From contig JBARRR010000041.1 in NCBI GenBank assembly GCA_049644325.1, forward strand, positions 11,929-75,928: a stretch of DNA of 64,000 nucleotides, given 5' to 3'. A program made the position numbers and the translations under genes. Of the stretch, positions 1-64,000 are shown piece after piece (within the stretch, counting starts at the first letter, position 1; each line of letters opens with the position of its first letter). Origin of the DNA: Candidatus Dormiibacterota bacterium (GTDB lineage Bacteria > Chloroflexota > Dormibacteria > DASZGP01). The notes below the pieces were generated by a model that was given only the letters and a program-made list of their open reading frames with translations, was not told where the DNA came from and searched no databases.

Positions 1-400
1 CACGGTGCAGTACCCGGAGGAGCTGCCGGTGATCAGCTCGCGGCATCGTGGTCGGCACATCCTCCACCGCTACGAGGACGGCTTGGAGAAGTGCGTCGGC
101 TGCGAGCTGTGCGCCGCCGCCTGCCCGGCAAAGTGCATCCTGGTGGTGGCCGAGGAGAACACCGACCAGAACCGCGTATCGCCAGGTGAGCGTTACGCCG
201 CCCGCTACGAGATCAACCTCGCGCGCTGCATCTTCTGCGGCTATTGCGAGGAGGCGTGCCCGGTTGGCGCCATCACCATGGGGCCCCGGTACGACATCTC
301 CGAGTACGACATCAACAAGCTGGTAATCAGCAAGGACGACCTCCTGGAGCGTCACCAGCAAGTGTCTTTGAGCACTGACTCCCTCGGGGGCGCCGGTTGA
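1..400 (+). CDS. nuoI: NADH-quinone oxidoreductase subunit I, 5'-truncated at the window edge
   Basis: Two 4Fe-4S ferredoxin motifs (CVGCELCAAACP, CIFCGYCEEACP). It sits upstream of nuoJKLMN. The N-terminus lies outside the window. Confidence 0.85.
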   Translation, partial: TVQYPEELPVISSRHRGRHILHRYEDGLEKCVGCELCAAACPAKCILVVAEENTDQNRVSPGERYAARYEINLARCIFCGYCEEACPVGAITMGPRYDISEYDINKLVISKDDLLERHQQVSLSTDSLGGAG

Positions 401-432
401 GCAGCCGCTGACGCCGGGCTGAGGGAGAGAGA

Positions 433-939
433 GTGCTGACCATCTTCTTCGCGGTCGTCGCCGCGCTCTCGGCCACGTCCGGGGTCGGCGTCGTTGTCAG
501 CCGCCGTCCGCTGTACGCCGCCCTCAGCCTGGTCCTCAACATGCTCTCGCTGGCCCTGCTCTTCCTCCTGCTCTCGGCGCAGTTCCTGGCCGCCGCCCAG
601 GTGATCGTCTATGCCGGCGCCGTGATGGTGCTGTTCGTCTTCGTCATCACGCTGCTCAACCCGGCGCGCGAGGACAGCCCCAGCCGGGAGCCGATCCAGG
701 TCGGCGTCGCCATCTTCCTGGGCGCCTCCTTCACTCTGCTGGCCTCGATCGCGTTCCTGGCCAGCAAGGCGCCGGGGCGGTTCCCCGACGAGGCCGCCGC
801 CACCGGGGGCGCCGCCCTGGGCAGCATCCAGGCGATCGGGCAGGCGCTGTTCAACGACTTCGCTTACCCGTTCGAGGTCACCTCGCTGGTGTTGGTGGTT
901 GCCGCGGTTGGGGCTGTGTACCTGTCGCGAGGTCGCTGA
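433..939 (+). CDS. nuoJ: NADH-quinone oxidoreductase subunit J
   Basis: Hydrophobic 168-aa membrane protein in the nuoI-nuoK position. Confidence 0.8.
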   Translation: MLTIFFAVVAALSATSGVGVVVSRRPLYAALSLVLNMLSLALLFLLLSAQFLAAAQVIVYAGAVMVLFVFVITLLNPAREDSPSREPIQVGVAIFLGASFTLLASIAFLASKAPGRFPDEAAATGGAALGSIQAIGQALFNDFAYPFEVTSLVLVVAAVGAVYLSRGR

Positions 940-1241
940 TGCCGCCGCTGGGGGCGTTCCTGCTCCTCTCCGCATTCCTCTTCGTGACCGGGGCGGTGGG
1001 CGTGCTGATCCGGCGCAACCCCCTGGTGGTCTTCATGTGCGTTGAGCTGATGCTGAACGCGGGCAACCTGGCGCTGGTCACCTTCTCCCGGTTCCACCAA
1101 TCGAGCGAGGGCCAGGTATTCGCCCTGGTCGTGATCGCGGTCGCGGCCAGCGAGGTGGTGGTCGGACTGGCGCTGATGGTGGCGATCTACAAGTCCGGCC
1201 GCCCGATGGACATCGACGACCTCAGCGAGATGCGGGGATGA
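939..1241 (+). CDS. nuoK: NADH-quinone oxidoreductase subunit K
   Basis: 100-aa three-TM protein carrying the 'CVELMLNAGNLALV' NuoK signature. It overlaps nuoJ by 1 nt and nuoL by 4 nt (translational coupling). Confidence 0.85.
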   Translation: MPPLGAFLLLSAFLFVTGAVGVLIRRNPLVVFMCVELMLNAGNLALVTFSRFHQSSEGQVFALVVIAVAASEVVVGLALMVAIYKSGRPMDIDDLSEMRG

Positions 1242-3169
1242 CGGTCGGCCAGCTGCTGGTCGTCGCCCTGCTGCTGCCCGTGGCGGGCTTTTTCATCAAC
1301 CGCCTGTACGGCCCGCGCAACCGGGGCACGGTCCAGATCGTGGGGCCGACCGCGGTGGGGCTGAGCTTCCTCCTCTTCCTGCTCGCGGCGCTGTTCTCGG
1401 GCGGTGGGGCAGGGGACCACCTGGTCTACCACTGGCTCACCGGTGCGGGCGGCTCGGCCGCCGGGGTTGCCGTGCCAACCGTCGACGTCAGCCTCTACCT
1501 CGACCCCCTGTCGGTGGTCATGACCCTGGTGGTCACCGGGGTGGGATGCCTGATCCACGTCTATGCCGTCGGCTACATGGACGAGGAGGGCGACGAGGAC
1601 TACGCCCGCTTCTTCGCCCATATGAACCTCTTCATCTTCTCGATGCTCCTGCTGGTCCTGGCCCGCAACTTTGTCCTGCTGACGATCGGATGGGCGCTGG
1701 TCGGTCTCAGCAGCTACCTGCTGATCGGCTTCTATCGCGGACGCCCGGCGGCGGTGGCAGCGGCTCGCAAGGCGTTCGTGATGAACGTGATCGGGGACGT
1801 CGGCATCGCCATCGCGTCCTTCATCGTCTTCCGGGCCACGGGCAGCCTGGACTTCAGCGCCTTCTTTGCGGCGCTGCCCGGCATCGACCAGGGCACGCTC
1901 GAGCTGATCGGCCTCTTCCTCCTGGTGGGCGCGGTCGCCAAGTCGGCCCAGGTGCCCCTCCACACGTGGCTCCCGGACGCGATGGAGGGCCCCACGCCGG
2001 TCTCGGCATTGATCCACGCCGCCACCATGGTCACCGCCGGGGTTTACCTCATCGCTCGCTTCCATCCTCTTTACTCCATCGCCACCAGTGCCGCCACCAC
2101 GGCGGCGATCATCGGCCTGGTGACGGCCTTAATGGCGGCGCTGGTGGCCTGCGTCCAGACCGATATCAAGCGGGTGCTGGCCTACTCCACGATGAGCCAG
2201 ATCGGGTACATGTTCTTTGCCGTCGCCGCCGGCGCGGAGAGCGCGGGGATCTTCCACCTCGTAACCCACGCCTTCTTCAAAGCCCTGCTCTTCCTCGCCG
2301 CGGGCAGCGTGATCCACGCGCTCCACGGCGAGCAGGACATGCGCCGGATGGGCGGCTTGTGGCGGAGGATGCCGGTGACCGGCGCCGTCTTCCTAGTCGG
2401 GGCGCTGGCCCTCGCCGGGGTGATTCCCTTGTCGGGGTCCTTCTCCAAGGACGAGATCATCGGCGCCGGGCTGATCACGGGGCCGGCCGCGCCGCTGGGT
2501 GGCATCGCCCTGGCGCTGGTGGCCGGCCTCACCGGCTACTACATGCTGCGAGCGTTCTGGCTGGTGTTCCTGGCCGAGCCCGCGGGGCAGGCGGTACCTC
2601 AGGGAGAAACGTCGCGGGCCACCGGCCCGCACGACCCCCCAAAGGTCATGGCGGTCCCGGTGCTGATCCTCTGCGTGCTGTCGGCAGTGGCGGGCCTGGT
2701 CATCCAGCCCGGCTTCTGGCACCTGCTCACCGACTACACGGCGGACGTCTTCGGCACCGGGCCTGATCCGTCCCTGGCGATCTCCGCGATCGCCGTCGTT
2801 TTCTCGCTGCTGGTCGTCCTGGTCGGCATCGGCATCGCCTACCAGAGGTTCGGGCGGCCGGAGGTCAGGGCATCCAGCGCCGCCGGTGTGCCGGACACGA
2901 CCTCGGTGCCGGTGCTGGGCCATGCCTTCTATTGGGATCGCGTCTACCAAGCCCTGGTTGTGGGACCGCTGTGGGTCGCCGGCAACACCCTCCTGCGGTT
3001 CTTCGAGCGCCGGGTGATCATCGGCGCCGTCGACGGGGTGGCGGACTTCGCCGCCGCCGCCGGGGCACAGGTCCGACGGTTGCAGAGCGGCTACTTGCGC
3101 GCGTACGCCATGATTTTCGCCGCGGCGGTGTTGGTGGCCCTGCTGGTGGCCGGGGTGGGGCTCCGGTGA
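1238..3169 (+). CDS. nuoL: NADH-quinone oxidoreductase subunit L
   Basis: 643-aa antiporter-like subunit with a long C-terminal amphipathic extension, in the operon position after nuoK. Confidence 0.9.
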   Translation: MTVGQLLVVALLLPVAGFFINRLYGPRNRGTVQIVGPTAVGLSFLLFLLAALFSGGGAGDHLVYHWLTGAGGSAAGVAVPTVDVSLYLDPLSVVMTLVVTGVGCLIHVYAVGYMDEEGDEDYARFFAHMNLFIFSMLLLVLARNFVLLTIGWALVGLSSYLLIGFYRGRPAAVAAARKAFVMNVIGDVGIAIASFIVFRATGSLDFSAFFAALPGIDQGTLELIGLFLLVGAVAKSAQVPLHTWLPDAMEGPTPVSALIHAATMVTAGVYLIARFHPLYSIATSAATTAAIIGLVTALMAALVACVQTDIKRVLAYSTMSQIGYMFFAVAAGAESAGIFHLVTHAFFKALLFLAAGSVIHALHGEQDMRRMGGLWRRMPVTGAVFLVGALALAGVIPLSGSFSKDEIIGAGLITGPAAPLGGIALALVAGLTGYYMLRAFWLVFLAEPAGQAVPQGETSRATGPHDPPKVMAVPVLILCVLSAVAGLVIQPGFWHLLTDYTADVFGTGPDPSLAISAIAVVFSLLVVLVGIGIAYQRFGRPEVRASSAAGVPDTTSVPVLGHAFYWDRVYQALVVGPLWVAGNTLLRFFERRVIIGAVDGVADFAAAAGAQVRRLQSGYLRAYAMIFAAAVLVALLVAGVGLR

Positions 3170-4647
3170 TCCTCCTCGTCGCGCTGCTGCTGCCGGCCCT
3201 GGCGGCGGTGATTCTGCCCCTGGTGCCCAGGGACCAGGCCCGCTCCCTGGCGATCGTGGCCGCCCTGCTGGAGCTGGTCGTCAGCCTGGTGGTGCTGCAG
3301 ACGGCCGCCACCGGTACCACCCTGCAGCTGACCCAGGCGTGGGCTCCCGAGGCCGGCCTCAACCTGCGCCTGGCGGCAGACGGCGTCTCGGCCAGCCTGC
3401 TGGCACTCAGCGCCCTGATCGGGTTCCTCGCCCTCCTCGCCACCCGCATCGAGCGAATAAACCGTCCGCGGGTCTTCGTAGCCCTGCTGCTGCTCATCGA
3501 GACCGGCACCGCGGGCGTCGTGCTGGCCCGCGACCTGGTCCTCTTCTACGTCTTCTGGGAGGCGGTGCTGGTGCCGTTCTTCATCCTGATTGCGATGTAC
3601 GGGGAGGGCCGCCGCCAGTACGCCGCCATCAAGCTGATGATCTACACCGGGGCCGGATCGCTGGCAATGCTGGTCGCCATCCTCGTCATCTTCACCGCCC
3701 ACGGCGCCGGCACCACCAGCTTCGCCCTCGACCAGCTGGCCCAAACGCCACTGACCAACAACAGCCTGGTCCTCGGTCTTGGCGCCGCGGACCTGGCCTT
3801 CCTCGGCTTCGCCCTGGCCTTCGCCATCAAGACCCCGCTCTTCCCGCTGCACGGCTGGCTCGCTGACGCCTACACGTCGGCGCCGACCCCGGTGGTCATG
3901 GTGCTGGCGGGAGTCGTGTCCAAGCTCGGACCCTACGGCTTCTACCGGGTCGCCATCCCGCTGCTGCCAGCCTCGGCCCAACGCTTCGGGCCGCTGCTAA
4001 TGACGCTGGCCGCGGTTGGCATCGTCTACGGCGCCCTGCTCGCCCTGCGCCAGGACGACGCCAAGCGAATGGTCTCCTACCTGAGCCTGAGCCACATGTG
4101 CTTCATCACGCTGGGGATCGTCGGGCTCACATCGGCGGGGATCGCCGGGGGGCTGCTCCAGATGATCAACCACGGCATCCTGATCAGCGCCCTTTTCTTC
4201 ATCGTGGGGCACTTTGAAGCCCGTCTCGGGACGCGCAGCCTTGGCGCGATGTCCGGACTTGCCCGCCATGCCCCGGCGCTGACGGCGGTCTTCCTGGTCG
4301 TCGCCCTGGCCACCCTCGGCCTGCCCGGCCTTAACGGCTTCGTCGGCGAGTACCTGATCATGCTGGGCACATACACACGTTCCTGGTGGCTGCTGCTGGT
4401 GGCCGCCAGCGGGGTGGTGCTGGCGGCCTGGTACACACTTCGCTTCTTCCAGGGGACGATGGCGGGGCGACCCAGCGCCGATGACACCGGGGAGGTTGCC
4501 GCCGCCGAGCTGTCGGCCGGCGACCTCTGGGTGCTGCTGCCGCTGGCCGCGCTGGCGGTATTGATCGGTGTCTACCCGGCCCCACTGGTGTCGGCCATCA
4601 ACGCCAGCGTGAGCGCCATCGCCGGTGCCCTGGGGGCGGGGGCATGA
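3166..4647 (+). CDS. nuoM: NADH-quinone oxidoreductase subunit M
   Basis: Antiporter-like membrane subunit. A GTG start at 3166 overlaps the nuoL stop (GTGA). The longer ORF from 2932 is an upstream frame extension inside nuoL. Confidence 0.85.
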   Translation: MILLVALLLPALAAVILPLVPRDQARSLAIVAALLELVVSLVVLQTAATGTTLQLTQAWAPEAGLNLRLAADGVSASLLALSALIGFLALLATRIERINRPRVFVALLLLIETGTAGVVLARDLVLFYVFWEAVLVPFFILIAMYGEGRRQYAAIKLMIYTGAGSLAMLVAILVIFTAHGAGTTSFALDQLAQTPLTNNSLVLGLGAADLAFLGFALAFAIKTPLFPLHGWLADAYTSAPTPVVMVLAGVVSKLGPYGFYRVAIPLLPASAQRFGPLLMTLAAVGIVYGALLALRQDDAKRMVSYLSLSHMCFITLGIVGLTSAGIAGGLLQMINHGILISALFFIVGHFEARLGTRSLGAMSGLARHAPALTAVFLVVALATLGLPGLNGFVGEYLIMLGTYTRSWWLLLVAASGVVLAAWYTLRFFQGTMAGRPSADDTGEVAAAELSAGDLWVLLPLAALAVLIGVYPAPLVSAINASVSAIAGALGAGA

Positions 4648-6092
4648 CCGCCACGGACTGGGGCCTGGTGGCCCAGGTCGCGGTGGGAGCCACCTTCCTC
4701 GTCCTTCTCCTGGCTGACGCCTTCATCCCCGACCACCGAAAGTCATACCTGGGGGCGATCACCGCCGCCGGCCTTCTCTTCGCCCTCGGAGCCGACCTGA
4801 CGGCCGCCAACCGCGGGCTCAACGCCCCCGGCGTCAACCACCTCTTCTTCCACGACACCATCGCCATTGACGGCTTCGCCATTTTCTTCCAGGTCGTCGT
4901 CATGGCCCTGGCGCTGATGGTGCTGGCGCTGGCGCCGAGCTACCTCCGCCGCCGGGGCATCCTCAAGGGCGAGTTCTACGTTCTCCTGGTGGCCGCACTG
5001 GCGGGAATGATGCTGATGGTCTCGGCCACCAACCTGATCACCATCTTCCTCGGCATCGAGCTGCTCTCCATCGCGCTCTACGTTCTCTCCGCGTTTCTCC
5101 GCCAGGCCGAGCCCTCGCAGGAGGCGGGGCTCAAGTACCTGCTGATCGGAGGCTTCGCCAGCGGCTTCCTGCTCTACGGCATGGCCCTGCTGTATGGCGG
5201 CACCGGGTCCACGTCCGTCACGCGGATCGCGACCGTGCTGCCCACCCTCAGCGGTGACCCCCTGCTGTTCAGCATGCTGGGCATCGCGCTGCTGCTGGTG
5301 GGGGTCGCCTTCAAATCCTCAGCGGCGCCCTTCCACACCTGGACCCCCGATGTCTACCAGGGCGCACCCACCCCGGTGGTGGCGTTCATGTCGGTGGGCA
5401 CCAAGGTGGCGGCGGTGGCCATTTTCCTACGCATCTTCGTCATCGACTTCGCCGCCACGTACTCGCGCTGGGTACTGCTGCTGGGTGCCGTGGCCGGCCT
5501 TTCGATGCTGGTGGGCGCCATCGGCGCCCTGCGCCAGGAGGACCTCAAGCGCATGCTGGCCTACTCCAGCGTGGCCCAGGCCGGCTACCTGCTCCTGGCG
5601 GTGGTCGCGGGCCCGGCGGGGATGACAGCCGGGCTGTTCTACCTCGCAGCCTATGGGGTGATGACGTTCGGCGCCTTTGGCGTGGTCAGCCTGGTCGCCG
5701 GCCGCGATTCCGACAATGCGCGGCTGGACAGCTTCCGGGGGCTCGGCTGGCGGCGGCCGGTCCTGGGTGGACTGCTGGCCCTGTTCATGCTCTCGCTGGC
5801 CAGCGTCCCACCCACGGTTGGTTTCATGGGCAAGCTCTTCGTCCTCGAAGCCACCATCCGGGTGGGCTACGCCCCGCTAGCGATCATCGCCATCATCTCC
5901 TCGGCGATCTCGCTCTACTACTACCTGCGCGTGGTGCTGGTCATCTACACGCCCGCCGAGGGCGACGAGGTGGCCCCGGCCAAGGACCCGTGGGGGACGG
6001 CGGCGATCGTGCTGGCGGGCTTCCTGACGCTGGTGCTGGGGATCTTCCCCGGCATCCTATACGGCCTGGCACAGAGGTCGAGCCTGCTCTAG
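4644..6092 (+). CDS. nuoN: NADH-quinone oxidoreductase subunit N
   Basis: 482-aa antiporter-like subunit that ends the nuo operon. It has a 4-nt overlap with nuoM. Confidence 0.85.
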   Translation: MTATDWGLVAQVAVGATFLVLLLADAFIPDHRKSYLGAITAAGLLFALGADLTAANRGLNAPGVNHLFFHDTIAIDGFAIFFQVVVMALALMVLALAPSYLRRRGILKGEFYVLLVAALAGMMLMVSATNLITIFLGIELLSIALYVLSAFLRQAEPSQEAGLKYLLIGGFASGFLLYGMALLYGGTGSTSVTRIATVLPTLSGDPLLFSMLGIALLLVGVAFKSSAAPFHTWTPDVYQGAPTPVVAFMSVGTKVAAVAIFLRIFVIDFAATYSRWVLLLGAVAGLSMLVGAIGALRQEDLKRMLAYSSVAQAGYLLLAVVAGPAGMTAGLFYLAAYGVMTFGAFGVVSLVAGRDSDNARLDSFRGLGWRRPVLGGLLALFMLSLASVPPTVGFMGKLFVLEATIRVGYAPLAIIAIISSAISLYYYLRVVLVIYTPAEGDEVAPAKDPWGTAAIVLAGFLTLVLGIFPGILYGLAQRSSLL

Positions 6093-7033
6093 GCCGCTCC
6101 CTGGGGCCTGCGTGGCCCTCGGGCACCCCGTCCGAACTGACGCGGCCCGATCACCGACTTTGGCTGCCGGCGCAGCCAAACGTGCAGCAGAACCAGAGCC
6201 CACATGCGGTACGGCCGCCACGACTCGGCGCGCTCCAAGACCTCCGCTCGGCTGGGGCGGTGGCCCATCGCGTAGGCCAGCTCCACCGCCCGCGGTGTGA
6301 GGTCGTCGTCGGTGATGAAGTCGGTCAGGCCGGCGCCGCGGCTGAGGATGCCCTGGGCGAAGAAGTCGCCCACTCCAGGAAGCGTCTTCAGGTAGGCCAG
6401 CGCGTCCGCCTCGGGCATCTCCAGCAGGTGCCGGCGCGCCAGGCCACCCTCGAGCGCCGCCTGCGCCACCGCATGGAGGCGCTCGATCTTGGGCCCGGCC
6501 ACGCCGACGAAAGAGTCGAGCTCAAGCAGTTTCGCAGGCGTGGGGAAGGCATGGAAGGTCTGGTCGCCGACGGCGATTCTGGCGCCGAGCTGCGCGGCCA
6601 TCTGGGCTCGGATCCTCCGTGTCTGAGCGATGGTGATGCGGTGCCCGATGAGGAAGGCGCAGGCGGCCTCGTAGGGCGAATGGAAGAGGACGGGCCTCAG
6701 GTTGCCGTGCTCAGCCCAGAGGCGGCCCACGACCGCGTCCCGCCTCGCCACCGCCTCGAACCCGCGGCCGTCGACGTCCAGCGACACCGTGGCCAGGGCC
6801 TGCTCCCAGGCGCGCTCGGCCTCCTTGCCCGCGCCGTGGACGATGCCATCGACGGTGCCGCCGTCCTGGCGCATCACCACCCCAGCCGAGGCCCGCCATC
6901 CCTCGATCGGGAATGCCATCACGACGTCGCCGGCTGAAGTGGTTGGCCAGCCGCCGAAGTATTCCTGCGCGATGGCGAGGCGGAAGGCCCCTGTGGGTTC
7001 GATCCCGAAGCTGGACGCTGGCGTGGGGCTCAC
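6089..7033 (-). CDS. alkA: DNA-3-methyladenine glycosylase II-like (HhH-GPD superfamily, AlkA-like)
   Basis: HhH motif 'LKTLPGVGDFFAQGIL' plus a Gly/Pro-rich loop and catalytic Asp region. An AlkA_N-like N-terminus is present. It is convergent with nuoN and overlaps it by 4 nt. Confidence 0.65.
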   Translation of the reverse strand: MSPTPASSFGIEPTGAFRLAIAQEYFGGWPTTSAGDVVMAFPIEGWRASAGVVMRQDGGTVDGIVHGAGKEAERAWEQALATVSLDVDGRGFEAVARRDAVVGRLWAEHGNLRPVLFHSPYEAACAFLIGHRITIAQTRRIRAQMAAQLGARIAVGDQTFHAFPTPAKLLELDSFVGVAGPKIERLHAVAQAALEGGLARRHLLEMPEADALAYLKTLPGVGDFFAQGILSRGAGLTDFITDDDLTPRAVELAYAMGHRPSRAEVLERAESWRPYRMWALVLLHVWLRRQPKSVIGPRQFGRGARGPRRPQGAA

Positions 7034-7080
7034 CTGGAAAACGTACGCGAGCGCCGCGACAGCATTATGTCGGGGTTTGG

Positions 7081-8091
<1,011 letters not shown>

Positions 8092-8151
8092 CTAAACTTG
8101 CGCGGGAACAAACGCCGAATTCGTCTAGACAGGGTGAGCCAAGGTTAGAAA

Positions 8152-8943
8152 GTGGCCGAAGCCATAAGCGCGCCTCCGGCGGAGACCAAGCCTCCCAGCC
8201 AGGTGACTAACGCTCCCTGGTGGGCGTACTCGGTGTTCTTCATGGGCATCCAGACGCTCTTCGGCATCTACGTGCTGCTCGTAGTGCTCTTCGACTTCCG
8301 TAATGCCACCGCCGACCCCTACCTGTCACCCTTCTTCTCGCCGCTGCTTCCCGCCGCCACCATCGGCGCGCTGGTGATCAGCCCCGGGATCTACATCGTC
8401 TGGTCACCCCTGCTGTTCCGAGCCAGCTGCTACTACTACCGCAAGGCCTACCACCGCGCCTTCTTCGCGCCTCCTGCGTGCGCCAAGCCGCCGCCCACGA
8501 TGCTGCAGCGGGTCAGGTACAAAGGCGAAGAGTCGTTGCCATGGGTGTTCAACAACCTGCACCGCTTCTTCCTATACACCGCGATCGTCAACGTCGCCTT
8601 CCTGCTGGCTGACTTCATCAATGCGTTCGTGGTCCACGAAGGCGCCAGCAAGGGCCACCTGATGATCGGGCTGGGGACATTGGTGCTGGGCGTCAACGTG
8701 CTGATGCTTTCGGCCTACACCTTCGGCTGCCACGCTTTCCGGCACCTGGCTGGCGGCAGCCTCGACTGCTACTCCTGCAGCTGGACGGCGCGGACCCGCC
8801 GCAGCCTTTGGCAGAAGGTCACCGCCCTCAACGAGCGCCACGGACTCTTCGCCCTGGTCAGCCTCTTCACGGTATGGGGCGCCGACGTCTACGTCCGGCT
8901 CTTCGTCCACGGCATCATCGCCGACCCCAGGATCATTTTCTGA
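8152..8943 (+). CDS. putative succinate dehydrogenase/fumarate reductase membrane anchor (five-TM, cytochrome b-like)
   Basis: 263-aa polytopic membrane protein with conserved His and Cys residues, located immediately upstream of sdhA. The arrangement is like mycobacterial Sdh1 (anchor-SdhA-SdhB). The function is inferred from context. Confidence 0.45.
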   Translation: MAEAISAPPAETKPPSQVTNAPWWAYSVFFMGIQTLFGIYVLLVVLFDFRNATADPYLSPFFSPLLPAATIGALVISPGIYIVWSPLLFRASCYYYRKAYHRAFFAPPACAKPPPTMLQRVRYKGEESLPWVFNNLHRFFLYTAIVNVAFLLADFINAFVVHEGASKGHLMIGLGTLVLGVNVLMLSAYTFGCHAFRHLAGGSLDCYSCSWTARTRRSLWQKVTALNERHGLFALVSLFTVWGADVYVRLFVHGIIADPRIIF

Positions 8944-8974
8944 CCTTGGCAGCCGCGGGCGGGAGGGCAGGCCG

Positions 8975-10750
8975 ATGACCCTCGACGAGCGCTACGAAAC
9001 CCACGACTACGACGTCATCGTCATCGGCGCCGGCGGTGCGGGGCTCCGGGCGTCGATCGCGGCTGCCCAGGCCGGCGTCAAGACCGCGGTGATTTGCAAG
9101 TCGCTGCTGGGCAAGGCCCACACCGTCATGGCCGAGGGCGGGGTCGCCGCGTCGCTGGGCAACGTCGACCCCGAGGACGGCTGGAAGGTCCACTTCTCCG
9201 ACACCATGAAAGGCGGCAAGGGGCTCAACAACTGGCGGATGGCGGAGATCTTCGCCAAGGAGGCGCCCGACCGGGTGCTGGAGCTGGAGCGGTGGGGCGC
9301 CATCTTCGACCGCACCCCCACAGGCAAGATCAACCAGCGGCCGTTCGGGGCCCATAGCTACAGGCGGCTGGCCCACATCGGCGACCGCACCGGCCTGGAG
9401 CTGATCCGTAGCCTCCAGGACAAGGGCATCCACTCGGGCATCGACGTCTTCATGGAGTACACCATGACCCGGCTAATCCAGGACGCCGACGGCCGCGTCG
9501 CGGGCATCTTCGGCTACCGCCGTGAGGACGGCCGCTTCGTCGTCTTCCGGGCCAAGGCTGTGGTCTTCGCCACCGGCGGGTGGGGCAAGGTCTTCAAGTT
9601 CACCAGCAACTCATGGGAGTCGACGGGTGACGGCCTGGCGATGGCCTTCGAGGCGGGCGCCGAGCTCATCGACCTCGAGTTCGTCCAGTTCCACCCAACG
9701 GGCATGATCTGGCCTCCGGGCGCGCGGGGGATCCTCGTCACCGAGGCGGTCCGGGGGGAGGGTGGACGGCTCAAGAACAGCGAGGGCCGGCGCTTCATGG
9801 AGGACTACGACCCCGACCGCATGGAGCTCAGCGCCCGGGACATCGTGGCCCGCTCGATCTACAAGGAGGTCGAAGCCGGTCGTGGCTCACCCCACGGCGG
9901 CGCCTTCCTCGACATCACCCACCGGGGTGCGGACTACATCAAGCGCAAGCTGCCCAGCATGCACGAACAGTTCCTCAAGCTCGCCGACGTCGACATCACC
10001 AAGGAGCCGATGGAGGTGGGGCCCACGATTCACTACGTCATGGGGGGCATCAAGGTCGACCCCGAAACAGCGGAGTCGACCACCGTCCCCGGGCTCTTCG
10101 CCGCCGGTGAGGTGGCGGGAGGTTTGCATGGGGCCAACCGCCTGGGCGGCAACTCGCTGTCCGACATCCTCGTCTTCGGCCGGCGATCGGGGGAGGGAGC
10201 CGCCGCCTACGCCAAGGAGCGAGGGGAGGGTGTGGTCGACGAGTCCGCCATCGAGGCGGAGCGCCGGCTGCTGCTGAAGCCCTTCGAGAACCACGAAGCC
10301 GGCAAGCGCGAGAACCCCTTCCAGTTCATGGCCGAGATCCAGGAGATCAACGGCGAGTACAACGGCCTGGCCCGCACCGGCGAAGGCCTGGAGACTGGGC
10401 TCAGGAAGCTACTCGAGCTGAAGCCGCGGCTCGAAGACCTCGCTGTTCCGGAGTCGGTGATGTTCAACCCCGGCTGGCACGCCTGCCGCGACCAACGCTT
10501 CATGCTGGAAATCACCGAGGCCATGATCCGCGCCGGGATCGACCGCACCGAGAGCCGTGGCTCGCACTGGCGCCTCGACCACCTCGACCTCGACCCCGAG
10601 TGGGGCAAGGTCAACATCGTCTGCACCCTCAAGGAGGGCGAGGTGCAGCTGGAGAAGCGGCCCGCGGAGCCTATGCCGCCGGAGCTCGCGGCCCTGATCG
10701 ACGACAAGCCGGCGGTGAGCCAGGCCGCTCTGCAGGCGACCCGGCAGTGA
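8975..10750 (+). CDS. sdhA: succinate dehydrogenase / fumarate reductase flavoprotein subunit
   Basis: FAD-binding 'VIVIGAGGAGLRA' and 'HYVMGGI' motifs, with the characteristic C-terminal domain. Confidence 0.9.
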   Translation: MTLDERYETHDYDVIVIGAGGAGLRASIAAAQAGVKTAVICKSLLGKAHTVMAEGGVAASLGNVDPEDGWKVHFSDTMKGGKGLNNWRMAEIFAKEAPDRVLELERWGAIFDRTPTGKINQRPFGAHSYRRLAHIGDRTGLELIRSLQDKGIHSGIDVFMEYTMTRLIQDADGRVAGIFGYRREDGRFVVFRAKAVVFATGGWGKVFKFTSNSWESTGDGLAMAFEAGAELIDLEFVQFHPTGMIWPPGARGILVTEAVRGEGGRLKNSEGRRFMEDYDPDRMELSARDIVARSIYKEVEAGRGSPHGGAFLDITHRGADYIKRKLPSMHEQFLKLADVDITKEPMEVGPTIHYVMGGIKVDPETAESTTVPGLFAAGEVAGGLHGANRLGGNSLSDILVFGRRSGEGAAAYAKERGEGVVDESAIEAERRLLLKPFENHEAGKRENPFQFMAEIQEINGEYNGLARTGEGLETGLRKLLELKPRLEDLAVPESVMFNPGWHACRDQRFMLEITEAMIRAGIDRTESRGSHWRLDHLDLDPEWGKVNIVCTLKEGEVQLEKRPAEPMPPELAALIDDKPAVSQAALQATRQ

Positions 10751-10775
10751 AGCGCACCTTCAGGGAGACCAGAGA

Positions 10776-11270
10776 ATGAGCTCATCCCTCACCGCCGAGC
10801 ACCAGGCCCGGGACGACAAAATCCGGCAGGCTCCACAGGACCATCACCCCAAGCTGGTCAGCCACAAGGAGGTCCGGGCCAAGATTCATGGCACCGGCCC
10901 GATGGGGCGGTTCAACGACCAGCTGGCGCTGCTGATCACCAAGGGCGTAGGCACCATGTGGTGCGCCTACCTGTTCGCGCTGCTGGCCATCCTCGGCTTC
11001 CCCGGCCTCACCTTCGACAATGGTGTCCAGCTGGTCGTCGCGACCCCGCACGACTACGTCCAGTGGATCAGCACCACCTTCCTCCAGCTTGTCCTCCTGG
11101 CCGTGATCATGGTCGGTCAAAACGTCATCTCCGTTGCCCAGGACGCCCGCGCCGAGTCGGACCACGACACCCTGATTGCGCTGCACGAGATGTCCAAGCA
11201 GCAGATCAACATCCTCGAGGGACAGAACAAGATCCTCGACCTGATCGAGAACAAGGTCGTGAAGGCATAG
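10776..11270 (+). CDS. small two-TM membrane protein inserted between sdhA and sdhB (possibly DUF1003-like)
   Basis: 164 aa with two hydrophobic helices and a charged C-terminal helix. Spacing to sdhA and sdhB is tight. Confidence 0.5.
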   Translation: MSSSLTAEHQARDDKIRQAPQDHHPKLVSHKEVRAKIHGTGPMGRFNDQLALLITKGVGTMWCAYLFALLAILGFPGLTFDNGVQLVVATPHDYVQWISTTFLQLVLLAVIMVGQNVISVAQDARAESDHDTLIALHEMSKQQINILEGQNKILDLIENKVVKA

Positions 11271-11282
11271 ATGGACAGCTGA

Positions 11283-12038
11283 ATGGCGGTATTCAAGGTC
11301 TTTCGCGGCGACAGCTCCGGCGGCAAGGAGGAGGCGTACGACGTCCCTGACGTCCCCGGCCAGGTGGTCCTCGACGCGATGCACTACATCCAGGCCAACC
11401 AGTCCCAGGACCTGGCGGTGCGATGGAACTGCAAGGCGGCCAAATGCGGCTCCTGCTCGGCCGAGATCAACGGCAAGCCCGGACTGATGTGCAAGACGCG
11501 CGTTGACCAATTTGGCGAAGAGGAGATCCACGTCCACCCCATGAAGACGTTCCCGCTGATCAAGGACCTGGTGACCGATGTCAGCTGGAACTACAAGGTC
11601 AACAAGAAGATCCCGCCCTTCACCTATGCCAAGGACGAGCCGGTGCCCTTTGTCATGATGCAGGAGGACATCGATCGCGTCATCGAGTTCCGCAAGTGCA
11701 TCGAATGCTTCATGTGCCAGGACGTCTGCCACGTGCTGCGCGAGCACGATGAGGGCAAGGACGAGTACTTCGGCCCTCGCTTCATGATCCGCATCGCGGG
11801 CCTGGAGATGCATCCCAAGGACATCCTCGATCGCACCGAGCTGACCCACGACGAGGCCGGCATCGGCCTCTGCAACATCACCAAGTGCTGCACCGAGGTC
11901 TGCCCCGAGCACATCCACATAACCGACAACGGGATCATCCCGATGAAAGAGCGCGTCGCCGACCGCTACTTCGACCCGATTCGGGCGGTCCTCCGCAAGC
12001 TTGCCCCCAAGAAGGAGCGAGTCCCTGCGACCGACTGA
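11283..12038 (+). CDS. sdhB: succinate dehydrogenase / fumarate reductase iron-sulfur subunit
   Basis: 2Fe-2S 'CKAAKCGSCSAEINGKPGLMC' and 4Fe-4S/3Fe-4S cysteine clusters (CIECFMCQDVC, CNITKCCTEVCP). Confidence 0.9.
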   Translation: MAVFKVFRGDSSGGKEEAYDVPDVPGQVVLDAMHYIQANQSQDLAVRWNCKAAKCGSCSAEINGKPGLMCKTRVDQFGEEEIHVHPMKTFPLIKDLVTDVSWNYKVNKKIPPFTYAKDEPVPFVMMQEDIDRVIEFRKCIECFMCQDVCHVLREHDEGKDEYFGPRFMIRIAGLEMHPKDILDRTELTHDEAGIGLCNITKCCTEVCPEHIHITDNGIIPMKERVADRYFDPIRAVLRKLAPKKERVPATD

Positions 12039-12071
12039 CCCGCGGGAGCCGGCCGGGCTCGGGCGCCTGAC

Positions 12072-13400
12072 ATGACCGGCGTCGCCAGGGGAGGGGAGCG
12101 GAGCCCGGGCGACGCGATCAAGCACCGACTCTGGCTTGAGTGGAGGTCCCTATCGCGGATGCGCACCGCGGTCATCCTGCTGGCGATCGTCGCCGGCCTC
12201 AGCATCGTTGCCACCGAGCTGCCCCAGCGCGCCATCCAACCGGAGCGCGCCAGTGGTTGGATCCAGGCGCACGCGCTTCTTGGTCCGTGGTTCGACCGGC
12301 TGGGCTTCTTTGCCGTCTACGAGTCCTGGCCCCTGATCGCGGCGGTGGTATTGATGTACGTCTCGCTGGGCAATTGCGTCATCACCCGAGGCATGGCCCT
12401 GTACCGACGCTGGCGCAAGAAGCTGCCCCGCAACCCCCAGTTCCTGGGCGAGGCCGGCAGCCTTGTCTTCCACCTCAGCTTCTTCGTCCTGCTCTTCGGC
12501 GTGCTCTTCAACCTTGCCGCCGGGTTCACCGCCTTCGTCAACGTGGTCGAGGGGGACTCGGTGGTGGAGGCGCGGCCTTCGTACGACCAGATCGAGGAGG
12601 GCGTCCTCTTCAACCCCTCGGCCCACCGTGGCTTCGAGGTCCGGGTCGACAAGTTCAACGCCACCTACTACAACGACGGCCGGCCGTCGGACTTTGTCAG
12701 CCACACCGAGGTCTTCGACCAGGGCAAGAAGGTCGCCGAGAAGGACATCAGGGTCAACGAGTACCTGGCCTACGACGACGTCAAGTTCTACCAGGCCAAC
12801 TATGGCTGGGCGCCCGTGATCCAGGTATACGACCCGGCCGGCAAGCTGATCTACGACCAGCCGGTGGTGTTCTTCGGCGATCCCCAGCTCTCCAATGGGG
12901 TTATGAAGGTGCCGGCAGCCGGACCCCCGGGGCAGCAGCTGGGGGCCCGGATGTTCTTTGTGCCCGACCTCCAGGGCGGCGGCCAGGACACCCGCGCCGG
13001 CACCGCCAACCCCAATAACCCGGCCATCTCCATGATCCTGTTCCAGGGCGACCTCCACGCCAACCGAGTCCAGAACGTCTACGACCTGGATGTCAGCCAG
13101 ATGAAGACGCTATGGCAGGGCGGCCTGCTGCTGGGACAGACCGTCCAGGTACCGGGGGGATACCGGGTCAGCTTCGCGCGCCTGGCCCGGTACACAGGGC
13201 TGCAGGCGACCTACGCTCCGGGCCTCCCCATCATCTACGGCGCCTTCGTCCTGATGCTGGGGGGTCTGCTGGTCCGGCTCTACCTGCGGCCGGTGCTCGA
13301 ATGGCAGCAGGCGCGCCGGAGGCAGGCGCAAGCCGTCAACCCGACGACCCCGCAGGGCGTGGTCCTGGGCCCCGCGCCCGGCCGATCCAGCCCCGGTTGA
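12072..13400 (+). CDS. ResB/Ccs1-like cytochrome c biogenesis protein
   Basis: N-terminal TM helices, a large extracytoplasmic domain and a C-terminal TM helix give ResB topology. No adjacent ccsA/resC gene is present. Confidence 0.55.
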   Translation: MTGVARGGERSPGDAIKHRLWLEWRSLSRMRTAVILLAIVAGLSIVATELPQRAIQPERASGWIQAHALLGPWFDRLGFFAVYESWPLIAAVVLMYVSLGNCVITRGMALYRRWRKKLPRNPQFLGEAGSLVFHLSFFVLLFGVLFNLAAGFTAFVNVVEGDSVVEARPSYDQIEEGVLFNPSAHRGFEVRVDKFNATYYNDGRPSDFVSHTEVFDQGKKVAEKDIRVNEYLAYDDVKFYQANYGWAPVIQVYDPAGKLIYDQPVVFFGDPQLSNGVMKVPAAGPPGQQLGARMFFVPDLQGGGQDTRAGTANPNNPAISMILFQGDLHANRVQNVYDLDVSQMKTLWQGGLLLGQTVQVPGGYRVSFARLARYTGLQATYAPGLPIIYGAFVLMLGGLLVRLYLRPVLEWQQARRRQAQAVNPTTPQGVVLGPAPGRSSPG

Positions 13401-13405
13401 CCGCC

Positions 13406-14788
13406 GTGGATCCCACCGAGGAGTGGCGCCGGCCTCCGCGGTGGCGGCGCTGGGAGATCTGGGGTGTAGCCGCCGTCATCGCGGTGGCCGGTGCGCTGCG
13501 CTTCCACGAGTTCACGCTGGCGCCGGTCCTGGCCGACAACCAGGACCCGCTGCAGTTCGGCTGGGCCGGGCTGACCCTGATCACCAAGCACGTCCCCTAC
13601 GCCTGGGAATACTTCAGCGCCTACCACTACGAGGTCTACCGCTACAGCAACGGCGATCTCTACAACCTGACTCACCCCTGGCTCAACCATCCGCCCCTGT
13701 TCTCGCTGCTGATCGGGGGATGGGCCTATCTACTCGGGGCCCGAGAGCTGGGCGACGTTACCCTGAGCATGATTCGCCCGGTCGCCATCATCCTGGGGCT
13801 GATCTCGATGTACCTGGCCTACATCCTCGGGCGCCGGGTGCTGGGATCCCGAGCCACGATGGTGGGACTGGTGCTGCTGGCTGTCTCCCCGGGGGCCGTC
13901 CTCCTCGGCCGGGAGGTTGAGACCGAAGCCCTGTTGGCGCCAATGCTGCTGGGAGGACTGATCCTGGTGCACCGTCTCCACACCGGGGAGGGCGGGCGCC
14001 TCGAGGTCGGCGGCGTGGTCGCGCTGTGCCTGCTGATGCCTCTGGTCAAGGTCTCAGGCGTGGTCCTGGCCGGGGGCCTGGCCGTCGTCCTCATCGCATC
14101 GGGGCGGTGGCGGCTGGCGGCTGCCAGCGTGCTCGCCGGTGCCGCCGGCTTTGGGTTGTTCGCCGTCTACGGGGCCCTCTTCGACTTCAACCTGTGGCTG
14201 GCGGTGCTGGCCGAGTGGCAGACGCACCGGCACGGGCTGATGGCGGGGTTCGAGTTCCTCAGCGACAACGCCGGCATCGGCAGGACCTTCCACGACGGCT
14301 GGTGGCTGCTGGGCCTGCTTGGCCTGGGCGCCATCATCGTTCGCGGCCGTACGGGCCCCAGACCGATGCTCCTGGCGACCACCGTCGCCGTCTACGCCGC
14401 CGGTATGACGGCTATCGGCGACGTGCTGGTCCAGGGACGGTACGCCTGGTACCGCATCGTTCTGTACCCCATCCTCTACACCGTTGCGGGCTACCTTGTC
14501 TGGCAATCCGTGAAGCGCCCTTCAGTGCCGGGCCTTCTGCTGGTCTTGGTCCTCGGCGGCGCCACCGCCTTCACGGCGATCAACGGCAAGCTCTTCACGC
14601 CCAACCCCTACCTGCTGGTGGCGGTGGTGAGCCTCGGGGTACTGCCGGCGGCGATCATGCTCTGGCGCAGTGAGTCGAGCGGCTGGCCGCGGATCGCCCA
14701 GGCCAGTGCCGCGGCGCTGATGCTGGCGGTGGTGGCGGCCAGCATTGTCGAGAGCTGGAACCTGGCCCAGATCTACCGGCAGATCTAG
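13406..14788 (+). CDS. GT39/GT83-like (ArnT/PMT-type) polytopic glycosyltransferase
   Basis: Multi-TM protein with an 'HPPLFSLLIGGW' loop motif typical of the ArnT/PMT superfamily. The GTG (or TTG 13397) start abuts the ResB-like stop. Confidence 0.5.
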   Translation: MDPTEEWRRPPRWRRWEIWGVAAVIAVAGALRFHEFTLAPVLADNQDPLQFGWAGLTLITKHVPYAWEYFSAYHYEVYRYSNGDLYNLTHPWLNHPPLFSLLIGGWAYLLGARELGDVTLSMIRPVAIILGLISMYLAYILGRRVLGSRATMVGLVLLAVSPGAVLLGREVETEALLAPMLLGGLILVHRLHTGEGGRLEVGGVVALCLLMPLVKVSGVVLAGGLAVVLIASGRWRLAAASVLAGAAGFGLFAVYGALFDFNLWLAVLAEWQTHRHGLMAGFEFLSDNAGIGRTFHDGWWLLGLLGLGAIIVRGRTGPRPMLLATTVAVYAAGMTAIGDVLVQGRYAWYRIVLYPILYTVAGYLVWQSVKRPSVPGLLLVLVLGGATAFTAINGKLFTPNPYLLVAVVSLGVLPAAIMLWRSESSGWPRIAQASAAALMLAVVAASIVESWNLAQIYRQI

Positions 14789-14799
14789 ACCCGGCGGGG

Positions 14800-16008
14800 T
14801 CAGACGCCCGCCTTCACCTCCTCCATCGCCGCCTGGAAACCGGGGATGGCCTTGTCGATCATGGCGTCGCTGGCGGTGCACGAGAGCCGGAAATAGCCGG
14901 GCATCTCCACCGCCACCCCGGGGAGCACGAAGACATCGTGCTCGGCGAGCTTCTCGGTGAAGGCGATGTCGTCCTCAACCGGTGCCTTGACCATGAGGTA
15001 GAACGTGGCCTCGGGAGTATGCGTCTCGTAACCCATCTCCGTCAGCGCCTCGACCAGCCGGTCACGCTTGCGCTGCAGGTGGGGTATATCGATGGATACC
15101 TTCTCCAGGTCGGGCGTCGCGTATTGCATCACGGCGTCAGGCACGCCGTAGCCGCCGGCCATGGCGGTCACCAGGAAGGCGATCCGGAGCCGCTCCCGGT
15201 CTGGCATCGAGGGCGGCATCGCGATGTAGCCCAGCCGCATGCCCGGGGTGAGGAGCGTCTTGCCATAGCTGTAGACCAGGAAGGTGTTGGGATAGAACTC
15301 GGTTGGGCTGTGGAACTCATTGCCGTCGAAGATGATCCGGTTGTAGGGCTCGTCCGAGATGATGAAGATGGGCCGGCCGTTCTTCTCGGACGCCGCCGTC
15401 AGCACCTCGGCCAGCCGCGCCAGTCGCGCCGGCGTGTAGATCTTCCCGGTGGGGTTGTGTGGCGTGTTGAGGATCAGGGCTCGGGTCTGCGGCGTGATCG
15501 CGGCGGCGATGGCCTCGACGTCGATGTCGAAGGTTTCCCGGTCCATCGGCACCTTGACCGGCTCGGCGCCGTTGTAGCGGATCATGCCCTCGTAGAAAAA
15601 CCAGGGCGGCGTGATGTAGATGACCTCGTCGGTCGGGCCCACCACCGTTCGCAGGATCATGGCGATGGCCGTCGAGGCGCCCTTGGTCATGGCGATGTCG
15701 TCGGGTTCGAACTCCAGCCCGATGACCTGGCGCAGCGTCGCCGCCACGGCCTGGGTTGCCACCGGCTCGCTCCGCTTGTAGGCGAACCAGTCCTTGTCCT
15801 GGGGTTCGATCCATTTGCGCAGCGCATCCACGAACCCCGGCACCGCCATCTCCTGGGGGTTGCCGGCGACGAAGTCGCTGATGCCGGGCTCCCCGGCGCG
15901 GCGGCTGTAGGCCGAGCTGGTGAAGAAGCCGACAAACGGCGTCATCGCCCGCGCGACCAGCTCGAAGTAGGGGTTGAGGTGGTCAGTCATGGGCGTAGAT
16001 TTTCTCAC
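14800..16008 (-). CDS. class I/II PLP-dependent aminotransferase
   Basis: Aspartate-aminotransferase-fold motifs ('NTPHNPTGKIY', 'SYGKTLLTPGMRLGY'). The start may be the internal Met at 15990. Confidence 0.85.
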   Translation of the reverse strand: MRKSTPMTDHLNPYFELVARAMTPFVGFFTSSAYSRRAGEPGISDFVAGNPQEMAVPGFVDALRKWIEPQDKDWFAYKRSEPVATQAVAATLRQVIGLEFEPDDIAMTKGASTAIAMILRTVVGPTDEVIYITPPWFFYEGMIRYNGAEPVKVPMDRETFDIDVEAIAAAITPQTRALILNTPHNPTGKIYTPARLARLAEVLTAASEKNGRPIFIISDEPYNRIIFDGNEFHSPTEFYPNTFLVYSYGKTLLTPGMRLGYIAMPPSMPDRERLRIAFLVTAMAGGYGVPDAVMQYATPDLEKVSIDIPHLQRKRDRLVEALTEMGYETHTPEATFYLMVKAPVEDDIAFTEKLAEHDVFVLPGVAVEMPGYFRLSCTASDAMIDKAIPGFQAAMEEVKAGV

Positions 16009-16627
16009 CGGCCGTCACGGCCACATCCAACCAGTTGTCCCGCGGCGCCAGGGGGCAGGCCCAGAAGGGGTCGTAGGCGCATGAAGGGTTGTAGGCGTAA
16101 TTGAAGTCGAGGGTGATCTCGGAGCTGCCGGCTGAGATGTCCAGCGCCAGCCCGTACGTGTTCTTGATGGTGTCGAGCAGGTAGCGGCCGCCGCCGTATG
16201 TCTCCTTCCCCGACGTGGAGTCGCGGAAGGGGAGGAAGAGCCCGCCGCCGTAGCCGACCAGCCAGAAGATGGTGAGCGAGCATGACCGGCCATCGAGCTC
16301 GAAGGCCACCCGCCCCGCGGTCCGGTAGTGGATGTCGCCGTCGGGGCCGCCGGTCTCGATGACGATATCGGTGGCGTTGTCCGCCATCTCCAGCTGGGTG
16401 GTGACACGGAACGCGGGGGCTGGGTCGAAGTACCTGAGGCCCTTGAAGGCGGCACGGTCGGCCGCGGGAATGGGGGACTGCGGATGGGTCCGGAATAGCT
16501 CATCCCGGCCGCTTCGGAAGGCGGTCAGAGCATCCGGGCCCTGGAGGCGGTAGAGGTCCCCGACACGGCGGCGCCAGTCGACCAGGTCGATGTAGTCCTG
16601 AGCCTGGCTCACGCCCATTCGATACAT
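15983..16627 (-). CDS. DUF1684 domain protein
   Basis: 'GGGRYL...DFNYAYNPSCAYDPFWACP' is a DUF1684-like signature. Confidence 0.65.
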   Translation of the reverse strand: MYRMGVSQAQDYIDLVDWRRRVGDLYRLQGPDALTAFRSGRDELFRTHPQSPIPAADRAAFKGLRYFDPAPAFRVTTQLEMADNATDIVIETGGPDGDIHYRTAGRVAFELDGRSCSLTIFWLVGYGGGLFLPFRDSTSGKETYGGGRYLLDTIKNTYGLALDISAGSSEITLDFNYAYNPSCAYDPFWACPLAPRDNWLDVAVTAGEKIYAHD

Positions 16628-16628
16628 T

Positions 16629-18572
16629 GTGCGGGTGGATCTAGCTGAGGGGCAGGTACTGGGGGCCTACACCCTGGTCGAGCGTGTCGGCCGGGGCGGC
16701 ATGGGCATCGTGTGGAAGGCCTACCAGGCATCCCTGGCGCGCTACGTCGCGGTCAAGGTGCTACCCGACGAGCTGGCCGGCGACCCTTCGTTCCGGGCAC
16801 GGTTCCGTGAGGAGGCGATCAACATCGCGGGCCTGCGGCACCCCAACATCCTGGCGGTTTTCGACTACGGTGAGATCACCGGCGGCGCCTACATCGTCAC
16901 CGAGTTCATCGACGGCGGGACCCTCGACGAGCAGCTGGGAACGGCGCTGCCCGCCGACTACGCCGTCAACATGTTGCGCCCGATCGCCGCCGCCCTCGAC
17001 TATGCCCACTCCCGCGGCGTGATCCACCGCGATGTCAAACCGCAGAACATACTCCTGACCCGCGAGGGCACGCCGATGCTGTCGGACTTCGGGCTGGCCC
17101 GGATGATGAGTGCGGACCGCCAGGTGACCAGCGCGGGCATGGTCTTGGGCACGCCCAACTACATGGCCCCGGAGCAGGCCCAGGGCCTGCCCGAGCCCGC
17201 CTCCGACCAGTACGCGCTGGCCATCGTCGCCTACGAGATGGTGACCGGCCGGGTTCCCTACAGCGCCCCCACCCCGATGGGCGTCGTCATCGCCCACCAG
17301 ACCGGCCCGCTGCCGCCGCCGCGCAGCATCAACCCCGAGATTCCCACCGAGGTGGAGGCGGTGGTGGTCAAGGCCCTGGCGCGCGAGCCGAAAGATCGAT
17401 ACTCCTCGGCCAGCGCTTTCATCCGGGCCCTGGCCCAGGAGACGCCGTCGTTAGGGCAGGGGGCGAGGCCCCCGGTGCCGCCCGCCCCTCCGATACCCGT
17501 GGCGGCTCCCAGCGACGGGGGAGGGGGTGGCCGGCGATGGGTGCTCGCCGTCGCGGCCCTCCTGGTGCTGGCGCTGCTGGGCGGAGGCGGATACCTCGCG
17601 TACCGCCAGTTCGTCCACCCGCTGCCTGCTCCCCCGGACGGCCCGACTGAGCCCAAGAACGTGGTCTGGGAGCAGTGGAAGAAGATCACCGGCGTCCTCG
17701 ACGTGCAGAGCACGAGCACGCCGGGGCGGATGATGGCGGTGGCGAACAACAAACTGGTGCTGGTCGACGCCAACCAGGTCCAGCCGTTCGCCCAGGGCCA
17801 GGACGGCTTCACCGGTGCCGGCGCCGAGCCCTACCTGGCGGTCTCCCCGGGGCTCCATCTCGCGGGGTGCGACTTCGGTACCGACCAGGCCTTTGCCCTG
17901 CGGCTGACGCAGCCGCTGGGGATCACTCACATCGACACCCACGGCAAGGCAACTGAATTGGCCAAGATCCCCGGCGTCAACGACATGAACGGGGTCGTCT
18001 TCGACACCGTGGGTAAGTTCGGCCAGCGCCTGCTGGTGATCAGCGACAGCGCCAATGACACCACCGTCAACGCGGTGGATTGCCAGGGCAAGGTCACCCG
18101 CATCGGCACGACGGTGCCCAAGTTCGAAGGAGGCTTGGCGATCGCCCCCAACAGCTTCGGCTCGTTCGGCGGCAACCTGATTGGGCCCGGTGAGTTCGAC
18201 GGCAAGATATACGCCGTCGACCCCAACGGCCAGGCCAAGGTGGTGGCCAACTCCGGGCTGCCCTCGGGGCAGGATGTCGGCGTCGAAAGCGCGGGCTTCG
18301 TGCCCTTCGGCTTCATCGGCTCCAGTGGCAGCGCCTACGTCGCCGACCGGGCCAGTGGCAACCAGCTCTCGCCCGGGACGGACACGCTGCTGCGCCTTAC
18401 CGCCGGCGCGCTCAAGGACGCCGGGGTCCAGGATGGCGACCTCCTCCTGGCGACCGAGGGCGGCGGACGCACCATCGCCGTTCGCTGCGACCCCAGCTGT
18501 GCGGTGCGCGAGATCGGGCACGCCAGCTCCGGGGCCCATATCGAGGGCCATATCGTCTTCCTCATGCAGTAG
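16629..18572 (+). CDS. serine/threonine protein kinase with TM segment and large extracytoplasmic C-terminal domain
   Basis: Hanks kinase motifs (GRGGMG.V.KA, HRDVKPQNILL, DFGLA, APE), a Pro-rich linker, a TM helix 'VLAVAALLVLALLGGGGYLAY', and a C-terminal domain of about 300 aa. Confidence 0.85.
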   Translation: MRVDLAEGQVLGAYTLVERVGRGGMGIVWKAYQASLARYVAVKVLPDELAGDPSFRARFREEAINIAGLRHPNILAVFDYGEITGGAYIVTEFIDGGTLDEQLGTALPADYAVNMLRPIAAALDYAHSRGVIHRDVKPQNILLTREGTPMLSDFGLARMMSADRQVTSAGMVLGTPNYMAPEQAQGLPEPASDQYALAIVAYEMVTGRVPYSAPTPMGVVIAHQTGPLPPPRSINPEIPTEVEAVVVKALAREPKDRYSSASAFIRALAQETPSLGQGARPPVPPAPPIPVAAPSDGGGGGRRWVLAVAALLVLALLGGGGYLAYRQFVHPLPAPPDGPTEPKNVVWEQWKKITGVLDVQSTSTPGRMMAVANNKLVLVDANQVQPFAQGQDGFTGAGAEPYLAVSPGLHLAGCDFGTDQAFALRLTQPLGITHIDTHGKATELAKIPGVNDMNGVVFDTVGKFGQRLLVISDSANDTTVNAVDCQGKVTRIGTTVPKFEGGLAIAPNSFGSFGGNLIGPGEFDGKIYAVDPNGQAKVVANSGLPSGQDVGVESAGFVPFGFIGSSGSAYVADRASGNQLSPGTDTLLRLTAGALKDAGVQDGDLLLATEGGGRTIAVRCDPSCAVREIGHASSGAHIEGHIVFLMQ

Positions 18573-18580
18573 GGGAGAGG

Positions 18581-18653
18581 CGCCCCGCCGAGGATTCGAA
18601 CCCCGGGCCCACAGCTTAGAAGGCTGTTGCTCTATCCACTGAGCTAGCGGGGC
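18581..18653 (-). tRNA. tRNA-Arg (anticodon UCU)
   Basis: The reverse complement folds as a cloverleaf with acceptor GCCCCGC/GCGGGGC, T-loop GGTTCGAATCC and anticodon loop CTTCTAA. CCA is not encoded. Confidence 0.85.
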
Positions 18654-18771
18654 GGACACGGTCCTGGGGAGCATAGCTCCCGTCGTCACGCACCTGGCGC
18701 AGGTCCCTCACGACCGCGTCACGCAACCTGCGCGAAGCCGTCAAACCCGCCAAGTAGCGTGAGCGCCGGCC

Positions 18772-19656
18772 ATGGTTGCAGCCTCAACTCCCCTCCGCAT
18801 TCCCCGCTCCCGAGCGGTCGCTCTACTGGTCGCCGCGGGGCTGGCCATGGCTGCCATCGTCGTTAGCCCGGCTCCGGCCAGGGCCGCCGGCTTCGACGCC
18901 AACTCCGCCGAGCAGCAGCTCTTCAACCTGATCAACCAGGACCGCGCCGCCAACGGCAAGCCCGCGCTTCAGCCCAACGCTTCTCTCAACAACATCGCCC
19001 GTGGCGGCAACATCTCGGTGTGCAGCGGTGAGACGGTGCACGGCCGGTCCCAGGACATGATTGAGCGCAACTTCTTCTCCCACCAGATCCCCAGCTGCGG
19101 CGCCTACGTATGGCCCGCCATCAGCAACGCCGGGATCCAGTATTCGTCTGCCGGCGAGAACATCGCCTGGAACAACTACTCGCCCCAGTCCACCAGTGTC
19201 GACCAGGCCAACACCGCCTTCATGAACAGCGCAGGCCACAGAGCGAACATCCTCGGCGACTACAACCAGGTTGGCGTTGGCGCCTGGATGGCGTCTGGGC
19301 CCTGGACCGGCAACGGCAACCCGCTCAACGGCGTGATCATGTACACCGAGATCTTCGTCAACGCGCCGATCGTGAGCCCGCCGCCGCCACCTCCGACCGG
19401 GCCAAGCTATCGCTACGTCAGGGACGATCCCACGCCGACGCCTGCGGCGGCGCCGTCGGCGAGTCGCCAGGCCAGGGCCTCGGCGCCAGCGACCAGCTCC
19501 GCCGCAGTCCCGTCCGAAACCGCATCTTCAGCGCCGCCCCCGGGAGCCAACGCTGGCGCGGTAGAGCTGAGAAGCCGGCTGGCCGGTCTCGAGCTGGAGC
19601 GCGCCCTCCAGCGGCTGTACACGTACTTAGCCTCAGCCTCAGACCTTCCCGGCTAA
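18772..19656 (+). CDS. secreted CAP/SCP/PR-1-like (YkwD-like) domain protein with Pro-rich C-terminal tail
   Basis: Signal peptide followed by a CAP-domain core ('GENIAWNN', 'HRANILG'). Confidence 0.7.
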   Translation: MVAASTPLRIPRSRAVALLVAAGLAMAAIVVSPAPARAAGFDANSAEQQLFNLINQDRAANGKPALQPNASLNNIARGGNISVCSGETVHGRSQDMIERNFFSHQIPSCGAYVWPAISNAGIQYSSAGENIAWNNYSPQSTSVDQANTAFMNSAGHRANILGDYNQVGVGAWMASGPWTGNGNPLNGVIMYTEIFVNAPIVSPPPPPPTGPSYRYVRDDPTPTPAAAPSASRQARASAPATSSAAVPSETASSAPPPGANAGAVELRSRLAGLELERALQRLYTYLASASDLPG

Positions 19657-19672
19657 TCTTTACCACCGACGC

Positions 19673-19749
19673 GGTGGCATTAGCTCAGTTGGTTAGAGTG
19701 CCAGGTTGTGGCCCTGGAGGTCGTGGGTTCAAATCCCACATGCCACCCA
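19673..19749 (+). tRNA. tRNA-His (anticodon GUG)
   Basis: Has the extra 5' G(-1), acceptor GTGGCAT/ATGCCAC, anticodon loop TTGTGGC and T-loop GGTTCAAATCC. Confidence 0.85.
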
Positions 19750-19766
19750 CCCGCCCGACCTGACCG

Positions 19767-20075
19767 TCAGGACGGCACGGGCGGGGCATCGGGGTCGCGT
19801 TTCCAGCCGCCCCGCTCGACCAGGCGCAAACCCAGCTCGCGCTGCGCCCGGTCGATCACAGAATCGAAATGCTTGGGCTCGCCCGGCTGACGGGTGACCT
19901 CGCGGTCGGCCCACTGGCCCTCGAAGCGGTCGAACCAGCCCTCGATCGCGGTGATCGGCTCGGAGAAGATGCGCAGCAGGGCGGCCTCCAGCTCCGGCGG
20001 GGCACCCTCGACCGTCAGGGGGTTCTCCTCGACCCGGACCCTGAGGTCCGCGGCGTTGCTGAAAATGGCCCACAT
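19767..20075 (-). CDS. hypothetical protein
   Basis: 102-aa ORF with coding-like composition. It forms a tightly spaced minus-strand trio with the next two genes. Confidence 0.4.
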   Translation of the reverse strand: MWAIFSNAADLRVRVEENPLTVEGAPPELEAALLRIFSEPITAIEGWFDRFEGQWADREVTRQPGEPKHFDSVIDRAQRELGLRLVERGGWKRDPDAPPVPS

Positions 20076-20084
20076 CGCTGGGTC

Positions 20085-20453
20085 TTACCCCTTGAGCTCG
20101 GCCTCGGCGTGCTGGTCCACCAGGGCCCGGCTGAGCGCGTCGACGGTGCGCCGGAAGGGTTCCGACTGGAACTCGTGGGCGGCCACCGCGAACTCCTCAG
20201 GGCTGTCGGGTGCGGCCACCTCCTCGGCCTCGCCCAGGTGCTTGCCGGTGAGGCGGGAGAAGGCGTCGACGCGGTAGAGGTAACGGCGCACGCCATCATC
20301 GTCGATCGCGCGCACCGTCGGGCGCAGCCGCAGCGCCGGGTGGCCGGTGTCCTCCAACTGGTAGATCACGCGCTGGCTTCGCTGCGAGGGCTCGTCGGGG
20401 ATGGTGTAGACGGCGCGCAGGCGTCGTTTGGGGGAAGGGAGCTGGTCGGTCAC
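20085..20453 (-). CDS. hypothetical protein
   Basis: 122-aa ORF located 10 nt upstream of the previous gene. Confidence 0.4.
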   Translation of the reverse strand: MTDQLPSPKRRLRAVYTIPDEPSQRSQRVIYQLEDTGHPALRLRPTVRAIDDDGVRRYLYRVDAFSRLTGKHLGEAEEVAAPDSPEEFAVAAHEFQSEPFRRTVDALSRALVDQHAEAELKG

Positions 20454-20463
20454 GTCCTGGGGC

Positions 20464-20817
20464 TTACTTGGCGGCCGATCCGAAGCCGGGACCGTGCACC
20501 GAGAAGACCGTGAGAGCCACGAAGAGAACGATCAGCAGGAGCATGAAGATGGCCGCGATGGCGAGGCCCACCGCCGCGTTGCTGGGCACCGGGCCTGAAA
20601 CCGGGGTCGGCCGGCGCCGCTTGGGCTCCCAACCGCCCTTGGCCACCGGCGACTTCGTGCTGACCACCGCCTGGGGTGGGCTGAGCTTCTTGTCGCAGTT
20701 GGGGCAGGTCAGCGAACCATGCTCGTCGGGGGGCAGGTCCGGGTCCACCAGCGCGACCAGGCCGCAGCGGCGGCACACCAAACGGGGAAACTGAGCCAGG
20801 TCGACGTATACCGGCAT
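20464..20817 (-). CDS. zinc-ribbon (CxxC...CxxC) protein with C-terminal TM helix
   Basis: 'CRRCG...CPNCDKK' zinc ribbon followed by a hydrophobic segment 'AAVGLAIAAIFMLLLIVLFVALTVF'. Confidence 0.5.
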   Translation of the reverse strand: MPVYVDLAQFPRLVCRRCGLVALVDPDLPPDEHGSLTCPNCDKKLSPPQAVVSTKSPVAKGGWEPKRRRPTPVSGPVPSNAAVGLAIAAIFMLLLIVLFVALTVFSVHGPGFGSAAK

Positions 20818-20881
20818 TGAGACGCCCCTGTTACCAGCCCGAGCGGGCGGAGTGGTCAGGCTTCCATTCTAAGATGAAGCG

Positions 20882-21832
20882 ATGAGCCTGGCCGTCAACC
20901 AACGCCAGCTGCCGGAGGCGGCCCGAATCCTGGGGCAGCTGACCGAGGCGGTGAGGGCGGCGGTGGTGCTCCGGGAGGACACCCTGCGCCTGGCCCTGGT
21001 GGGCCTTCTGGCCCGCGGCCACATACTCCTGGAGGACGTTCCTGGGGTGGGCAAGACCCTCCTGGCCCGGACCCTGGCCCAGGCCATCGGGGGCGAGTTT
21101 CACCGCGTTCAGTTCACCCCGGACCTGCTTCCCGCAGACGTCACCGGGGGCAACATCTTCGATCCCAAGTCCGCCGAGTTCCACTTTCGACCGGGCCCGG
21201 TCTTCGCCAACGTGGTCCTCGCCGACGAAATCAACCGGGGCACCCCTCGGGCGCAGTCCAGCCTGCTGGAGGCTATGGGCGAAGGGTCGGTGACCGTGGA
21301 CGGCACCACCCACCAGCTGCCCGACCCCTTCGTGGTGATCGCGACCCAGAACCCGATCGAGCAATACGGCACCTTCCCGCTGCCCGAGTCAGAGCTGGAC
21401 CGCTTCACGATGCTCCTGCGCGTGGGGCGCCCCAACGAGGAGCAGGCGCGGGAGATCCTCCGCCGCCACGAGCACGCCGAGCCGGCCCGCGACCGGGGCA
21501 GCGTCTGCGACCTCGACACCGTCCGGGCCGTCCAGCGCGAGGTGCTGGAGGTCCACGTCTCCGAGGCCGCCCGCGCCTACATCGCCGCGATCACCATTGC
21601 CACCCGGCAGCACCCCGGAGTCGGTCTCCCCGCCAGCCCCCGCGCCAGCGTCGCCCTGCTGCGGACCAGCCAGGCCACCGCCGTCTACCACGGCCGCGGC
21701 TGGGTCCTGCCTGACGACATCAAGGCGGTCGCCCCCGCCGTCCTCGGCCACCGCCTGGCGGTGAGCGCCACGGCGCCGGAGGAGACCGTAGCCGAGATCC
21801 TGGAAACGGTCCCGGTTCCACTCGACGTCTAG
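20882..21832 (+). CDS. MoxR-family AAA+ ATPase
   Basis: Walker A 'PGVGKT', Walker B 'VVLADEINR' and typical MoxR length. Confidence 0.9.
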   Translation: MSLAVNQRQLPEAARILGQLTEAVRAAVVLREDTLRLALVGLLARGHILLEDVPGVGKTLLARTLAQAIGGEFHRVQFTPDLLPADVTGGNIFDPKSAEFHFRPGPVFANVVLADEINRGTPRAQSSLLEAMGEGSVTVDGTTHQLPDPFVVIATQNPIEQYGTFPLPESELDRFTMLLRVGRPNEEQAREILRRHEHAEPARDRGSVCDLDTVRAVQREVLEVHVSEAARAYIAAITIATRQHPGVGLPASPRASVALLRTSQATAVYHGRGWVLPDDIKAVAPAVLGHRLAVSATAPEETVAEILETVPVPLDV

Positions 21833-22899
21833 TGACCCTGCGGCTCAGTCGCCGCCTCCCGGGCCTTCTGCTGGCGGCGTCCATCGTCTACCTGGTCGCC
21901 ACCAACTCGGAGGTGGTCTGGCTCTACGGCTTGACCGCCCTCCTGCTGGCCCTGCTCCCCGTCGGGTTGGTGGCGCCGCTGGTCGCGGTCAGACGCCTGC
22001 GGGTGAGTCCGACGCGGGTAACCAGCACCGGGTTCGTCCCGCCGCTGGCGCAGGATCGGGGCAAGATCTTCGACGGTGACACCGTCGCCGTGCGGCTGGA
22101 ATGCACCGGCAACATGGCGGCGTGCCGTTTTGTCAACGTCAAGCTTCGGGCGCCGCTGCGGACCGATCGAAGCGCCACGGTGACGCCGGTTGACAGCGAG
22201 ACCGATAGTGGCATTGAGCTTGGGCTCGCCGCCGAGGGGAGGGGAGTAGCCCACCTCGACGCCGTCCTCGTCTCCTCCAGCTGGCCGCTGGGAATTCTGG
22301 AGGCTCGGCGCTGGGTACCACTGGCAACCAGCTACACGGTCCATCCACGCTATGTGCTGCCGCCGGCGGAGACCGAGACCGGCGCCCAGGAGATGCTTGG
22401 CGAAGCGAGCATGCGCGGCCCGGGGGAGGAGTTTATCGGCCTGCGCGAGTACCAGCCGGGTGACAGCCAGCGCCGGGTCCATTGGCCCACCACCGCCCGC
22501 GCCGGCACCCTGATGGTGGTCGAAACCGCGGTGGAATCCCGCAGCCCCGCCCGCTATCGGGTCGAGGTCCCACCCAGCGCATCGGAGTCCGCCGCCGACC
22601 TCGCCGCCACCGTCGCAGCCAGCCTGGCCGCCGGCAGCGTAGCCGCGGGTCGCCCGTTCCGCCTGGAGATCCCCGCCGCCGCCCATGTGACCTCCAGATG
22701 GAGGGACGCCCTGGCCACGCTGGCGACGATGGCGCGAGGAGCCTCTGCCGCGGTCGCCGGCGACGCCATCGTGATCGCCGCAGGACCTGCTGGCGTCACG
22801 GTGGAGACACCTGGAGGCAGCCGCTGGCTGCCCGCCGACGCCTCGCTCGACGACGTGGCCGAGGCACTGGGGAGGAGACAGGAGCAAGCGCTGCCATGA
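21832..22899 (+). CDS. DUF58 domain protein (vWA-like, MoxR partner)
   Basis: 'REYQPGDSQRRVHW' DUF58 signature. The start codon overlaps the MoxR stop. Confidence 0.85.
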   Translation: MTLRLSRRLPGLLLAASIVYLVATNSEVVWLYGLTALLLALLPVGLVAPLVAVRRLRVSPTRVTSTGFVPPLAQDRGKIFDGDTVAVRLECTGNMAACRFVNVKLRAPLRTDRSATVTPVDSETDSGIELGLAAEGRGVAHLDAVLVSSSWPLGILEARRWVPLATSYTVHPRYVLPPAETETGAQEMLGEASMRGPGEEFIGLREYQPGDSQRRVHWPTTARAGTLMVVETAVESRSPARYRVEVPPSASESAADLAATVAASLAAGSVAAGRPFRLEIPAAAHVTSRWRDALATLATMARGASAAVAGDAIVIAAGPAGVTVETPGGSRWLPADASLDDVAEALGRRQEQALP

Positions 22900-24899
22900 G
22901 GTCGTGGCTCAGCGCGGCGCAGCAGCCCGAGGAGAGCCTGGCGGCCCGCGCCGCGGTCCTCGCCACCGCGGTCATTGCCGGCCTGGGGATGGTCCTTACG
23001 GCTGGCGCGCCCATCACGGTCGCGATATCGCTGGCGGTCGTCGTCGCCGGGCACGTGGTCAGCTGGCGCGGCCGCCACCGCCGCCGCACCATCCGTGGCC
23101 AGGCCGTTATCGGCGCGCTGATTGTCGCCTGCCTCACGTACCTGCTGCTGGACCTAATCCTGGCTGTGTTCGGCGGCGCCCTTCCCCAGGCGAAGTTCGC
23201 TGTGATGACGATGGCGGTCACCAGCTTCGACCTCAAGAGCCGCCGCAACCTCTTCAGCCACGTGTGGCACTCGGCGGCAATCCTCTACGTCGGGGCGCTC
23301 TTCGCCTGGGACTACGGCTACGTCGGCGTCCTGCTGCTCTGGGCGGCGGGTTTCTTCGCCTTCCTCCTCTTCACGCGAAAAGGGTCACGGGTTGTGACCA
23401 CTCGCGCTGCGGTCCGCAAGGCGCTGCTGTTCAGCGGCCGGCGCGCGCTGCCCTGGCTGTCGGTGTGGGTAGTGATCGGGGCCATATTGTTCGTGGGCCT
23501 TCCACGGGTGGCCGGCCGGCCGGTCGCGGTGCCGGTGCTGGTCAGCATCCCCCTCAGCCAGAACGCCAGCGGCGAGGTGCTGCCCGCCGTTCTGCCCCTG
23601 GTCGGAACCGCTCCCGAGGGCGGCCAGGAAGCCAGCATCAACCTTCGGGTCCGTGGGCGGCTGGGGGAGGAGGTGATGTTCCGCGTTCGCGCCCCAGCCT
23701 CGAGCTACTGGCGCTCGTACGTGCTGGAGAAGTACGAGGGCCAGTCCTGGTCGCGCGTTGCCCACCCGGCCAAGGTCATCCCCCCGATCAGCAGCGGCCT
23801 ACCGATCCGGGACGAGAACACCATCACCGGCCCTGGCCTGCCACAGACGTTCTACATCGAGCGTCCCCTGCCGGCTGAAGTGGTGGCCTCCTACCCGCTG
23901 CGGGAGCTGTACTTCCCAGCATCCGACCTGGTGCTGGTCGACAGCGGGATCGTCAACACCCCGTTCGGCCTGCGCAAGGGCGTCAACTACTCGGCCGTCT
24001 CCCAGGTGCGCGACCTCTCGCCCACGGCGCTGCGGGCGGCCAACCCACTCACCGGCCGGGAAGCGTCGGTCGACCTGCAGCTGCCCAGCGGGGTGCCATC
24101 CCGGGTACACGCACTGGCCCTGCGCCTCACGGCCGGACAGCCGACCGAGTACGACAAGGTGAGAAGCGTCGTCGACTACCTCCAGCAGGGCTATCCGTAC
24201 AGCCTCGATACACCCCGGCTTCCCAGCGGTGCCGACGCCGTCGACCAATTCCTCTTCGTTGACAAGGTCGGATTCTGCGAGCAGTTCGCCAGCGCCCTCA
24301 GCGTGCTGTTGCGCGAGGTGGGCATCCCCAGCCGGATGGCGATCGGGTACGGGACGGGCGACCACGACACCCTGACGGGTACCTTCACCGTCCGGGCCCG
24401 GGACGCCCACGCCTGGGTCGAGGTCCTCTTCCCGGGGGTTGGCTGGGTTCCATTCGACGCCTCGCCAGGCTTTGATTCGACGCCCTTCGCGCAAGCGCCG
24501 CCACGCTGGTTCCTGAGCGACTTCTCGCCCCAGGTGGCGTTGACGTCGCTGGGAGTGACGACGCCGCGCGCTCTGGGGTTGGGGCTGGGCGCGCTGGCCC
24601 TGGCTATTACGGCGCTGCTGGCTTTTTGGTGGCGACGGCGACGCCTGGTCGCGCCCGAGCTCCGCGCCTACCGCTGGGCCCTGCGCTGGGTGCGCTGGGC
24701 AGGGCTGCCCGATCGAGCGCCACCGCAGACACCAACCGAGCACTGGCGGGCGCTGCTGTCATTGTCGCCATCGGTGGCCGGCGCCCTGGCGCCGGTCCGG
24801 TCGGCGCTCGAGGAGGCGATCTACCGCGACTCACGCGGCCCGGCCGCCGGTCACTGGCGAGTGGCGGCGGCGGCGTTTCGCCACCGCATGGGACGCTGA
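22896..24899 (+). CDS. transglutaminase-like membrane protein (TgpA-like)
   Basis: Multi-TM N-terminus and a transglutaminase core 'GFCEQFASAL...HAWVEV...D'. The ATG at 22896 overlaps the DUF58 stop. The longer ORF from 22482 is a frame artefact. Confidence 0.85.
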   Translation: MRSWLSAAQQPEESLAARAAVLATAVIAGLGMVLTAGAPITVAISLAVVVAGHVVSWRGRHRRRTIRGQAVIGALIVACLTYLLLDLILAVFGGALPQAKFAVMTMAVTSFDLKSRRNLFSHVWHSAAILYVGALFAWDYGYVGVLLLWAAGFFAFLLFTRKGSRVVTTRAAVRKALLFSGRRALPWLSVWVVIGAILFVGLPRVAGRPVAVPVLVSIPLSQNASGEVLPAVLPLVGTAPEGGQEASINLRVRGRLGEEVMFRVRAPASSYWRSYVLEKYEGQSWSRVAHPAKVIPPISSGLPIRDENTITGPGLPQTFYIERPLPAEVVASYPLRELYFPASDLVLVDSGIVNTPFGLRKGVNYSAVSQVRDLSPTALRAANPLTGREASVDLQLPSGVPSRVHALALRLTAGQPTEYDKVRSVVDYLQQGYPYSLDTPRLPSGADAVDQFLFVDKVGFCEQFASALSVLLREVGIPSRMAIGYGTGDHDTLTGTFTVRARDAHAWVEVLFPGVGWVPFDASPGFDSTPFAQAPPRWFLSDFSPQVALTSLGVTTPRALGLGLGALALAITALLAFWWRRRRLVAPELRAYRWALRWVRWAGLPDRAPPQTPTEHWRALLSLSPSVAGALAPVRSALEEAIYRDSRGPAAGHWRVAAAAFRHRMGR

Positions 24900-25370
24900 A
24901 TGGCCAGCGACGACGAGCGCTGGATGAGCGAGGCATTGCGGATGGCGCGGCTTGCCGGGCGGCGGGGAGAGGTGCCGGTGGGCGCGGTGGCGGTTGCGGG
25001 CGGCCGGCGCCTGGCGGCGGCAGGAAACCGCATCGAGTCGACCGGCGATGCCACCGCGCACGCGGAGCTGCTCTGCCTGCGCGGGGCCTCGCGGATGCTG
25101 CGGCGCTGGCGCCTGAATGACGTCACGCTGTACGTGACGCTGGAGCCTTGCCCGATGTGCGCCTCGGCGATGGTGCTGGCGCGGCTGGGCCGGCTAGTGT
25201 ATGCCGCCGCGGATCCCAAGAAGGGCGCCGACGGGTCCGCCTACCGGCTCCTCGACCATCCCGCCAACAACCACCGGGTGCAGGTCACACGGGGCCTGAT
25301 GGAGGGGGAGGCGGGGGCGATGCTCAGCGACTTTTTCAAGGCCTTGCGCCGCGCTAGGAAGCCCGCCTAG
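24900..25370 (+). CDS. tadA: tRNA-specific adenosine deaminase
   Basis: Cytidine/deoxycytidylate deaminase zinc motifs 'HAE' and 'PCPMC'. Confidence 0.9.
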   Translation: MASDDERWMSEALRMARLAGRRGEVPVGAVAVAGGRRLAAAGNRIESTGDATAHAELLCLRGASRMLRRWRLNDVTLYVTLEPCPMCASAMVLARLGRLVYAAADPKKGADGSAYRLLDHPANNHRVQVTRGLMEGEAGAMLSDFFKALRRARKPA

Positions 25371-25405
25371 AACTGCTAACCTTCATGCCGCACCAGGCCT
25401 TCTCT

Positions 25406-25494
<89 letters not shown>

Positions 25495-25527
25495 CGACCG
25501 CCCGACTCCTTAGAATCGGGACCGCAC

Positions 25528-25618
25528 GGAGCGGTCGCCTAGTCCGGTCGAGGGCGCGGCACTGGAAATGCCGTAACGGGGGCAACCTCGTTCGAGGGTT
25601 CGAATCCCTCCCGCTCCG
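25528..25618 (+). tRNA. tRNA-Ser (anticodon GGA), integration target
   Basis: Acceptor GGAGCGG/CCGCTCC, anticodon loop CTGGAAA, long variable arm. Its 3' end is repeated three times downstream. Confidence 0.85.
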
Positions 25619-25684
25619 ATTGCCAACGCAAAATGGCTACGGTGTGGCATCTCTGCCGGCCTGCCGTGACCACTTCGGACGCAG

Positions 25685-27115
25685 TTGATTTATGGTGCAC
25701 ATCGAAACATGCGGATGGAGACTGACTATCTCGTCGTGGGAGCGGGCGCAAGTGGCCTCGCCTTCGCGGACACCCTGGTGGCCGAAGCGAATGTTGCGAT
25801 CACGCTCATGGACCGTCGCGAGACGCCGGGCGGCCATTGGCAGCAGGCGTACCCATTCGTGCGCCTGCACACGCCGTCGGCCTATTACGGGGTCAACTCA
25901 TTGGCCCTGGGCGACGATCGAATAGATCAGACTGGCGAGAACGCAGGCTTCTACGAACGGGCGACGGGAGGCGAGGTGCGTGAATACTTTGCCACAGTTG
26001 CCGAACGGCTCACCCAGACCGGCCGTGTCCACCTGCTCCTGCGCCACGAGCATCTGGGCGGCGGCCCTGACGGTGAGCAGGTCCGGGACCTTGCGACCGG
26101 AGAGGTCCACGACATCGGCGTGCGCCAAAAGGTCGTGGACGCCCGGTACCTGGAGGCGTCAATCCCGGCCACCAGCGTTCCTCCGTTCGAGGTTGCGCCA
26201 TCCGCACGAGTCGTCCCCGTCAACGACCTGCCGGAGATTACGCGACCGGGGGCCATGTACGCTGTCCTCGGATCGGGCAAGACGGCGGTCGACGCCTGCG
26301 TCTGGCTCCTGGACTACGGCGTTGAGCCAGATCGGATTCGCTGGATCAGGCCGCGTGACGCGTGGTTCCTCGACCGTCGCCATTTTCAGCCGCTAGACCA
26401 GGTGGCCGGGATCATGGAGGGCCTTGCCCTCGATGCCGAGGCCGGTGCCCTGGCATCGAACATCGACGATCTCGTCGAGCGCCTCGAGGACAGCGGTCGG
26501 CTCGTTCGCCTGGATTCTTCATCGTCGGCAACTATGTATCGCGGAACCATGCTCAGCTCCCGCGAGCTGGACGCCGTGCGCCAGATCAAGGACGTCCTGA
26601 GGCTCGGCCATGTTCGCAGGATCGAGGCTGACCGGATCCTGCTCGATCGCGGAGAGGCTCCGACCCGACCGGAGGTTGTGCATATCCACTGCGCGGCCCT
26701 CGGCTTGAACAACGCCCCAGGAACCCCCATATTTGAGCGGGGCAGGGTAGTGCTCCAGCAGGTGCGGCACAATTCGCCGTGCTTCAACGCAGCCCTCATC
26801 GCCTTCGTCGAGGCCCACCGCGATGAGGACGCGGCCAAGAACCGGCTCTGCCCGCCCAACCCGTACCCGAGCAGCATCGAGGACTGGCCGGGGATGATGG
26901 CCCGCACCTGGCGGGTTGAGAGCCGCTGGCTGCGCGAGCCCGACCTCTCGGCATGGGTGGCGGGCAGCCGGCTCAACTTGCTGCGCGACCTTCCCGAGCA
27001 CGCGGCCGAGCCGGCTGCCCAGGCGGCGGTCGAGCGCTTCGTCACGCATGTCCCGGCGGCGATTGAGAGACTAAAAGGTATGTCAGCCGAACTCGGCGGC
27101 ATGTTTGGTAACTGA
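25685..27115 (+). CDS. FAD/NAD(P)-binding oxidoreductase (flavin monooxygenase-like)
   Basis: N-terminal dinucleotide-binding 'YLVVGAGASGLAFA' and a second GxGxxA/G ('VLGSGKTAVDA'). Its stop codon TGA lies at the first base of att repeat 1. Confidence 0.7.
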   Translation: MIYGAHRNMRMETDYLVVGAGASGLAFADTLVAEANVAITLMDRRETPGGHWQQAYPFVRLHTPSAYYGVNSLALGDDRIDQTGENAGFYERATGGEVREYFATVAERLTQTGRVHLLLRHEHLGGGPDGEQVRDLATGEVHDIGVRQKVVDARYLEASIPATSVPPFEVAPSARVVPVNDLPEITRPGAMYAVLGSGKTAVDACVWLLDYGVEPDRIRWIRPRDAWFLDRRHFQPLDQVAGIMEGLALDAEAGALASNIDDLVERLEDSGRLVRLDSSSSATMYRGTMLSSRELDAVRQIKDVLRLGHVRRIEADRILLDRGEAPTRPEVVHIHCAALGLNNAPGTPIFERGRVVLQQVRHNSPCFNAALIAFVEAHRDEDAAKNRLCPPNPYPSSIEDWPGMMARTWRVESRWLREPDLSAWVAGSRLNLLRDLPEHAAEPAAQAAVERFVTHVPAAIERLKGMSAELGGMFGN

Positions 27116-27141
27116 GGGTTCGAATCCCTCCCGCTCCGATT
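27114..27141 (+). repeat. direct repeat 1 of tRNA-Ser(GGA) 3' end (att-like junction), 28/28 identical to 25591-25618 plus flank
   Basis: 'gagggttcgaatccctcccgctccgatt' is identical to the tRNA T-arm, acceptor 3' half and 3 flanking nt. Confidence 0.85.
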
Positions 27142-27208
27142 CTGCGCTCACAAAAGGCCGCTGCTGTGTAGTAAATGGCCGCCCCGCTCCCGGATCGATC
27201 CGCGTACT

Positions 27209-27655
27209 ATGCAGCTCATGGGTGGCGACGGAAACCGACAAGTGATCCAGAAGTACTGGCAAGCGGTCAACGTGCGCGACTTCGACAGCCTGGTGCAGCT
27301 CCTGCACCAGGATTTTGTGTGGGAGATGCCGCAGTCGGGTGAGCGGGTGCGCGGCCCCGAGAAGAACCGCGAGATGAACGCGAACTACCCATCCGGGCTG
27401 CCCGAGGTCGACGCGCATCGGATCACCGGCAGCCCGGATCAGTGGATCAGCACACCTAGCTGGACCGTCCTCAAGATCACAGGTTCCGGCGACGACTACA
27501 CCAGCGAGTCTCGGGTCAAATACCCGGACGGCAGCGTGTGGCACGCAGTGGACTTCTTCCGTTTTCGCGACGGCAAGATAGTCGCCCAGGTCGCCTATTT
27601 CGCACCGACACTTGATGCGCCCGAATGGCGGGCGCAATGGGTTGAGCGCTTCTAG
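27209..27655 (+). CDS. NTF2-like/SnoaL-like small protein
   Basis: 148 aa. The 'IQKYWQAVNVRDFDSLVQLLHQDFVWEMP' N-terminus is typical of SnoaL/ketosteroid-isomerase-like folds. It is the only gene between repeats 1 and 2. Confidence 0.55.
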   Translation: MQLMGGDGNRQVIQKYWQAVNVRDFDSLVQLLHQDFVWEMPQSGERVRGPEKNREMNANYPSGLPEVDAHRITGSPDQWISTPSWTVLKITGSGDDYTSESRVKYPDGSVWHAVDFFRFRDGKIVAQVAYFAPTLDAPEWRAQWVERF

Positions 27656-27736
27656 AGCCCTCGAGCCTGACTGCAGAACGCGCGCGGCTGAGGGGGGTGT
27701 CCTCGCTAGGCGATCTTGGCGCGGTAGTTTGCTGCT

Positions 27737-27761
27737 GAGGGTTGGAATCCCTCCCGCTCCG
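27737..27761 (+). repeat. direct repeat 2 of tRNA-Ser 3' end (1 mismatch)
   Basis: 'gagggttGgaatccctcccgctccg' is preceded by the same 'ctgagggtt' left flank as repeat 1. Confidence 0.8.
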
Positions 27762-27807
27762 CTCTAGCAGGGTGGGCGCCTGAAGCTCAGTTAAAATAAC
27801 GTCCGTC

Positions 27808-28272
27808 ATGCCCTACGCAGTGGATTTCAACGCGGTCTCAACCGACGGTCTGGAGTCGTCGCCAGTCGCTGCCGCGCTCGCAGGGCTGCGGGCGAACGAA
27901 GCCCGCTACTTCAGGAACAAGTACGACCACGGCTTCACGGTGGAGCCTGCGAGCAACGCCAAGACGACCATCGACTGGGTGCACCGGATCCTCAGAGAAG
28001 AGCGCGACATTGTCATCTCGTCTCGCCCCCTCGAGGCTTCTGCCTTTCAGATCGAGAACATCCGAATTGCCTACGTCTTCTACGAGAGCGGCCTGTCGAT
28101 CAACGTGATGTACACGGTCGACGACCCCAAGAAGCGGGCGGTTGGGTTCAAGCTATCCGAAGGGATGGAGATCCCCGCGGAGCTCGCTTCGCAGTTCAAG
28201 TTCGCGCGGCAGAAGTCGAAGCTGGCCGGAACCATCCGCGGTTCCTACTTCGACTTCAAGACTGAGTACTGA
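27808..28272 (+). CDS. hypothetical protein (lower-GC islet gene)
   Basis: 154-aa ORF with noticeably lower GC than its surroundings. Confidence 0.45.
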   Translation: MPYAVDFNAVSTDGLESSPVAAALAGLRANEARYFRNKYDHGFTVEPASNAKTTIDWVHRILREERDIVISSRPLEASAFQIENIRIAYVFYESGLSINVMYTVDDPKKRAVGFKLSEGMEIPAELASQFKFARQKSKLAGTIRGSYFDFKTEY

Positions 28273-28275
28273 CCT

Positions 28276-28755
28276 ATGGCTGAGAGGAAACCTGGAACAA
28301 AGGCCAGGCAGAAGTCCGCCAAGAGCACCACCACGGATGGCAAGACGTCCAAGAGATTCACCGACGAGGAACGAGCCGCGATGAAGCAGCGCGCCCAAGA
28401 GCTGAAGGCGTCCGCGCTCACGGCGGACGGGGAAAGCGACGTGCTCGCGAAGATCGCCGAGATGCCGGGACCGGATCGCGCCATGGCCGAGCGGATCCAC
28501 GCCATCATCAAAGCCAGCGCGCCGGTCCTCTCGCCGAGAACCTGGTACGGGCAGCCCGCGTACGCCATGGACGGCAAGGTCGTCTGCTTCTTCCAGAGCT
28601 CGCACAAGTTCAACACGAGGTACGCGACCCTCGGCTTCAACGAAGCGGCGAACCTCGACGAGGGCGCCATGTGGCCGGTCTACTTCGCTCTGACCGAGTT
28701 GACCGCCGCCGAGGAGGCAAGGATCGGCGCGCTCGTGAAGAAAGCGGTGAGCTGA
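28276..28755 (+). CDS. DUF1801/YdhG-like domain protein
   Basis: Basic N-terminal tail followed by a '[24 protein letters not shown]' core reminiscent of the YdhG/DUF1801 family. It starts 4 nt after the previous ORF. Confidence 0.45.
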
Positions 28756-28778
28756 GATCTGAGCCCTAAGCTGTCCCC

Positions 28779-30230
28779 ATGTCTGCGCCTCGGATCGTCG
28801 TCCTGGGGGCAGGCCCTGCGGGCCTGGCCACCGCCCTGGCGTTGGCGCGTCGGGGTCGCGCGGTAACGGTTCTTGATCGAGATCCCGACCAGCCTCTCGA
28901 CAACCCGGCAGATGCCTATGACACCTGGCACCGGCCAAGTGTCCCTCAGAGTCCTCTGCCTCATAGCCTCCTGGGACGAACACGGAGATCGCTCAGGCAG
29001 CACGCTCCAGATGTGCTCGACGGCATCCTGGCCGTCGGCGCTTGGGAGAACGACCTCGGGGCACGGCTCCTCAAGGAGGCGGCGCGCCCAGGCGACGAGG
29101 ACCTCGTCGCGCTGCATTGCCGGCGTCCGGTCTTCGAGGCGGTGCTCCGGCGGGCCGTCGCCCAGGAGCCCCTGGTCACCCTGATCCCCGAAGAGCCAGC
29201 GGTTGGGCTTGAGCTGCGGGGCTCCGGCGCGGCCAGGGTGACCGGCGTCAAGCTTGCCGACACGACCCTTGCAGCCGATGTTGTGGTTGACGCTTCGGGC
29301 CGTCGTAGCGCGGTCCCAAAGTGGCTGGAGGAGGCTGGGGTGGACCTCCCGCCCACGCGGTCGGAGCCGTGTGCCGTCGTCTACTACTGTCGCTACTTCC
29401 GGCTTGTCGACGGCGCCAACTACCCCGAGTGGACCGGCGTGCTGGGTCCGGCTGGAACCACGGACTGGGCGCGCTTCAGCGTCTTCTTCGGCGATAACCG
29501 AACCTTTGCGATCATCCTTGGGGTGCTCGCGACCGAGCAGCGTTTCAAGGCCCTCTCCCAGGATGCGGTCTACATGAGGGTCCTGCGGAGTTTCCGATCG
29601 GTCGCGCCTTTTCTGACGGATGACGTTGCCCAACCCACCACCGGGATTCTCCCGATGGGATCCCTGAGCAACGTATACCGTGGTCCACTCTTCGAAGGGC
29701 GTCCTCCGGCGCTGGGGCTCCACTTCGTCGGCGATGCCTACTGCCATACCAATCCTCTCTTCGCGTGGGGACTGTGCCTCGGCCTTGACCACGGCTTCGA
29801 GCTGGGCCGGATCATCGATGAACATGCAGGGGACTCGGAGAGTCAGGGGCTGGCGTTCGCGGCACTGACTGAAGTCGAGGCCGAGCAGTGCTACGAGGCC
29901 GTCGCCGAAGAGGACCACGACCGGACGCTCACCTGGAACGGCCAGCAACCAACGGGGCCGTGGTTGGGCCGTACCTTCGCCGGGTTCGTGCGGCAATGCG
30001 TGCTGCCCGCCGTGATGATCGACGCTGAGGTGGCTCGGTGCACGCTACGTCGAGTTAACCTGCTGGATCTACCGACCGAGCTCGCTGGTCGCGACGATGT
30101 CATCCGTCGCGTGACGGACCTCCAGGACGCCATTCCGCGGCCCCCGGATGGCGCATTCCCGAATCGTCAGGAAGTTCTTGAGCTGATCCAAGTATCCGAA
30201 AGCGCCCGTCGCCAAGGTCAGCTGACCTGA
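28779..30230 (+). CDS. FAD-dependent oxidoreductase/monooxygenase (geranylgeranyl-reductase/hydroxylase-like)
   Basis: 'IVVLGAGPAGLATALALARRGRAVTVLDRD' FAD-binding fingerprint and a 'DASG' motif. It ends 20 nt before att repeat 3. Confidence 0.7.
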   Translation: MSAPRIVVLGAGPAGLATALALARRGRAVTVLDRDPDQPLDNPADAYDTWHRPSVPQSPLPHSLLGRTRRSLRQHAPDVLDGILAVGAWENDLGARLLKEAARPGDEDLVALHCRRPVFEAVLRRAVAQEPLVTLIPEEPAVGLELRGSGAARVTGVKLADTTLAADVVVDASGRRSAVPKWLEEAGVDLPPTRSEPCAVVYYCRYFRLVDGANYPEWTGVLGPAGTTDWARFSVFFGDNRTFAIILGVLATEQRFKALSQDAVYMRVLRSFRSVAPFLTDDVAQPTTGILPMGSLSNVYRGPLFEGRPPALGLHFVGDAYCHTNPLFAWGLCLGLDHGFELGRIIDEHAGDSESQGLAFAALTEVEAEQCYEAVAEEDHDRTLTWNGQQPTGPWLGRTFAGFVRQCVLPAVMIDAEVARCTLRRVNLLDLPTELAGRDDVIRRVTDLQDAIPRPPDGAFPNRQEVLELIQVSESARRQGQLT

Positions 30231-30250
30231 GGCTGATGTTTCGCAACCAC

Positions 30251-30274
30251 AGGTTCGAATCTCTCCCGCATCCG
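30251..30274 (+). repeat. direct repeat 3 of tRNA-Ser 3' end (degenerate, oldest)
   Basis: 'aggttcgaatctctcccgcatccg' has about 4 differences from the tRNA end. It is followed by a 'caaccaaagctggttg' palindrome. Confidence 0.6.
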
Positions 30275-30332
30275 TTCGCCATAGACTACGGTCGCAACCA
30301 AAGCTGGTTGTGGCAGGCTGGGAGTTGATCGA

Positions 30333-30707
30333 ATGATGAAGACCTCGATGGTAGTCGCCACGATCCCCGTGACCGACCTTGACCGAGCCAAGCGCTTCTA
30401 TCAGGAGACGCTCGGTCTGGAGCTCCTTTGGGAGAGCCCGGCATCAGTTCGTTTTGGGTGCGGCGGCGGGACCGAACTCTCGATCTTCCGGCGCGGCCCG
30501 AGCACCGCCGATCACACCCTCGCCCACTTCGAGGTGGCGGATCTCGAGGCGCTTATTCGCGACCTTGAGAAGAACGGCGTCGAGTTCATCGACTATGCGG
30601 ATGGACCGTTGCAGACCACCGATCACATCGCACGGATCGGTCCGGCCCGGGGGGCGTGGTTCCGTGACCCGGACGGGAACACTTTGGGGCTTCGCCAGGC
30701 AGACTAG
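30333..30707 (+). CDS. VOC/glyoxalase-bleomycin resistance family protein
   Basis: 124 aa. 'RAKRFYQETLGLEL' and 'RDPDGNTLGL' are typical of the VOC fold. Confidence 0.75.
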   Translation: MMKTSMVVATIPVTDLDRAKRFYQETLGLELLWESPASVRFGCGGGTELSIFRRGPSTADHTLAHFEVADLEALIRDLEKNGVEFIDYADGPLQTTDHIARIGPARGAWFRDPDGNTLGLRQAD

Positions 30708-30761
30708 CCGTCGCGGGTTCGATGAGCCGCGCTGCCACAATGCGACGACAGGAGGAGTGCC

Positions 30762-31997
30762 ATGCGCAGGACCACGGTGGATGTCGCGATCGTCGGCGCC
30801 GGCCAGGCCGGGCTGTCGCTGAGCCATGAGCTAACCCGCGCTGGGGTGGAGCACGTTGTCCTCGAACGAGGCCAGGTGGGGGAGAGCTGGCGACGCCGCT
30901 GGGACAGCTTCCGACTGGTGGTCCCCAACTGGAGCGTCAAGCTTCCCGGCGGGGCCTACGAGGGGGATGAGCCGGATGGATACATGGCCAAGGCCGAAAT
31001 CGTCGATCACCTCGGCCGCTACGCCAACAGCTTCCGCGCCCCGGTGCGGGCGGGGGTGGAGGTCGGCGCGGTTACGCCGGGAGAGAAGGGCGGCTTCACC
31101 CTTGCGACCTCAGGCGGCGACATCGGCGCTAAGGACGTGGTCCTGGCATCCGGGGGTTACCAGCGGGCGCACCGGCCGGCGGTCGCGGGCCAGCTGCCGC
31201 ATGAGTCGCTCCTGGTGATCGACGCGGAGCACTACACCAACCCGGGCGCGCTGCCCGCCGGTGACGTCATGGTGGTGGGCAGCGGTCAGACCGGCTGCCA
31301 GCTGGCCGAGGAGTGCTTCGAGGCGGGGCGCAAGGTGTATCTTGCCTGTGGTCGAGCCCCATGGATGCCACGTCGGATCGAGGGTCGCGACGCCGTGGGC
31401 TGGATCCTCGACACCGGCTTCTACGAGGCTCGGCTCGCCGACCTCCCCAGCCCAGGCGTCCGTTACCTCTCCAATCCCCAGTTCACCGGGCACGGCGGCG
31501 GGCGCGATCTCAACTACCGCACACTGCAGACCCTTGGGGTCACGCTGGTCGGACGGTTCATCGGCACCGAGGACGGACGCGCGCACTTCGCCTCCGACCT
31601 CCAGGAATCGGTGGCCTTTGGAGACGCCCGCTACTCGGACCTGAGGGACCTGATAACCGCGAACTCACTGGCACGGTCGGTGCCCGCGCCGACGATGCCG
31701 GATCCGCCAACCTTCGAGGCCAATCCTCCCAGCAGCATCGAGCTGCGCAACCTGGGCGCGGTGATCTTCACCACAGGGTTTCGACCCGACTACTCAAGCT
31801 GGGTGCAGCCCTCCAACGCCTTCGACGAAGCCGGGTTCCCGATCCAGGTCGATGGCTCGAGCACGGTTGTTCCTGGCCTGCACTTCATGGGGGTGCATTT
31901 TCAGCGTAAACGCAAATCGGCAACCCTCTTCGGAGTCGCCGAGGATGCTGCCGTCCTGGCCGAACACCTAACCTCGCCTAGGAGGCCAGGCGGCTGA
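30762..31997 (+). CDS. flavin-containing monooxygenase-like NAD(P)/FAD oxidoreductase (CzcO-like)
   Basis: Two dinucleotide-binding motifs ('VAIVGAGQAGLS', 'VMVVGSGQTGCQ'). Confidence 0.7.
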   Translation: MRRTTVDVAIVGAGQAGLSLSHELTRAGVEHVVLERGQVGESWRRRWDSFRLVVPNWSVKLPGGAYEGDEPDGYMAKAEIVDHLGRYANSFRAPVRAGVEVGAVTPGEKGGFTLATSGGDIGAKDVVLASGGYQRAHRPAVAGQLPHESLLVIDAEHYTNPGALPAGDVMVVGSGQTGCQLAEECFEAGRKVYLACGRAPWMPRRIEGRDAVGWILDTGFYEARLADLPSPGVRYLSNPQFTGHGGGRDLNYRTLQTLGVTLVGRFIGTEDGRAHFASDLQESVAFGDARYSDLRDLITANSLARSVPAPTMPDPPTFEANPPSSIELRNLGAVIFTTGFRPDYSSWVQPSNAFDEAGFPIQVDGSSTVVPGLHFMGVHFQRKRKSATLFGVAEDAAVLAEHLTSPRRPGG

Positions 31998-32418
31998 ACC
32001 ATGGCCGGCGGCGCCGGTGCTGTTCGACCAGCATCTCCCTTCCCTCCAGGAAGCCGGCACGGATTTCGCTGTTGGCCGCCTCCAGCAGGACCGGGAAGTG
32101 GTTCTCGTGGCCTCGCCACCTCGCGAGCTCTCGACAGGCCGGCAGCTCCTGGGGCAGGAAGGCCGAAAGGGCAACTGCCAACGTTCCCTGGTGCTCCCAC
32201 GGGTCCAACGATGAATCGGGTGAGTTCACCGCTACATCCATACGAACCCAGGCCTGGGCGACCTCCTGCAGGGCGCGCAGGCGTTGGTGGAGCTGGTTGC
32301 TGCGGCTGACCGACCTCGCCTCCCGAACCGTCAGGTAGCCCATGCCAACTGCAAGCAGGCCGGCGACCGCGGCAATGGCCGCGGCGACGGTCGAGACAGC
32401 GAGCAGTGCGTGATCCAT
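31978..32418 (-). CDS. hypothetical membrane-anchored protein
   Basis: 146 aa with an N-terminal TM helix. It overlaps the 3' end of the FMO-like gene by 20 nt, so the call is uncertain. Confidence 0.35.
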   Translation of the reverse strand: MDHALLAVSTVAAAIAAVAGLLAVGMGYLTVREARSVSRSNQLHQRLRALQEVAQAWVRMDVAVNSPDSSLDPWEHQGTLAVALSAFLPQELPACRELARWRGHENHFPVLLEAANSEIRAGFLEGREMLVEQHRRRRPWFSRLAS

Positions 32419-32589
32419 CGGTTAGCAACGGTAGTGTGAAGGGCAATCCTTAGCAAATCGCCGTAACGCTCGTAACAACTCCGATAACACGAAGACACTT
32501 ACCTTCCGCGAGCTGACACCACCAGCGCCCCCCGGGCGTGCCAGACTCCGGACATGACGAGGGGACACGATTGAGCGGGGCGGGGGACC

Positions 32590-32967
32590 GTGGCTGACAT
32601 CAAGCGCTCCATGGAGACCTATACCCAAGCGTGGAACACCTCCGACCGCGATGAGTGCGTGCGGTTGCTCAATCAGTCCTGGGTCAGCCATGGCGAATTC
32701 CTGAATGCCATGCTGGACGCGCCGTTGGTCGGCGCCGAGCCACTGGCCACCTATATCGACCAGACCAACGCCCAATTTCCCGGTCACCGGACCGTCCTTG
32801 CCGGGGAGATCGTGGAGCACAACTCCTGTGCGCTCGTCTCGTGGCGGTACGTCGGCCCAGAGGGAATCGTGACCCTCGAGGGACAGAACTACGTTGAGCT
32901 CGACGAAAGCGGGCTGATCCGGCGTGTCGTGCAGTTCTTCCCGGTGACGCTGGCCGCGGATTCCTAG
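32590..32967 (+). CDS. NTF2-like/SnoaL-like small protein (second copy of this fold)
   Basis: 125 aa with an 'ETYTQAWNTSDRDECVRLL' N-terminus. Confidence 0.5.
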   Translation: MADIKRSMETYTQAWNTSDRDECVRLLNQSWVSHGEFLNAMLDAPLVGAEPLATYIDQTNAQFPGHRTVLAGEIVEHNSCALVSWRYVGPEGIVTLEGQNYVELDESGLIRRVVQFFPVTLAADS

Positions 32968-33333
32968 CCCAGGTAATAACCGGCGAAGGCGCGATCTGAG
33001 ATCGGCGCCTGCTATGCTTGACACGTCGCGGGCCAGAGGTCCGCTTGCGTCTCCAACGTTCCTTGAGCCCGGCCCATCGGCCGGTGGTCGTTCGGTCGCG
33101 ATTTCGAACTAACTCAAGGATGGAGATAGCTACATGACAGAACCACTCGAAGCTCAAGGCTTCCACGTGTCCGCAGTCGCGGGGACAACGACGCCAGGGC
33201 TCGGTTCGCATTCTTCTGCCCAGTTCGGGAGCACTGTGCCCCCGCTGGTCGCCGCCCCTGCGGGGCGGCCCGCAACCCATCGAGCTCGCGCCCTGAAGGC
33301 CGTCAGCTCCTATCCAACCATGGAGGTACCCCA

Positions 33334-33639
33334 GTGAGTTTCCAGGACCGAACCCTAACCTGTCGCGATTGCGGCCAACAGTTCACATTCACCAGCGGCG
33401 AGCAGGATTTCTACGCCTCACGCGGCCTGACCAATGACCCCAGCCGTTGCCCGGACTGCCGGGCGATCCGGCGCGGCCAGAGTGGTGGCGGTGGCGGTGG
33501 CGGCCGTACGCGCGAGATGTTCGACGTCGTTTGCAGCAACTGCGGCAAGGACACCCAGGTGCCCTTCCAGCCGACCTCGGGCCGGCCGGTGTACTGCAGC
33601 GACTGCTTTGCCCAGCAGCCCCGGAACAGCTACCGCTAG
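33334..33639 (+). CDS. four-CxxC zinc-ribbon protein (paralog A)
   Basis: CRDCG...CPDCR...CSNCG...CSDCF. A GGAGG Shine-Dalgarno sits 8 nt upstream of the GTG start. An internal (GGT GGC)n poly-Gly linker is present. Confidence 0.6.
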   Translation: MSFQDRTLTCRDCGQQFTFTSGEQDFYASRGLTNDPSRCPDCRAIRRGQSGGGGGGGRTREMFDVVCSNCGKDTQVPFQPTSGRPVYCSDCFAQQPRNSYR

Positions 33640-33642
33640 CCC

Positions 33643-33930
33643 GTGGCCAGTCGCGGAGTCGACGAAGTCCTGATGCCAGGCCAGGTCGCAGCCCTGCAGA
33701 AACGCATCGAGGTGCTGGTCCCCGACCGGGAGCGGCGTCTGCGCGACCTCCAGGCTGCAACTGAGGAGGCGGCCTCGATCTCGAAGGCGGGGGGTGACTC
33801 CCGCGGGGCGGAGCGTGCCCTCAAGCGCGCCGCACGGCTGCGCTCGGAGGCGGCTGCCATCACCAATGAGATGGCCACACTGGAGAGCCTGGTCGCCGCG
33901 CGACTGGCGCAATCGCCAAGACCGTACTGA
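33643..33930 (+). CDS. hypothetical coiled-coil protein
   Basis: 95-aa ORF located 4 nt after the zinc-ribbon gene. Confidence 0.35.
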   Translation: MASRGVDEVLMPGQVAALQKRIEVLVPDRERRLRDLQAATEEAASISKAGGDSRGAERALKRAARLRSEAAAITNEMATLESLVAARLAQSPRPY

Positions 33931-33992
33931 TCTCTCGCGGGGAGGCGGCTAGCATGCCGCTTCCCGCAGCGCGATCCCAGCGGGCGTAGCTA

Positions 33993-35072
33993 TCAGGATC
34001 TGATGGTTGCCGGGAGCCCGAGGAAGCCCCCGTAACGCCCTACCGCTGCCGCCAGGGCCCTCTTCTCAGGTGCCTTGAGCGCTCGGTAGGTGAAGGTATC
34101 GATGGTCACCGCGGCGTTCTCGACGGTGTGCCTCCAATGGCCGACCAGGTGTCCGTCGATGAGGATGGCATGGAAGTACGGCATCTCCGCGAAAGGCAAG
34201 GGTCCGTCGCTGCCGGCCTCGTGGAGGACGTCGCGGCTATCGCTGTAGCCCATGACGTACTCGTCATAGATCTGAACCATGTCGACCACCGGGGAGGGCG
34301 GATCAGCAGGTCGCGCCGAAGGCGCGAACCAGTAGGTGCGGCCCTCGACCACCTCTTGCTCGAGCTCCGCCTTGACCATCTCCAGGCCACGCCGCCCCTC
34401 GGCCGCGGTCAGGCTCGACCATCCCAGGTAGTCCTTGAGCGTCGCCGGGCCCCGGCTCACGAAGTACCGACGCGTGAGCTCGGCCAGGGCCACGTCTCGA
34501 TCCAGGCTCATCGCCCGGGGCGCGCGTTCGGCCAGGAGCGCGTAGGTCTGCTGCTTGCCGCGCATCGCGCCGCTGCAGATGACGGCGTTCAGCTCGGCGT
34601 TTATCAGGATGTAGCCGAGGCGCACCCCGGAGGCGACGATGCCGGCTCTGCCGAGGACGGCGCCCACCTCCTTGCGCGTCAGGTGCTGTCCACCGGCGAG
34701 CGCTCTGGCGATCAGCTTCGCCGACCTGTTGAGCAATGCCCGATCCAGCTCGGTCTGCCGGTACATGTAGGTGTTCAGAGCATGCACCCGGGGTGCCGTA
34801 ACCTCCAGCATCCACCGAATGTCGCCGGCCGTCACGAAATGCCACGTCGGGCGAAGCAGATGGGTCCGCAGGATACGGCCATCGCCGAGTGCGTCGTCGA
34901 TGGTGGCCACGCCGGGGTCGCCCGAGCGCTGCGCCAGCGACCACTTGGCGTACTGAAATTCCTGCGCTTGCATCGCCCCCAGCCGGCGCAGGGCCTCCTC
35001 CGGTCGTGCGCTGGGCACCCCCCAGAGGCCCTGGTTGTGGAGACGCCGCGACGCGATCTCAAGGCGGTTCAT
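33993..35072 (-). CDS. winged-helix DNA glycosylase-like protein (YcaQ/DUF1006 family)
   Basis: 'RLHNQGL...FQYAKWSLAQR...LRTHLLRPTWHFV' resembles the YcaQ family. The start is taken at Met 'MNRLEIAS'. Confidence 0.65.
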   Translation of the reverse strand: MNRLEIASRRLHNQGLWGVPSARPEEALRRLGAMQAQEFQYAKWSLAQRSGDPGVATIDDALGDGRILRTHLLRPTWHFVTAGDIRWMLEVTAPRVHALNTYMYRQTELDRALLNRSAKLIARALAGGQHLTRKEVGAVLGRAGIVASGVRLGYILINAELNAVICSGAMRGKQQTYALLAERAPRAMSLDRDVALAELTRRYFVSRGPATLKDYLGWSSLTAAEGRRGLEMVKAELEQEVVEGRTYWFAPSARPADPPSPVVDMVQIYDEYVMGYSDSRDVLHEAGSDGPLPFAEMPYFHAILIDGHLVGHWRHTVENAAVTIDTFTYRALKAPEKRALAAAVGRYGGFLGLPATIRS

Positions 35073-35397
35073 CGAGCAGAAGGTACCTTGGCGGAAGGTC
35101 CGCCAACAGTTCTTTGCATTTCTGCATTGCCGTGCCCCGGGCCGGGCACGTAGATTAGCGGCAGGAGATGAGGGACCGGGTTGTAATTCGCATTCCATCG
35201 CGCGAGTGGGCGGTTGACGCCATCGACGACCTGCGCTGTGAGGGTTTCGTCGCCACCCTCCTGGAGCCGGAGAGCTGCGACGGTCCCTGGCGCCTGCTGG
35301 TCGAGGGCCCGGCTGAGAAGATCGCCTGCATGCGCCAGGCCGCCCATGGTCCCATCCAGCCCTTCTGCTGGGAGACCTTCGTAAACCAGCCCACCGC

Positions 35398-37506
35398 CTA
35401 GTCCTGGTGGGCGTGGTCCTCGCGGCAGGGCGGGGGCTCGTCTAGGACCCGGACGCGGTCGCAGCGCACAACCGTTGGTGTGAGGCCGGTGGCGCCGCTG
35501 CCCCGCCTCCAGCGGCCCGTCACCTCGATCCATGCCCCCATGTCGACGGCCTCCGCCAGCTTCAGCCGGACGCTCACGGGGGCATCGCCGCTGGCGCAGC
35601 ATGAATGGATCCAGCGCGTCAGCACATGGTCTCCGGATTCGTCGACGGCGGTTACCTGGCCCGCCAGCCGCAGCACCCGGCCGCGCAGCGTGTCGCCGGC
35701 GTGGGAGCGGAAGTTGACCTCGTAGAGCGACATGTCCTCGGGTTCGGGCCGCCCTCGACGCGCCATTCCAGCAGCGGCCAGGGAACCGGCGGCAGCCAGG
35801 CCCGCCGCTGCGGCGGCCGGGCTGACGGCGATCGCCGCGTCGGTGTTGGGCAGGGTCAGCGGACCGGAGGCGGTGGCGCGGATCGCCGGCGGAGGGGCGA
35901 AGAAGGGTGTCGTCCCCGGCGGCACCGACCCGTTGGCCAGGAAGACAGGATTGGTGATCACCTCCATGTCCATGTAGCTGTTGAGGAAGTCATTGGGCAG
36001 GATCACGGTGTTCCCGTTGTGGAGCTCGGCCCGCACGAACCCGCCGGCCGCCCCAACCGGCACGTCGGTCTTGATCGTCTGGTCGTTGGAGGTGATGTTG
36101 AACAGCTGCGGCACGGCGGGAAGAGGGTCGCCGATGTTGCTGTGCAGAAGGTGGAGCGTCATGCTCGCCCCGCCACGGACCACGGCCTCGATGTGAGCCA
36201 CGTCGGTCTGCTCACCGTAGATGGTGCCGCCAACCGCCTGGTGCTGACCGGACGGGCCGCTGGCGGAGAGGTACACGGCGCCGCCGTTGATCACCCGGGT
36301 GATGAAGTTCCGCCCATGCTTGAGCGCGTAGACGATGTCCGCCTTGGAAAGGTTGCTGGCGTAGACGTTGTTGGTGGGCGTGCCCAGGAGGGCGATGCCG
36401 GCGGTTCCCAGCCCGTGGATGTCGGATCCGCCGTTGGCGTAGATCCTGCGGCCCTGCCGCAGGTATGCATCCCACTGGCGCACACTGACGTCGTCGTCGG
36501 GCTGGTAGAGACCACACCAGACCTCCACGCCTGTGGGGTCGACTTTGCCGCTGGGATCGGCGTCGGAGTCGACCCAGAAGTCCCAAATCAGGTTGGCTCC
36601 GTAGGGGTGGGCCGCGGCGACGTAGGCGCCCATGTCCCTGGTGACCTGGATGAACTCGCCGATGCGCGCCTCGTTGGCGCCAAGGGGCACGCCGATCGGG
36701 CGCTGGCGCCAGTCGAGCCACTGGCCGACGTCAATACCGGTGACCGTGGCGTGCCCGTGGGCCCAGTTCGTCATCTCCTCGCCGGCGATCAGCAGCGTGC
36801 CCGACTGGCCCGCGTCGTGGGCCAGGTTGAAGTTCTGGGAGACGACGTTGTGGTCGGTCATGGCGACGAAGTCAAGGCCGCGGGTGGCCGCGTTCATGGC
36901 CCACGCATCGGGGTTCTGGGCGGTGTGCGAGCCCCAGGCATCGCTGCTCTCGGGGGTATGCGCGTGGAGATCGCCCCTGTACCAGGCCGCGCCCGGGCGG
37001 ACCACGCCGAGCTGCGCTGGGCCGGCCACGAAGGCGGCGCCCTGGGGCCCGAATGACAGCGTTATGTCGATGTGCACCGGCGTCGGAACCGCCGCGAGGA
37101 AGACAGGCACAACCACGGTCCACGTGCCTGGAAGGATCGTCCCGGGGATGAACGACTGCGAGGCGCTGCCCGCCGACACGAAGAACTGGCTGCGCTCTTC
37201 TCCATAGATGCCGCGGAACCCCGGCGACTGGTACTGGGCTCCACGATGGTCGAACAACCCGGCCCCGAGCTTGACCACGTTGCTGTTGTTGACGTCGTGG
37301 GTGACCTTGACGTCGATGCGATTGACCTCGGGCGCCATCGGCACTGTGAAGGGGAAGTACAGGTACTGGCCATAGCCCACCGCGGTGCCGTCGAAGTGAA
37401 TGGTTTGCGGCGGAGGCGCCGCCAAGGCAGTGATCGCGTGTGGCGCCATCGCCGCTCCCGCCCCCACTGCGCCGGCGGCCTTGAGGAATTCCCGGCGCGT
37501 CTTCAT
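35398..37506 (-). CDS. Tat-secreted PHP-domain metallohydrolase (CehA/McbA family) with C-terminal extension
   Basis: Tat signal 'RREFLKAAGAVGAGAAMA' and PHP motifs 'GDLHAHT', 'MTDHN', 'AGEEMT..HGHA', 'AAAHP'. A hydrophobic segment precedes an Arg-rich, Cys-containing C-terminal domain of about 120 aa. Confidence 0.7.
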   Translation of the reverse strand: MKTRREFLKAAGAVGAGAAMAPHAITALAAPPPQTIHFDGTAVGYGQYLYFPFTVPMAPEVNRIDVKVTHDVNNSNVVKLGAGLFDHRGAQYQSPGFRGIYGEERSQFFVSAGSASQSFIPGTILPGTWTVVVPVFLAAVPTPVHIDITLSFGPQGAAFVAGPAQLGVVRPGAAWYRGDLHAHTPESSDAWGSHTAQNPDAWAMNAATRGLDFVAMTDHNVVSQNFNLAHDAGQSGTLLIAGEEMTNWAHGHATVTGIDVGQWLDWRQRPIGVPLGANEARIGEFIQVTRDMGAYVAAAHPYGANLIWDFWVDSDADPSGKVDPTGVEVWCGLYQPDDDVSVRQWDAYLRQGRRIYANGGSDIHGLGTAGIALLGTPTNNVYASNLSKADIVYALKHGRNFITRVINGGAVYLSASGPSGQHQAVGGTIYGEQTDVAHIEAVVRGGASMTLHLLHSNIGDPLPAVPQLFNITSNDQTIKTDVPVGAAGGFVRAELHNGNTVILPNDFLNSYMDMEVITNPVFLANGSVPPGTTPFFAPPPAIRATASGPLTLPNTDAAIAVSPAAAAAGLAAAGSLAAAGMARRGRPEPEDMSLYEVNFRSHAGDTLRGRVLRLAGQVTAVDESGDHVLTRWIHSCCASGDAPVSVRLKLAEAVDMGAWIEVTGRWRRGSGATGLTPTVVRCDRVRVLDEPPPCREDHAHQD

Positions 37507-37559
37507 CTGGCCGGATTATCCCACCGCGGATCGGGGCCCAGGCGGGCTACGATACTGCC

Positions 37560-38021
37560 ATGAGCGAAGCGCACGTTTCCCACCACTTGAAGCGGAACCC
37601 GCTGTTCCTGGGCGCCATCGCGTTGATGGTCTTCGCCCCCTCGCTGATCACCTTCTACATGCCGTCGCTGATCGTCGGCCTGGCGGACGCCGTCTGGCTG
37701 GGAGGCGGCTGGCTGGTCGGGGTGCTGGCGGTCCTGATCGGGGACGAAGCCCTCCACCACGAGGAGAAAAAGGTGCTGGGGGAGGCGAGGATGCACGCCC
37801 TCTTTCTCAGATTGATCCACAACCCGATGTTCCTGCTCGAGACCGCGATCATCGTCATCGCCCCACCGGCAATCGCCTTCTTCGCGCCCCAGGCGCTGCC
37901 TGGCACCCCGGACTGGCTCTGGCTGATCGTGGCCCTCGTGATCGCCGCCGCGGCCGCGTTTGGCCTCTACAGCGTCCTGACCTCAGAAGAAGAGCACGTC
38001 GTCCACCCCGCGACCGTCTAA
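37560..38021 (+). CDS. hypothetical membrane protein
   Basis: 153 aa with four predicted TM helices. Confidence 0.45.
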   Translation: MSEAHVSHHLKRNPLFLGAIALMVFAPSLITFYMPSLIVGLADAVWLGGGWLVGVLAVLIGDEALHHEEKKVLGEARMHALFLRLIHNPMFLLETAIIVIAPPAIAFFAPQALPGTPDWLWLIVALVIAAAAAFGLYSVLTSEEEHVVHPATV

Positions 38022-38047
38022 GCGCGCTCAGCGCCGGGAGCGGGGCC

Positions 38048-38809
38048 TCAGGTGCAGGCCGGGATGGTCACACCGGTGTCGTAGACGAAGCCGGTGTCGG
38101 TGGTGGTCCGCTCGTACTTGACGGCGTTCTCGGTCCCGGTCTGGTGATCGAGCCGCTTCTCGATCTTGCCCGACCGGGAGTCGATCCAGACCTCGGTGGT
38201 GTTGACGTCGACCTTGATGTTGTTGGGGTTGGGTCCGGTGATGGCCTGGCTCACGTCGCTCATCAGGTGCCACGCCTTATGACCGCTGAGGTCGACGTCG
38301 TCGAGGAATTTCCAATTGAGGCCGGCCGTGACCAGGCCACTGAACGGATCCGCAAAGTCGGGCGTGAGCTTCTGGTTGGGGAAGCGCTGAGCTGGGCTTC
38401 CCTCCGGCCTGGTGCAGAAGACGTTGTTGGCGCCGTTCAGGATGGTTTCGAACTTCTTGCCAGCGTTGTCGGTGCTCTGGTTGTAGACCACCATCGGGCT
38501 CTTGGTTCCCGAAACCTGCGTGACCGAGTCGATCTTGGGGATGGTCGCGCTGCTGTAGGTATAGGTCAGCGTGTACTTGACGTCCTTGAAGTTGGCCGTG
38601 CGCCCGACGGCGTCGCTGACGGCCTGTTTGCCGTCGGTTGGTTTGCTGATCCCTGAGGCGCCCGCGCCACCGCCGGAGGCCGTCGAGCCCGATGAGGCGA
38701 ACGGTCCGACCTTGGCGACCGCGGCGCCGCCCACGCCGAGCAGGAGCACCAGGACAACTATCCCGACACCGACCACGATCCTGGACACGCCAGATTGGCG
38801 TCCGCGCAT
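38048..38809 (-). CDS. secreted/membrane-anchored hypothetical protein
   Basis: N-terminal TM/signal 'IVVGVGIVVLVLLLGVGGAAVA', a Gly/Ser-rich linker, and a single Cys pair (C..C) in the mature domain. Confidence 0.5.
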   Translation of the reverse strand: MRGRQSGVSRIVVGVGIVVLVLLLGVGGAAVAKVGPFASSGSTASGGGAGASGISKPTDGKQAVSDAVGRTANFKDVKYTLTYTYSSATIPKIDSVTQVSGTKSPMVVYNQSTDNAGKKFETILNGANNVFCTRPEGSPAQRFPNQKLTPDFADPFSGLVTAGLNWKFLDDVDLSGHKAWHLMSDVSQAITGPNPNNIKVDVNTTEVWIDSRSGKIEKRLDHQTGTENAVKYERTTTDTGFVYDTGVTIPACT

Positions 38810-38888
38810 ATGAGCCCTCCCTGAGTGACGTCAGTCTAGGGTTGCACCTGGCCTTTGGAGAACGGTTGCTTACGTATCTTTACCTGAC

Positions 38889-39449
38889 ATGAGCAGCAGA
38901 CCGCCTGACATCGACTTTCGCCCCATCGGGCCCGAGCACTTCCACATGCTGTGGGAGTGGACGCGGCGGCCCCATGTCGAGCCGTGGTGGGCCCACTGGA
39001 TGCCGGACAACCAGGTCGATGCCACCAAGGAATGGGCAGCACAGGTCGAGGGCACATCGGCCGAGCGCGGGTTCCTGATCACGCTCGATGGCGCTGAGAT
39101 CGGGTACATCCAGTCATATCGACTGAACGACGAAGCCGAGATGCGCGATACCATCGCGCTCGGCGAAGACGCGGTCGCCGCCGACCTCTACATCGCCGAG
39201 CCCGACCTCATCGGCCAGGGCCTGGGCCCAGCAATCGTCGGCCGCTTCTACCTGCGGATGATGGACGAGACCGGGCTGGAGGTCGGCATCATCGACCCCG
39301 AGGTCAACAACCACAGCGCTATCCGGGCGTACGAGAAGGCCGGCTTCACGGCGCTTCGTGTCGTCCACTACCCGGACTCCAGGGAAGGCGACTACATCAT
39401 GCGAGCCACCCGCGCGGACATCGAACGCGCCCTGGGTCCGACGCTCTAG
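38889..39449 (+). CDS. GNAT-family N-acetyltransferase (Acetyltransf_8-like)
   Basis: 'IGQGLGPAIV' acetyl-CoA-binding loop and 'NHSAIRAYEKAGF'. Confidence 0.7.
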   Translation: MSSRPPDIDFRPIGPEHFHMLWEWTRRPHVEPWWAHWMPDNQVDATKEWAAQVEGTSAERGFLITLDGAEIGYIQSYRLNDEAEMRDTIALGEDAVAADLYIAEPDLIGQGLGPAIVGRFYLRMMDETGLEVGIIDPEVNNHSAIRAYEKAGFTALRVVHYPDSREGDYIMRATRADIERALGPTL

Positions 39450-39464
39450 CCGTATCTTCTGGGC

Positions 39465-40532
39465 ATGGCCAGGACTCGTAAGCCTCGCGCCCGGCGGCCC
39501 TACAGCAGTGGCGCCACGGAGATGGACCTGCGCCTTCGCGCCCTGGTCGAAGAGATCGGGCCGGAGGACCCGCAGCTGACTTTTGAGATGCTGGCCACGG
39601 TTCTGCGGGCCGCCAACGAGCCAATCGGCAAGCTGGACCGCAAGATGATCAACGTCGCCCTCAAAGAGATGCGATATGCCTTCGCGGTCTTCGCTCGCTA
39701 TCGCGACCGGCGCAAGGTCACCATATTCGGCTCGGCGCGGGTGGAGGAGGGGGATCCCAACTACGAGGTCGCCAAGGAGTTCGGCCGCCTGATAGCACAG
39801 CAGCAGTGGATGGTGGTCACGGGGGCGGGCCCCGGGATCATGCAGGCCGGCAACGAGGGCGCCGGCCAGGAACAGTCGTTCGGGGTCAACATCGTGCTGC
39901 CGTTCGAGAACCCGGCCAACCAATACATCGCCGGCGATCCCAAGCTGATCAACTTCAAGTACTTCTTCACTCGGAAGCTGATGTTCATCAAGGAGGCGGA
40001 CGCCTTCGTCCTATGTCCCGGTGGGTTCGGCACCATGGACGAGCTGTTCGAGCTGCTGACGTTGGAGCAGACGGGCAAGAGCGACCTGCACCCGATCGTG
40101 ATGCTGCAGGCGCCGGGCTTCGGCTACTGGGAGGAATTCGACCGGCACATCCGCGACAACATCATCAGCCGCGGCTATGCCGAGGCGGCCGATGCCGACC
40201 TGTACCACATCACCGACAACGCCTCGGACGCGGTGCGCCACATCCAGGAGTTCTACCGCGTCTACCACTCCCAGCGATGGGTCGGCGACAAGCTCATCCT
40301 CCGCCTGGCGCTGGCCCCCGACGAGGCGGTGCTACGCAAGCTCTCCGAAGAGTTCTCCGGCATCCTGCGCGGACCGGTCCGGGCGGTGAGTGCATCCCCG
40401 GCCGAGATCCGCGATGACGACCTCCCCGACCTGCCGCGGATCCAGCTGGCCTTCGACCGGATCCACTATGGGCGGCTGCGCCAGTTCATCAGCCGGCTCA
40501 ACCAGCTGGCCGGGGGTGCTCCTGCGAACTAG
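39465..40532 (+). CDS. LOG-family protein (TIGR00730; nucleotide 5'-monophosphate nucleosidase-like), long form
   Basis: 'PGGFGTMDELFE' LOG signature and a 'TGAGPGIM' Rossmann loop, plus N- and C-terminal extensions of about 100 aa each. Confidence 0.75.
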   Translation: MARTRKPRARRPYSSGATEMDLRLRALVEEIGPEDPQLTFEMLATVLRAANEPIGKLDRKMINVALKEMRYAFAVFARYRDRRKVTIFGSARVEEGDPNYEVAKEFGRLIAQQQWMVVTGAGPGIMQAGNEGAGQEQSFGVNIVLPFENPANQYIAGDPKLINFKYFFTRKLMFIKEADAFVLCPGGFGTMDELFELLTLEQTGKSDLHPIVMLQAPGFGYWEEFDRHIRDNIISRGYAEAADADLYHITDNASDAVRHIQEFYRVYHSQRWVGDKLILRLALAPDEAVLRKLSEEFSGILRGPVRAVSASPAEIRDDDLPDLPRIQLAFDRIHYGRLRQFISRLNQLAGGAPAN

Positions 40533-40539
40533 GCCGGCT

Positions 40540-41259
40540 CTACTCGTTGTCGCCCGGTCGGGTGAACTGGATCTCGGGCACGACGCACTGAGGTGAGGTG
40601 GTCAGCAGCCAGCGAACGGCGCCGGCCACGTCCTCGGGCTGGATCATGTCGCTGGGCGGCACCTGGTCGCGGATCCAGGCTGTCATCTCAGTGTCGACGA
40701 ACCCGGGACAGAGAGCGCAGGACTTGATGCCGAGGTGCCCCAGCTCCTTGTTCATCGCCTGGGTGAATGCGACCACGCCCGCCTTGGTGGCGGAGTAGAC
40801 AGAGACCAGCGCCGCCGGCCGCTTGGCGGCGATCGACGCGATGTTGATGACGTGGGCGTTGTGGTGCTCCTCGGCGGCGGCGCGGAGCATGGGGGTGGCT
40901 TCGCGGTAGAACTGGACCACCGCGCGCAGGTTGACGGCCAGCACCAGGTCGACGTACTTGTCGATCTGCTCTTCGATCGGCCGGCCATCACCGACTCCAG
41001 CGTTGTTGACCAGCACGTCCAGGCGCCCGTAAGCCTCCTTGTGGCGCGCCACCACCTCGACCGGCGCCTCGGGGTCGCGCAGGTTGAGGGCCAACTCCTG
41101 GACGTCGTGTCCCTTGTTGCGCAGAGTCTTGCCCGCGGCTTCAAGTTTGTCAGGCCGCCGCGCCACCATGGTGACGGCGTGACCGGTCTCGGCCAGCGTG
41201 CGGGCGATGGCGAAGCCCATCCCGCTCGAGGCCCCGGTGACGATGGCGGCCCGATCCAT
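40540..41259 (-). CDS. SDR-family short-chain dehydrogenase
   Basis: 'IVTGASSGMG' and 'NNAG' motifs with a YxxxK region. The start is taken at internal Met 'MDRAAIVTG'. Confidence 0.8.
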   Translation of the reverse strand: MDRAAIVTGASSGMGFAIARTLAETGHAVTMVARRPDKLEAAGKTLRNKGHDVQELALNLRDPEAPVEVVARHKEAYGRLDVLVNNAGVGDGRPIEEQIDKYVDLVLAVNLRAVVQFYREATPMLRAAAEEHHNAHVINIASIAAKRPAALVSVYSATKAGVVAFTQAMNKELGHLGIKSCALCPGFVDTEMTAWIRDQVPPSDMIQPEDVAGAVRWLLTTSPQCVVPEIQFTRPGDNE

Positions 41260-41341
41260 GGCCGAACAGCTTAGGACAAACCAGTCGTCTGGCGAAGCCA
41301 CTCCACCGCCGGGGGCGCAACCCTGCGGGTAGGATTCGTCC

Positions 41342-41815
41342 ATGGCGCGCGACCCTGACGGCTACGGATACGACCCCAATGAGGACCCCATCGAACGGCT
41401 CCTGGGAGACCTGCGCACGCTGTCGCCCGCGGGCATCGAACGGATGGCCTGGGGCTGGGACCAGCGCGAGACTGGCGAGGCCTACGTTCGCTTCCACGAG
41501 GCCGAGAAGGCGGCGCTCCGCCTGATCGAGGAGCAGCGTCGTGCTGAAAGCTGGGAGGAGCTCAGGCGCAAGGTGCTGGACATGACCGAGGGCCGGAGCT
41601 CCCTGGTGGCATGGCGGGCCGAGCACGGCGACGTCGGGCACAAGGCTGAGGCCGCGGCCCTGGCCGCGGCGCTGGCCCTGTACGCCCGCGAAGGCCTTGC
41701 CGACGAACACCGCCGGGTCCTGCTGGCGGCGGCCGCCGAGGCGCTACCCTGGCTGCTGCCAGACCTGCCGCCCGACCGTTACGAAGAGCCCGAGCCGCAG
41801 GCGGCCGAAGAGTAG
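41342..41815 (+). CDS. hypothetical protein
   Basis: 157-aa acidic, helical ORF. Confidence 0.35.
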   Translation: MARDPDGYGYDPNEDPIERLLGDLRTLSPAGIERMAWGWDQRETGEAYVRFHEAEKAALRLIEEQRRAESWEELRRKVLDMTEGRSSLVAWRAEHGDVGHKAEAAALAAALALYAREGLADEHRRVLLAAAAEALPWLLPDLPPDRYEEPEPQAAEE

Positions 41816-41833
41816 GCCCCACCGACCAGGCCT

Positions 41834-42244
41834 GTGGCCAATCCCCGAGAGATCCTCGAGTACGCGCGGACGATCGCGGTCGTGGGGGCTTCCGCCTACC
41901 CCGAGAAGGCCGCGCACTCCGTGCCGCGGCGGATGCTGCGCGCCGGCTACAAGATCATCCCGGTGAACCCCAATTCGCCCGTGGTCCTGGGCATGGAGGC
42001 CTACCCCGACCTGGCGTCGGTGCCCGACGTCATAGACCTGGTCGACGTCTTCCGGCCCTCAGCCGAGGCGGCGGATGTCGCCCGCCAGGCGGTGGCGGTG
42101 GGGGCACGGGCGATCTGGCTGCAACAGGGGATCGTATCGGCGGAGGCCCGCCGGATCGCCGAAGCCGCCGGGATGGACTACGTCGAGGACCGCTGCCTGG
42201 CGGTTGAGTACGCGCTCAGCGGCCTCGGCCGTCCGCCTGCCTAG
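41834..42244 (+). CDS. CoA-binding domain protein (YccU-like)
   Basis: 'IAVVGAS...PVNP...DLVDVFRP' is the typical CoA_binding_2 pattern. Confidence 0.75.
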   Translation: MANPREILEYARTIAVVGASAYPEKAAHSVPRRMLRAGYKIIPVNPNSPVVLGMEAYPDLASVPDVIDLVDVFRPSAEAADVARQAVAVGARAIWLQQGIVSAEARRIAEAAGMDYVEDRCLAVEYALSGLGRPPA

Positions 42245-42843
42245 GGCTCGGCTTTAGCCGCGCCTGCCGGCTCCGTGATGGCGCCGCGGCCGCGACGCAG
42301 GCGCGGTATCCCGGGCAGCCGCTGCGCCATCGCCCCCAGGGCGCGCAGCTCGTTGGCCAGGTCCTCGATGCTGTGCAGGCTGCCGTTCATCTCCTCGATG
42401 ACGACGGCCAGGCGATCCAGGCTGGCCAGCGTGCGCCGCGCCCCCTCGATGCCGATCTCGCTCTGGACCTGCTCCAGCAGCTCCGCCGCCCGCTCCGCAG
42501 ACGCGGCTAGGTGATCGAGACGTTCGGCGTCGATGCGGTCCAGGATCTCCGACGCCCGTTCCGCCGATGCAGCCAGGCGGTCGAGCCGGTCGGCGTCGAT
42601 GCGGTCCATGATCTCCGCCGCCCGGTCAGCGGACTTGGCCAGTCGGTCCATCGCGTAGGCCACCGCGTCAAGGCCCGAGAGGTGGATCGCCGCCTCCAGG
42701 GGGCTGCGCAGCAGGCCGACGAGGCCGCCTGACGTCGGTGCAGCCGGCTCGACTATGAACTCCTCAATCGGCGGCGCGCTCGCGGCGCGGCGGACCTGGC
42801 GGGCCGGCGGCGACTTCCTGGTGGTGGCCACGGCGCCCAGCAT
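42241..42843 (-). CDS. coiled-coil protein with three 22-aa tandem repeats
   Basis: Repeats 'AERA(A/S)E(I/L)LDRIDA(E/D)RLD(H/R)LAAS' are encoded by 66-bp DNA repeats. The start is taken at Met 'MLGAVATT'. Confidence 0.45.
   Translation of the reverse strand: MLGAVATTRKSPPARQVRRAASAPPIEEFIVEPAAPTSGGLVGLLRSPLEAAIHLSGLDAVAYAMDRLAKSADRAAEIMDRIDADRLDRLAASAERASEILDRIDAERLDHLAASAERAAELLEQVQSEIGIEGARRTLASLDRLAVVIEEMNGSLHSIEDLANELRALGAMAQRLPGIPRLRRGRGAITEPAGAAKAEP
42478..42650. repeat. about 2.6 copies of a 66-bp tandem repeat inside the coiled-coil gene
   Basis: 'tctccg(a/c)cgcccg...gtcgatgcggtcca(g/t)ga' units are visible directly in the sequence. Confidence 0.7.
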
Positions 42844-42864
42844 ACCCCGCAGGCCCAGGTCGGC

Positions 42865-43344
42865 ATGAGTGTGGACAATAGGCGGGTGCGCATCTCCGTC
42901 AAGGCTGACTACGCCATCCGCGCCGCCGCCGAGCTCGCCGCACTGGGAAGCGACGGCCCCATCAAGGCCCAGCAGATCGCCACCGCCGAGGACATCCCCC
43001 TCAAGTTCCTGCTCAACATCCTTGGCGACCTCAAGCGGGCGGGGCTGGTGCGCGCCTCGCGCGGGGTGCACGGCGGCTATCTCCTGGGCCGCCCGGCGGC
43101 CGACATCACCCTCGCCGAGATCATTCGTGCGGTCGAGGGCCCCCTGGCCAACGTCCACGAATCCCGCCCCGAGGAGCTGGTCTACGGCGGCCCCAGCGAG
43201 TCGCTCCGGGACGTCTGGATCGCGGTCCGGGCCAGCCTGAGCTCGGTGCTGGAGCAGGTTACCGTCGCCGACCTGGCCACTGGAAGCCTGCCGGCATCCG
43301 TCACGGCGCTGTCCGAGGCGCCGGACGCCTGGGTCTCCCACTGA
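42865..43344 (+). CDS. Rrf2-family transcriptional regulator
   Basis: N-terminal wHTH 'DYAIRAAAELA...QQIA....IP..FLLNIL..L..AGLV.S.RG..GGY.L'. No Cys cluster is present, so it is probably a non-Fe-S Rrf2. Confidence 0.8.
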   Translation: MSVDNRRVRISVKADYAIRAAAELAALGSDGPIKAQQIATAEDIPLKFLLNILGDLKRAGLVRASRGVHGGYLLGRPAADITLAEIIRAVEGPLANVHESRPEELVYGGPSESLRDVWIAVRASLSSVLEQVTVADLATGSLPASVTALSEAPDAWVSH

Positions 43345-43355
43345 CCCGGAGCCTC

Positions 43356-43919
43356 GTCGCCGGCGCGGTTGCCGTGTTCGTGCTGGCGGCCTGCGGCGAC
43401 ACCGGCTCCGGCGGCGCCACGGCGCCGGCCACCAGCCAGGCGTCACCACTGCCCCCCCTCTCGGTCACCAGTGCCGACCTCGCCGGCGGGACATTCCCAA
43501 AGGAGCTGACCTGCGATGGGGCCAGCCGCGCCCCGGTCATCAGCCTGGCCGGGATCCCCGCGGCCACGCAGTCAGTGGCGATCGAGGTCCTGGACCCGGA
43601 CGCCCCCTCCGGCAACTTCACCCACTGGCTGGCCTTCAGCGACGGCGCCGCCGCGGCCACGATCGCGACGTTCCCACCGGCAGGCTCGGTCGAGGGCCAC
43701 AACGACGCCGGTGGCACCGGGTACACCGGGCCCTGTCCGCCCCAGGGCCCGCCGCACCACTACCACGTGATGGTGTTCGCGCTCGGCTTCAGCCTGGGCA
43801 AGGATGGCGCCGGGCTGACCGGCGGCTTCAGCCGCACGCAGCTCGAGGATGCCATTAAGTCCAACCGCGGACCCCTCCTGGCCCGTGGCGACCTGGTCGC
43901 CACCTACGCCAGGGCATAG
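43356..43919 (+). CDS. YbhB/YbcL-family PEBP (Raf kinase inhibitor-like) lipoprotein
   Basis: Lipobox 'LAAC' and a PEBP core ('DPDAPSG...HW', 'GPCPP.GPPHHY'). Confidence 0.75.
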   Translation, partial: VAGAVAVFVLAACGDTGSGGATAPATSQASPLPPLSVTSADLAGGTFPKELTCDGASRAPVISLAGIPAATQSVAIEVLDPDAPSGNFTHWLAFSDGAAAATIATFPPAGSVEGHNDAGGTGYTGPCPPQGPPHHYHVMVFALGFSLGKDGAGLTGGFSRTQLEDAIKSNRGPLLARGDLVATYARA

Positions 43920-43931
43920 CCGACCGAGGGC

Positions 43932-44777
43932 CTAGCCCAGGTCGCGCTGCATCCCCTCGAAGGCCAGCACCGGCGCGGTGCCGCCGGATCCCCAGAGCCG
44001 GCGCGCCTCCGTTTCCAGCAGCTCCAATTCGGCATCGCTGTGGAAGGGGTCGTGGTGGAAGAGGACCAGCTCGCGGGCCTGGGCTCGCTTGGCCAGGGTC
44101 ACCACCTGGTCGATGCTGGAGTGGCCCCACCCGACGTGGTCGACATACTCGGCCACGGTGTACTGCGCGTCGTGGAGAAGGATGTCGGCCTGCGAAGCCA
44201 GGCGGAACCCCGAGATCCAGTCCTGCTCCATGCTCTCCAGGTCAATGCCCACCGACGGCTCGTGGTCGGGGATGTAGGTGAGAGCCCGGCCGTTCTCCTC
44301 GATGCGATAGCCGAGGGTCGGCCCCTGGTGCGAGACGGGGTCGGCAAGGACCCGGGCTGAACCGATCTCCCACGAGGCTTCGGGGACGTCGTGGAGGGTG
44401 ACCTCGGCGGCCAGGTCGGAGAGCTGGACGGGGAACAGGGGAGGGGACAGGTACTTGGAGATGCGGGCCTCCAGCGTCTCCACCGGCGACGGCGGGCCCC
44501 ACATATGGACCTTGATCCCAGGCATGAACAGCGGCCGGAAGAAGCCGAGGCCGACGAGGTGGTCGAGATGGAGGTGGGATAGGAGCACGTGGATCTCCGC
44601 GGGTTTTTCCAGGGCCAGCTTGGCCCCGAGGGCCCTGATGCCGGTGCCCGCGTCCAGGACCAATGGGGTGCCATCGGACAGCCGGACCTCGACGCAGGGC
44701 GTGTTGCCGCCATAGCGCACGGTGTCCGGACCGGGTGCCGCCAATGAGCCGCGGCAGCCCCAAACGGTTACCAGCAT
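43932..44777 (-). CDS. MBL-fold metallo-hydrolase
   Basis: 'HLHLDH' zinc motif and downstream His/Asp ligands. Confidence 0.75.
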   Translation of the reverse strand: MLVTVWGCRGSLAAPGPDTVRYGGNTPCVEVRLSDGTPLVLDAGTGIRALGAKLALEKPAEIHVLLSHLHLDHLVGLGFFRPLFMPGIKVHMWGPPSPVETLEARISKYLSPPLFPVQLSDLAAEVTLHDVPEASWEIGSARVLADPVSHQGPTLGYRIEENGRALTYIPDHEPSVGIDLESMEQDWISGFRLASQADILLHDAQYTVAEYVDHVGWGHSSIDQVVTLAKRAQARELVLFHHDPFHSDAELELLETEARRLWGSGGTAPVLAFEGMQRDLG

Positions 44778-44793
44778 CCCCTGTGCGCCGTCC

Positions 44794-45222
44794 TCAGTCC
44801 TGCTGCGTATCCCAGAAGATCGACACCGCCCCGGCGAGCTTGTCGCTGTTGCCGATCAGCGGGTACGAGGTGGCCTCGATCTTGTGAGTCTTACCGTCGA
44901 ACCCGGTGATGACGAATGCCCGATGGTTGGGCTTGCGCTGCGTGAGGGCGATCACCAGAGGCAGCTCGTCGTATGGAACCGGCGAGCCGTCGGTCTCTGA
45001 GGGCGAGATCGTGGCCCTCCAGTTCTCGGCTTCGAGCTCGCCGGATTTGCGGAAGGCCTGGCCCAGGAGCTTCTCAGCGGCCTCGTTGTAGAAGACCATC
45101 TTGCCCCACGGATCGGTGATCAAGATGGGGGTGGCGACGTTGGCGGCGAGCTCCCGCGCCAGGATCAGGATGAGGCTCTTCTGGCCCCGGTTCTCCACCT
45201 CCATGGGCGCCCAATCTAACAC
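44794..45222 (-). CDS. PAS domain protein
   Basis: 142 aa with PAS-fold-like spacing ('ILITDPWGKMVFYNEAAEKLLG'). Confidence 0.55.
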   Translation of the reverse strand: MLDWAPMEVENRGQKSLILILARELAANVATPILITDPWGKMVFYNEAAEKLLGQAFRKSGELEAENWRATISPSETDGSPVPYDELPLVIALTQRKPNHRAFVITGFDGKTHKIEATSYPLIGNSDKLAGAVSIFWDTQQD

Positions 45223-45248
45223 GGTTACTGAAGCTGAACTGTGCCGTC

Positions 45249-45440
45249 CTACGTGGAGATCCGGTTCACCAGGGCGGCGATCTTACGCAGCACCTGCTCC
45301 GCCTCGTCGATCGCGTCGAGGACCTCTGGGGCGCCACGCCCGCTGCCCAGCAGCTCGCCAAGGGCGCGGTTGAGGCGCGAGTCGGTGAGCCGGCGCTGGC
45401 GCATCAGCGCCTCGAGCTCGACCTCTTCAGCCTCGTTCAC
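45249..45440 (-). CDS. small hypothetical protein
   Basis: 63-aa ORF lying between the cNMP-binding and PAS genes on the same strand. Confidence 0.3.
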   Translation of the reverse strand: MNEAEEVELEALMRQRRLTDSRLNRALGELLGSGRGAPEVLDAIDEAEQVLRKIAALVNRIST

Positions 45441-45480
45441 GTCCAGCCTGGGGCATCAGGGCGCGCCGCGCCCCCCGCGA

Positions 45481-45951
45481 TCAGGACCCGGCGTCGGTGG
45501 CGAGGGCCTGGTAGCGCATCAAGACGCGCTCCAGGATGCGGAATGTGACCTTGGGGAACGCTTCCAGGAACGGCCGGAAGTTGCTGTCCGTGAGCCGCAG
45601 CACCCAGAGAGGCTCCGCCGTGGTCACCGACGCCGTCCGGGGCCCGCCATTGAGGGAGGTCACCTCGCCGAAGAAGTCGCCCTGCTTGAGGGTGGCGATC
45701 TCCTTGCCGTGCATGTTGACCACCGCCGAGCCGTCGAGCACCACGAAGAAGAAGCCCATGCCCTCCTCGCCTTCCTTGAGGATGGTCGTGTTGCCGGGAA
45801 AGTGGTCCTCGTCCATCCGGTCGGCGGCCGCGACCAGCTCCGCCTGGGACATGTCCTCGAACAGGCGGCACTGGGCGAGGTTGGCGATCAGCTCGGCTCC
45901 TTCGGCCATGACTCCCTCCTTGGCTGTAAGTCGAGTGATAGTAAACCCCAT
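45481..45951 (-). CDS. cyclic nucleotide-binding domain protein
   Basis: The 'GDFFGEVTSLNGGPRTASV' cNMP-binding phosphate-binding cassette is recognisable. Confidence 0.7.
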   Translation of the reverse strand: MGFTITRLTAKEGVMAEGAELIANLAQCRLFEDMSQAELVAAADRMDEDHFPGNTTILKEGEEGMGFFFVVLDGSAVVNMHGKEIATLKQGDFFGEVTSLNGGPRTASVTTAEPLWVLRLTDSNFRPFLEAFPKVTFRILERVLMRYQALATDAGS

Positions 45952-45969
45952 CCGGTAGGCTCTTTGCGT

Positions 45970-45999
45970 TTGACAGCCCGCCGGGGGCTTGCTTAGATG
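45970..45999 (+). promoter_or_regulatory. candidate sigma70-type promoter (TTGACA-18 bp-TAGATG) upstream of the carboxypeptidase gene
   Basis: Sequence motifs only; this is not validated. Confidence 0.25.
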
Positions 46000-46043
46000 G
46001 GGGCCACTTGCAACAGCGCAGACCCACGGCTCGCGCCTCCACG

Positions 46044-47048
46044 GTGCCGTCCAGCACCGTGCAGCGCTACCGTCGTCGGCCCCAGGCGACGCGCCGTGAC
46101 TGGATCATCGCCCTGTCGGTCGCCCTGCTGCTGCTGATTTCGACCATCCTCCTCCTGACCATCCCCCGGCTGCGTGGCGCCACCCCCCAGCCTGGCGACA
46201 TCGGCGCCCAGGCAGGGGCAGCAGCGCCAACCGGTGGCACCGCCGCCGTCACATCTCACGCCCCCTTCCTCGAATGGGACTACGTCTGGGGCCTGGCTCA
46301 CCCCGCGGTCGGCGCACCCCGGGCCCAGGCGCGATCGGAGCTGATGGTGGACCTCGATAGCCGGCACGTGCTGTACGCCCACGATCCCAAGGTTCGGCTA
46401 CCGATGGCCAGCACGACCAAGCTGATGACGGCGATGGTGGCGCTCGACAACGCCTCGCTGGACACCGTGGTGAGCGTGCCCGATGACGCCACCAAGGTCG
46501 AGCCCGACCACATGGGCCTCAGCGCCGGCGAGCGCGTCCGTGTTGGCGACCTGCTGTTCGGCCTGCTGCTGGACTCCGGCAACGATGCCGCCGAGACCCT
46601 GGCGATGACCACCTTCGAGAGTCGAGAGGCCTTCATCAAGGCCATGAACGACAAGGCCGACGCCCTGGGGCTGCAGGACAGCCACTTCGCCAACCCCTCG
46701 GGCCTCGACGACCCCGCCCAGTACAGCACCGCCCAGGACCTGGCCCTGATCGCGGCCTACATCTACCAGCACTACCCCGCGATCGAGCAGGTGGCGACGA
46801 CGAAGACCCAGGGGATCACCGGGAACGGCGACCACAAGGCCTTCTTCCCGACCAACTTCAACAAGCTGCTCACGAGCTATCCCGGGACCATCGGCTTCAA
46901 GACCGGTCAAACCGACAACGCCGGCACCTGCCTGGTCACCGGCGCCAAGCGTGGCAACCGCACCCTGCTCCTGGTCGAGCTCAATGACCCGATGATTTTC
47001 ACCAACGCCACCACCATGCTCAATTACGGGTTCCAGCGACCTGACTGA
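46044..47048 (+). CDS. D-alanyl-D-alanine carboxypeptidase (S11, DacB/PBP5-like)
   Basis: 'ASTTKLMT' (SxxK), 'SGN' and a 'KTG'-like motif ('KTGQT') with an N-terminal TM/signal. The start is uncertain (GTG 46044 or nearby); the TTG at 46008 overlaps the putative promoter. Confidence 0.8.
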   Translation: MPSSTVQRYRRRPQATRRDWIIALSVALLLLISTILLLTIPRLRGATPQPGDIGAQAGAAAPTGGTAAVTSHAPFLEWDYVWGLAHPAVGAPRAQARSELMVDLDSRHVLYAHDPKVRLPMASTTKLMTAMVALDNASLDTVVSVPDDATKVEPDHMGLSAGERVRVGDLLFGLLLDSGNDAAETLAMTTFESREAFIKAMNDKADALGLQDSHFANPSGLDDPAQYSTAQDLALIAAYIYQHYPAIEQVATTKTQGITGNGDHKAFFPTNFNKLLTSYPGTIGFKTGQTDNAGTCLVTGAKRGNRTLLLVELNDPMIFTNATTMLNYGFQRPD

Positions 47049-47127
47049 TCGGCCCGAGCCCAAGCCCCGGAACCAGCTGCTGGGGCCGTACACCCTGCTG
47101 CAGCTGTTCGAGACCGCCATCTTCTCG

Positions 47128-47325
47128 GTGGTCGGCATCTTTGGCATCGTCGCCCATCACCCCTCGGTTGCGGCCCTCGGCATTGGCCTGCTCGCGGGCA
47201 AGGCGATCATCAACATCCTGCCGCGGCGGTACTCGGTGATGGTCCGCAGCATCGTTGGCTACGGCATCGGACTGGTGCTGATCGCCGGCATCACGGTGAT
47301 CCTGGTCCGCTACGTCGTCGGATAG
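47128..47325 (+). CDS. small two-TM membrane protein (hypothetical)
   Basis: Hydrophobic 65-aa ORF. The start is uncertain. Confidence 0.3.
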   Translation: MVGIFGIVAHHPSVAALGIGLLAGKAIINILPRRYSVMVRSIVGYGIGLVLIAGITVILVRYVVG

Positions 47326-47377
47326 CCCCTGGCGCGGCCGGGCCGGCTCGGCAGGGCGTTCCTATACTCGATCCGAA

Positions 47378-48289
47378 ATGAGCGTGGCCGGCAGCATCCT
47401 CGATCTTGTCGGCAACACGCCGGTGATTCGTGTCCACCTCTTCGAGGAGAGCCACCCCGGCGTGGAGTTCTACGCCAAAGCGGAGTGGTTCAACCCCGGG
47501 GGCTCGGTCAAGGATCGACCCGCCAAGCGCATGATCGAGGAGGCGGAGAAGTCGGGCGAGCTGACGCCTGACAGGATCATCCTCGACTCAACCTCGGGCA
47601 ACACCGGGATCGGCTACGCCCTGGTGGCCGCGGCCAAGGGCTACCGGCTGCGGCTGGTGATGCCCGGGAACGTCAGCAAGGAGCGGATCGAGACAGTGCG
47701 GGCCTATGGCGCGGAGATCACCTTCTCGGACCCGGGGGAGGGGTCCGACGGCGCCATCCTGGTGGCCCGTCAGATGGTCGAGGAGCATCCAGACCTCTAC
47801 TACATGCCCGACCAGTACAACAACCCCAATAACCCCCGCGCCCACTACGACACCACCGCCCCCGAGATCATCGAGCAGACGGGGGGCCGGATCACCCATT
47901 TTGTGGCCGGCCTGGGCACCAGCGGCACCATTGTCGGTACCGGCCAGCGGCTGCACGAGCACAATCCCGAGATCAAGGTCGTGGCGGTGCAGCCGTCAAG
48001 CAGCTGGCATGGCCTCGAGGGCCTCAAACACATCCCCACCGCCATCCGCCCGGGAATCTACGACGAGACCGTCCACGACCTTCTCCTTGACGTCGAGACC
48101 GAGGACGCCTACGACCTGGCCCGCCGGCTGGCCCGCACCGAGGGCATCCTCGCCGGCCACAGCTCCGGCGCCGCGCTGTGGGGCGCGGCCCAGGTCACCC
48201 AGGACCTGGACGAGGCGGTGGTGGTGATGATCTTCCCCGACGGCGGCGACCGCTACCTCTCCGGCGGGCTGTACGTGAATAACCTCTAG
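47378..48289 (+). CDS. cysM: cysteine synthase (CysM/CysK family, PLP-dependent)
   Basis: 'SVKDR' PLP-Lys motif and a 'GTSGT' loop. Confidence 0.85.
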   Translation: MSVAGSILDLVGNTPVIRVHLFEESHPGVEFYAKAEWFNPGGSVKDRPAKRMIEEAEKSGELTPDRIILDSTSGNTGIGYALVAAAKGYRLRLVMPGNVSKERIETVRAYGAEITFSDPGEGSDGAILVARQMVEEHPDLYYMPDQYNNPNNPRAHYDTTAPEIIEQTGGRITHFVAGLGTSGTIVGTGQRLHEHNPEIKVVAVQPSSSWHGLEGLKHIPTAIRPGIYDETVHDLLLDVETEDAYDLARRLARTEGILAGHSSGAALWGAAQVTQDLDEAVVVMIFPDGGDRYLSGGLYVNNL

Positions 48290-48290
48290 G

Positions 48291-48704
48291 GTGCGGATCG
48301 CGCCGCAGCTCCGGCAGCAGATGGCCGCAATGGGGGAGGCCGCCTACCCCAACGAGGGCTGTGGCATCTTCCTGGGGACCCCGGGCGATGATCCTGATGT
48401 GGTCGAGGTGCGCCTGGCGACCAACCTCCGCCAGGACCGCGCCCGCGATCGATACGTCATGGACCCCAAGGACATCATGCTGGCGGAGCGGGAGGCCGAG
48501 GCCCGCGGCCTGGAGGTGCTCGGCTTCTGGCACACCCATCCCGACCACCCGGCGCGGCCGTCGCAGTACGACGCCGAGCATGCCTGGCCAGAGTACGTTT
48601 ACGTAATCATGGCGATCGAGGCGGGCAAGCTGGCCGAGGTCACCGCCTGGGTCCTGGAGTCGGAGACGCCGCCCGTCTTCGCGGAGACGGCCCTCAGCGG
48701 TTGA
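48291..48704 (+). CDS. Mov34/MPN/JAMM metalloprotease (Mec+-like, CysO-deconjugating)
   Basis: JAMM motif 'E...HTHPDHPARPSQYD' (H-x-H-x7-S-xx-D). It starts 2 nt after cysM. Confidence 0.8.
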   Translation: MRIAPQLRQQMAAMGEAAYPNEGCGIFLGTPGDDPDVVEVRLATNLRQDRARDRYVMDPKDIMLAEREAEARGLEVLGFWHTHPDHPARPSQYDAEHAWPEYVYVIMAIEAGKLAEVTAWVLESETPPVFAETALSG

Positions 48705-48705
48705 G

Positions 48706-49437
48706 CTAGGCCGGGGTCACCGGGGCGGCCGCGGGCGGCGCCGGTGGGGGAGCGCCGTCACCCAGCGAGTACTCGTAGTAGCGCAGGACTCCGGCCTGCA
48801 CGGCATACGCGTAGGCCAGGGTAAAGATGACCCCGATGCAGCAGGCGTAGGTCCCCAGGCCGCCGAGGAAGTTGGCAGCGTAGAAGAGCAGCGCTGCGAT
48901 CACCGTGTTGCCCAGGTTGTGGCGCGCGATGCCCAGGACGTACGAGGGGCTGACCCCGGCGGAGACGCCGCCCCGCTCGCTGGCGATGATGATTGCCGGT
49001 TGCAGCACCTGCACCACCAGGGCAAAGGCGATGCCGATAAAGAGGAGCAGGTAGTAGATCAGGATGCCCAGCCCGATGCCGGCGCTGGCGGCGTCGGAGG
49101 CGCCGGAGCCTCTCGGACCGGAGGTGGCGGCGGCGGCGGCGATGAAGATGAAGAAGATGACGTAGGCGCCGAGAAAGACGACGATCACCGGCAGGTACCA
49201 CACCAGCAGCGCCAGGAAGGCATGCCAGCCGCGGCCGATGTAGCCCAGGCCCGCCGGGGGCAGGTCGGTTCGGCCCTGGCGGTAGTAGTCGAGGGTGGTC
49301 AGCTCCCAGCCCAGCAGGTTGATCCACCCGACGATGGGGATCAGGGCGATCAGGCCCATGAGGGCGAAGGCTCCGAACCACCCCGGGGACTTGAAGGGAA
49401 GCGTGAAAACGGCGCCCACACCTGGCATGCGAGACAC
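48706..49437 (-). CDS. polytopic membrane protein (DUF4013-like, tentative)
   Basis: 243 aa with several TM helices and a Pro/Ala-rich C-terminal tail. Confidence 0.45.
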   Translation of the reverse strand: MSRMPGVGAVFTLPFKSPGWFGAFALMGLIALIPIVGWINLLGWELTTLDYYRQGRTDLPPAGLGYIGRGWHAFLALLVWYLPVIVVFLGAYVIFFIFIAAAAATSGPRGSGASDAASAGIGLGILIYYLLLFIGIAFALVVQVLQPAIIIASERGGVSAGVSPSYVLGIARHNLGNTVIAALLFYAANFLGGLGTYACCIGVIFTLAYAYAVQAGVLRYYEYSLGDGAPPPAPPAAAPVTPA

Positions 49438-49461
49438 AGTACAACAGAACCGCCGACCGCC

Positions 49462-50847
49462 ATGGACGCCTCCGATCCGCCCGCTGTTAGCCTTCCGGAG
49501 ATGCCCCGTCAGAGCCAGTCATTGCCCCTGGTGGCCATCGTCGGACGCCCCAACGTGGGCAAGTCGACGCTGTTCAACCGCCTCATCGGCAGGCGGCAAT
49601 CGATCGTGGATTCCGAAGCCGGCCTGACGCGAGACCGGCTCTACGGCCAGACCGACTGGCGCGGCCGCACCTTCGCGGTGGTCGACACCGCCGGCCTTGA
49701 CCGCCAGGCTCGGGGCGAGCTGGTCGAGAACACGCAGCAGGGCACGGCGGTCGCCCTGGAGGAGGCGGACGCCATCATCTTCGTCGTGGACGTCCGGGCC
49801 GGGCTGACCGCGTTGGACACCGAGGTCGGCGACATGCTCCGGCGCCGGCGCCGGCCGATGGTGCTGGCAGCCAACAAGGCCGAGTCGCAAAAAGACGAGG
49901 GCTATCTGCACGAGCTGTTCGAGCTCGGCCTGGGCGAGCCAACTCCGATCTCGGCGCTGCACGGGACCGGGGTCGGCGACCTCCTCGACCAGGTGGTCGA
50001 GGCCCTGCCCCCGGCCGACGAGTCCCTCGAGGACACAACCGACGCTGACACCCTCTCGGTTTCGATCCTGGGCCGGCCCAACGTCGGCAAGTCGTCGCTC
50101 CTCAACAAGATCCTCGGCGACGAGCGCAGCCTGGTGGCCACCATCCCCGGCACCACGCGCGACCCGGTCGACACGGAGCTGGACTTCGAGGGCCGTCGGG
50201 TTCGCCTGGTCGACACCGCGGGCATCCGGCGCAAGGGCGTGACCAAGGGCGGGGTGGAGCACTACAGCGTGCTGCGCGGTCTTCGAGCCCTGGAGCGAAG
50301 CGACGTCGCCCTGATCGTGGTCGCCGCCACCGAAGGCATCCTGGCCCAGGACCAGCACATCGCCGGCTACGCCGTCGACGGCGGCAAGGGCGTGGTCCTG
50401 GTGGTCAATAAATGGGACCTGCTGCCGCAGGAGGAGCGCGATGACAAAGCCTGGCGGCGGAAGGTCGACAACGCATTCAAGTTCATCCCCGGCGTCCCCG
50501 TGGTCTATGCGTCCGCGCTCACCGGCCGGCGGGTTACCGACGTCATCCCGGCGGCGGTTCGCGTCGCCGAAAACCGCCGGCGGCGGATCGCCACCCCCGA
50601 GCTCAACCGCGTGGTGCAGAAGGCGATAGAGGACAACCCCCCGCCAACTCGCAAGGGCAAGCAGCTCAAGGTCCTCTACGCCGCCCAGGGCAAGGAGCGG
50701 ACGCCAACGATCGTGCTTTTCGTCAACGACCCCGACCTGGCCCATTTCTCCTACCGCAGGTACCTTGAGAACCAGGTGCGAGAGAAGTACGACTTCGCCG
50801 GCGTGCCGCTGCGCCTGCTGATGCGAAAGCGGGTGGAGGAGCGCTGA
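49462..50847 (+). CDS. der: ribosome-associated GTPase Der (EngA)
   Basis: Tandem GTPase domains ('GRPNVGKSTL' twice) and a KH-like C-terminus. The ATG at 49462 is used; the ORF from 48919 is an upstream frame extension. Confidence 0.9.
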   Translation: MDASDPPAVSLPEMPRQSQSLPLVAIVGRPNVGKSTLFNRLIGRRQSIVDSEAGLTRDRLYGQTDWRGRTFAVVDTAGLDRQARGELVENTQQGTAVALEEADAIIFVVDVRAGLTALDTEVGDMLRRRRRPMVLAANKAESQKDEGYLHELFELGLGEPTPISALHGTGVGDLLDQVVEALPPADESLEDTTDADTLSVSILGRPNVGKSSLLNKILGDERSLVATIPGTTRDPVDTELDFEGRRVRLVDTAGIRRKGVTKGGVEHYSVLRGLRALERSDVALIVVAATEGILAQDQHIAGYAVDGGKGVVLVVNKWDLLPQEERDDKAWRRKVDNAFKFIPGVPVVYASALTGRRVTDVIPAAVRVAENRRRRIATPELNRVVQKAIEDNPPPTRKGKQLKVLYAAQGKERTPTIVLFVNDPDLAHFSYRRYLENQVREKYDFAGVPLRLLMRKRVEER

Positions 50848-51887
50848 TGGCCGCCTCCGACCGCATCGCCATCATCGGCGCCGGCAGCTGGGGTACGGCG
50901 CTGGCCTGCAACCTGGGGAGGGGAGGGGAGACCTTCCTCTGGTCCCGCGACCCCGAACAGGTCGCGCACATGAAGGCGGAGCGCCACAACCCTCGCCACC
51001 TGCCGGACGCTGAGTTTCCCAAGCAGGTGTATTTCACCGAGGACCTGGCGGATGCCGTCTACAACGTGCCCATCGTGATCATGGCGGTGCCCGCCAAGGC
51101 GATGAGCACCACCGCGCTGGCGCTATCGGCGGTGCTGCGCACGCAGGCGCGGCGGGGCACTGAGGGGCCGCTGGTGCTGAGCGCGGCCAAGGGGCTCGAC
51201 CCGGACAGCGGGCGCCTCATGTCGCAGGTGCTGGCCGAGGCGCTGGGCGACCGCGCCACGATCGGGGCGCTGTCGGGCCCCAACATCGCCATCGAGGTGG
51301 CAACCGGACTCCCGACCGCCACCGTGATCGCGACCACCGACGGTCGCCGCGCCGAGGATGCCCAGCGCCGCATCTCGGGCAGCCGGTTGCGCGCCTACAC
51401 CAATGACGATGTCGTCGGCGTCGAGGTGGGTGGGGCGATGAAGAACGTGGTCGCCATCGCCGCGGGGATCGCGGACGGCATGGAGGCCGGTGACAACGCC
51501 AAGGCGGCCCTGATGACACGCGGGCTGTCGGAGATGACCCGCCTGGGCGTGGCCACGGGGGCCCGGGCGCGGACCTTCGCCGGCCTTACCGGGTTGGGCG
51601 ACCTGATCGTGACCTGCGCCTCGCCCCACAGTCGCAACCGGCGTGTGGGCATGGCCTTGGGCAAGGGCCAAACCCTGGAGCAGGTACTGGCGGGGATGAC
51701 GGAGATCGCCGAGGGTGTCAACACCACCCGCGAGGCGGTGCGCCTGGGGCGGCGGCTCGAGGTCGAGCTGCCCATCGCCGAGGCGCTGGCGGCGATCATG
51801 TTCGAGGGCGCCGACCCGATGACCACCGCGGCCGGCCTGATGACGCGGACGGGACGAAGTGAGATGGAGGGATTGGGACTCGGCTAG
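50847..51887 (+). CDS. gpsA: NAD(P)H-dependent glycerol-3-phosphate dehydrogenase
   Basis: 'IAIIGAGSWGTALA' and the GpsA C-terminal domain. It overlaps the der stop. Confidence 0.9.
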   Translation: MAASDRIAIIGAGSWGTALACNLGRGGETFLWSRDPEQVAHMKAERHNPRHLPDAEFPKQVYFTEDLADAVYNVPIVIMAVPAKAMSTTALALSAVLRTQARRGTEGPLVLSAAKGLDPDSGRLMSQVLAEALGDRATIGALSGPNIAIEVATGLPTATVIATTDGRRAEDAQRRISGSRLRAYTNDDVVGVEVGGAMKNVVAIAAGIADGMEAGDNAKAALMTRGLSEMTRLGVATGARARTFAGLTGLGDLIVTCASPHSRNRRVGMALGKGQTLEQVLAGMTEIAEGVNTTREAVRLGRRLEVELPIAEALAAIMFEGADPMTTAAGLMTRTGRSEMEGLGLG

Positions 51888-51900
51888 AATCGAGGCCGGG

Positions 51901-51977
51901 CGGCGAGTGGCGCAGCTCGGTAGCGCACCAGTCTGGGGGACTGGGGGTCGCAGGTTCAAATCCTGTCTCGCCGACCA
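51901..51977 (+). tRNA. tRNA-Pro (anticodon GGG)
   Basis: Acceptor CGGCGAG/CTCGCCG, anticodon loop CTGGGGG, T-loop GGTTCAAATCC, encoded CCA. Confidence 0.85.
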
Positions 51978-52007
51978 CCACTCGTCAGCAAACCGCTAAG
52001 GAGGCTA

Positions 52008-52235
52008 ATGAAGGTCTGGACCCTGGCCAAAGACGGCCACACTGTTGAGGTGACCGACACCGGTTGGATCAGCGGTCCGGATATCCCCTTCCTGGAGGAG
52101 GTTCGGCGGCTATTCGACGAGCCGCTGGACGAGACCGGCGCCTTCCCCCTTCCGGGGATGCGGGGGTACCAGGAAAAGCGCGTCGAGCAGCTGACCAAGG
52201 AGGGCTTCGATGTCGTCGAGACTCACGAGGTCTGA
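52008..52235 (+). CDS. small hypothetical protein
   Basis: 75-aa ORF with a strong Shine-Dalgarno 'taaggaggctaATG'. Confidence 0.45.
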   Translation: MKVWTLAKDGHTVEVTDTGWISGPDIPFLEEVRRLFDEPLDETGAFPLPGMRGYQEKRVEQLTKEGFDVVETHEV

Positions 52236-52236
52236 G

Positions 52237-53079
52237 GTGTCCGAAAGCGCGACCGAGACCGGCCAGGCACTGAGCTTCCGCGACCGCCTGCTGGCTTCCT
52301 GCGAGGCTCGTAAATCACACGTCTGCGTCGGCCTGGACCCTGACCTTGGAACCCTGCCCGAGGGCTTCAACCGGGATCCCGACGACCTCCTGCGCTTCAC
52401 CACCGCGATCATCGAGGCGACGTCCGACGTGACCGCGGCATACAAGCCCAACTCGGCGTTCTACGAGGTCCTCGGCGCCCACGGATGGGAGGTGCTGCAG
52501 GCGGTGATCGCCGCGGTCCCTAGCGACATCCCGGTGATCCTGGACGCCAAGCGGGGCGACGTGGGCAACACTGCTCTGCGCTACGCCCAGGCCGCCTTTG
52601 ACGTCCTGGGCGCGTCGGCGGTGACCGTCAACCCCTACCTCGGCGGCGACAGCCTGCGGCCCTTCCTCAACCGCGCCGACCGCGGCATCTTCATCGTCTG
52701 TCGCACCTCCAACCCGGGCGCCGCCGACCTCCAGGATCTGCACGTCGGGGAGCGTCCGCTCTACCGCCACGTGGCCAGGCTGGCGCGAGAGTGGAACATC
52801 CTGGGCAACGTCGGCCTGGTCGCCGGCGCCACCTGGCCCGAGGAGCTTGCCGCCGTCCGCGAGGACTGCCCGGGGATGCCGCTGCTGATCCCCGGGGTGG
52901 GGGCCCAGGGTGGCGACATCGCCGCCGCCATCAAGGCGGTGGCCGGCAGCGAGGGCGACCAGCCGTTCCTGCTGTCCTCCTCCCGCGCGATAGTCAACGC
53001 CAGCTCCGGCGCCGACTTCCAGGAGGCCGCCTCGGGCGCGGCCCACGACCTGCGCGAACGCATCGCCGCCGCTCTCTAG
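52237..53079 (+). CDS. pyrF: orotidine 5'-phosphate decarboxylase (type 2)
   Basis: 'VCVGLDPD' and 'DAKRGDVGNTA' motifs. The start is a GTG at 52237 or the ATG at 52210. Confidence 0.85.
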   Translation: MSESATETGQALSFRDRLLASCEARKSHVCVGLDPDLGTLPEGFNRDPDDLLRFTTAIIEATSDVTAAYKPNSAFYEVLGAHGWEVLQAVIAAVPSDIPVILDAKRGDVGNTALRYAQAAFDVLGASAVTVNPYLGGDSLRPFLNRADRGIFIVCRTSNPGAADLQDLHVGERPLYRHVARLAREWNILGNVGLVAGATWPEELAAVREDCPGMPLLIPGVGAQGGDIAAAIKAVAGSEGDQPFLLSSSRAIVNASSGADFQEAASGAAHDLRERIAAAL

Positions 53080-53088
53080 AATTCGCTG

Positions 53089-54306
53089 ATGCCGCACGCC
53101 GTGGTGGCCCTTGAGGGCCACGTCATCGACTCCCTTGCGCTACCCAAGGTCTGGGACACGATCATGGACCTCGGCGGCGACTTCGACGTGGAGGAGTTCC
53201 GCGTCGGCAAACACAAGGATGAGACGTCGTATGTGCGGCTGTCGGTGCAGGCCGACTCGGACGAAGTGCTCGAGGAGATCCTCAGCGCCATCCAGCAGTA
53301 CGGCGCCGCCCCCATCGACCAGGCCGAGGCGCGCCTGGAGCCGGTCCAGCAGGAGGGGGTGTTCCCCAAGGATTTCTACTCCACCAGCAACCAGCCCACC
53401 GACGTCCGCGTCGGGGCCAAGTGGCTGGAGGTGGAGAACATCGAGATGGACTGCGGGGTGGCGGTCGACGGCGAACGCGCCTACTGCCTCCCAGTGGATG
53501 AGGCCCGCGCCGGCCAGCAGGTCGTCTGCGGCTACCAGGGCATCCGGATACGCCCCCTGGAGCGGGCTCGCGACCGCGAGCTGTTCGGCTTCATGCAGTC
53601 GCAGGTCTCGGCCGAGAAGCCCAAGAAGCTGGTGATCCGGGAGATTGCCAGGACCATGCGCCAGATCCGCGAGGACGGCGGCGACATCCTCTTCGTCGGC
53701 GGCCCCGCCATCGTCCACACCGGGGCCGGGCGCTACCTCAGCTCGATGATCAAGGGCGGCTTCGTCCAGGTGATCTTCGCCGGCAACGCGCTGGCAGCCC
53801 ACGACATCGAGTCCTCGATCTACGGCACCTCGCTGGGCATCAGCCTGGAGTCCGGCCTCGGCGCCGAGCACGGCCACGAGCACCACATCCACGCCATCAA
53901 CGAGGTGCGGCGCGCGGGGTCGATCAAGGCCGCCGTGGACACGGGCGTAATCACCCAGGGCGTGATGTACGAGGCCGTCAAGGCGGGCGTGGACGTGGTG
54001 CTGGCCGGCTCGATCCGTGACGACGGTCCACTTCCCGACGTGATCACCGACATGGTGGTGGCGCAGAAGCGCATGCGCGAGGCGATCCAGCAGCGCGACA
54101 TCCGGCTGGCGCTGCTGGTCGGCACCATGCTGCACAGCATCGCCACCGGCAACCTGCTGCCGGCAACGGTGCGCACCGTGTGCGTGGACATGGAGCCCGC
54201 GGTGGTGACCAAGCTGACCGATCGTGGCTCCTTCCAGACCATAGGCATCGTCACCGACGTCGAGTCGTTCCTGCGCGAGCTGGCTGCCGACCTCGAGTCG
54301 GGATGA
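53089..54306 (+). CDS. LOR/SDH-conserved-domain protein (TIGR00300 family; archaeal-type ornithine cyclodeaminase-like)
   Basis: Length and a Gly-rich 'FVGGPAIVHTGAG' Rossmann-like region match the TIGR00300 family. The assignment comes from recall, not a search. Confidence 0.45.
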   Translation: MPHAVVALEGHVIDSLALPKVWDTIMDLGGDFDVEEFRVGKHKDETSYVRLSVQADSDEVLEEILSAIQQYGAAPIDQAEARLEPVQQEGVFPKDFYSTSNQPTDVRVGAKWLEVENIEMDCGVAVDGERAYCLPVDEARAGQQVVCGYQGIRIRPLERARDRELFGFMQSQVSAEKPKKLVIREIARTMRQIREDGGDILFVGGPAIVHTGAGRYLSSMIKGGFVQVIFAGNALAAHDIESSIYGTSLGISLESGLGAEHGHEHHIHAINEVRRAGSIKAAVDTGVITQGVMYEAVKAGVDVVLAGSIRDDGPLPDVITDMVVAQKRMREAIQQRDIRLALLVGTMLHSIATGNLLPATVRTVCVDMEPAVVTKLTDRGSFQTIGIVTDVESFLRELAADLESG

Positions 54307-55268
54307 CGGACGGCAGCCGCGCGCCGCTGCTGCTGACGCACCCAGCCTCGCTGCTACACCAGGCCCCGGGTCACCCGGAGAGCCCGGAGCGGCTGACAGC
54401 CATCGAGGCGGCGATTGCCGCCGACCCGGAGCTCAGCGCCCTGCCCCGGGCCCAGGCTGACCCGGTGGCGCTGAGCCTGGTCGAGAAGGTTCACCACCCG
54501 GGCTACGTCGCCAGCGTCGTCGACGCCGGCCGGCAGGTGGATGAGGAGCACATCGGCGGCTGGCTGGATGCGGATACGTGGATCGGGCCGGGGTCGCTGG
54601 AGGCGGCGATGACCGCGGCCGGGGCGGCCGTGGAAGCGGTGCGGCGGGTGCTGGCGGGCGACAACCTGAGCGCTTTTTCGCTGACCCGCCCACCCGGGCA
54701 TCACGCCACCCGCGATGTGGCCATGGGGTTCTGCCTCTTCAACAACATCGCCATCGGGGCCCAAGCGGGGCTCGACGCCGGGCTGGAGCGGGTGGCGATC
54801 GTCGACTTCGACGTCCACCACGGCAACGGGACCCAGGACATCTTCTACGATCGAAATGACGTCTACTACATGTCTTGCCACCAGTGGCCGTTGTACCCGG
54901 GCACCGGGATCCATACCGAGCGGGGTAGGGGAGAGGGGGTCGGCTACACCCTCAACGAGCCCATGGCCGCCGGCGGCGGCGAGGCCGGGTACCTCCAGGT
55001 CTTCGACGACCGCTTCGCCCCGGCGCTGCGCCAGTACCAGCCCGACCTGCTGATGCTGAGCGCCGGTTTCGACGCCCACGAGCACGACCCGCTGGCCAAC
55101 ATGCGCCTCACCACCGCCAGCTACGGTGTCCTCGCCGAGCGGATCCGGGGCTGGGCGGAGGAGCTCTGCCAGGGCAGGTCGGTCTGGTGCCTCGAGGGCG
55201 GATACGACCTCGAGGGCCTCTCGGGAAGCGTGGTCCAGGTGCTGCGCCATCTCCGCGGCCAACCTTAG
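54303..55268 (+). CDS. histone deacetylase-family amidohydrolase (AcuC/acetylpolyamine amidohydrolase-like)
   Basis: 'FDVHHGNGTQDIF' and a 'GGYDLEGL' region. The ATG at 54303 overlaps the upstream stop. Confidence 0.8.
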   Translation: MTDGSRAPLLLTHPASLLHQAPGHPESPERLTAIEAAIAADPELSALPRAQADPVALSLVEKVHHPGYVASVVDAGRQVDEEHIGGWLDADTWIGPGSLEAAMTAAGAAVEAVRRVLAGDNLSAFSLTRPPGHHATRDVAMGFCLFNNIAIGAQAGLDAGLERVAIVDFDVHHGNGTQDIFYDRNDVYYMSCHQWPLYPGTGIHTERGRGEGVGYTLNEPMAAGGGEAGYLQVFDDRFAPALRQYQPDLLMLSAGFDAHEHDPLANMRLTTASYGVLAERIRGWAEELCQGRSVWCLEGGYDLEGLSGSVVQVLRHLRGQP

Positions 55269-55326
55269 AGCCGAACTCGGGCGGGGTTGACACCCCGGGA
55301 TTGCCCCTCAGAATGGCCTTATCCCC

Positions 55327-57240
55327 ATGTTTCCTCGTACTGATGTTCGCCATGCCTTGAAAAAGGTCGCCCTCGGCCTTATGGCCGTTACCACGGTGTC
55401 GCCGGCGCTGCTCGCGCCGCTGCCCGCGCGGGCCGACTCGATCCAGGACCAGCTGGCGGCGCTGCAGGCCCAGGAGGTCGGCCAGAAGGCGACGCTGGGG
55501 CAGTTGAACGGCCAGCAAGCCTCGGCCCGCGCGATCCTGGACCAGCTCCACGGCGACCTCGGCTCCAAGCAGAGCGACTACGGCCAGGTGCTGGCCCAGG
55601 CCCAGGACCTGGATGACCGCATCAAGGGCTTCGAGGCCCAGGAGAACACCCTGCAGACCGAGCACGATGCCCACGTCCAGAGCTTCGCCCGGGAGGTCCG
55701 CACCCTCTACAAGGCGGGCCCGGGCAGCTGGCTGACCTTCATCTTCAGCGCGGGCAGCTTCTCCGACCTGCTCGACCGCCTCGTCTACCTGACAAGACAG
55801 AGCCGCGCCGACTATGAGAAGGCGCAGCAGCTCAAAGCCGAGCGTGAGGCCCTGGCGTCCCAGCGCGAGAAGACGGCGCAGCTGCGGGCGGCGCTGGCGC
55901 CGCTGATGCAGGAGCTGGCCCAGAAGATGGCGGACGCCCAGAACGCCTTCGACGCTCAGGCCAGCGTGACGTCCGACCTGGAGGCGCGTCAGCGCGCCCA
56001 GCTGGCCGCGCTGCGCGGCACCCAGAACAAGGAGCGCGAGCTGGAGGCCGCGCTGGCCGCCGCCGAGGCGGCCGCCAACGCCGCGGCGCAGAAGGGGAAT
56101 GGCCGCACCTATGGTCCCGTCTGCCCGGCGGCGCCGGCGGGACTGGTCAGCATCTGCGGCCACGGCTGGGGCCACGGCGTCGGCCTCGCGCAGTACGGCG
56201 CCCTGGGCATGGCGCAGGCGGGCATCAGCTGGCCTCAAATCATCGGCAACTTCTACAGCGGCACCTACCTCGGCGGCGTTCCCAATGAGACCGTTCGCGT
56301 CTTCCTGGCGGGGGCCGGACGGACGGTCACGCCGCGCGGGTCGTCCGCCACCATCCAGGACACCGCCGGGAACAACCTCGGCAACATCGGCCAGGACCAG
56401 GGAGTCAACTTCAGCCCCAACGCGGACGGCAGTGTCAGCGCCAGCTGGCCCGGCGGCAACGCCTCGGGACGGCCGCTGCGGCTGGTGCCCAGCGGAGGCA
56501 TCTTCCAGGTCACAGGCACCAACCGCCGCTACCGAGGCGAGGCGTGGGCTGACAACTCATCTGGCTTCCGCATCGTCAACCACGTCGACACCGAGAGCTA
56601 CCTCCAGGGGCTGTCCGAGGTGCCGTCCAGCTGGCCGCTCAACGCCATCGAAGCGCAGATCGTCGCCGCCCGAACGTACGCGCTCTACCACCTCGGCGGT
56701 GGCGCGTATGACCTCGACGATGGCACCAACTCGCAGGTCTACAACGGCGTCGACCGCGAGACCGCCGCCCAGAACGCAGCCGTCAACGCTACCCGCGGCC
56801 AGGGCATCTTCTACCAGGGCAGCATCATCTCGGCCGTCTACTCATCGAGTGACGGTGGCCACACGCAGTGCGCCAGCGCGGTGTGGGGGAACGGGGACAA
56901 CCCCTGCACGCCGCCCTACCTGCGGGGCGTGATCGACAACTACGACGTCTCCCCGCTGCACACCTGGTACACACCCCCCCACACGTGGGCCCAGATCCAG
57001 GCGTACCTCGGGTCCACCTACAACGCCGGCGCCTGCGGCTCTCTCACTGGCCTGGACCTGTCCGACCGCGACGCCTCCAAGCGCCTCAACCACGTGCGCA
57101 TGGTCGGGACATCGGGAACCTGCACGGTCACCCCGGGCGCGTTCATCCGCGCCATCAACGCCGGGTCGCCGGCTGACTTTATCGTCTATGGCGACATGTT
57201 CGGCACCACCCCGGGGAACCGTGCCTGGCCTTACTGGTAG
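55327..57240 (+). CDS. secreted SpoIID/LytB-domain protein with long N-terminal coiled coil
   Basis: Signal peptide, an Ala/Gln/Leu-rich coiled coil of about 250 aa, and a SpoIID-like core 'GHGWGHGVGLAQYGALGMA'. Confidence 0.75.
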   Translation: MFPRTDVRHALKKVALGLMAVTTVSPALLAPLPARADSIQDQLAALQAQEVGQKATLGQLNGQQASARAILDQLHGDLGSKQSDYGQVLAQAQDLDDRIKGFEAQENTLQTEHDAHVQSFAREVRTLYKAGPGSWLTFIFSAGSFSDLLDRLVYLTRQSRADYEKAQQLKAEREALASQREKTAQLRAALAPLMQELAQKMADAQNAFDAQASVTSDLEARQRAQLAALRGTQNKERELEAALAAAEAAANAAAQKGNGRTYGPVCPAAPAGLVSICGHGWGHGVGLAQYGALGMAQAGISWPQIIGNFYSGTYLGGVPNETVRVFLAGAGRTVTPRGSSATIQDTAGNNLGNIGQDQGVNFSPNADGSVSASWPGGNASGRPLRLVPSGGIFQVTGTNRRYRGEAWADNSSGFRIVNHVDTESYLQGLSEVPSSWPLNAIEAQIVAARTYALYHLGGGAYDLDDGTNSQVYNGVDRETAAQNAAVNATRGQGIFYQGSIISAVYSSSDGGHTQCASAVWGNGDNPCTPPYLRGVIDNYDVSPLHTWYTPPHTWAQIQAYLGSTYNAGACGSLTGLDLSDRDASKRLNHVRMVGTSGTCTVTPGAFIRAINAGSPADFIVYGDMFGTTPGNRAWPYW

Positions 57241-57601
57241 GCGTCTTCTCGCCTCCGTAGGCCTGGGCTTCTTCGGCGGCCTCTCCAGCGGCCTGCTCGG
57301 CATCGGGGGCGGCATCATCATGGTGCCCGGGATGACGACGCTGCTGGCGATGTCGCAACGTCGTGCGGTGGCGAACTCGCTGCTGGCGATAGTCCCGATA
57401 TCGATCGTTGGCGTCGCCGTCTACTACCTGGGCAGTGGCCACCCCCAGGTCGACCTGCGGCTTGCGGCGGTGCTGGCTATCGGCGCCGTCATCGGGGCGC
57501 CCCTGGGGGCCGCCATCGCGTACCGCGTGCCGGAGCGAGCGCTGCGGGTCACCCTCGGCGTGCTGGCGATCCTGGTCGCCATCAGGCTCCTCCTGCCTTG
57601 A
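57188..57601 (+). CDS. TSUP/TauE-SafE family half-transporter (N-terminal four-TM repeat unit)
   Basis: 'GLLGIGGGIIMVP' signature. The alternative GTG start at 57221 avoids most of the overlap with the upstream gene. Confidence 0.6.
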   Translation: MATCSAPPRGTVPGLTGRRLLASVGLGFFGGLSSGLLGIGGGIIMVPGMTTLLAMSQRRAVANSLLAIVPISIVGVAVYYLGSGHPQVDLRLAAVLAIGAVIGAPLGAAIAYRVPERALRVTLGVLAILVAIRLLLP

Positions 57602-58002
57602 CCGGCCCGGAGGTCATCATCGCCCTGCTGACCGGGCTGGTCGCGGGCGCGATCTCGGGCGCGCTCGGCGTCGGTGGCGGCGCGATTTTGGTGCCGGCCA
57701 TGGTCCTGCTGCTTGGCGCGGGCCAGGAGACCGCCCAGGGCACGTCGCTGCTGGTCATCCTGCCAACGGCGCTGGCGGGGGCGTACTCCCATTTCCGGCG
57801 CGGCTCGCTGGATTTCAGCCCCACCTGGATCATCGGATTGGTGGGCGCGGCGGCCGCAGCCGGGGGCGCCTTCATCGCCCTCCACCTGGGCAGCTCGACC
57901 CTCCGAATCGTCTTCGCGGTGTTCCTGGTGGTGATGGGCTTGCGGGAGATCCTGCGCCGCTCCGCGGCCGTCGAGGAGCCCGCGTCGAGCACCCGTTCGT
58001 AG
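57598..58002 (+). CDS. TSUP/TauE-SafE family half-transporter (second four-TM repeat unit)
   Basis: 'GALGVGGGAILVP' signature. A TTG start overlaps the upstream stop (TTGA). Confidence 0.6.
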   Translation: MTGPEVIIALLTGLVAGAISGALGVGGGAILVPAMVLLLGAGQETAQGTSLLVILPTALAGAYSHFRRGSLDFSPTWIIGLVGAAAAAGGAFIALHLGSSTLRIVFAVFLVVMGLREILRRSAAVEEPASSTRS

Positions 58003-58137
58003 ATCGATTACAGCCGTTTTTGCGTCATCGTCCCGGGAGTTTGCGCCCCCTGTCAGCCGGGAGGTATGGTAGTCGGATCGTCGGCCGCCGGCCACATCCG
58101 GGGTCCCCGCGGGGAAATAGGAGGATCGGAAATCTTC

Positions 58138-58422
58138 ATGGCTTTTGAGGACATCACGCTGCGCTGCCGGGATTGCTCGGCCGATTTCATCTGGACGGCC
58201 GGGGAGCAGAGCTTCTTCCAGGAGAAGGGCCTGCTCAACCAACCCCAGCGCTGCCCCGAGTGCCGGTCGGCGAAGAAGATGCAGAGGCTTGGCGCGCGGC
58301 GAATGTTCGACGTGGTTTGTGCCGACTGCGGCACCTCGACCCAGGTACCGTTCGAGCCCCGCGAGGGCCGGCCGGTGTACTGCAGCGACTGCTTCGAGCG
58401 CGTGAGGGTGCACGCCCACTAG
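58138..58422 (+). CDS. four-CxxC zinc-ribbon protein (paralog B)
   Basis: CRDCS...CPECR...CADCG...CSDCF. It aligns with 33334-33639 over its whole length. A GGAGGA Shine-Dalgarno sits 12 nt upstream of the ATG. Confidence 0.6.
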   Translation: MAFEDITLRCRDCSADFIWTAGEQSFFQEKGLLNQPQRCPECRSAKKMQRLGARRMFDVVCADCGTSTQVPFEPREGRPVYCSDCFERVRVHAH

Positions 58423-58475
58423 CCCGACCGCGCGGGGCCGGCGAGCAGAGTGAAGGGGAGGCAACGGTTTTGCCG

Positions 58476-58799
58476 ATGAGGGTCGAAGACCCGGGAGATC
58501 TCTCCGGGCCACAACCCCCACCGGGCCAACCGCCGCTACCGGCTGACCAGCCTGCGACAGGACACCACGACGTCGCCGGAGACGTTGCCGGAGACGTTGC
58601 CGGAGACGTCGGCGGTGAGGTGGTCGGTGACGTGGCCAGCGGCGGCCTGGGCTGTCTTGGCAACATGCTCAGCGGCTGCGATTGCAGCGGCCTGAGCTGC
58701 GTCCTGGTGCTCGGTGCCGCGGCGGCGGCGGGGCTTGTACTCTATCGGTCGGTTGATAGGTCGCGGCGGGGAACAGAAGGGGACCAGCCATGCCAATGA
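58476..58799 (+). CDS. small Pro/acidic + (DVxG)6 + Cys-cluster + TM protein
   Basis: Starts 'MRVEDP' after a GAAGGGGAGG Shine-Dalgarno. A 12-bp x 6 tandem repeat is followed by 'GCLGNMLSGCDCSGLSC', then a hydrophobic helix and an Arg-rich end. Confidence 0.4.
   Translation: MRVEDPGDLSGPQPPPGQPPLPADQPATGHHDVAGDVAGDVAGDVGGEVVGDVASGGLGCLGNMLSGCDCSGLSCVLVLGAAAAAGLVLYRSVDRSRRGTEGDQPCQ
58569..58640 (+). repeat. 12-bp x 6 tandem repeat (gacgt[ct]gccgga) encoding (DVxG)6
   Basis: Visible directly in the sequence. It is coding, not a CRISPR array. Confidence 0.8.
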
Positions 58800-59068
58800 G
58801 GGTCGATGACACACCTGAGGGAGGAACCCCGGACCCGGGCGCGGCACCGGTGCAGGGCGCACCCGGTGCCGAGGAGTCGGAAGAGGAAAAGAAGAAGAAA
58901 AGAGGCGGAGATGACGGCGTACTCGAGGATGCGGCCGAAGCCGCGGGCTGGGGATGCGCGATCCTCTCCTGTTTCGACTGCCTGTCCGTACTGGCGATCA
59001 GCGCGGTGACAACCGCGGTGGTGGTCGAGCGCGCGCGTCGGAGGCGGAGGCTGGCGGAGGCGCTGTAG
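58790..59068 (+). CDS. small Pro/acidic + Cys-cluster + TM protein (tandem paralog)
   Basis: Starts 'MPMRVDDTP'. It lacks the repeat and has a Glu/Lys-rich stretch, then 'GWGCAILSCFDC', a TM helix and 'RRRRRL'. Its start overlaps the upstream stop by 10 nt. Confidence 0.4.
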   Translation: MPMRVDDTPEGGTPDPGAAPVQGAPGAEESEEEKKKKRGGDDGVLEDAAEAAGWGCAILSCFDCLSVLAISAVTTAVVVERARRRRRLAEAL

Positions 59069-59071
59069 CCG

Positions 59072-60037
59072 TCAGCGGCGCCGGTTGCCGCTGTGGAAGT
59101 CCTTGTGCACCTGCCGCAGCTGCGGGTTGGTCACGTGGGTGTAGACCTGCGTGGTCGCCAGGTTGGCGTGGCCCAGCATCTCCTGGACGGACCGCAGGTC
59201 GGCGCCGTTGAAGAGCAGGTCAGTGGCGAACGAGTGGCGCAGGGTGTGGGGGGTGGCCTTGATGCCAAGCCCTGCCAGCCGGACGTACTTGGCCACCATG
59301 CGCTCGACCGAGCGGGCGCTGAGCCGCCAGCCGGCGCCGTCCATGGCGGCACGGCCGGCAGCGGTGGTCTCATCGGCGGCGTGGCCCCGGTAGCGGATGA
59401 AGAGCGGCTTGAAGCGGTCCTTGCGCATACCGATGTAGGCCTTGAGGCTGTCAGCCGCGGCGTCGGTCATGAAGACCACGCGGGGCTTGCGGCCCTTGCC
59501 GATGACGGCAAACTCGCGGCTTTCGAAGTTCATCTGCTCCCGGTCGAGCGCCACCAGCTCCGACACCCGGAGCCCGGTCGAGAACAGCAGCTCGAGGATG
59601 GCGCGGTCGCGCATCCCCGGCTCGGCGCTGGCGTCGACGGCGCCCAGCAGGCGGGTCACCTGGCGGGAGTCCAGGAACTTGAGGCTGCGGCCGCCGCCCT
59701 TGCCCAGCTCGATACGGTCTGGTGCAAGGGCGTCCTCGCCCGAACGCGTCAGGAACCGCAGCAAGGACCGCAGCGCCACCAGGTATGACGTCTGTGTCCC
59801 GCGTGCCAGGTTGCGGTGGGTGGTGGGGGAGACGTAGCGGTGGAGGTGGACCCGGTAGGAGCGCGCCTTGTCCGCGGTCAGCTCCTCGGCGGAACCGACG
59901 CCCTCGGTGGCCGCCCAGGCGGTGAAGTGGTCGAGGTACTGCTGGTACATCCGCACTGTCAATGGCGACAGGTTGCGATCCACCTCGCAGTGCTCGAGGA
60001 AGGCTCGGACCTGGTCGTGAAGACGTGTGGAGGACAT
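59072..60037 (-). CDS. tyrosine site-specific recombinase (XerC/XerD family)
   Basis: 'HTLRHSFATDLLFNGADLRSVQEMLGHANLATTQVYTHV' C-terminal catalytic box (R..H..R..Y). The start is taken at Met 'MSSTRLHDQ'. Confidence 0.85.
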   Translation of the reverse strand: MSSTRLHDQVRAFLEHCEVDRNLSPLTVRMYQQYLDHFTAWAATEGVGSAEELTADKARSYRVHLHRYVSPTTHRNLARGTQTSYLVALRSLLRFLTRSGEDALAPDRIELGKGGGRSLKFLDSRQVTRLLGAVDASAEPGMRDRAILELLFSTGLRVSELVALDREQMNFESREFAVIGKGRKPRVVFMTDAAADSLKAYIGMRKDRFKPLFIRYRGHAADETTAAGRAAMDGAGWRLSARSVERMVAKYVRLAGLGIKATPHTLRHSFATDLLFNGADLRSVQEMLGHANLATTQVYTHVTNPQLRQVHKDFHSGNRRR

Positions 60038-60112
60038 GACCGCCCACCAGTGTAAAGGGGGGGATGCCATTTTGCGACGTTTAACCTGGGGGAGGTGGTC
60101 TCAGGCGCGAAG

Positions 60113-60589
60113 CTACTCGCCCATGTCCTCCTGGAAGAAGCGAACCGGGGCTTCGGTCGGTGGGAGCGTCCGGTCGCCAATGGCCGCGACGAACAGCAAC
60201 AGCGTCGAGATCACCATGGTGATGGCCGCGGCGCCGGCCAGGATGACGTTGCGGCTGTCGACGTCGCGGAAGCTGAGGGAGACGGCGGCGACGTACAGCA
60301 TCGCCAGCGCGAAGATGATGGTGAGACCAATGGCGTGGGGCGCCCAGGCCAGGCTCAGCGACCGGCGAGCATGGTGGATCATGCCGATGATCGGCAGCGG
60401 CGCCCAGGCAATGACGAAGCAGGCAATGCTCACGGGGACGGCGTAACGGCCGATGTCGCAGCTGATGTCGCAGAAGGCGGGGTTGACGATGCTGAGGAAG
60501 ATGAAGAACATGCGCGCGCTGAGGAAGAAGGCGAACCCGCCCGCCATCCAGCCGAATATCTCCGCAATGCGGAGCACGCCGCGCCGCAT
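60113..60589 (-). CDS. hypothetical polytopic membrane protein
   Basis: 158 aa with about four TM helices. It is favoured over the overlapping 411-aa Arg/Gly-rich frame. Confidence 0.45.
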   Translation of the reverse strand: MRRGVLRIAEIFGWMAGGFAFFLSARMFFIFLSIVNPAFCDISCDIGRYAVPVSIACFVIAWAPLPIIGMIHHARRSLSLAWAPHAIGLTIIFALAMLYVAAVSLSFRDVDSRNVILAGAAAITMVISTLLLFVAAIGDRTLPPTEAPVRFFQEDMGE

Positions 60590-60704
60590 GACTAGAGCTT
60601 AGACCCAGCAGCGCCGGCGCCCCGCCCGCCGTGCGGGGACGGCAATCGCCGGTAGGTGTCCGTGGGACAAACGAACATACGTGCGCTTCCGGTAGTCTTG
60701 CGCC

Positions 60705-61166
60705 ATGGCGTACCTCGAGGTGTTCCAGGAACAGTATCGCGAGGTCTATGGCGCCCTGCTGGAGGTCATCGCCAGCCTGTCGGATGAGGCCATGGATTGG
60801 CCGCCATATACCAATGCCAACTCGATAGCGGTCCTGGTTACGCATATCCTGGGCAACCAGCTGGAAACGCTGCGGACGGTCAGCGGCGTGCCGACCAACC
60901 GGGACCGGGCCGCCGAGTTCCAGGTCCAGGGAGCCTCCTCGGATAGCCTCAGGGACCTGGTGGTCGGGGCGGAGGCCGTGATGGCGCAGCTGACGCCTCA
61001 GATCACGTCTGAGCAGCTCGAGGCTACGGTGCGCCGGCCGTCGGCGAGCACCAGCGAGGCGCGCACCGGCATCTACCACCTGAACCACAGCATCGCGCAT
61101 GCCAGGGAGCACCTGGGGCAGATCTGGATGACCAGGGACCTCTGGAGGGCCAAATCGGGCGCGTGA
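60705..61166 (+). CDS. DinB/YfiT-like (DinB_2) four-helix-bundle protein
   Basis: 'HILGNQLE' and 'HLNHSIAHAREHLGQI' His-containing helices. Confidence 0.6.
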   Translation: MAYLEVFQEQYREVYGALLEVIASLSDEAMDWPPYTNANSIAVLVTHILGNQLETLRTVSGVPTNRDRAAEFQVQGASSDSLRDLVVGAEAVMAQLTPQITSEQLEATVRRPSASTSEARTGIYHLNHSIAHAREHLGQIWMTRDLWRAKSGA

Positions 61167-61379
61167 CGCCCAGCCCATTGCAGAAACGTCGTAAAAGATA
61201 CAATTTACGACGCTACGCCGATTTGAGCTCATAGGTAGCGAAAAGCCACTCTTTGCCTCCCCTACCGAGAAATGGGAGCGCGCAAGCCTGGCAGCAGCCG
61301 CTCCCAACAGCAGCATTGCCCGGCCAGCACCACCGGCGGGAGCTTGGGCCTGCGGCGACCGTGCTGCCGGCTGGGCCCT

Positions 61380-62894
61380 TTAGCGCCGCAAGGCTCGGAT
61401 CCGCCTCCACCCCACCGCGGTCAGCCCCAGCAGTCCGACCCCGACGGCTGCCGGAACCAGCGGGGCTGGGCTGGGCGGCGCTGGTGTCGAACTCGTGTTC
61501 GGTAGGTTGGTGGCCGCCGCCAGCGGCTCCTGCGTCGGGATGACTGGGTTCGCGGGAACGGTCACTTCACCGCCCGATCCAGGGGTCTCGCCGCAGTTGG
61601 AGAGGACGTCGACACCGTCGACGTATGTCCCTGGAGGCACGGTTGCCCCGACCAGGACGACCAGCTTCTCCACCAGCGGATCGCCGCCCCCGAAGCCGTT
61701 GTTGCTTCGGAATGTCAGCGTTTGCTGCCCATTGACTGTACCCAGGAGGGGATTGGTGCCCAACACGCCAGATGCGCTGACCAGGGTGAAGCCCGGTGGG
61801 AGGGTGTCAACCACCTGTGTTGGGCTGCAGGAGTCGGTGTTGGTGATGCTGATCGTGTAGGTGATCTGGTCCCCCGGGTGCGCCGTCGGGAACATGGCAC
61901 CTGGATCAGTTCCACTTGGCGTGACGACGGTCTTGGTGATCGGGTTGCCAACGCAGGCGCCGGGGATTGCTGGCGTGTCGCTGGGGCACAGGGGGGTGAC
62001 GGGCTGGTCGCACACTGCCCGACTGCTGGTGTGCCCAAGGATGATGTCCGCCTGAAGCAGGGCCTGTCCAGCAACCACGACATCGAGAATGATGTGGGCC
62101 GCGTTGACTATCAGGCCGTGGCCGGTTTGGACCGAGCCACCGGTGGCACCTGACAGGTCTTCGAACTTCTGCTCGTTAAGGATGACCTTGCCGAGACTGA
62201 CCGGAACCTGGCCGACAAGGTTCAAGTTGACTGTGGTGTTGGGCGGAATGTTGGTGAGCCCAGTGAGCGGGTTGATGCCGCCAATGGTCAGTGCCGCAAT
62301 GGTGGTAACGCCGACCGGCGTGCTGGTGCAGCTCTGGGTCAACGATTGAGAGCTGATGTCCCGGGTGGTGATGGCAGCCACCCCTCCGGACACGGCCCCC
62401 AGGAGCCCGGCAGCGGCGATGGTGCTGCAGCCATTACCCCCGGTGAGCGGCCCGCTGACAAAGGGGGCGGTTACCGCCACATTCGGCAAACAGTCGGTGC
62501 TGGGGGTTGACGACCCCGCACCGTTGTACCCCGGAACAAACGCCTTGCCGGTGTCGTCGGTGACGTTGATGTTGTCCACCAGCCCCGGGACGCAGTTGGG
62601 GGCACAGATCACGGTGCCGGATTCGTTGAATTTGGGATTAGGAGGCGACGGTACGGTCGCAAGGGCTGGGGCGATCGGCGCCGGGTTGATCGGGATGGCG
62701 CCCAGCACCGAAACGTTGGCGCCCAGGGCGTACGAGTCGCCCTCCGCTGAGACCGGCGCGGGTGGAGCTGCAGCGGCCGGTCGCGGCGGCACCATGGCGA
62801 AGCTGGCGACTGCTGCGACGGCCCCGACCAGGACAACCAGCCAGCGCTTCAAATCCGGCGATGAGGTCGATCCATCCGCGGCGGAAACTCGCAC
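61380..62894 (-). CDS. secreted DUF11-repeat surface protein with C-terminal TM anchor
   Basis: Signal peptide, a DUF11-like segment 'TYTISITNTDSCSPTQVVDTLPPGFTLVSASG', and a C-terminus 'LPNTSST...AAVGVGLLGLTAVGWRRIRALRR'. Confidence 0.6.
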   Translation of the reverse strand: MRVSAADGSTSSPDLKRWLVVLVGAVAAVASFAMVPPRPAAAAPPAPVSAEGDSYALGANVSVLGAIPINPAPIAPALATVPSPPNPKFNESGTVICAPNCVPGLVDNINVTDDTGKAFVPGYNGAGSSTPSTDCLPNVAVTAPFVSGPLTGGNGCSTIAAAGLLGAVSGGVAAITTRDISSQSLTQSCTSTPVGVTTIAALTIGGINPLTGLTNIPPNTTVNLNLVGQVPVSLGKVILNEQKFEDLSGATGGSVQTGHGLIVNAAHIILDVVVAGQALLQADIILGHTSSRAVCDQPVTPLCPSDTPAIPGACVGNPITKTVVTPSGTDPGAMFPTAHPGDQITYTISITNTDSCSPTQVVDTLPPGFTLVSASGVLGTNPLLGTVNGQQTLTFRSNNGFGGGDPLVEKLVVLVGATVPPGTYVDGVDVLSNCGETPGSGGEVTVPANPVIPTQEPLAAATNLPNTSSTPAPPSPAPLVPAAVGVGLLGLTAVGWRRIRALRR

Positions 62895-63061
62895 AAGCCT
62901 GCCCTGTATTCCCTCTAGCCGAGGCCGCGCTCCATGGCGCGGCTTTTAGCTCATTCTACGCGGCTGGGGCGTTTCGGAGCTCAGCCGCCGAGCCCACTTA
63001 TTGCGCCACCAGGCGCGGATCGCCTCCACCCTACCGCTGATGGAGCGATCAGACCGCCCCG

Positions 63062-63322
63062 TCAGGAGGAAGGCAATAGATTCACCCCCGCGGCGCGCCC
63101 AACCAGCACACCAATGACAACCAGCACCACTGCCAGGACGACCAGGAACACGTAGTCCCAGGGAATCTTGCGAAACAGCGCCTCGATCTGGGTCGGGGGC
63201 CTCGGCCCAGGCCCCCAGCCGCAGATAGGGCAGACGCCCTCGGTGTACCGAGGATCGAAGTCCCAGTCGTCATTGACGCAGTGGAGCGTCTTCGGCTTTC
63301 CGGCGGATGCCACCGCGCTCAT
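63062..63322 (-). CDS. small zinc-finger + TM protein
   Basis: 'HCVNDDW...CPICGW' followed by a hydrophobic helix. The start is taken at internal Met 'MSAVASAG'. Confidence 0.35.
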   Translation of the reverse strand: MSAVASAGKPKTLHCVNDDWDFDPRYTEGVCPICGWGPGPRPPTQIEALFRKIPWDYVFLVVLAVVLVVIGVLVGRAAGVNLLPSS

Positions 63323-64000
63323 GCCTCCTCCCTCATCTCGCGCAAGCGCCGCCGCCGCGACCAAACGATCGCAACCGCGCCCGCCAGCGCCGACGCCTCC
63401 CACAGGTAGAACCAGAGGATGAATGGTGGTCTCAGCGCGCCGGCCAGAGTTGATGCCGACCTCCCCGAGCCCGCGGCGCCGGTTGCCTTCTTGACCGGCG
63501 ACGAACCCGACCCGCCAGCCGAGGAGCCGCCGCCGGCGCCGCTACCGGTCACGTCGTTGAGCGCCGCGGTCACTGGCCCGCTGCCAGAGTTGCCGCCGTT
63601 GGAGAGGTCAAACCCGCCGAGTGCCAGTGGCGCAGCCGAGAAGCCATCAGCATGACCTTCTCCCAGGATGTATTCGACCTGGGTATCGGGTATGCCGGCG
63701 GCGGCGTTCCCGGGCTGCTTCGCCTGGATGTCCAGCCCCAGAGCGTCAACCGATCCGGTGCCACCGGTTGTCGATTTCTGTGGGGTGACGGTGCGGATCC
63801 TGAAGAACGTAGCCTCTCCCGCGCCACCGAGCCCAGGCACGGGTACCGACTGCCCCGCCGGTCCCACGGTGATGCCGTTGTTGTCGACCGCGATCGGCTG
63901 GCAGGTGGCGGCGGTAGCACAGTACTGGACCTGTCCGGGTGAGACGGTCGCCGATGGCGTGGCTTTGCCGTTGATGGCAGTCACACTGGTCACCACGTCG
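63319..64000 (-). CDS. secreted Gly/Ser-rich protein with C-terminal TM + RRRR tail; the N-terminus continues beyond the window
   Basis: The ORF runs to the window edge. The C-terminus is '...ILWFYLWEASALAGAVAIVWSRRRRLREMREEA'. Confidence 0.4.
   Translation of the reverse strand, partial: DVVTSVTAINGKATPSATVSPGQVQYCATAATCQPIAVDNNGITVGPAGQSVPVPGLGGAGEATFFRIRTVTPQKSTTGGTGSVDALGLDIQAKQPGNAAAGIPDTQVEYILGEGHADGFSAAPLALGGFDLSNGGNSGSGPVTAALNDVTGSGAGGGSSAGGSGSSPVKKATGAAGSGRSASTLAGALRPPFILWFYLWEASALAGAVAIVWSRRRRLREMREEA

Follow-up and report, generated by a model that had tools for sequence, protein, structure and literature searches.

Recombinase-less islets behind a tRNA-Ser gene of an uncultured soil Dormibacterota are most likely worn remains of LSR elements, not of tyrosine-integrase elements

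How did a row of small gene islets, none of them carrying a recombinase, come to lie behind a serine tRNA gene in the genome of an uncultured soil member of the Dormibacterota? We analysed this locus within a stretch of 64 kb (the window) and compared it with related loci, and the sequences suggested that the islets are most likely the worn remains of elements moved by a large serine recombinase (LSR), and not of tyrosine-integrase elements. Upstream of the array lie tadA and then tRNA-Ser(CGA) (25406-25493, plus strand), a context gene that keeps its encoded CCA and is followed, after 33 nt, by tRNA-Ser(GGA) (25527-25619, plus strand), the attachment site (attL). Both were located by ARAGORN and are full tRNAs by Rfam (54 and 55 bits, respectively). 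The 28-mer GAGGGTTCGAATCCCTCCCGCTCCGATT at the end of tRNA-Ser(GGA) (25594-25621) recurs with 28 of 28 positions identical at 27114-27141 (repeat 1, plus strand, the junction of modules A and B), and the same search gave a third match at 27737-27764 with one mismatch within the first 25 nt (repeat 2, 27737-27761, plus strand, 24/25). The 18-mer GGTTCGAATCYCTCCCGC also matched at 30252-30269, inside the outermost and decayed copy (repeat 3, 30250-30274, plus strand), which reads CAGGTTCGAATCTCTCCCGCATCCG in full. All three stand in direct orientation relative to tRNA-Ser(GGA), 100 dinucleotide shuffles of the sequence yielded no match, and a repeat profile search of the 64 kb window returned no further copies; the tRNA-end repeats that a sequence-only reading of the locus had noticed are thus real, and chance falls far short of explaining them. 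That reading had counted about four changes in repeat 3; the copy stands, but its changes are a single C>T substitution and the insertion of an A, with further differences at the 5' edge. It had also taken the fall of identity with distance from the tRNA as decay, which is genuine for repeat 3 but not for repeat 2, whose C>G variant GGTTGGAAT is found in copies from two other genomes (L001 repA and L109_r1) and is therefore an inherited attP variant rather than a change after insertion.

The modules measure 1.5, 0.6 and 2.5 kb, and their sizes and cargo had been named correctly. According to Pfam, module A carries FAD1, a flavoprotein with an NAD_binding_8 domain (25709-27115, plus strand) encoded by an ordinary chromosomal gene that was captured, and module B a SnoaL/NTF2-like protein (SnoaL_2; 27209-27655, plus strand). 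Between repeats 2 and 3 are found a single-gene unit (27773-28276, plus strand) with an ORF at 27808-28272 for a 154-aa protein of no Pfam family, a DUF1801-like gene recognised by a weak Pfam match (28276-28755, plus strand), and the module C cargo FAD2, a DAO-type FAD oxidoreductase (28779-30230, plus strand). The statement that the modules hold no mobility gene was upheld, as Pfam detected no recombinase domain in their ORFs and tblastn with serine recombinases detected none in the window, leaving 25620-30274 free of any recombinase. An intact tRNA gene followed by direct copies of its displaced 3' end is the mark of tDNA island arrays, an integrase belonging to each island being absent from the window modules. 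They share with CIMEs both the lack of integration, excision and transfer genes and the bounding by attL/attR-type sites of an integrative element family. An analogy with MITEs failed, since terminal inverted repeats and target duplications are absent and the modules hold ORFs bounded by direct repeats; likewise, the likeness to IMEX elements was not sustained, as the site is a tRNA gene and the repeats consist of T-arm plus acceptor strand rather than dif-like sequence.

Comparison with relatives at the same tRNA gene revealed extensive polymorphism. The L001 and L105 loci are approximately 94% identical to the window in nucleotides through 25645 and then enter a different module, comprising a 105-aa ORF and a repeat of its own; modules A and B are missing there, as is FAD2 with repeat 3, while the DUF1801-like gene is common to them and the window (82% aa, 85% nt identity). 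The stretch from the tRNA to the DUF1801-like gene has been fully turned over between such close genomes; the difference in FAD2 plus repeat 3 would fit either loss by L001 or gain by the window. At L109, the tRNA is followed by four repeats; module B is homologous from att to att to 14801-15466 of this locus (by alignment; 52% protein identity by tblastn), and the unit of the 154-aa protein is about 93% identical in nucleotides to 10352-10813, where the flanking genes on either side are not those of the window. L113 holds a 1.2-kb module of one gene, closed by a near-native trailer (CCCATAGA, where the native sequence is CCATAGA), and L107 a 9.2-kb LSR-carrying element; the native CCATAG trailer follows the outer repeat of L107, at the end of that element, and in L109 it follows r1, the first repeat after the tRNA. 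In L004 and L008 the tRNA is unoccupied, with encoded CCA and the native GCTCCGCCA, and replaced tRNA flanks are seen in the window, L001, L003, L005, L107, L109 and L113. Such content polymorphism at one tRNA, together with native trailers at unoccupied sites, is characteristic of island arrays, and these comparisons show the locus to be a fast-changing site-specific insertion hotspot. The proposal of a hotspot stacked with recombinase-less modules is thereby strengthened, relatives being polymorphic exactly there, and the idea that all relatives might share one identical 4.7-kb arrangement is contradicted by L001, L105, L109 and L113.

The identity of the enzyme was suggested by the flanks of the repeats. 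The left flank ctgagggtt, common to repeats 1 and 2 and earlier taken to mean junctions from related attP cores, supports that view, as it extends over a conserved stretch of about 31 nt (the P arm) in nine copies from four genomes, a conserved element-derived motif directly 5' of the repeat of the kind expected of LSR elements. Read antisense and in frame with the core, the P arm encodes EREGFEP, ten further residues and a stop at the same codon in six copies; the stop keeps its position while TGA, TAG and TAA interchange, and pairwise differences by codon position amount to 61/39/95, with the third position the most variable. By this pattern, the P arm is coding sequence, the orphaned 3' end of an antisense gene crossing attP. 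All three window copies lie on the minus strand: P arm 1 (27083-27113) encodes the orphaned recombinase tail SVTKHAAEFG with a TGA stop, P arm 2 (27706-27736) SAANYRAKIA with TAG, and P arm 3 (30218-30249), within which the FAD2 stop codon sits, VVAKHQPQVS with TGA. The last of these was missed in the fixed core frame because the core indel shifts the frame, and it was read by hand. These arms also bear on the suggestion that the repeats arose through duplication of tRNA pseudogene fragments, or are functional tRNA-like signals for RNA processing or termination after cargo genes. The T-arm hairpin is kept, and the window repeats follow shortly after the last ORF of each module in the same orientation; against this, the copies bear non-tRNA arms with an opposite-strand coding signature, modules of L109 contain minus-strand genes, no terminator-like sites were found at the repeats, and the trailers at L107, L109 and L113 mark a displaced tRNA end. 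Rfam, moreover, reported only the two real tRNAs in the window and no tRNA-like match at the repeats, which are therefore not tRNA pseudogenes, and we consider this explanation extremely improbable.

In relatives, the P arm frame runs on into LSR genes or remnants that read into tRNA-Ser(GGA), which makes remains of LSR elements, shrunk by deletion, the best reading of the islets. An LSR lies next to the att site in L115, L107, L114 and P0123, and C-terminal remnants lie directly upstream of the core in L109 (17143-17459) and L113 (about 2841-2986). Specifically, the LSR gene of L115 (908-2458, plus strand) overlaps tRNA-Ser(GGA) (2378-2469, minus strand), the C-terminal ends of P0123 and P0124, both LSRs, read ..GAEREGFEPS(K/R)RV.., the antisense of tRNA-Ser(GGA), and the ORF of P0122 (L114) contains the core; the LSRs of relatives all possess Resolvase, Recombinase and Zn_ribbon_recom domains. 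The L107 element, which also holds a small (221-aa) serine recombinase, has its LSR at the opposite end, reading through the core in sense direction, and the LSR family is therefore not uniform. Integrated or differently framed versions were recovered, rather than an intact LSR with the predicted EREGFEP(S/L)V..* tail. Since the window has no LSR gene adjoining an att site, as its relatives have, and tblastn with serine recombinases found no LSR remnant longer than about 10 codons, the link to LSRs rests on the arms and the relatives.

The sequence-only reading had invoked serial insertions by a tyrosine integrase; the enzymes would then be of the T-loop sublocation class, and their genes would have been lost later. 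tDNA islands are overwhelmingly tyrosine-integrase elements, a strong prior (PMC4383910); a break in identity close to the T-loop agrees with that known sublocation, and the conserved arms of about 30 nt on each side exceed the minimal LSR sites of about 50 bp. However, no tyrosine recombinase (PF00589) was found in or beside the five arrays examined, the only one in the window is an Xer-like gene 29 kb from the array, the left flanks of the repeats are the antisense end of a gene that is an LSR in relatives, and LSR genes overlap tRNA-Ser(GGA) in L115 and P0123. A tyrosine integrase is thus probably not responsible, and we hold such an origin to be quite unlikely.

We therefore favour, with a probability of roughly 0.68, a tRNA-Ser(GGA) hotspot formed by repeated insertions of an LSR family with attP in the 3' end of the recombinase gene, followed by deletions; the part of an LSR in the three window insertions, the crossover position and the order of events are what we infer. 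Elements of one family would insert repeatedly and site-specifically into the 3' part of tRNA-Ser(GGA), with attP inside the 3' end of the LSR's own gene. Differences between attR-type copies and the tRNA are confined to core positions 1-12, with positions 13-25 identical unless decayed, and the identity break lies at or after position 12; crossover would have taken place at the last T-loop base or on its 3' side. LSR sites would be short (about 50 bp) and partly dyad-symmetric around a central dinucleotide; for the reconstructed attP the best symmetry was 11-13 of 24 positions, which is not above that of shuffles (mean 11.8). Each element would bring its own 3' end for the tRNA, CCCTCCCGCTCCG, after which ATT stands in place of CCA, and indeed tRNA-Ser(GGA) of the window ends in GCTCCG-ATT and not in the native GCTCCG-CCA, so its 3' portion was presumably supplied by an inserted element. 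The old 3' end would move outward behind the P arm of the element, and a later element would enter the regenerated tRNA, so that the newest module would adjoin the tRNA. Illegitimate deletions would afterwards have removed the recombinase gene and most other content, leaving in each module one to three cargo genes, a P' stub of at most about 30 nt and the P arm of about 31 nt, the latter being the last 10 codons and stop of the recombinase gene. The P' arm of module A (ATTGCCAACGCAAAATGGCTACGGTGTGGCA; 25619-25649, plus strand), the conserved left end of modules, also follows the tRNA in L001/L105 and the repeat L109_r2. Its antisense translation, ..TVAILRWQS|EREGFEP, may be compared with ..AEIMECWVGS|EREGFEP of the LSR remnants, and this arm is likely a remnant of the recombinase C-terminal coding region, the homology being plausible rather than proven.

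Deletional decay is visible at the locus itself. FAD1 has homologs with 89-92% nucleotide identity on seven contigs, in unrelated contexts and without att sites, and homology to these seven loci is limited to 25699-27088. The gene lacks its native ribosome-binding site, P-arm sequence stands in place of its last 12 codons, its C-terminus has diverged, and its 3' junction shows a 6-nt microhomology (TCAGCC) with the P arm. In L001, two adjoining genes bear internal deletions, and LSR remnants form a length series of about 320 nt, about 150 nt and at most 30 nt. The earlier notion of fossil elements agrees with both the microhomology deletion junction in the window and the decay series in relatives.

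Alternatively, the recombinase-less modules may still be mobile, cis-mobilizable or integron-like, and moved in trans through their P/P' half-sites by an LSR encoded elsewhere. Both arms are kept in every module, and three independent P' stubs (module A, L001 and L109_r2) with different cargo junctions end 22-33 nt from the core, lengths unexpectedly uniform for random deletion, which could reflect selection on half-sites and att sites in continued use. Modules are often single genes oriented as the tRNA, the NTF2 module does not hold the same place in the window array as in that of L109, a 505-bp single-gene unit is 93% identical in nucleotides between genomes with 83% identity in their tadA proteins, and the wholly changed content between the tRNA and the DUF1801-like gene points the same way. 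However, no LSR was found within 64 kb, the trimming of FAD1 at microhomology resembles random deletion rather than precise capture, the common 505-bp unit has no att boundaries in L109, the empty site in L001 for the FAD2 plus repeat 3 indel holds no att copy, and neither circular nor empty-site forms of the modules were observed. On balance, trans-mobility of the modules is possible but rather unlikely. That a Dormibacterota LSR with attP in its own 3' end and tRNA-Ser(GGA) as primary site acts in trans on such modules is a somewhat more doubtful proposition; if true, it would make the array an integron-like cassette platform run by a serine and not a tyrosine recombinase.

Reading the islets as worn LSR-element remains, we most likely face an insertion hotspot of a familiar type whose enzyme is unusual. 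By analogy, the closest precedent, along with cis-mobilizable elements, is the ssrA-specific islands of Dehalococcoides, with their DsiB/DsiA integration module, many of which lack that module and were proposed to be cis-mobilizable (McMurdie et al. 2011, PMC3146451). Similarly, those islands stand in tandem behind a tRNA-like gene whose 3' end recurs as direct repeats at their boundaries, with insertion inferred in or near the T-loop; just upstream of each repeat they carry a conserved motif foreign to the target, and they have a serine recombinase of about 540 aa on the reverse strand beside attL (compare L115 and the L109/L113 remnants); their host phylum, Chloroflexota, neighbours Dormibacterota. 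In contrast, the target here is a true tRNA gene rather than tmRNA, attP lies within the recombinase ORF, so that integration swaps its last ~17 codons, the modules are far smaller (0.6-2.5 kb, often one gene), and neither reductive dehalogenase cargo nor the six-gene integration module is seen. CIMEs and ICE-IME accretion arrays also lose integration and transfer genes while keeping attL and attR, and also arise in tandem at one target gene by decay and new integration, but the described cases are mostly tyrosine-integrase elements of Firmicutes of several kb or more (PMC5704250). In Islander-type tDNA islands, too, an intact tDNA and a displaced direct 3' fragment mark the ends, the element restores the tRNA, and tandem arrays occur, although serine recombinases targeting tRNA genes were stated not to be known (PMC4383910), whereas an LSR is associated here and the window islands lack an integrase of their own. 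Integron arrays resemble this one in that they run in one direction beside a fixed primary site, with modules that mostly consist of one gene, lack a promoter and end in a recombination site; they differ in having an IntI tyrosine recombinase, attC hairpins and attI/Pc, none of which occurs here, where each repeat combines a tRNA 3' end with the tail of a recombinase gene and gene trimming looks like random deletion.

At the outer edge, the right flank of repeat 3 (30275-30317, plus strand) is similar to the native tRNA trailer CGCCATAGA as well as to a P' arm in shortened form, and the array's outer limit is therefore ambiguous. Low GC3 runs on beyond repeat 3 to about 35.2 kb.

Two serine tRNA genes, tRNA-Ser(CGA) at 25406-25493 and tRNA-Ser(GGA) at 25527-25619, were each identified by ARAGORN and matched the full Rfam tRNA model, and Rfam gave no other tRNA-like match between 25000 and 31000. 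The three direct copies of the tRNA-Ser(GGA) 3' end reported in the sequence-only reading were confirmed. The 28-nt end recurs exactly at 27114-27141 (repeat 1), at 27737-27761 with a single mismatch over 25 nt (repeat 2) and in a more altered form at 30250-30274 (repeat 3), and 100 shuffles gave no chance match to it. These repeats close three islets of 1.5, 0.6 and 2.5 kb (modules A, B and C). The families named earlier for the module ORFs were recovered by Pfam, and a domain search and tblastn likewise bore out the lack of any recombinase among them. The flavoproteins of module A (FAD1, NAD_binding_8) and module C (FAD2, a DAO-type FAD oxidoreductase) share no homology, so the modules are not duplicates of one another; readings of the array as integron, IMEX, MITE or tRNA pseudogenes were all rejected by membership tests. 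After insertion, tRNA-Ser(GGA) reads GCTCCG-ATT at 25619-25621 against the native GCTCCG-CCA; since CCA is no longer encoded, its maturation must rely on a CCA-adding enzyme. Sub-threshold matches to Rfam RF04351 on the minus strand (25447-25618 and 27071-27138), opposite the tRNA-Ser genes and repeat 1, are probably an artefact; this plastid psbI-rps4 3'UTR family may include an antisense trnS.

Upstream lie tadA (a deaminase gene), a transglutaminase gene and a MoxR-type ATPase gene, and GC3, at 0.88-0.94 in the backbone, is lower (0.75-0.88) across 25.7-35.2 kb. An exact-sequence look-up of the window's tadA and 154-aa proteins returned no identical record for either. A profile search of the 64-kb window past 30290 did not find further decayed repeats. 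Judged by sequence similarity, the outer boundary of the array is ambiguous, because the flank to the right of repeat 3 looks like the native trailer as well as like a shortened P' arm (the sequence right of the repeat core). To the right of repeat 3, the stretch at 30300-35200 encodes a glyoxalase, a flavin monooxygenase, small ORFs and an AlkZ-like protein, in genes whose GC3 stays as low as that of the islets (0.78-0.82); no additional att copy was detectable there, and the stretch may be an older, wholly eroded part of the array.

A tadA-anchored scan placed the window in Candidatus Dormibacterota. Locus L001 and L105, an independent copy of it from a metagenome, match window 14905-25645 at about 94% identity and diverge from there on, 26 nt beyond the tRNA. 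There the tRNA is followed by a 105-aa ORF, a tRNA-end repeat of its own, a 131-aa ORF and a DUF1801 gene, which is joined directly to sequence matching the window from 30312 onward; modules A and B, the 154-aa gene, and FAD2 with repeat 3 are not common to the two arrangements. Locus L109 (tadA 83%) carries the tRNA and four repeats; the modules between them comprise one of three genes, a four-gene toxin/immunity set, one with an NTF2 pseudogene and one with a GMC oxidoreductase. In L113 (tadA 78%) the only module, of 1.2 kb, holds one alcohol-dehydrogenase gene and ends in a repeat and then a near-native trailer, CCCATAGA, and in L107 (tadA 84%, a 2.7-Mb contig) a 9.2-kb element spans from the tRNA to a repeat, behind which comes the native trailer, GCTCCGCCATAGCA. 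The tRNA is unoccupied, with CCA encoded, in L004 and L008. Relatives thus show the kind of polymorphism that the sequence-only reading had asked for as evidence of modular, site-specific insertion. Downstream of the tRNA, tblastx synteny between the window and the distant L004 and L008 gave only noise; the tRNA is a synteny break against these loci, and the ancestral flank therefore could not be defined.

The repeated unit extends beyond the tRNA end. About 31 nt left of the core (the P arm) are common to all nine downstream copies (attR-type) from four genomes, with a consensus of roughly tCAGCcGAACTCcGg..aTaGTTwGGTAACC, and about 30 nt right of the core, ATTGYYAWCGCRAAATGGCTACGGTGTRGC, are common to several modules, being found after the window tRNA, the L001 tRNA and L109 repeat 2. 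Repeats differ from the tRNA only in core positions 1-12, positions 13-25 being identical save in visibly decayed copies, which would place the exchange point at the last T-loop base or 3' of it. The mismatch of repeat 2 had been attributed to decay with distance from the tRNA, which was not borne out: the same single change, GGTTGGAAT, recurs in the L001 repeat and L109 repeat 1 and, being common to the repeats of three genomes, is an inherited attP variant rather than post-insertion decay. Seemingly decaying repeats can therefore record different attP variants. The dyad symmetry of the reconstructed attP was not above that of shuffles.

The repeats were translated antisense in the frame in which the core reads EREGFEP. 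Six copies continue for ten residues past the core and stop at the same codon, with the tails SVTKHAAEFG, SAANYRAKIA, SVTKYVTDFA, LVTKYLAEFG, LVANYRPEFS and LVTIYRAELA; the stop is TGA, TAG or TAA depending on the copy, and pairwise differences at codon positions 1/2/3 number 61/39/95. Because the stop position is kept, the stop codon varies and the differences are distributed in this way over codon positions, we read the left arm as a protein-coding 3' end on the other strand. The fixed core frame misses the tail of repeat 3, which was read by hand only, as VVAKHQPQVS followed by a stop, in the frame set by a core indel.

Candidates for this protein came from the relatives. At the fourth repeat of L109 the EREGFEP frame runs upstream into a frameshifted C-terminus remnant of a large serine recombinase (LSR), 37-52% identical to the LSRs of L107 and of P0122-P0124, and about 50 codons of the LSR C-terminal region are retained beside the tRNA of L113. 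P0122-P0124 were the three relatives found by homology search with the L107 LSR, and Resolvase, Recombinase and Zn-ribbon domains are present in all these LSRs; P0124 also matches a solved chain deposited as 'Integrase'. The C-termini of P0123 and P0124, ...GAEREGFEPS(K/R)RV(N/D)P.YRISSAAPS, are the antisense translation of tRNA-Ser(GGA), and on contig L115 the P0124 gene (908-2458, +) overlaps a bona fide tRNA-Ser(GGA) (2378-2469, -). The P0122 ORF of contig L114 contains the core in another frame. In L107 the LSR sits at the opposite element end and the core is read through in the sense direction, so the family has at least two layouts. A search of viral contigs for the LSR returned no relatives. 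The L107 element (10719-19950), a candidate intact family member, also encodes a small resolvase (221 aa) and a possible primase of 468 aa with a weak Toprim domain; the 468-aa ORFs beside the LSRs of L107 and L114 are unrelated to each other, which leaves no grounds for claiming a conserved integration module.

The enzyme behind the islets was probably an LSR with attP inside its own gene. The sequence-only reading had proposed serial insertion by a tyrosine integrase and is partly supported: the islets without a recombinase are indeed stacked at a hotspot of insertion, but the tyrosine integrase gives way to a probable LSR. No tyrosine recombinase was found in any array examined. The sole recombinase gene in the 64 kb, at 59072-60070 (-), encodes a 332-aa protein with Phage_integrase and Phage_int_SAM_1 domains and looks like a housekeeping XerC/D, 29 kb from the array.

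Several observations point to decay by deletion. LSR remnants form a size series of about 320 nt in L109, about 150 nt in L113 and at most 30 nt in the window and L001. Homologs of FAD1 with 89-92% nucleotide identity occur in seven other contigs (GC 0.63-0.66; window 0.68), in unrelated gene neighbourhoods and with no att sequence near any of the seven, and the closest proteins come from Dormibacterota genome bins. The homology is limited to window 25699-27088: FAD1 is without its native ribosome-binding site, its final 12 native codons are swapped for P-arm sequence, and a 6-nt TCAGCC microhomology marks the 3' junction. In L001, internal deletions at 14590 and 15678 in the SnoaL-like and AlkZ-like DNA glycosylase genes keep both gene ends, which indicates that deletion is active in the region; the corresponding window segments 32489-32926 and 34016-35083 are accordingly ruled out as insertions. 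The data are also compatible with modules still being mobilised in trans by an LSR, as cis-mobilizable elements or through integron-like site use. Although their cargo junctions differ, the three P' stubs all stop 22-33 nt from the core. A single-gene unit of 505 bp reaches 93% nucleotide identity between the window and L109, where the tadA proteins reach only 83%, and the NTF2 module occupies different array positions in the two; against this, no LSR is visible within the 64-kb window.

Insertion hotspots with stacked islets that lack a recombinase are already known, and the closest described system is that of the Dehalococcoides ssrA islands. These are tandem, bounded by 20-bp ssrA 3' repeats, with a conserved 15-bp non-target motif upstream of every repeat and insertion inferred at the T-loop; DsiB, a serine recombinase of about 540 aa, lies on the reverse strand beside attL together with a small serine recombinase, and fifteen islands without the module were put forward as cis-mobilizable elements (PMC3146451). 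A review covers decay to such elements and subsequent accretion (PMC5704250). What is unusual here is the combination of a probable LSR carrying attP in its own gene with a true tRNA gene as target; at the time of the Islander paper, which describes a standard island-mapping resource, no serine recombinase was known to target a tRNA gene (PMC4383910). If the LSR assignment holds, a true tRNA gene joins the LSR targets, the ssrA-island model extends to a sister, uncultured soil phylum, the tRNA 3' end and the attP in the integrase ORF form a compact natural attB/attP pair of potential use as an integration tool, and hotspots of this kind will escape tools that demand a tyrosine integrase in each island. 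Should the fossil reading alone be correct, the locus is of an ordinary, well-documented kind. It is in addition a clear example of mobile elements shrinking to single-gene islets.

The spacer between tRNA-Ser(CGA) and tRNA-Ser(GGA) is 33 nt in the window (25494-25526) and 0.5-1.9 kb in several relatives, a long spacer being noted also for L003/L004; the spacers of L109 (8835-9497) and L113 (2258-2788) hold a 130-aa ORF and a SnoaL-like ORF, respectively. In L107, tRNA-Ser(CGA) has no encoded CCA. tRNA-Ser(CGA) could serve as a further insertion site. Scans for the repeat with its left flank gave no Dormibacterota cassettes, yielding one unrelated low-GC contig among viral sequences and 23 metagenome loci, nearly all true tRNA-Ser of unrelated organisms. 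Two unrelated soil contigs, neither with an LSR detected by tblastn, hold a tRNA-Ser(GGA) at 2-92 with a displaced 3' fragment 11.8 kb away at 11886-11914 (L100), and a lone similar 3' fragment at 268-296 with no tRNA found on the contig (L103). An IMG/VR viral contig (L081, GC 0.38) carries at 3440-3469 a tRNA-Ser 3'-end-like fragment, TTTGATGATGAGGGTTCGAATCCCTCCCGCTCTG, with no tRNA gene; the fragment is possibly the attP of a phage that uses a tRNA-Ser site of a low-GC host.

Follow-up and report, generated by a model that had tools for sequence, protein, structure and literature searches.

Two small open reading frames, ORF1 and ORF2, lie between a zinc-ribbon gene (ZnR) and a Xer-type tyrosine recombinase gene (Xer) in the 64,000-nucleotide stretch of Candidatus Dormiibacterota DNA that we analysed (the window). 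They overlap by 10 nt, the TGA stop codon of ORF1 (58797-58799) sharing bases with the second ATG of ORF2. M(P)MRV(E/D)D opens both proteins, downstream of purine-rich GAAGGGGA(GG) boxes, and the start regions are identical at 18 of 20 nt. They also share a plan: a Pro/acidic N-region, a Cys cluster, a single hydrophobic segment (Kyte-Doolittle 2.1) and a basic tail. A preliminary description of the window had reported the two overlapping frames of 107 and 92 aa, their shared architecture, their common start after Shine-Dalgarno boxes and the two flanking genes, and our analysis reproduced all of these, positions included.

GC3 is 0.69 in ORF1 and 0.75 in ORF2, against 0.87-0.93 in neighbouring genes, the deficit lying mainly in the N-terminal halves. 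Read as an RNA element, the locus gave only sub-threshold chance matches in Rfam, and folding around both start codons was no better than in shuffles (z = +0.5 and +1.0); a stable hairpin in one related locus (L008) is not conserved. A promoter and terminator scan of the locus returned nothing useful, and the window and fetched loci held no further paralogues of ORF1 or ORF2.

Features of the ZnR-Xer interval, with positions in the window
Feature	Position	Strand	Remarks
zf_Tbcl (treble-clef) / CxxC-x17-CxxC zinc-ribbon gene (ZnR, 94 aa)	58138-58422	+	PF13451 (E = 1e-21), PF23477 (E = 2e-19), TIGR04272
Shine-Dalgarno-like GAAGGGGAGG box upstream of ORF1	58452-58461	+	Sequence reading; 8 nt to TTG 58470, 14 nt to ATG 58476
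ORF1	58476-58799 from ATG; 58470-58799 from TTG	+	ORF reading; 107 aa from ATG, 109 aa (MPMRVED...) from TTG
Imperfect 12-bp x 6 tandem repeat in ORF1	58569-58640	+	Encodes DVAG DVAG DVAG DVGG EVVG DVAS
ORF1 Cys cluster GCLGNMLSGCDCSGLSC	58650-58700	+	Residues 59-75 from ATG
ORF1 predicted transmembrane segment, then basic tail RSVDRSRRG	58686-58742	+	Residues 71-89; Kyte-Doolittle 19-mer mean 2.12
Shine-Dalgarno-like GAAGGGGA box upstream of ORF2	58776-58783	+	Within ORF1 3' end; 6 nt to ATG 58790
ORF2	58790-59068	+	92 aa; conserved, predicted small membrane protein; founder of family
ORF2 motif GWGC-x4-CFDC	58946-58981	+	Residues 53-64; columns invariant in alignments A1 and A3
ORF2 predicted transmembrane segment and Arg-rich tail ERARRRRRLAEAL	58970-59065	+	Transmembrane segment, residues 61-79; Kyte-Doolittle mean 2.09
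Xer-type tyrosine recombinase (Xer)	59072-60070	-	PF00589, PF02899; best NCBIfam match XerC/XerD, below cut-offs

ORF2 and the interval between ZnR and Xer

Judged by its alignments, ORF2 is certainly a real gene. Its homologues form six clusters (P0001-P0006; 46-99% identity) across which MRV, the K-patch and AAGWGC-x4-CFDCLS are invariant, and among close relatives its dN/dS is 0.09-0.16 (binomial P 5e-9 to 8e-7), with constraint in the N-terminal and C-terminal halves alike; these substitution ratios show strong purifying selection on ORF2. Searches of Pfam, NCBIfam, PADLOC, PHROGs and PDB sequences gave no family match. The AF2 model of ORF2 is a single continuous helix over residues 42-91, with pLDDT 75-82 over residues 61-90, and a helical wheel places C56, D63 and C64 on one face. 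The cluster of four to five cysteines earlier ascribed to both proteins holds for ORF1, which has four in the cluster and one in a non-conserved tail; ORF2 has only three (C56, C61 and C64).

Gene order around ORF2 is constant: SpoIID, TauE, the zf_Tbcl zinc-ribbon gene, ORF2 and the convergent Xer, whose stop codon lies 3 bp from that of ORF2. The order ZnR-ORF2-Xer holds in loci L001-L011, L018 and L019, and the conserved neighbours in about 10 loci are SpoIID, TauE, zf_Tbcl, Xer, a 158-aa membrane protein and DinB. This comparison shows that ORF2 is a lineage-specific insertion between ZnR and Xer, gained in the ancestor of the subclade, because in more distant Dormibacteria (L015-L017) ZnR directly abuts the same orthologous Xer and ORF2 is missing. 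ZnR is the probable operon partner of the ORFs: it is directly upstream of ORF2 in every ORF2-bearing locus, with ORF1 between them where present, which bears out the co-occurrence that the preliminary description had proposed to check; ZnR and the ORFs are co-oriented, with intergenic gaps of 29-125 bp, and we found no terminator-like site between them. The ZnR protein is identical in 7 contigs. Its paralogue in the window, zinc-ribbon paralogue A (33334-33639), has no ORF1/ORF2-like neighbour.

The ORF2 family is confined to one subclade of Candidatus Dormibacterota, a soil phylum. A profile search for the shared architecture, suggested in the preliminary description and run here exhaustively as an ORF2-family HMM against 1.84e9 cluster representatives, did find homologues, all from that subclade: three family clusters, besides one marginal, unrelated match. 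Only two GTDB species carry the family, and nothing matched in viral contigs, phages or plasmids. We conclude that this is an undescribed but fairly ordinary orphan family of small, predicted single-pass membrane proteins.

The locus is neither a mobile element nor an invertible switch nor a RiPP cluster. It had been suggested before that it may be a small mobile or phase-variable module. Such a cassette, worked by the neighbouring tyrosine recombinase or by slippage of the repeat, would account for the recombinase adjoining ORF2, for the presence or absence of ORF1 and the variable repeat number between strains, and for the local hotspot of divergence at the locus, but we give it hardly any credence. 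Xer is orthologous and syntenic (76-99% identity) in genomes with and without the ORFs, and is a chromosomal housekeeping ortholog outside any mobile unit; flanking inverted or direct repeats are only short matches at chance level; the tRNA gene nearest to the locus (51901-51977) is about 6.5 kb away; viral, phage and plasmid collections hold no relatives; and the repeat unit and indels are multiples of 3, with no frame switching. A recombinase-driven invertible switch was rejected for want of notable flanking inverted repeats, and because Xer stands in its usual place in genomes that have neither ORF. An integrated mobile element was likewise rejected: there is no travelling integrase, no att-type repeat, no nearby tRNA target and no relative in mobile collections.

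ORF1 and its 12-bp repeat

ORF1 is a young, divergent paralogue of ORF2, a much younger addition sited between ZnR and ORF2. Its carriers are the window, L003 and L001/L002, which represent two close lineages only, and it has one database homologue (P0007); L004, of the window lineage, ends after the first 29 codons of ORF1. It is missing from L005-L008, L011 and L018, and despite this presence and absence the window shares 96-97% identity in the flanks with L001 or L005. The 125-bp spacer between ZnR and ORF2 in L005-L007 fails to align with ORF1, and is therefore not an obvious ORF1 remnant. Sequence similarity between ORF1 and ORF2 is weak: ORF1 scores 11.9 bits against the ORF2-family HMM, a score reached by no whole-sequence shuffle, by one two-segment shuffle and by 22 architecture-preserving shuffles (2000 of each), hhalign gives E = 0.0012 with 19% probability, and BLASTP gives E = 0.32.

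The substitution and indel patterns indicate that ORF1, too, is probably a real gene. Its frame is kept through indels of 24 bp and 3 bp, and a synonymous excess is confined to its own frame (P = 0.004-0.016), with a dN/dS of 0.27, in a test that is a single inter-lineage comparison with 24 substitutions. Two competing frames were tested in the same way and discarded, a reverse-strand ORF of 108 aa over ORF1 and a high-GC3 +1 frame extending the ZnR frame over it; both have stops and neither has a synonymous excess. Within the local divergence hotspot that the locus forms, the Cys/TM segment of ORF1 is the best-conserved part (58636-58732; 94% nucleotide identity to L001, against 72-87% in the rest of the locus). 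The AF2 model of ORF1 has a helix over residues 72-101, at low confidence.

Gene callers are split on ORF1, which in L003 was passed over for an ORF on the opposite strand and in L002 was called in truncated form; the ORF1 of the window/L003 lineage has never been called as a protein. Together with the restriction to two close lineages and the single database homologue, the low GC3 (about 0.63 in the first half), the C-terminal tail and stop position that differ between lineages and the small number of changes behind its dN/dS, this could indicate that ORF2 alone is functional, and that ORF1 is a decaying or never-functional recombination scar, or a partial copy retaining the ORF2 start region, in which repeat variation is neutral slippage. 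We regard this as unlikely: both ORF1 indels are divisible by three, the competing frames look neutral, the Cys/TM segment has the top conservation in the locus, the Shine-Dalgarno box and start motif are intact, and GC3, low in the N-terminal half and 0.77-0.87 over the Cys/TM half, follows the same course as in the validated ORF2.

Outside the family, ORF1 has only a sub-threshold NCBIfam match to DLW-39, which is not a RiPP (15 bits, E = 0.015). Its sole PDB match, to ribosomal P1, was set aside as reflecting acidic, low-complexity composition. Searches with ORF1 peptide patterns and a degenerate DNA pattern of its Cys cluster found no match in Metagenome_contigs, a collection evidently without the JGI contig L002, and so yielded no additional variants in repeat number.

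The tandem repeat of ORF1 was first described as perfect. Its position and the DVAG-type peptides that it encodes stand, but only two of the six units are identical (units 2 and 3); unit 1 departs from them at 1 position and units 4-6 at 3-5 positions, and TRF reports either 3.4 copies at 96% or 5.6 copies at 85%. Polymorphism in repeat number, which the preliminary description had named as something to look for, does occur: the window and L003 have 6 copies and L001/L002 have 4, an in-frame difference of 24 bp. The alignments show the repeat to be a length variation of the N-terminal tail, expanded or contracted in frame. With a 12-bp unit and indels all divisible by three, such changes alter protein length and not an ON/OFF state. 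Slippage-type phase variation of the contingency-locus kind was rejected on the same figures, a 12-bp unit and an observed change of 24 bp that shifts no frame.

A bolder account is that a new family of membrane micro-proteins is being born here. ORF2 would have originated in the gap of roughly 40 bp between two convergent conserved genes, either de novo or from a source that can no longer be traced; a highly divergent second copy would have followed within the last ~3% of flank divergence; and the exposed acidic N-tails would evolve through slippage of repeats under selection, perhaps serving as a variable element of the surface or as a module that binds a metal or a partner and is linked to the zinc-ribbon protein. 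We consider this account doubtful.

Predicted membrane architecture and topology

The general class of small single-pass membrane proteins suits both products, with about 100 residues, one segment of transmembrane length and conserved coding (ORF2 dN/dS ~0.1). Each of eight family members examined has one hydrophobic segment (Kyte-Doolittle mean 2.06-2.24), and in all eight sequences the 15 residues before it hold no Lys/Arg and 1-4 Asp/Glu, while 3-7 Lys/Arg follow it. AF2 models have a disordered N-tail and a long helix, at low confidence (mean pLDDT 59-60). ORF1 and ORF2 are thus predicted to be single-pass membrane proteins with an acidic disordered N-tail, one helix, of which one face bears the conserved GxGC...DC residues, and a tail rich in Arg. 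From the bias in charge, an N-out/C-in orientation is predicted under the positive-inside rule. The N-tail of ORF1 has a single basic residue and a net charge of -8 to -10; that of ORF2 carries a KKKK(R) patch, which would hinder export of the N-tail.

The opposite orientation would make these tail-anchored, N-in proteins whose reduced Cys/Asp cluster binds metal (Zn, Fe or Cu) at the cytoplasmic face and whose N-tail tethers or regulates the co-encoded zinc-ribbon protein. The lack of a signal peptide, the position of the sole transmembrane segment near the C-terminus and the lysine patch of ORF2, which disfavours export, are compatible with such an arrangement, as are the strict adjacency of ORF2 to the gene of a zinc-binding protein and the conservation of Cys, Asp and Cys on one face of the ORF2 helix. 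It would nevertheless violate the positive-inside rule in 8 of 8 sequences, with 3-7 Arg/Lys placed outside and an acidic flank devoid of Lys/Arg inside, and the strongly acidic N-tail of ORF1 is typical of exported N-tails; moreover, sister clades have the zinc-ribbon gene without ORF2, and paralogue A has no such neighbour. We therefore judge it improbable.

Were the ORFs RiPP precursors, MPMRVGD... would be the conserved leader, followed by a core rich in Cys, Ser and Thr that enzymes from another part of the genome would modify. In favour of this reading are their shortness, their conserved N-terminus and the abundance of Cys, Ser and Thr in their C-terminal halves. The preliminary description had mentioned a RiPP-like core while remarking that no modifying enzyme was adjacent. 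The remark holds, as the conserved neighbourhood of about 10 loci contains no RiPP modifying enzyme, protease or exporter; the core itself found no supporting feature, for the putative core coincides with the transmembrane helix and Arg-rich tail and there are no RiPP-family matches in Pfam or NCBIfam. A precursor role thus appears extremely unlikely.

A bacterial lipoprotein was rejected on the N-termini, which are acidic and Pro-rich and have no hydrophobic h-region. A lipobox reading of LSGC/ILSC fared no better, as LSGC of ORF1 stands at residues 65-68, beyond about the first 35, and ORF2 homologues have AIFEC/LAFEC in its place. The layout of a C-terminal sorting signal, a tripartite arrangement of motif, transmembrane segment and basic tail, is present; NCBIfam CTERM models gave no match at E <= 0.1. 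Sorting-signal cargo was discarded: there is no signal peptide, and an HMM search of 1.84e9 proteins found the motif only on proteins of 84-98 aa.

Likeness to known proteins and a proposed role

KdpF, AcrZ, MgtS and CydX are bacterial small single-pass membrane proteins that serve as accessory or regulatory subunits (PMC12648545). The ORF1/ORF2-type proteins resemble them in short length, a single transmembrane helix, the lack of an enzymatic domain, lineage restriction and the frequency with which gene finders omit or miscall them. The two groups are unrelated in sequence, however, and the ORF1/ORF2-type proteins are longer (88-109 aa), with an acidic disordered N-tail of 55-70 residues and the conserved GxGC...DC motif.

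Pf3 coat protein and the ProW N-tail are examples of signal-less N-out/C-in proteins with acidic N-tails, and their kind of N-tail translocation depends on YidC and the proton-motive force. ORF1 and ORF2 are similar in having no signal peptide, an acidic N-tail, one transmembrane segment and a basic C-terminal flank; the analogy is one of topology only, as their N-tails are longer and that of ORF2 has the KKKK patch. C-terminal tripartite sorting signals include LPXTG, PEP-CTERM and the Cys-containing MYXO-CTERM. In these, too, a short conserved motif is followed by a hydrophobic helix and a cluster of Arg residues, and a Gly-Cys motif is a further likeness to MYXO-CTERM, but the ORFs have neither signal peptide nor passenger domain, and the locus has no sortase-type gene. 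Among eukaryotes, phospholamban/sarcolipin-type regulators have a Cys-bearing transmembrane helix. They are likewise small bitopic proteins, with a three-Cys membrane helix and a function exerted through helix-helix packing; their sequence is unrelated and their soluble-domain arrangement and topology are opposite, so the analogy is functional only.

We suggest, as a reading that we hold to be rather probable, that ORF1 and ORF2 are small single-pass membrane proteins whose family, so far undescribed, occurs in a single subclade; co-transcription, the N-out/C-in orientation and a role in helix association are inferred steps in this reading. The two genes would be co-transcribed with the zinc-ribbon gene. 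The acidic disordered N-tail, with no Lys/Arg within 15 residues of the helix, would lie outside the cell, and the Arg-rich C-tail would be kept in the cytoplasm, as in proteins that have an acidic N-tail and no signal peptide. The conserved GxGC...DC face at the helix's outer end may then mediate helix-helix association, with the protein itself, its paralogue or a larger membrane protein, possibly by disulfide or metal bridging, and the proteins would serve as small accessory or regulatory subunits embedded in the membrane.

The locus opens no major question, orphan families of this kind being numerous; it adds a hitherto undescribed family of small membrane proteins from a soil phylum that is uncultured and little known. 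The ZnR-Xer junction holds zero, one or two genes, the two-gene state with repeat-length polymorphism, and forms a well-resolved gain series that could be used as a small case study of the appearance and diversification of lineage-specific micro-proteins. ORF1 is in addition a concrete case of a gene missed or miscalled by annotation pipelines, which in sister assemblies truncated it or called the wrong strand.

Gene gain at a convergent junction

The main interest of this locus, albeit modest, is a clean series of gene gains, from zero to one to two, at a junction of convergent genes. ORF1 and ORF2, the two small overlapping ORFs, lie between a zinc-ribbon gene and a gene for a Xer-type tyrosine recombinase (Xer), flanks that the preliminary description had named and that family matches bear out. 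Gene order was scored in those ORF2-bearing Dormibacteria loci with sufficiently long contigs and is conserved: SpoIID-like, TauE (two half-genes), zinc-ribbon, ORF2, convergent Xer, a 158-aa membrane protein and DinB-like, with slight deviations in loci L008 and L019 and with 29-125 bp between zinc-ribbon gene and ORF2. Three more distant Dormibacteria loci (L015, L016 and L017; zinc-ribbon identity 69-73%, Xer 76-78%) have SpoIID-TauE-zinc-ribbon-Xer without ORF2, the zinc-ribbon gene abutting Xer directly, either with an overlap of up to 8 bp or with a gap of at most 43 bp. From this shared gene order we conclude that Xer is a chromosomal ortholog passed on vertically, and that one subclade (zinc-ribbon identity at least 84%) owes ORF2 to an insertion in its ancestor between the two convergent genes.

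Features of the ORF1/ORF2 locus and of related regions of the window
Feature	Position	Strand	Remarks
Zinc-ribbon paralogue	33334-33639	+	52% identical to zinc-ribbon gene; poly-Gly insert
95-aa ORF	33643-33930	+	4 bp after paralogue
Closest tRNA gene	51901-51977		~6.5 kb from locus
TauE/SafE half-gene 1	57188-57601	+	Pfam profile positions 124-237
TauE/SafE half-gene 2	57598-58002	+	Pfam profile positions 2-113
zf_Tbcl / CxxC-x17-CxxC zinc-ribbon gene	58138-58422	+	PF13451, PF23477, TIGR04272; upstream flank
Purine box, ORF1	58452-58461
ORF1	58476-58799	+	107 aa counted from ATG
Tandem repeat in ORF1	58569-58640
Purine box, ORF2	58776-58783
ORF2	58790-59068	+	92 aa
Xer-type tyrosine recombinase	59072-60070	-	convergent; downstream flank
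158-aa membrane protein	60113-60589	-	multi-pass
504-aa protein	61380-62894	-

The proposal that the locus is a mobile or phase-variable module is not supported: the Xer ortholog occurs without the ORFs, a search for flanking inverted or direct repeats gave none of note, and the closest tRNA gene lies ~6.5 kb away. Invertible-switch, contingency-locus and mobile-element memberships were rejected, each on a tested defining feature. The suggested co-occurrence with the zinc-ribbon gene holds in that this gene precedes ORF2 in ORF2-bearing loci, but it stands without ORF2 in L015-L017. Behind the zinc-ribbon paralogue there is no ORF2-like gene; the 95-aa ORF found there is charged, coiled-coil-like in appearance, and unrelated.

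Several neighboring features also vary. The TauE/SafE permease is split between two genes of half size, which overlap by 4 bp, in the window and in L001, L003, L011, L016 and L017, and is a single 266-280-aa gene in L014 and L015. One Dormibacterota MAG (L014) carries, after and on the same strand as the zinc-ribbon gene, a different tyrosine recombinase (2894-3901, +) with 33-37% identity to Xer of other loci, rather than the convergent ortholog. Synteny between the window and L001 ends right of ~61200 (L001 from ~7100), where identity falls from ~95% to ~45%; the C-terminus of the 504-aa protein beyond, with LPNTS, then a hydrophobic stretch, then RRIRALRR, suggests a surface protein of the sortase type, and the region looks variable.

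ORF2, a conserved orphan gene

We conclude that ORF2 is a true gene and a conserved orphan. Protein searches returned six homologue clusters (P0001-P0006; 46-99% identity), those with a source name coming from Candidatus Dormibacterota MAGs, of which one is labelled Chloroflexota. Invariant columns include the N-terminal M-R-V, the K-patch, D47-A48, AAGWGC, CFDCLS and three tail arginines. Among close relatives (dS 0.25-0.8) Nei-Gojobori dN/dS is 0.09-0.16, with synonymous excess at binomial P = 5e-9 to 8e-7; both halves are constrained, with omega 0.10-0.32 in the disordered N-terminal half and, among close relatives, 0.02-0.19 in the half holding the cysteine cluster and predicted transmembrane helix (Cys/TM). 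When 1.84 billion cluster representatives were searched by full HMMER with a six-member profile, the only hits were P0004, P0006, P0008 (truncated) and a marginal one to an unrelated protein; among 185,579 GTDB species genomes the family is present in only 2. No family match came from Pfam, NCBIfam, PADLOC, PHROGs or PDB sequences, and no match from viral contigs, phage genomes or plasmids. This is an undescribed, though unremarkable, kind of gene.

The ORF2 locus is a divergence hotspot, as dS between the window and L001 (4631-4906) is 0.57 in ORF2 and 0.05-0.19 in six flanking genes, a 3-10-fold difference; nucleotide identity is 72-87% at the locus and ~95% in the flanks. ORF2 GC3 is 0.76, with a minimum of 0.64 in the N-terminal half, against 0.87-0.93 in six neighboring genes (window G+C 67.7%). 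The raised dS may reflect weak codon bias or else recombinational allele exchange; likely, codon bias constrains synonymous sites less at this locus.

ORF1 and its repeat

ORF1 is probably a real gene, a paralogue of very recent origin. Its lineages differ by one indel of 24 bp, equal to two repeat units, by another of 3 bp, and by 24 substitutions (6/5/13 across codon positions 1/2/3), giving dN/dS = 0.27 (Sd 13.3, Nd 10.7; P = 0.004). Among the six frames, synonymous excess at P < 0.05 was confined to that of ORF1 (P = 0.016); the high-GC3 +1 frame and a reverse-strand frame, annotated in L003 by one pipeline, looked neutral. The Cys/TM segment is 94% identical within the hotspot, and GC3, at 0.60-0.70 over the N-half and 0.77-0.87 over the Cys/TM part, follows a profile like that of ORF2. 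Annotations of sister assemblies conflict: 86 aa in L003 (2463-2723, -), a truncated 56 aa in L002 (4458-4628, +) and 96 aa in L001 (4338-4628, +).

Evidence for paralogy is weaker than that for coding. The ORF2-family HMM aligns end to end with ORF1 at 11.9 bits, a score reached by 0/2000 whole-sequence, 1/2000 two-segment and 22/2000 four-segment shuffles; hhalign gives E = 0.0012, yet a probability of 19%, and BLASTP between the two was not significant. Common to both are, in order, GxGC, D-C, LS, a run of hydrophobic residues and a basic tail. Purine boxes of the GAAGGGGA type precede both, and 18/20 nt of their start regions are identical (TGCCRATGAGGGTCGAWGAC). The ORFs share 10 nt, and the stop TGA of ORF1 overlaps with the second ATG of ORF2; counted from an in-frame TTG at 58470, ORF1 would have 109 aa and begin with MPMRVED. 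No terminator-like site was found between zinc-ribbon gene and ORFs.

The only database homologue of ORF1 is P0007, the L001 copy; the window's own protein is absent from a 5.8-billion-cluster collection. ORF1 is carried by the window, the near-identical L003, and L001/L002; the contig of L004, of the window lineage, stops after the first 29 codons. In L005, L006, L007, L018, L011 and L008 a short spacer precedes ORF2 instead. Since upstream flanks of the window are nearly as similar to L005 (96.4%) as to L001 (97.1%), a single recent gain in the ancestor of window and L001 is the most parsimonious history. A fresh in-situ duplication of ORF2 was rejected because the copies are strongly divergent while flanks differ by ~3%; an unsampled divergent relative, or very fast evolution, is the more likely source.

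The preliminary description, largely correct as a whole, overstated the repeat as perfect: six 12-bp units are present (GACGTCGCCGGA, GACGTTGCCGGA twice, GACGTCGGCGGT, GAGGTGGTCGGT, GACGTGGCCAGC), of which one sequence occurs twice, and TRF reports 3.4 copies at 96% or 5.6 at 85%. The anticipated repeat-number polymorphism between strains is real, with six units in the window and L003 against four, in frame, in L001/L002, and three DVAG units in the window lineage against one. The two identical units sit within the expanded part, as expected for recent slippage or unequal exchange. ORF2-homologue N-tails also vary by small in-frame duplications (TPEGG doubled in L006, a Pro/Ala/Gly insertion in L011), and every length change seen leaves the frame unshifted. 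Across these sequences, then, N-tail length variation is a family trait.

Architecture and proposed function

Each member has a single hydrophobic 19-mer (Kyte-Doolittle mean 2.06-2.24), with 0 Lys/Arg and 1-4 Asp/Glu in the 15 residues ahead, 3-7 Lys/Arg in the 11-18 residues behind, and a whole-N-tail net charge of -4 to -10. The four- to five-Cys cluster was likewise an overstatement in the preliminary description: ORF1 has four clustered cysteines and one in the tail, ORF2 only three. AlphaFold2 models ORF2 as disordered over 1-31 with a continuous helix at 42-91 (pLDDT 75-82 over 61-90, mean 59), and ORF1, with low confidence, as a pair of helices with a break at SGCDCS. On a helical wheel C56, D63 and C64 (ORF2 numbering), common to both paralogues, share one face; another conserved stripe is made up of W54, C61, L65, L68 and A72.

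The positive-inside rule is used to predict topology, and because of it both proteins should be N-out/C-in, as would be expected by analogy with proteins that have an acidic N-tail and no signal peptide. This would place the Cys/Asp face in the outer leaflet, where it may mediate disulfide- or metal-bridged helix-helix association with itself, the paralogue or a larger membrane protein, the proteins acting as putative small accessory subunits. A live rival is that they are N-in and metal-binding partners of the zinc-ribbon protein; the KKKK patch of ORF2 speaks somewhat against N-tail export.

Bacterial small single-pass membrane proteins, a broad class (reviewed in PMC12648545), are the closest working likeness for this locus, which belongs to none of their families. 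The C-termini also resemble sortase- and exosortase-type sorting tags in their layout of motif, transmembrane helix and Arg cluster; ORF1 and ORF2, however, lack a signal peptide, cargo domain or model match, and their C-terminal motif was found on no other proteins. MYXO-CTERM is one such tag that bears a cysteine. RiPP and lipoprotein memberships each failed on a tested defining feature. The 158-aa membrane protein, conserved and without a Pfam family, stays in synteny with the locus in most relatives; its Cys/Asp motif, FCDISCDIG, may be linked to the Cys/Asp face that ORF1 and ORF2 share.
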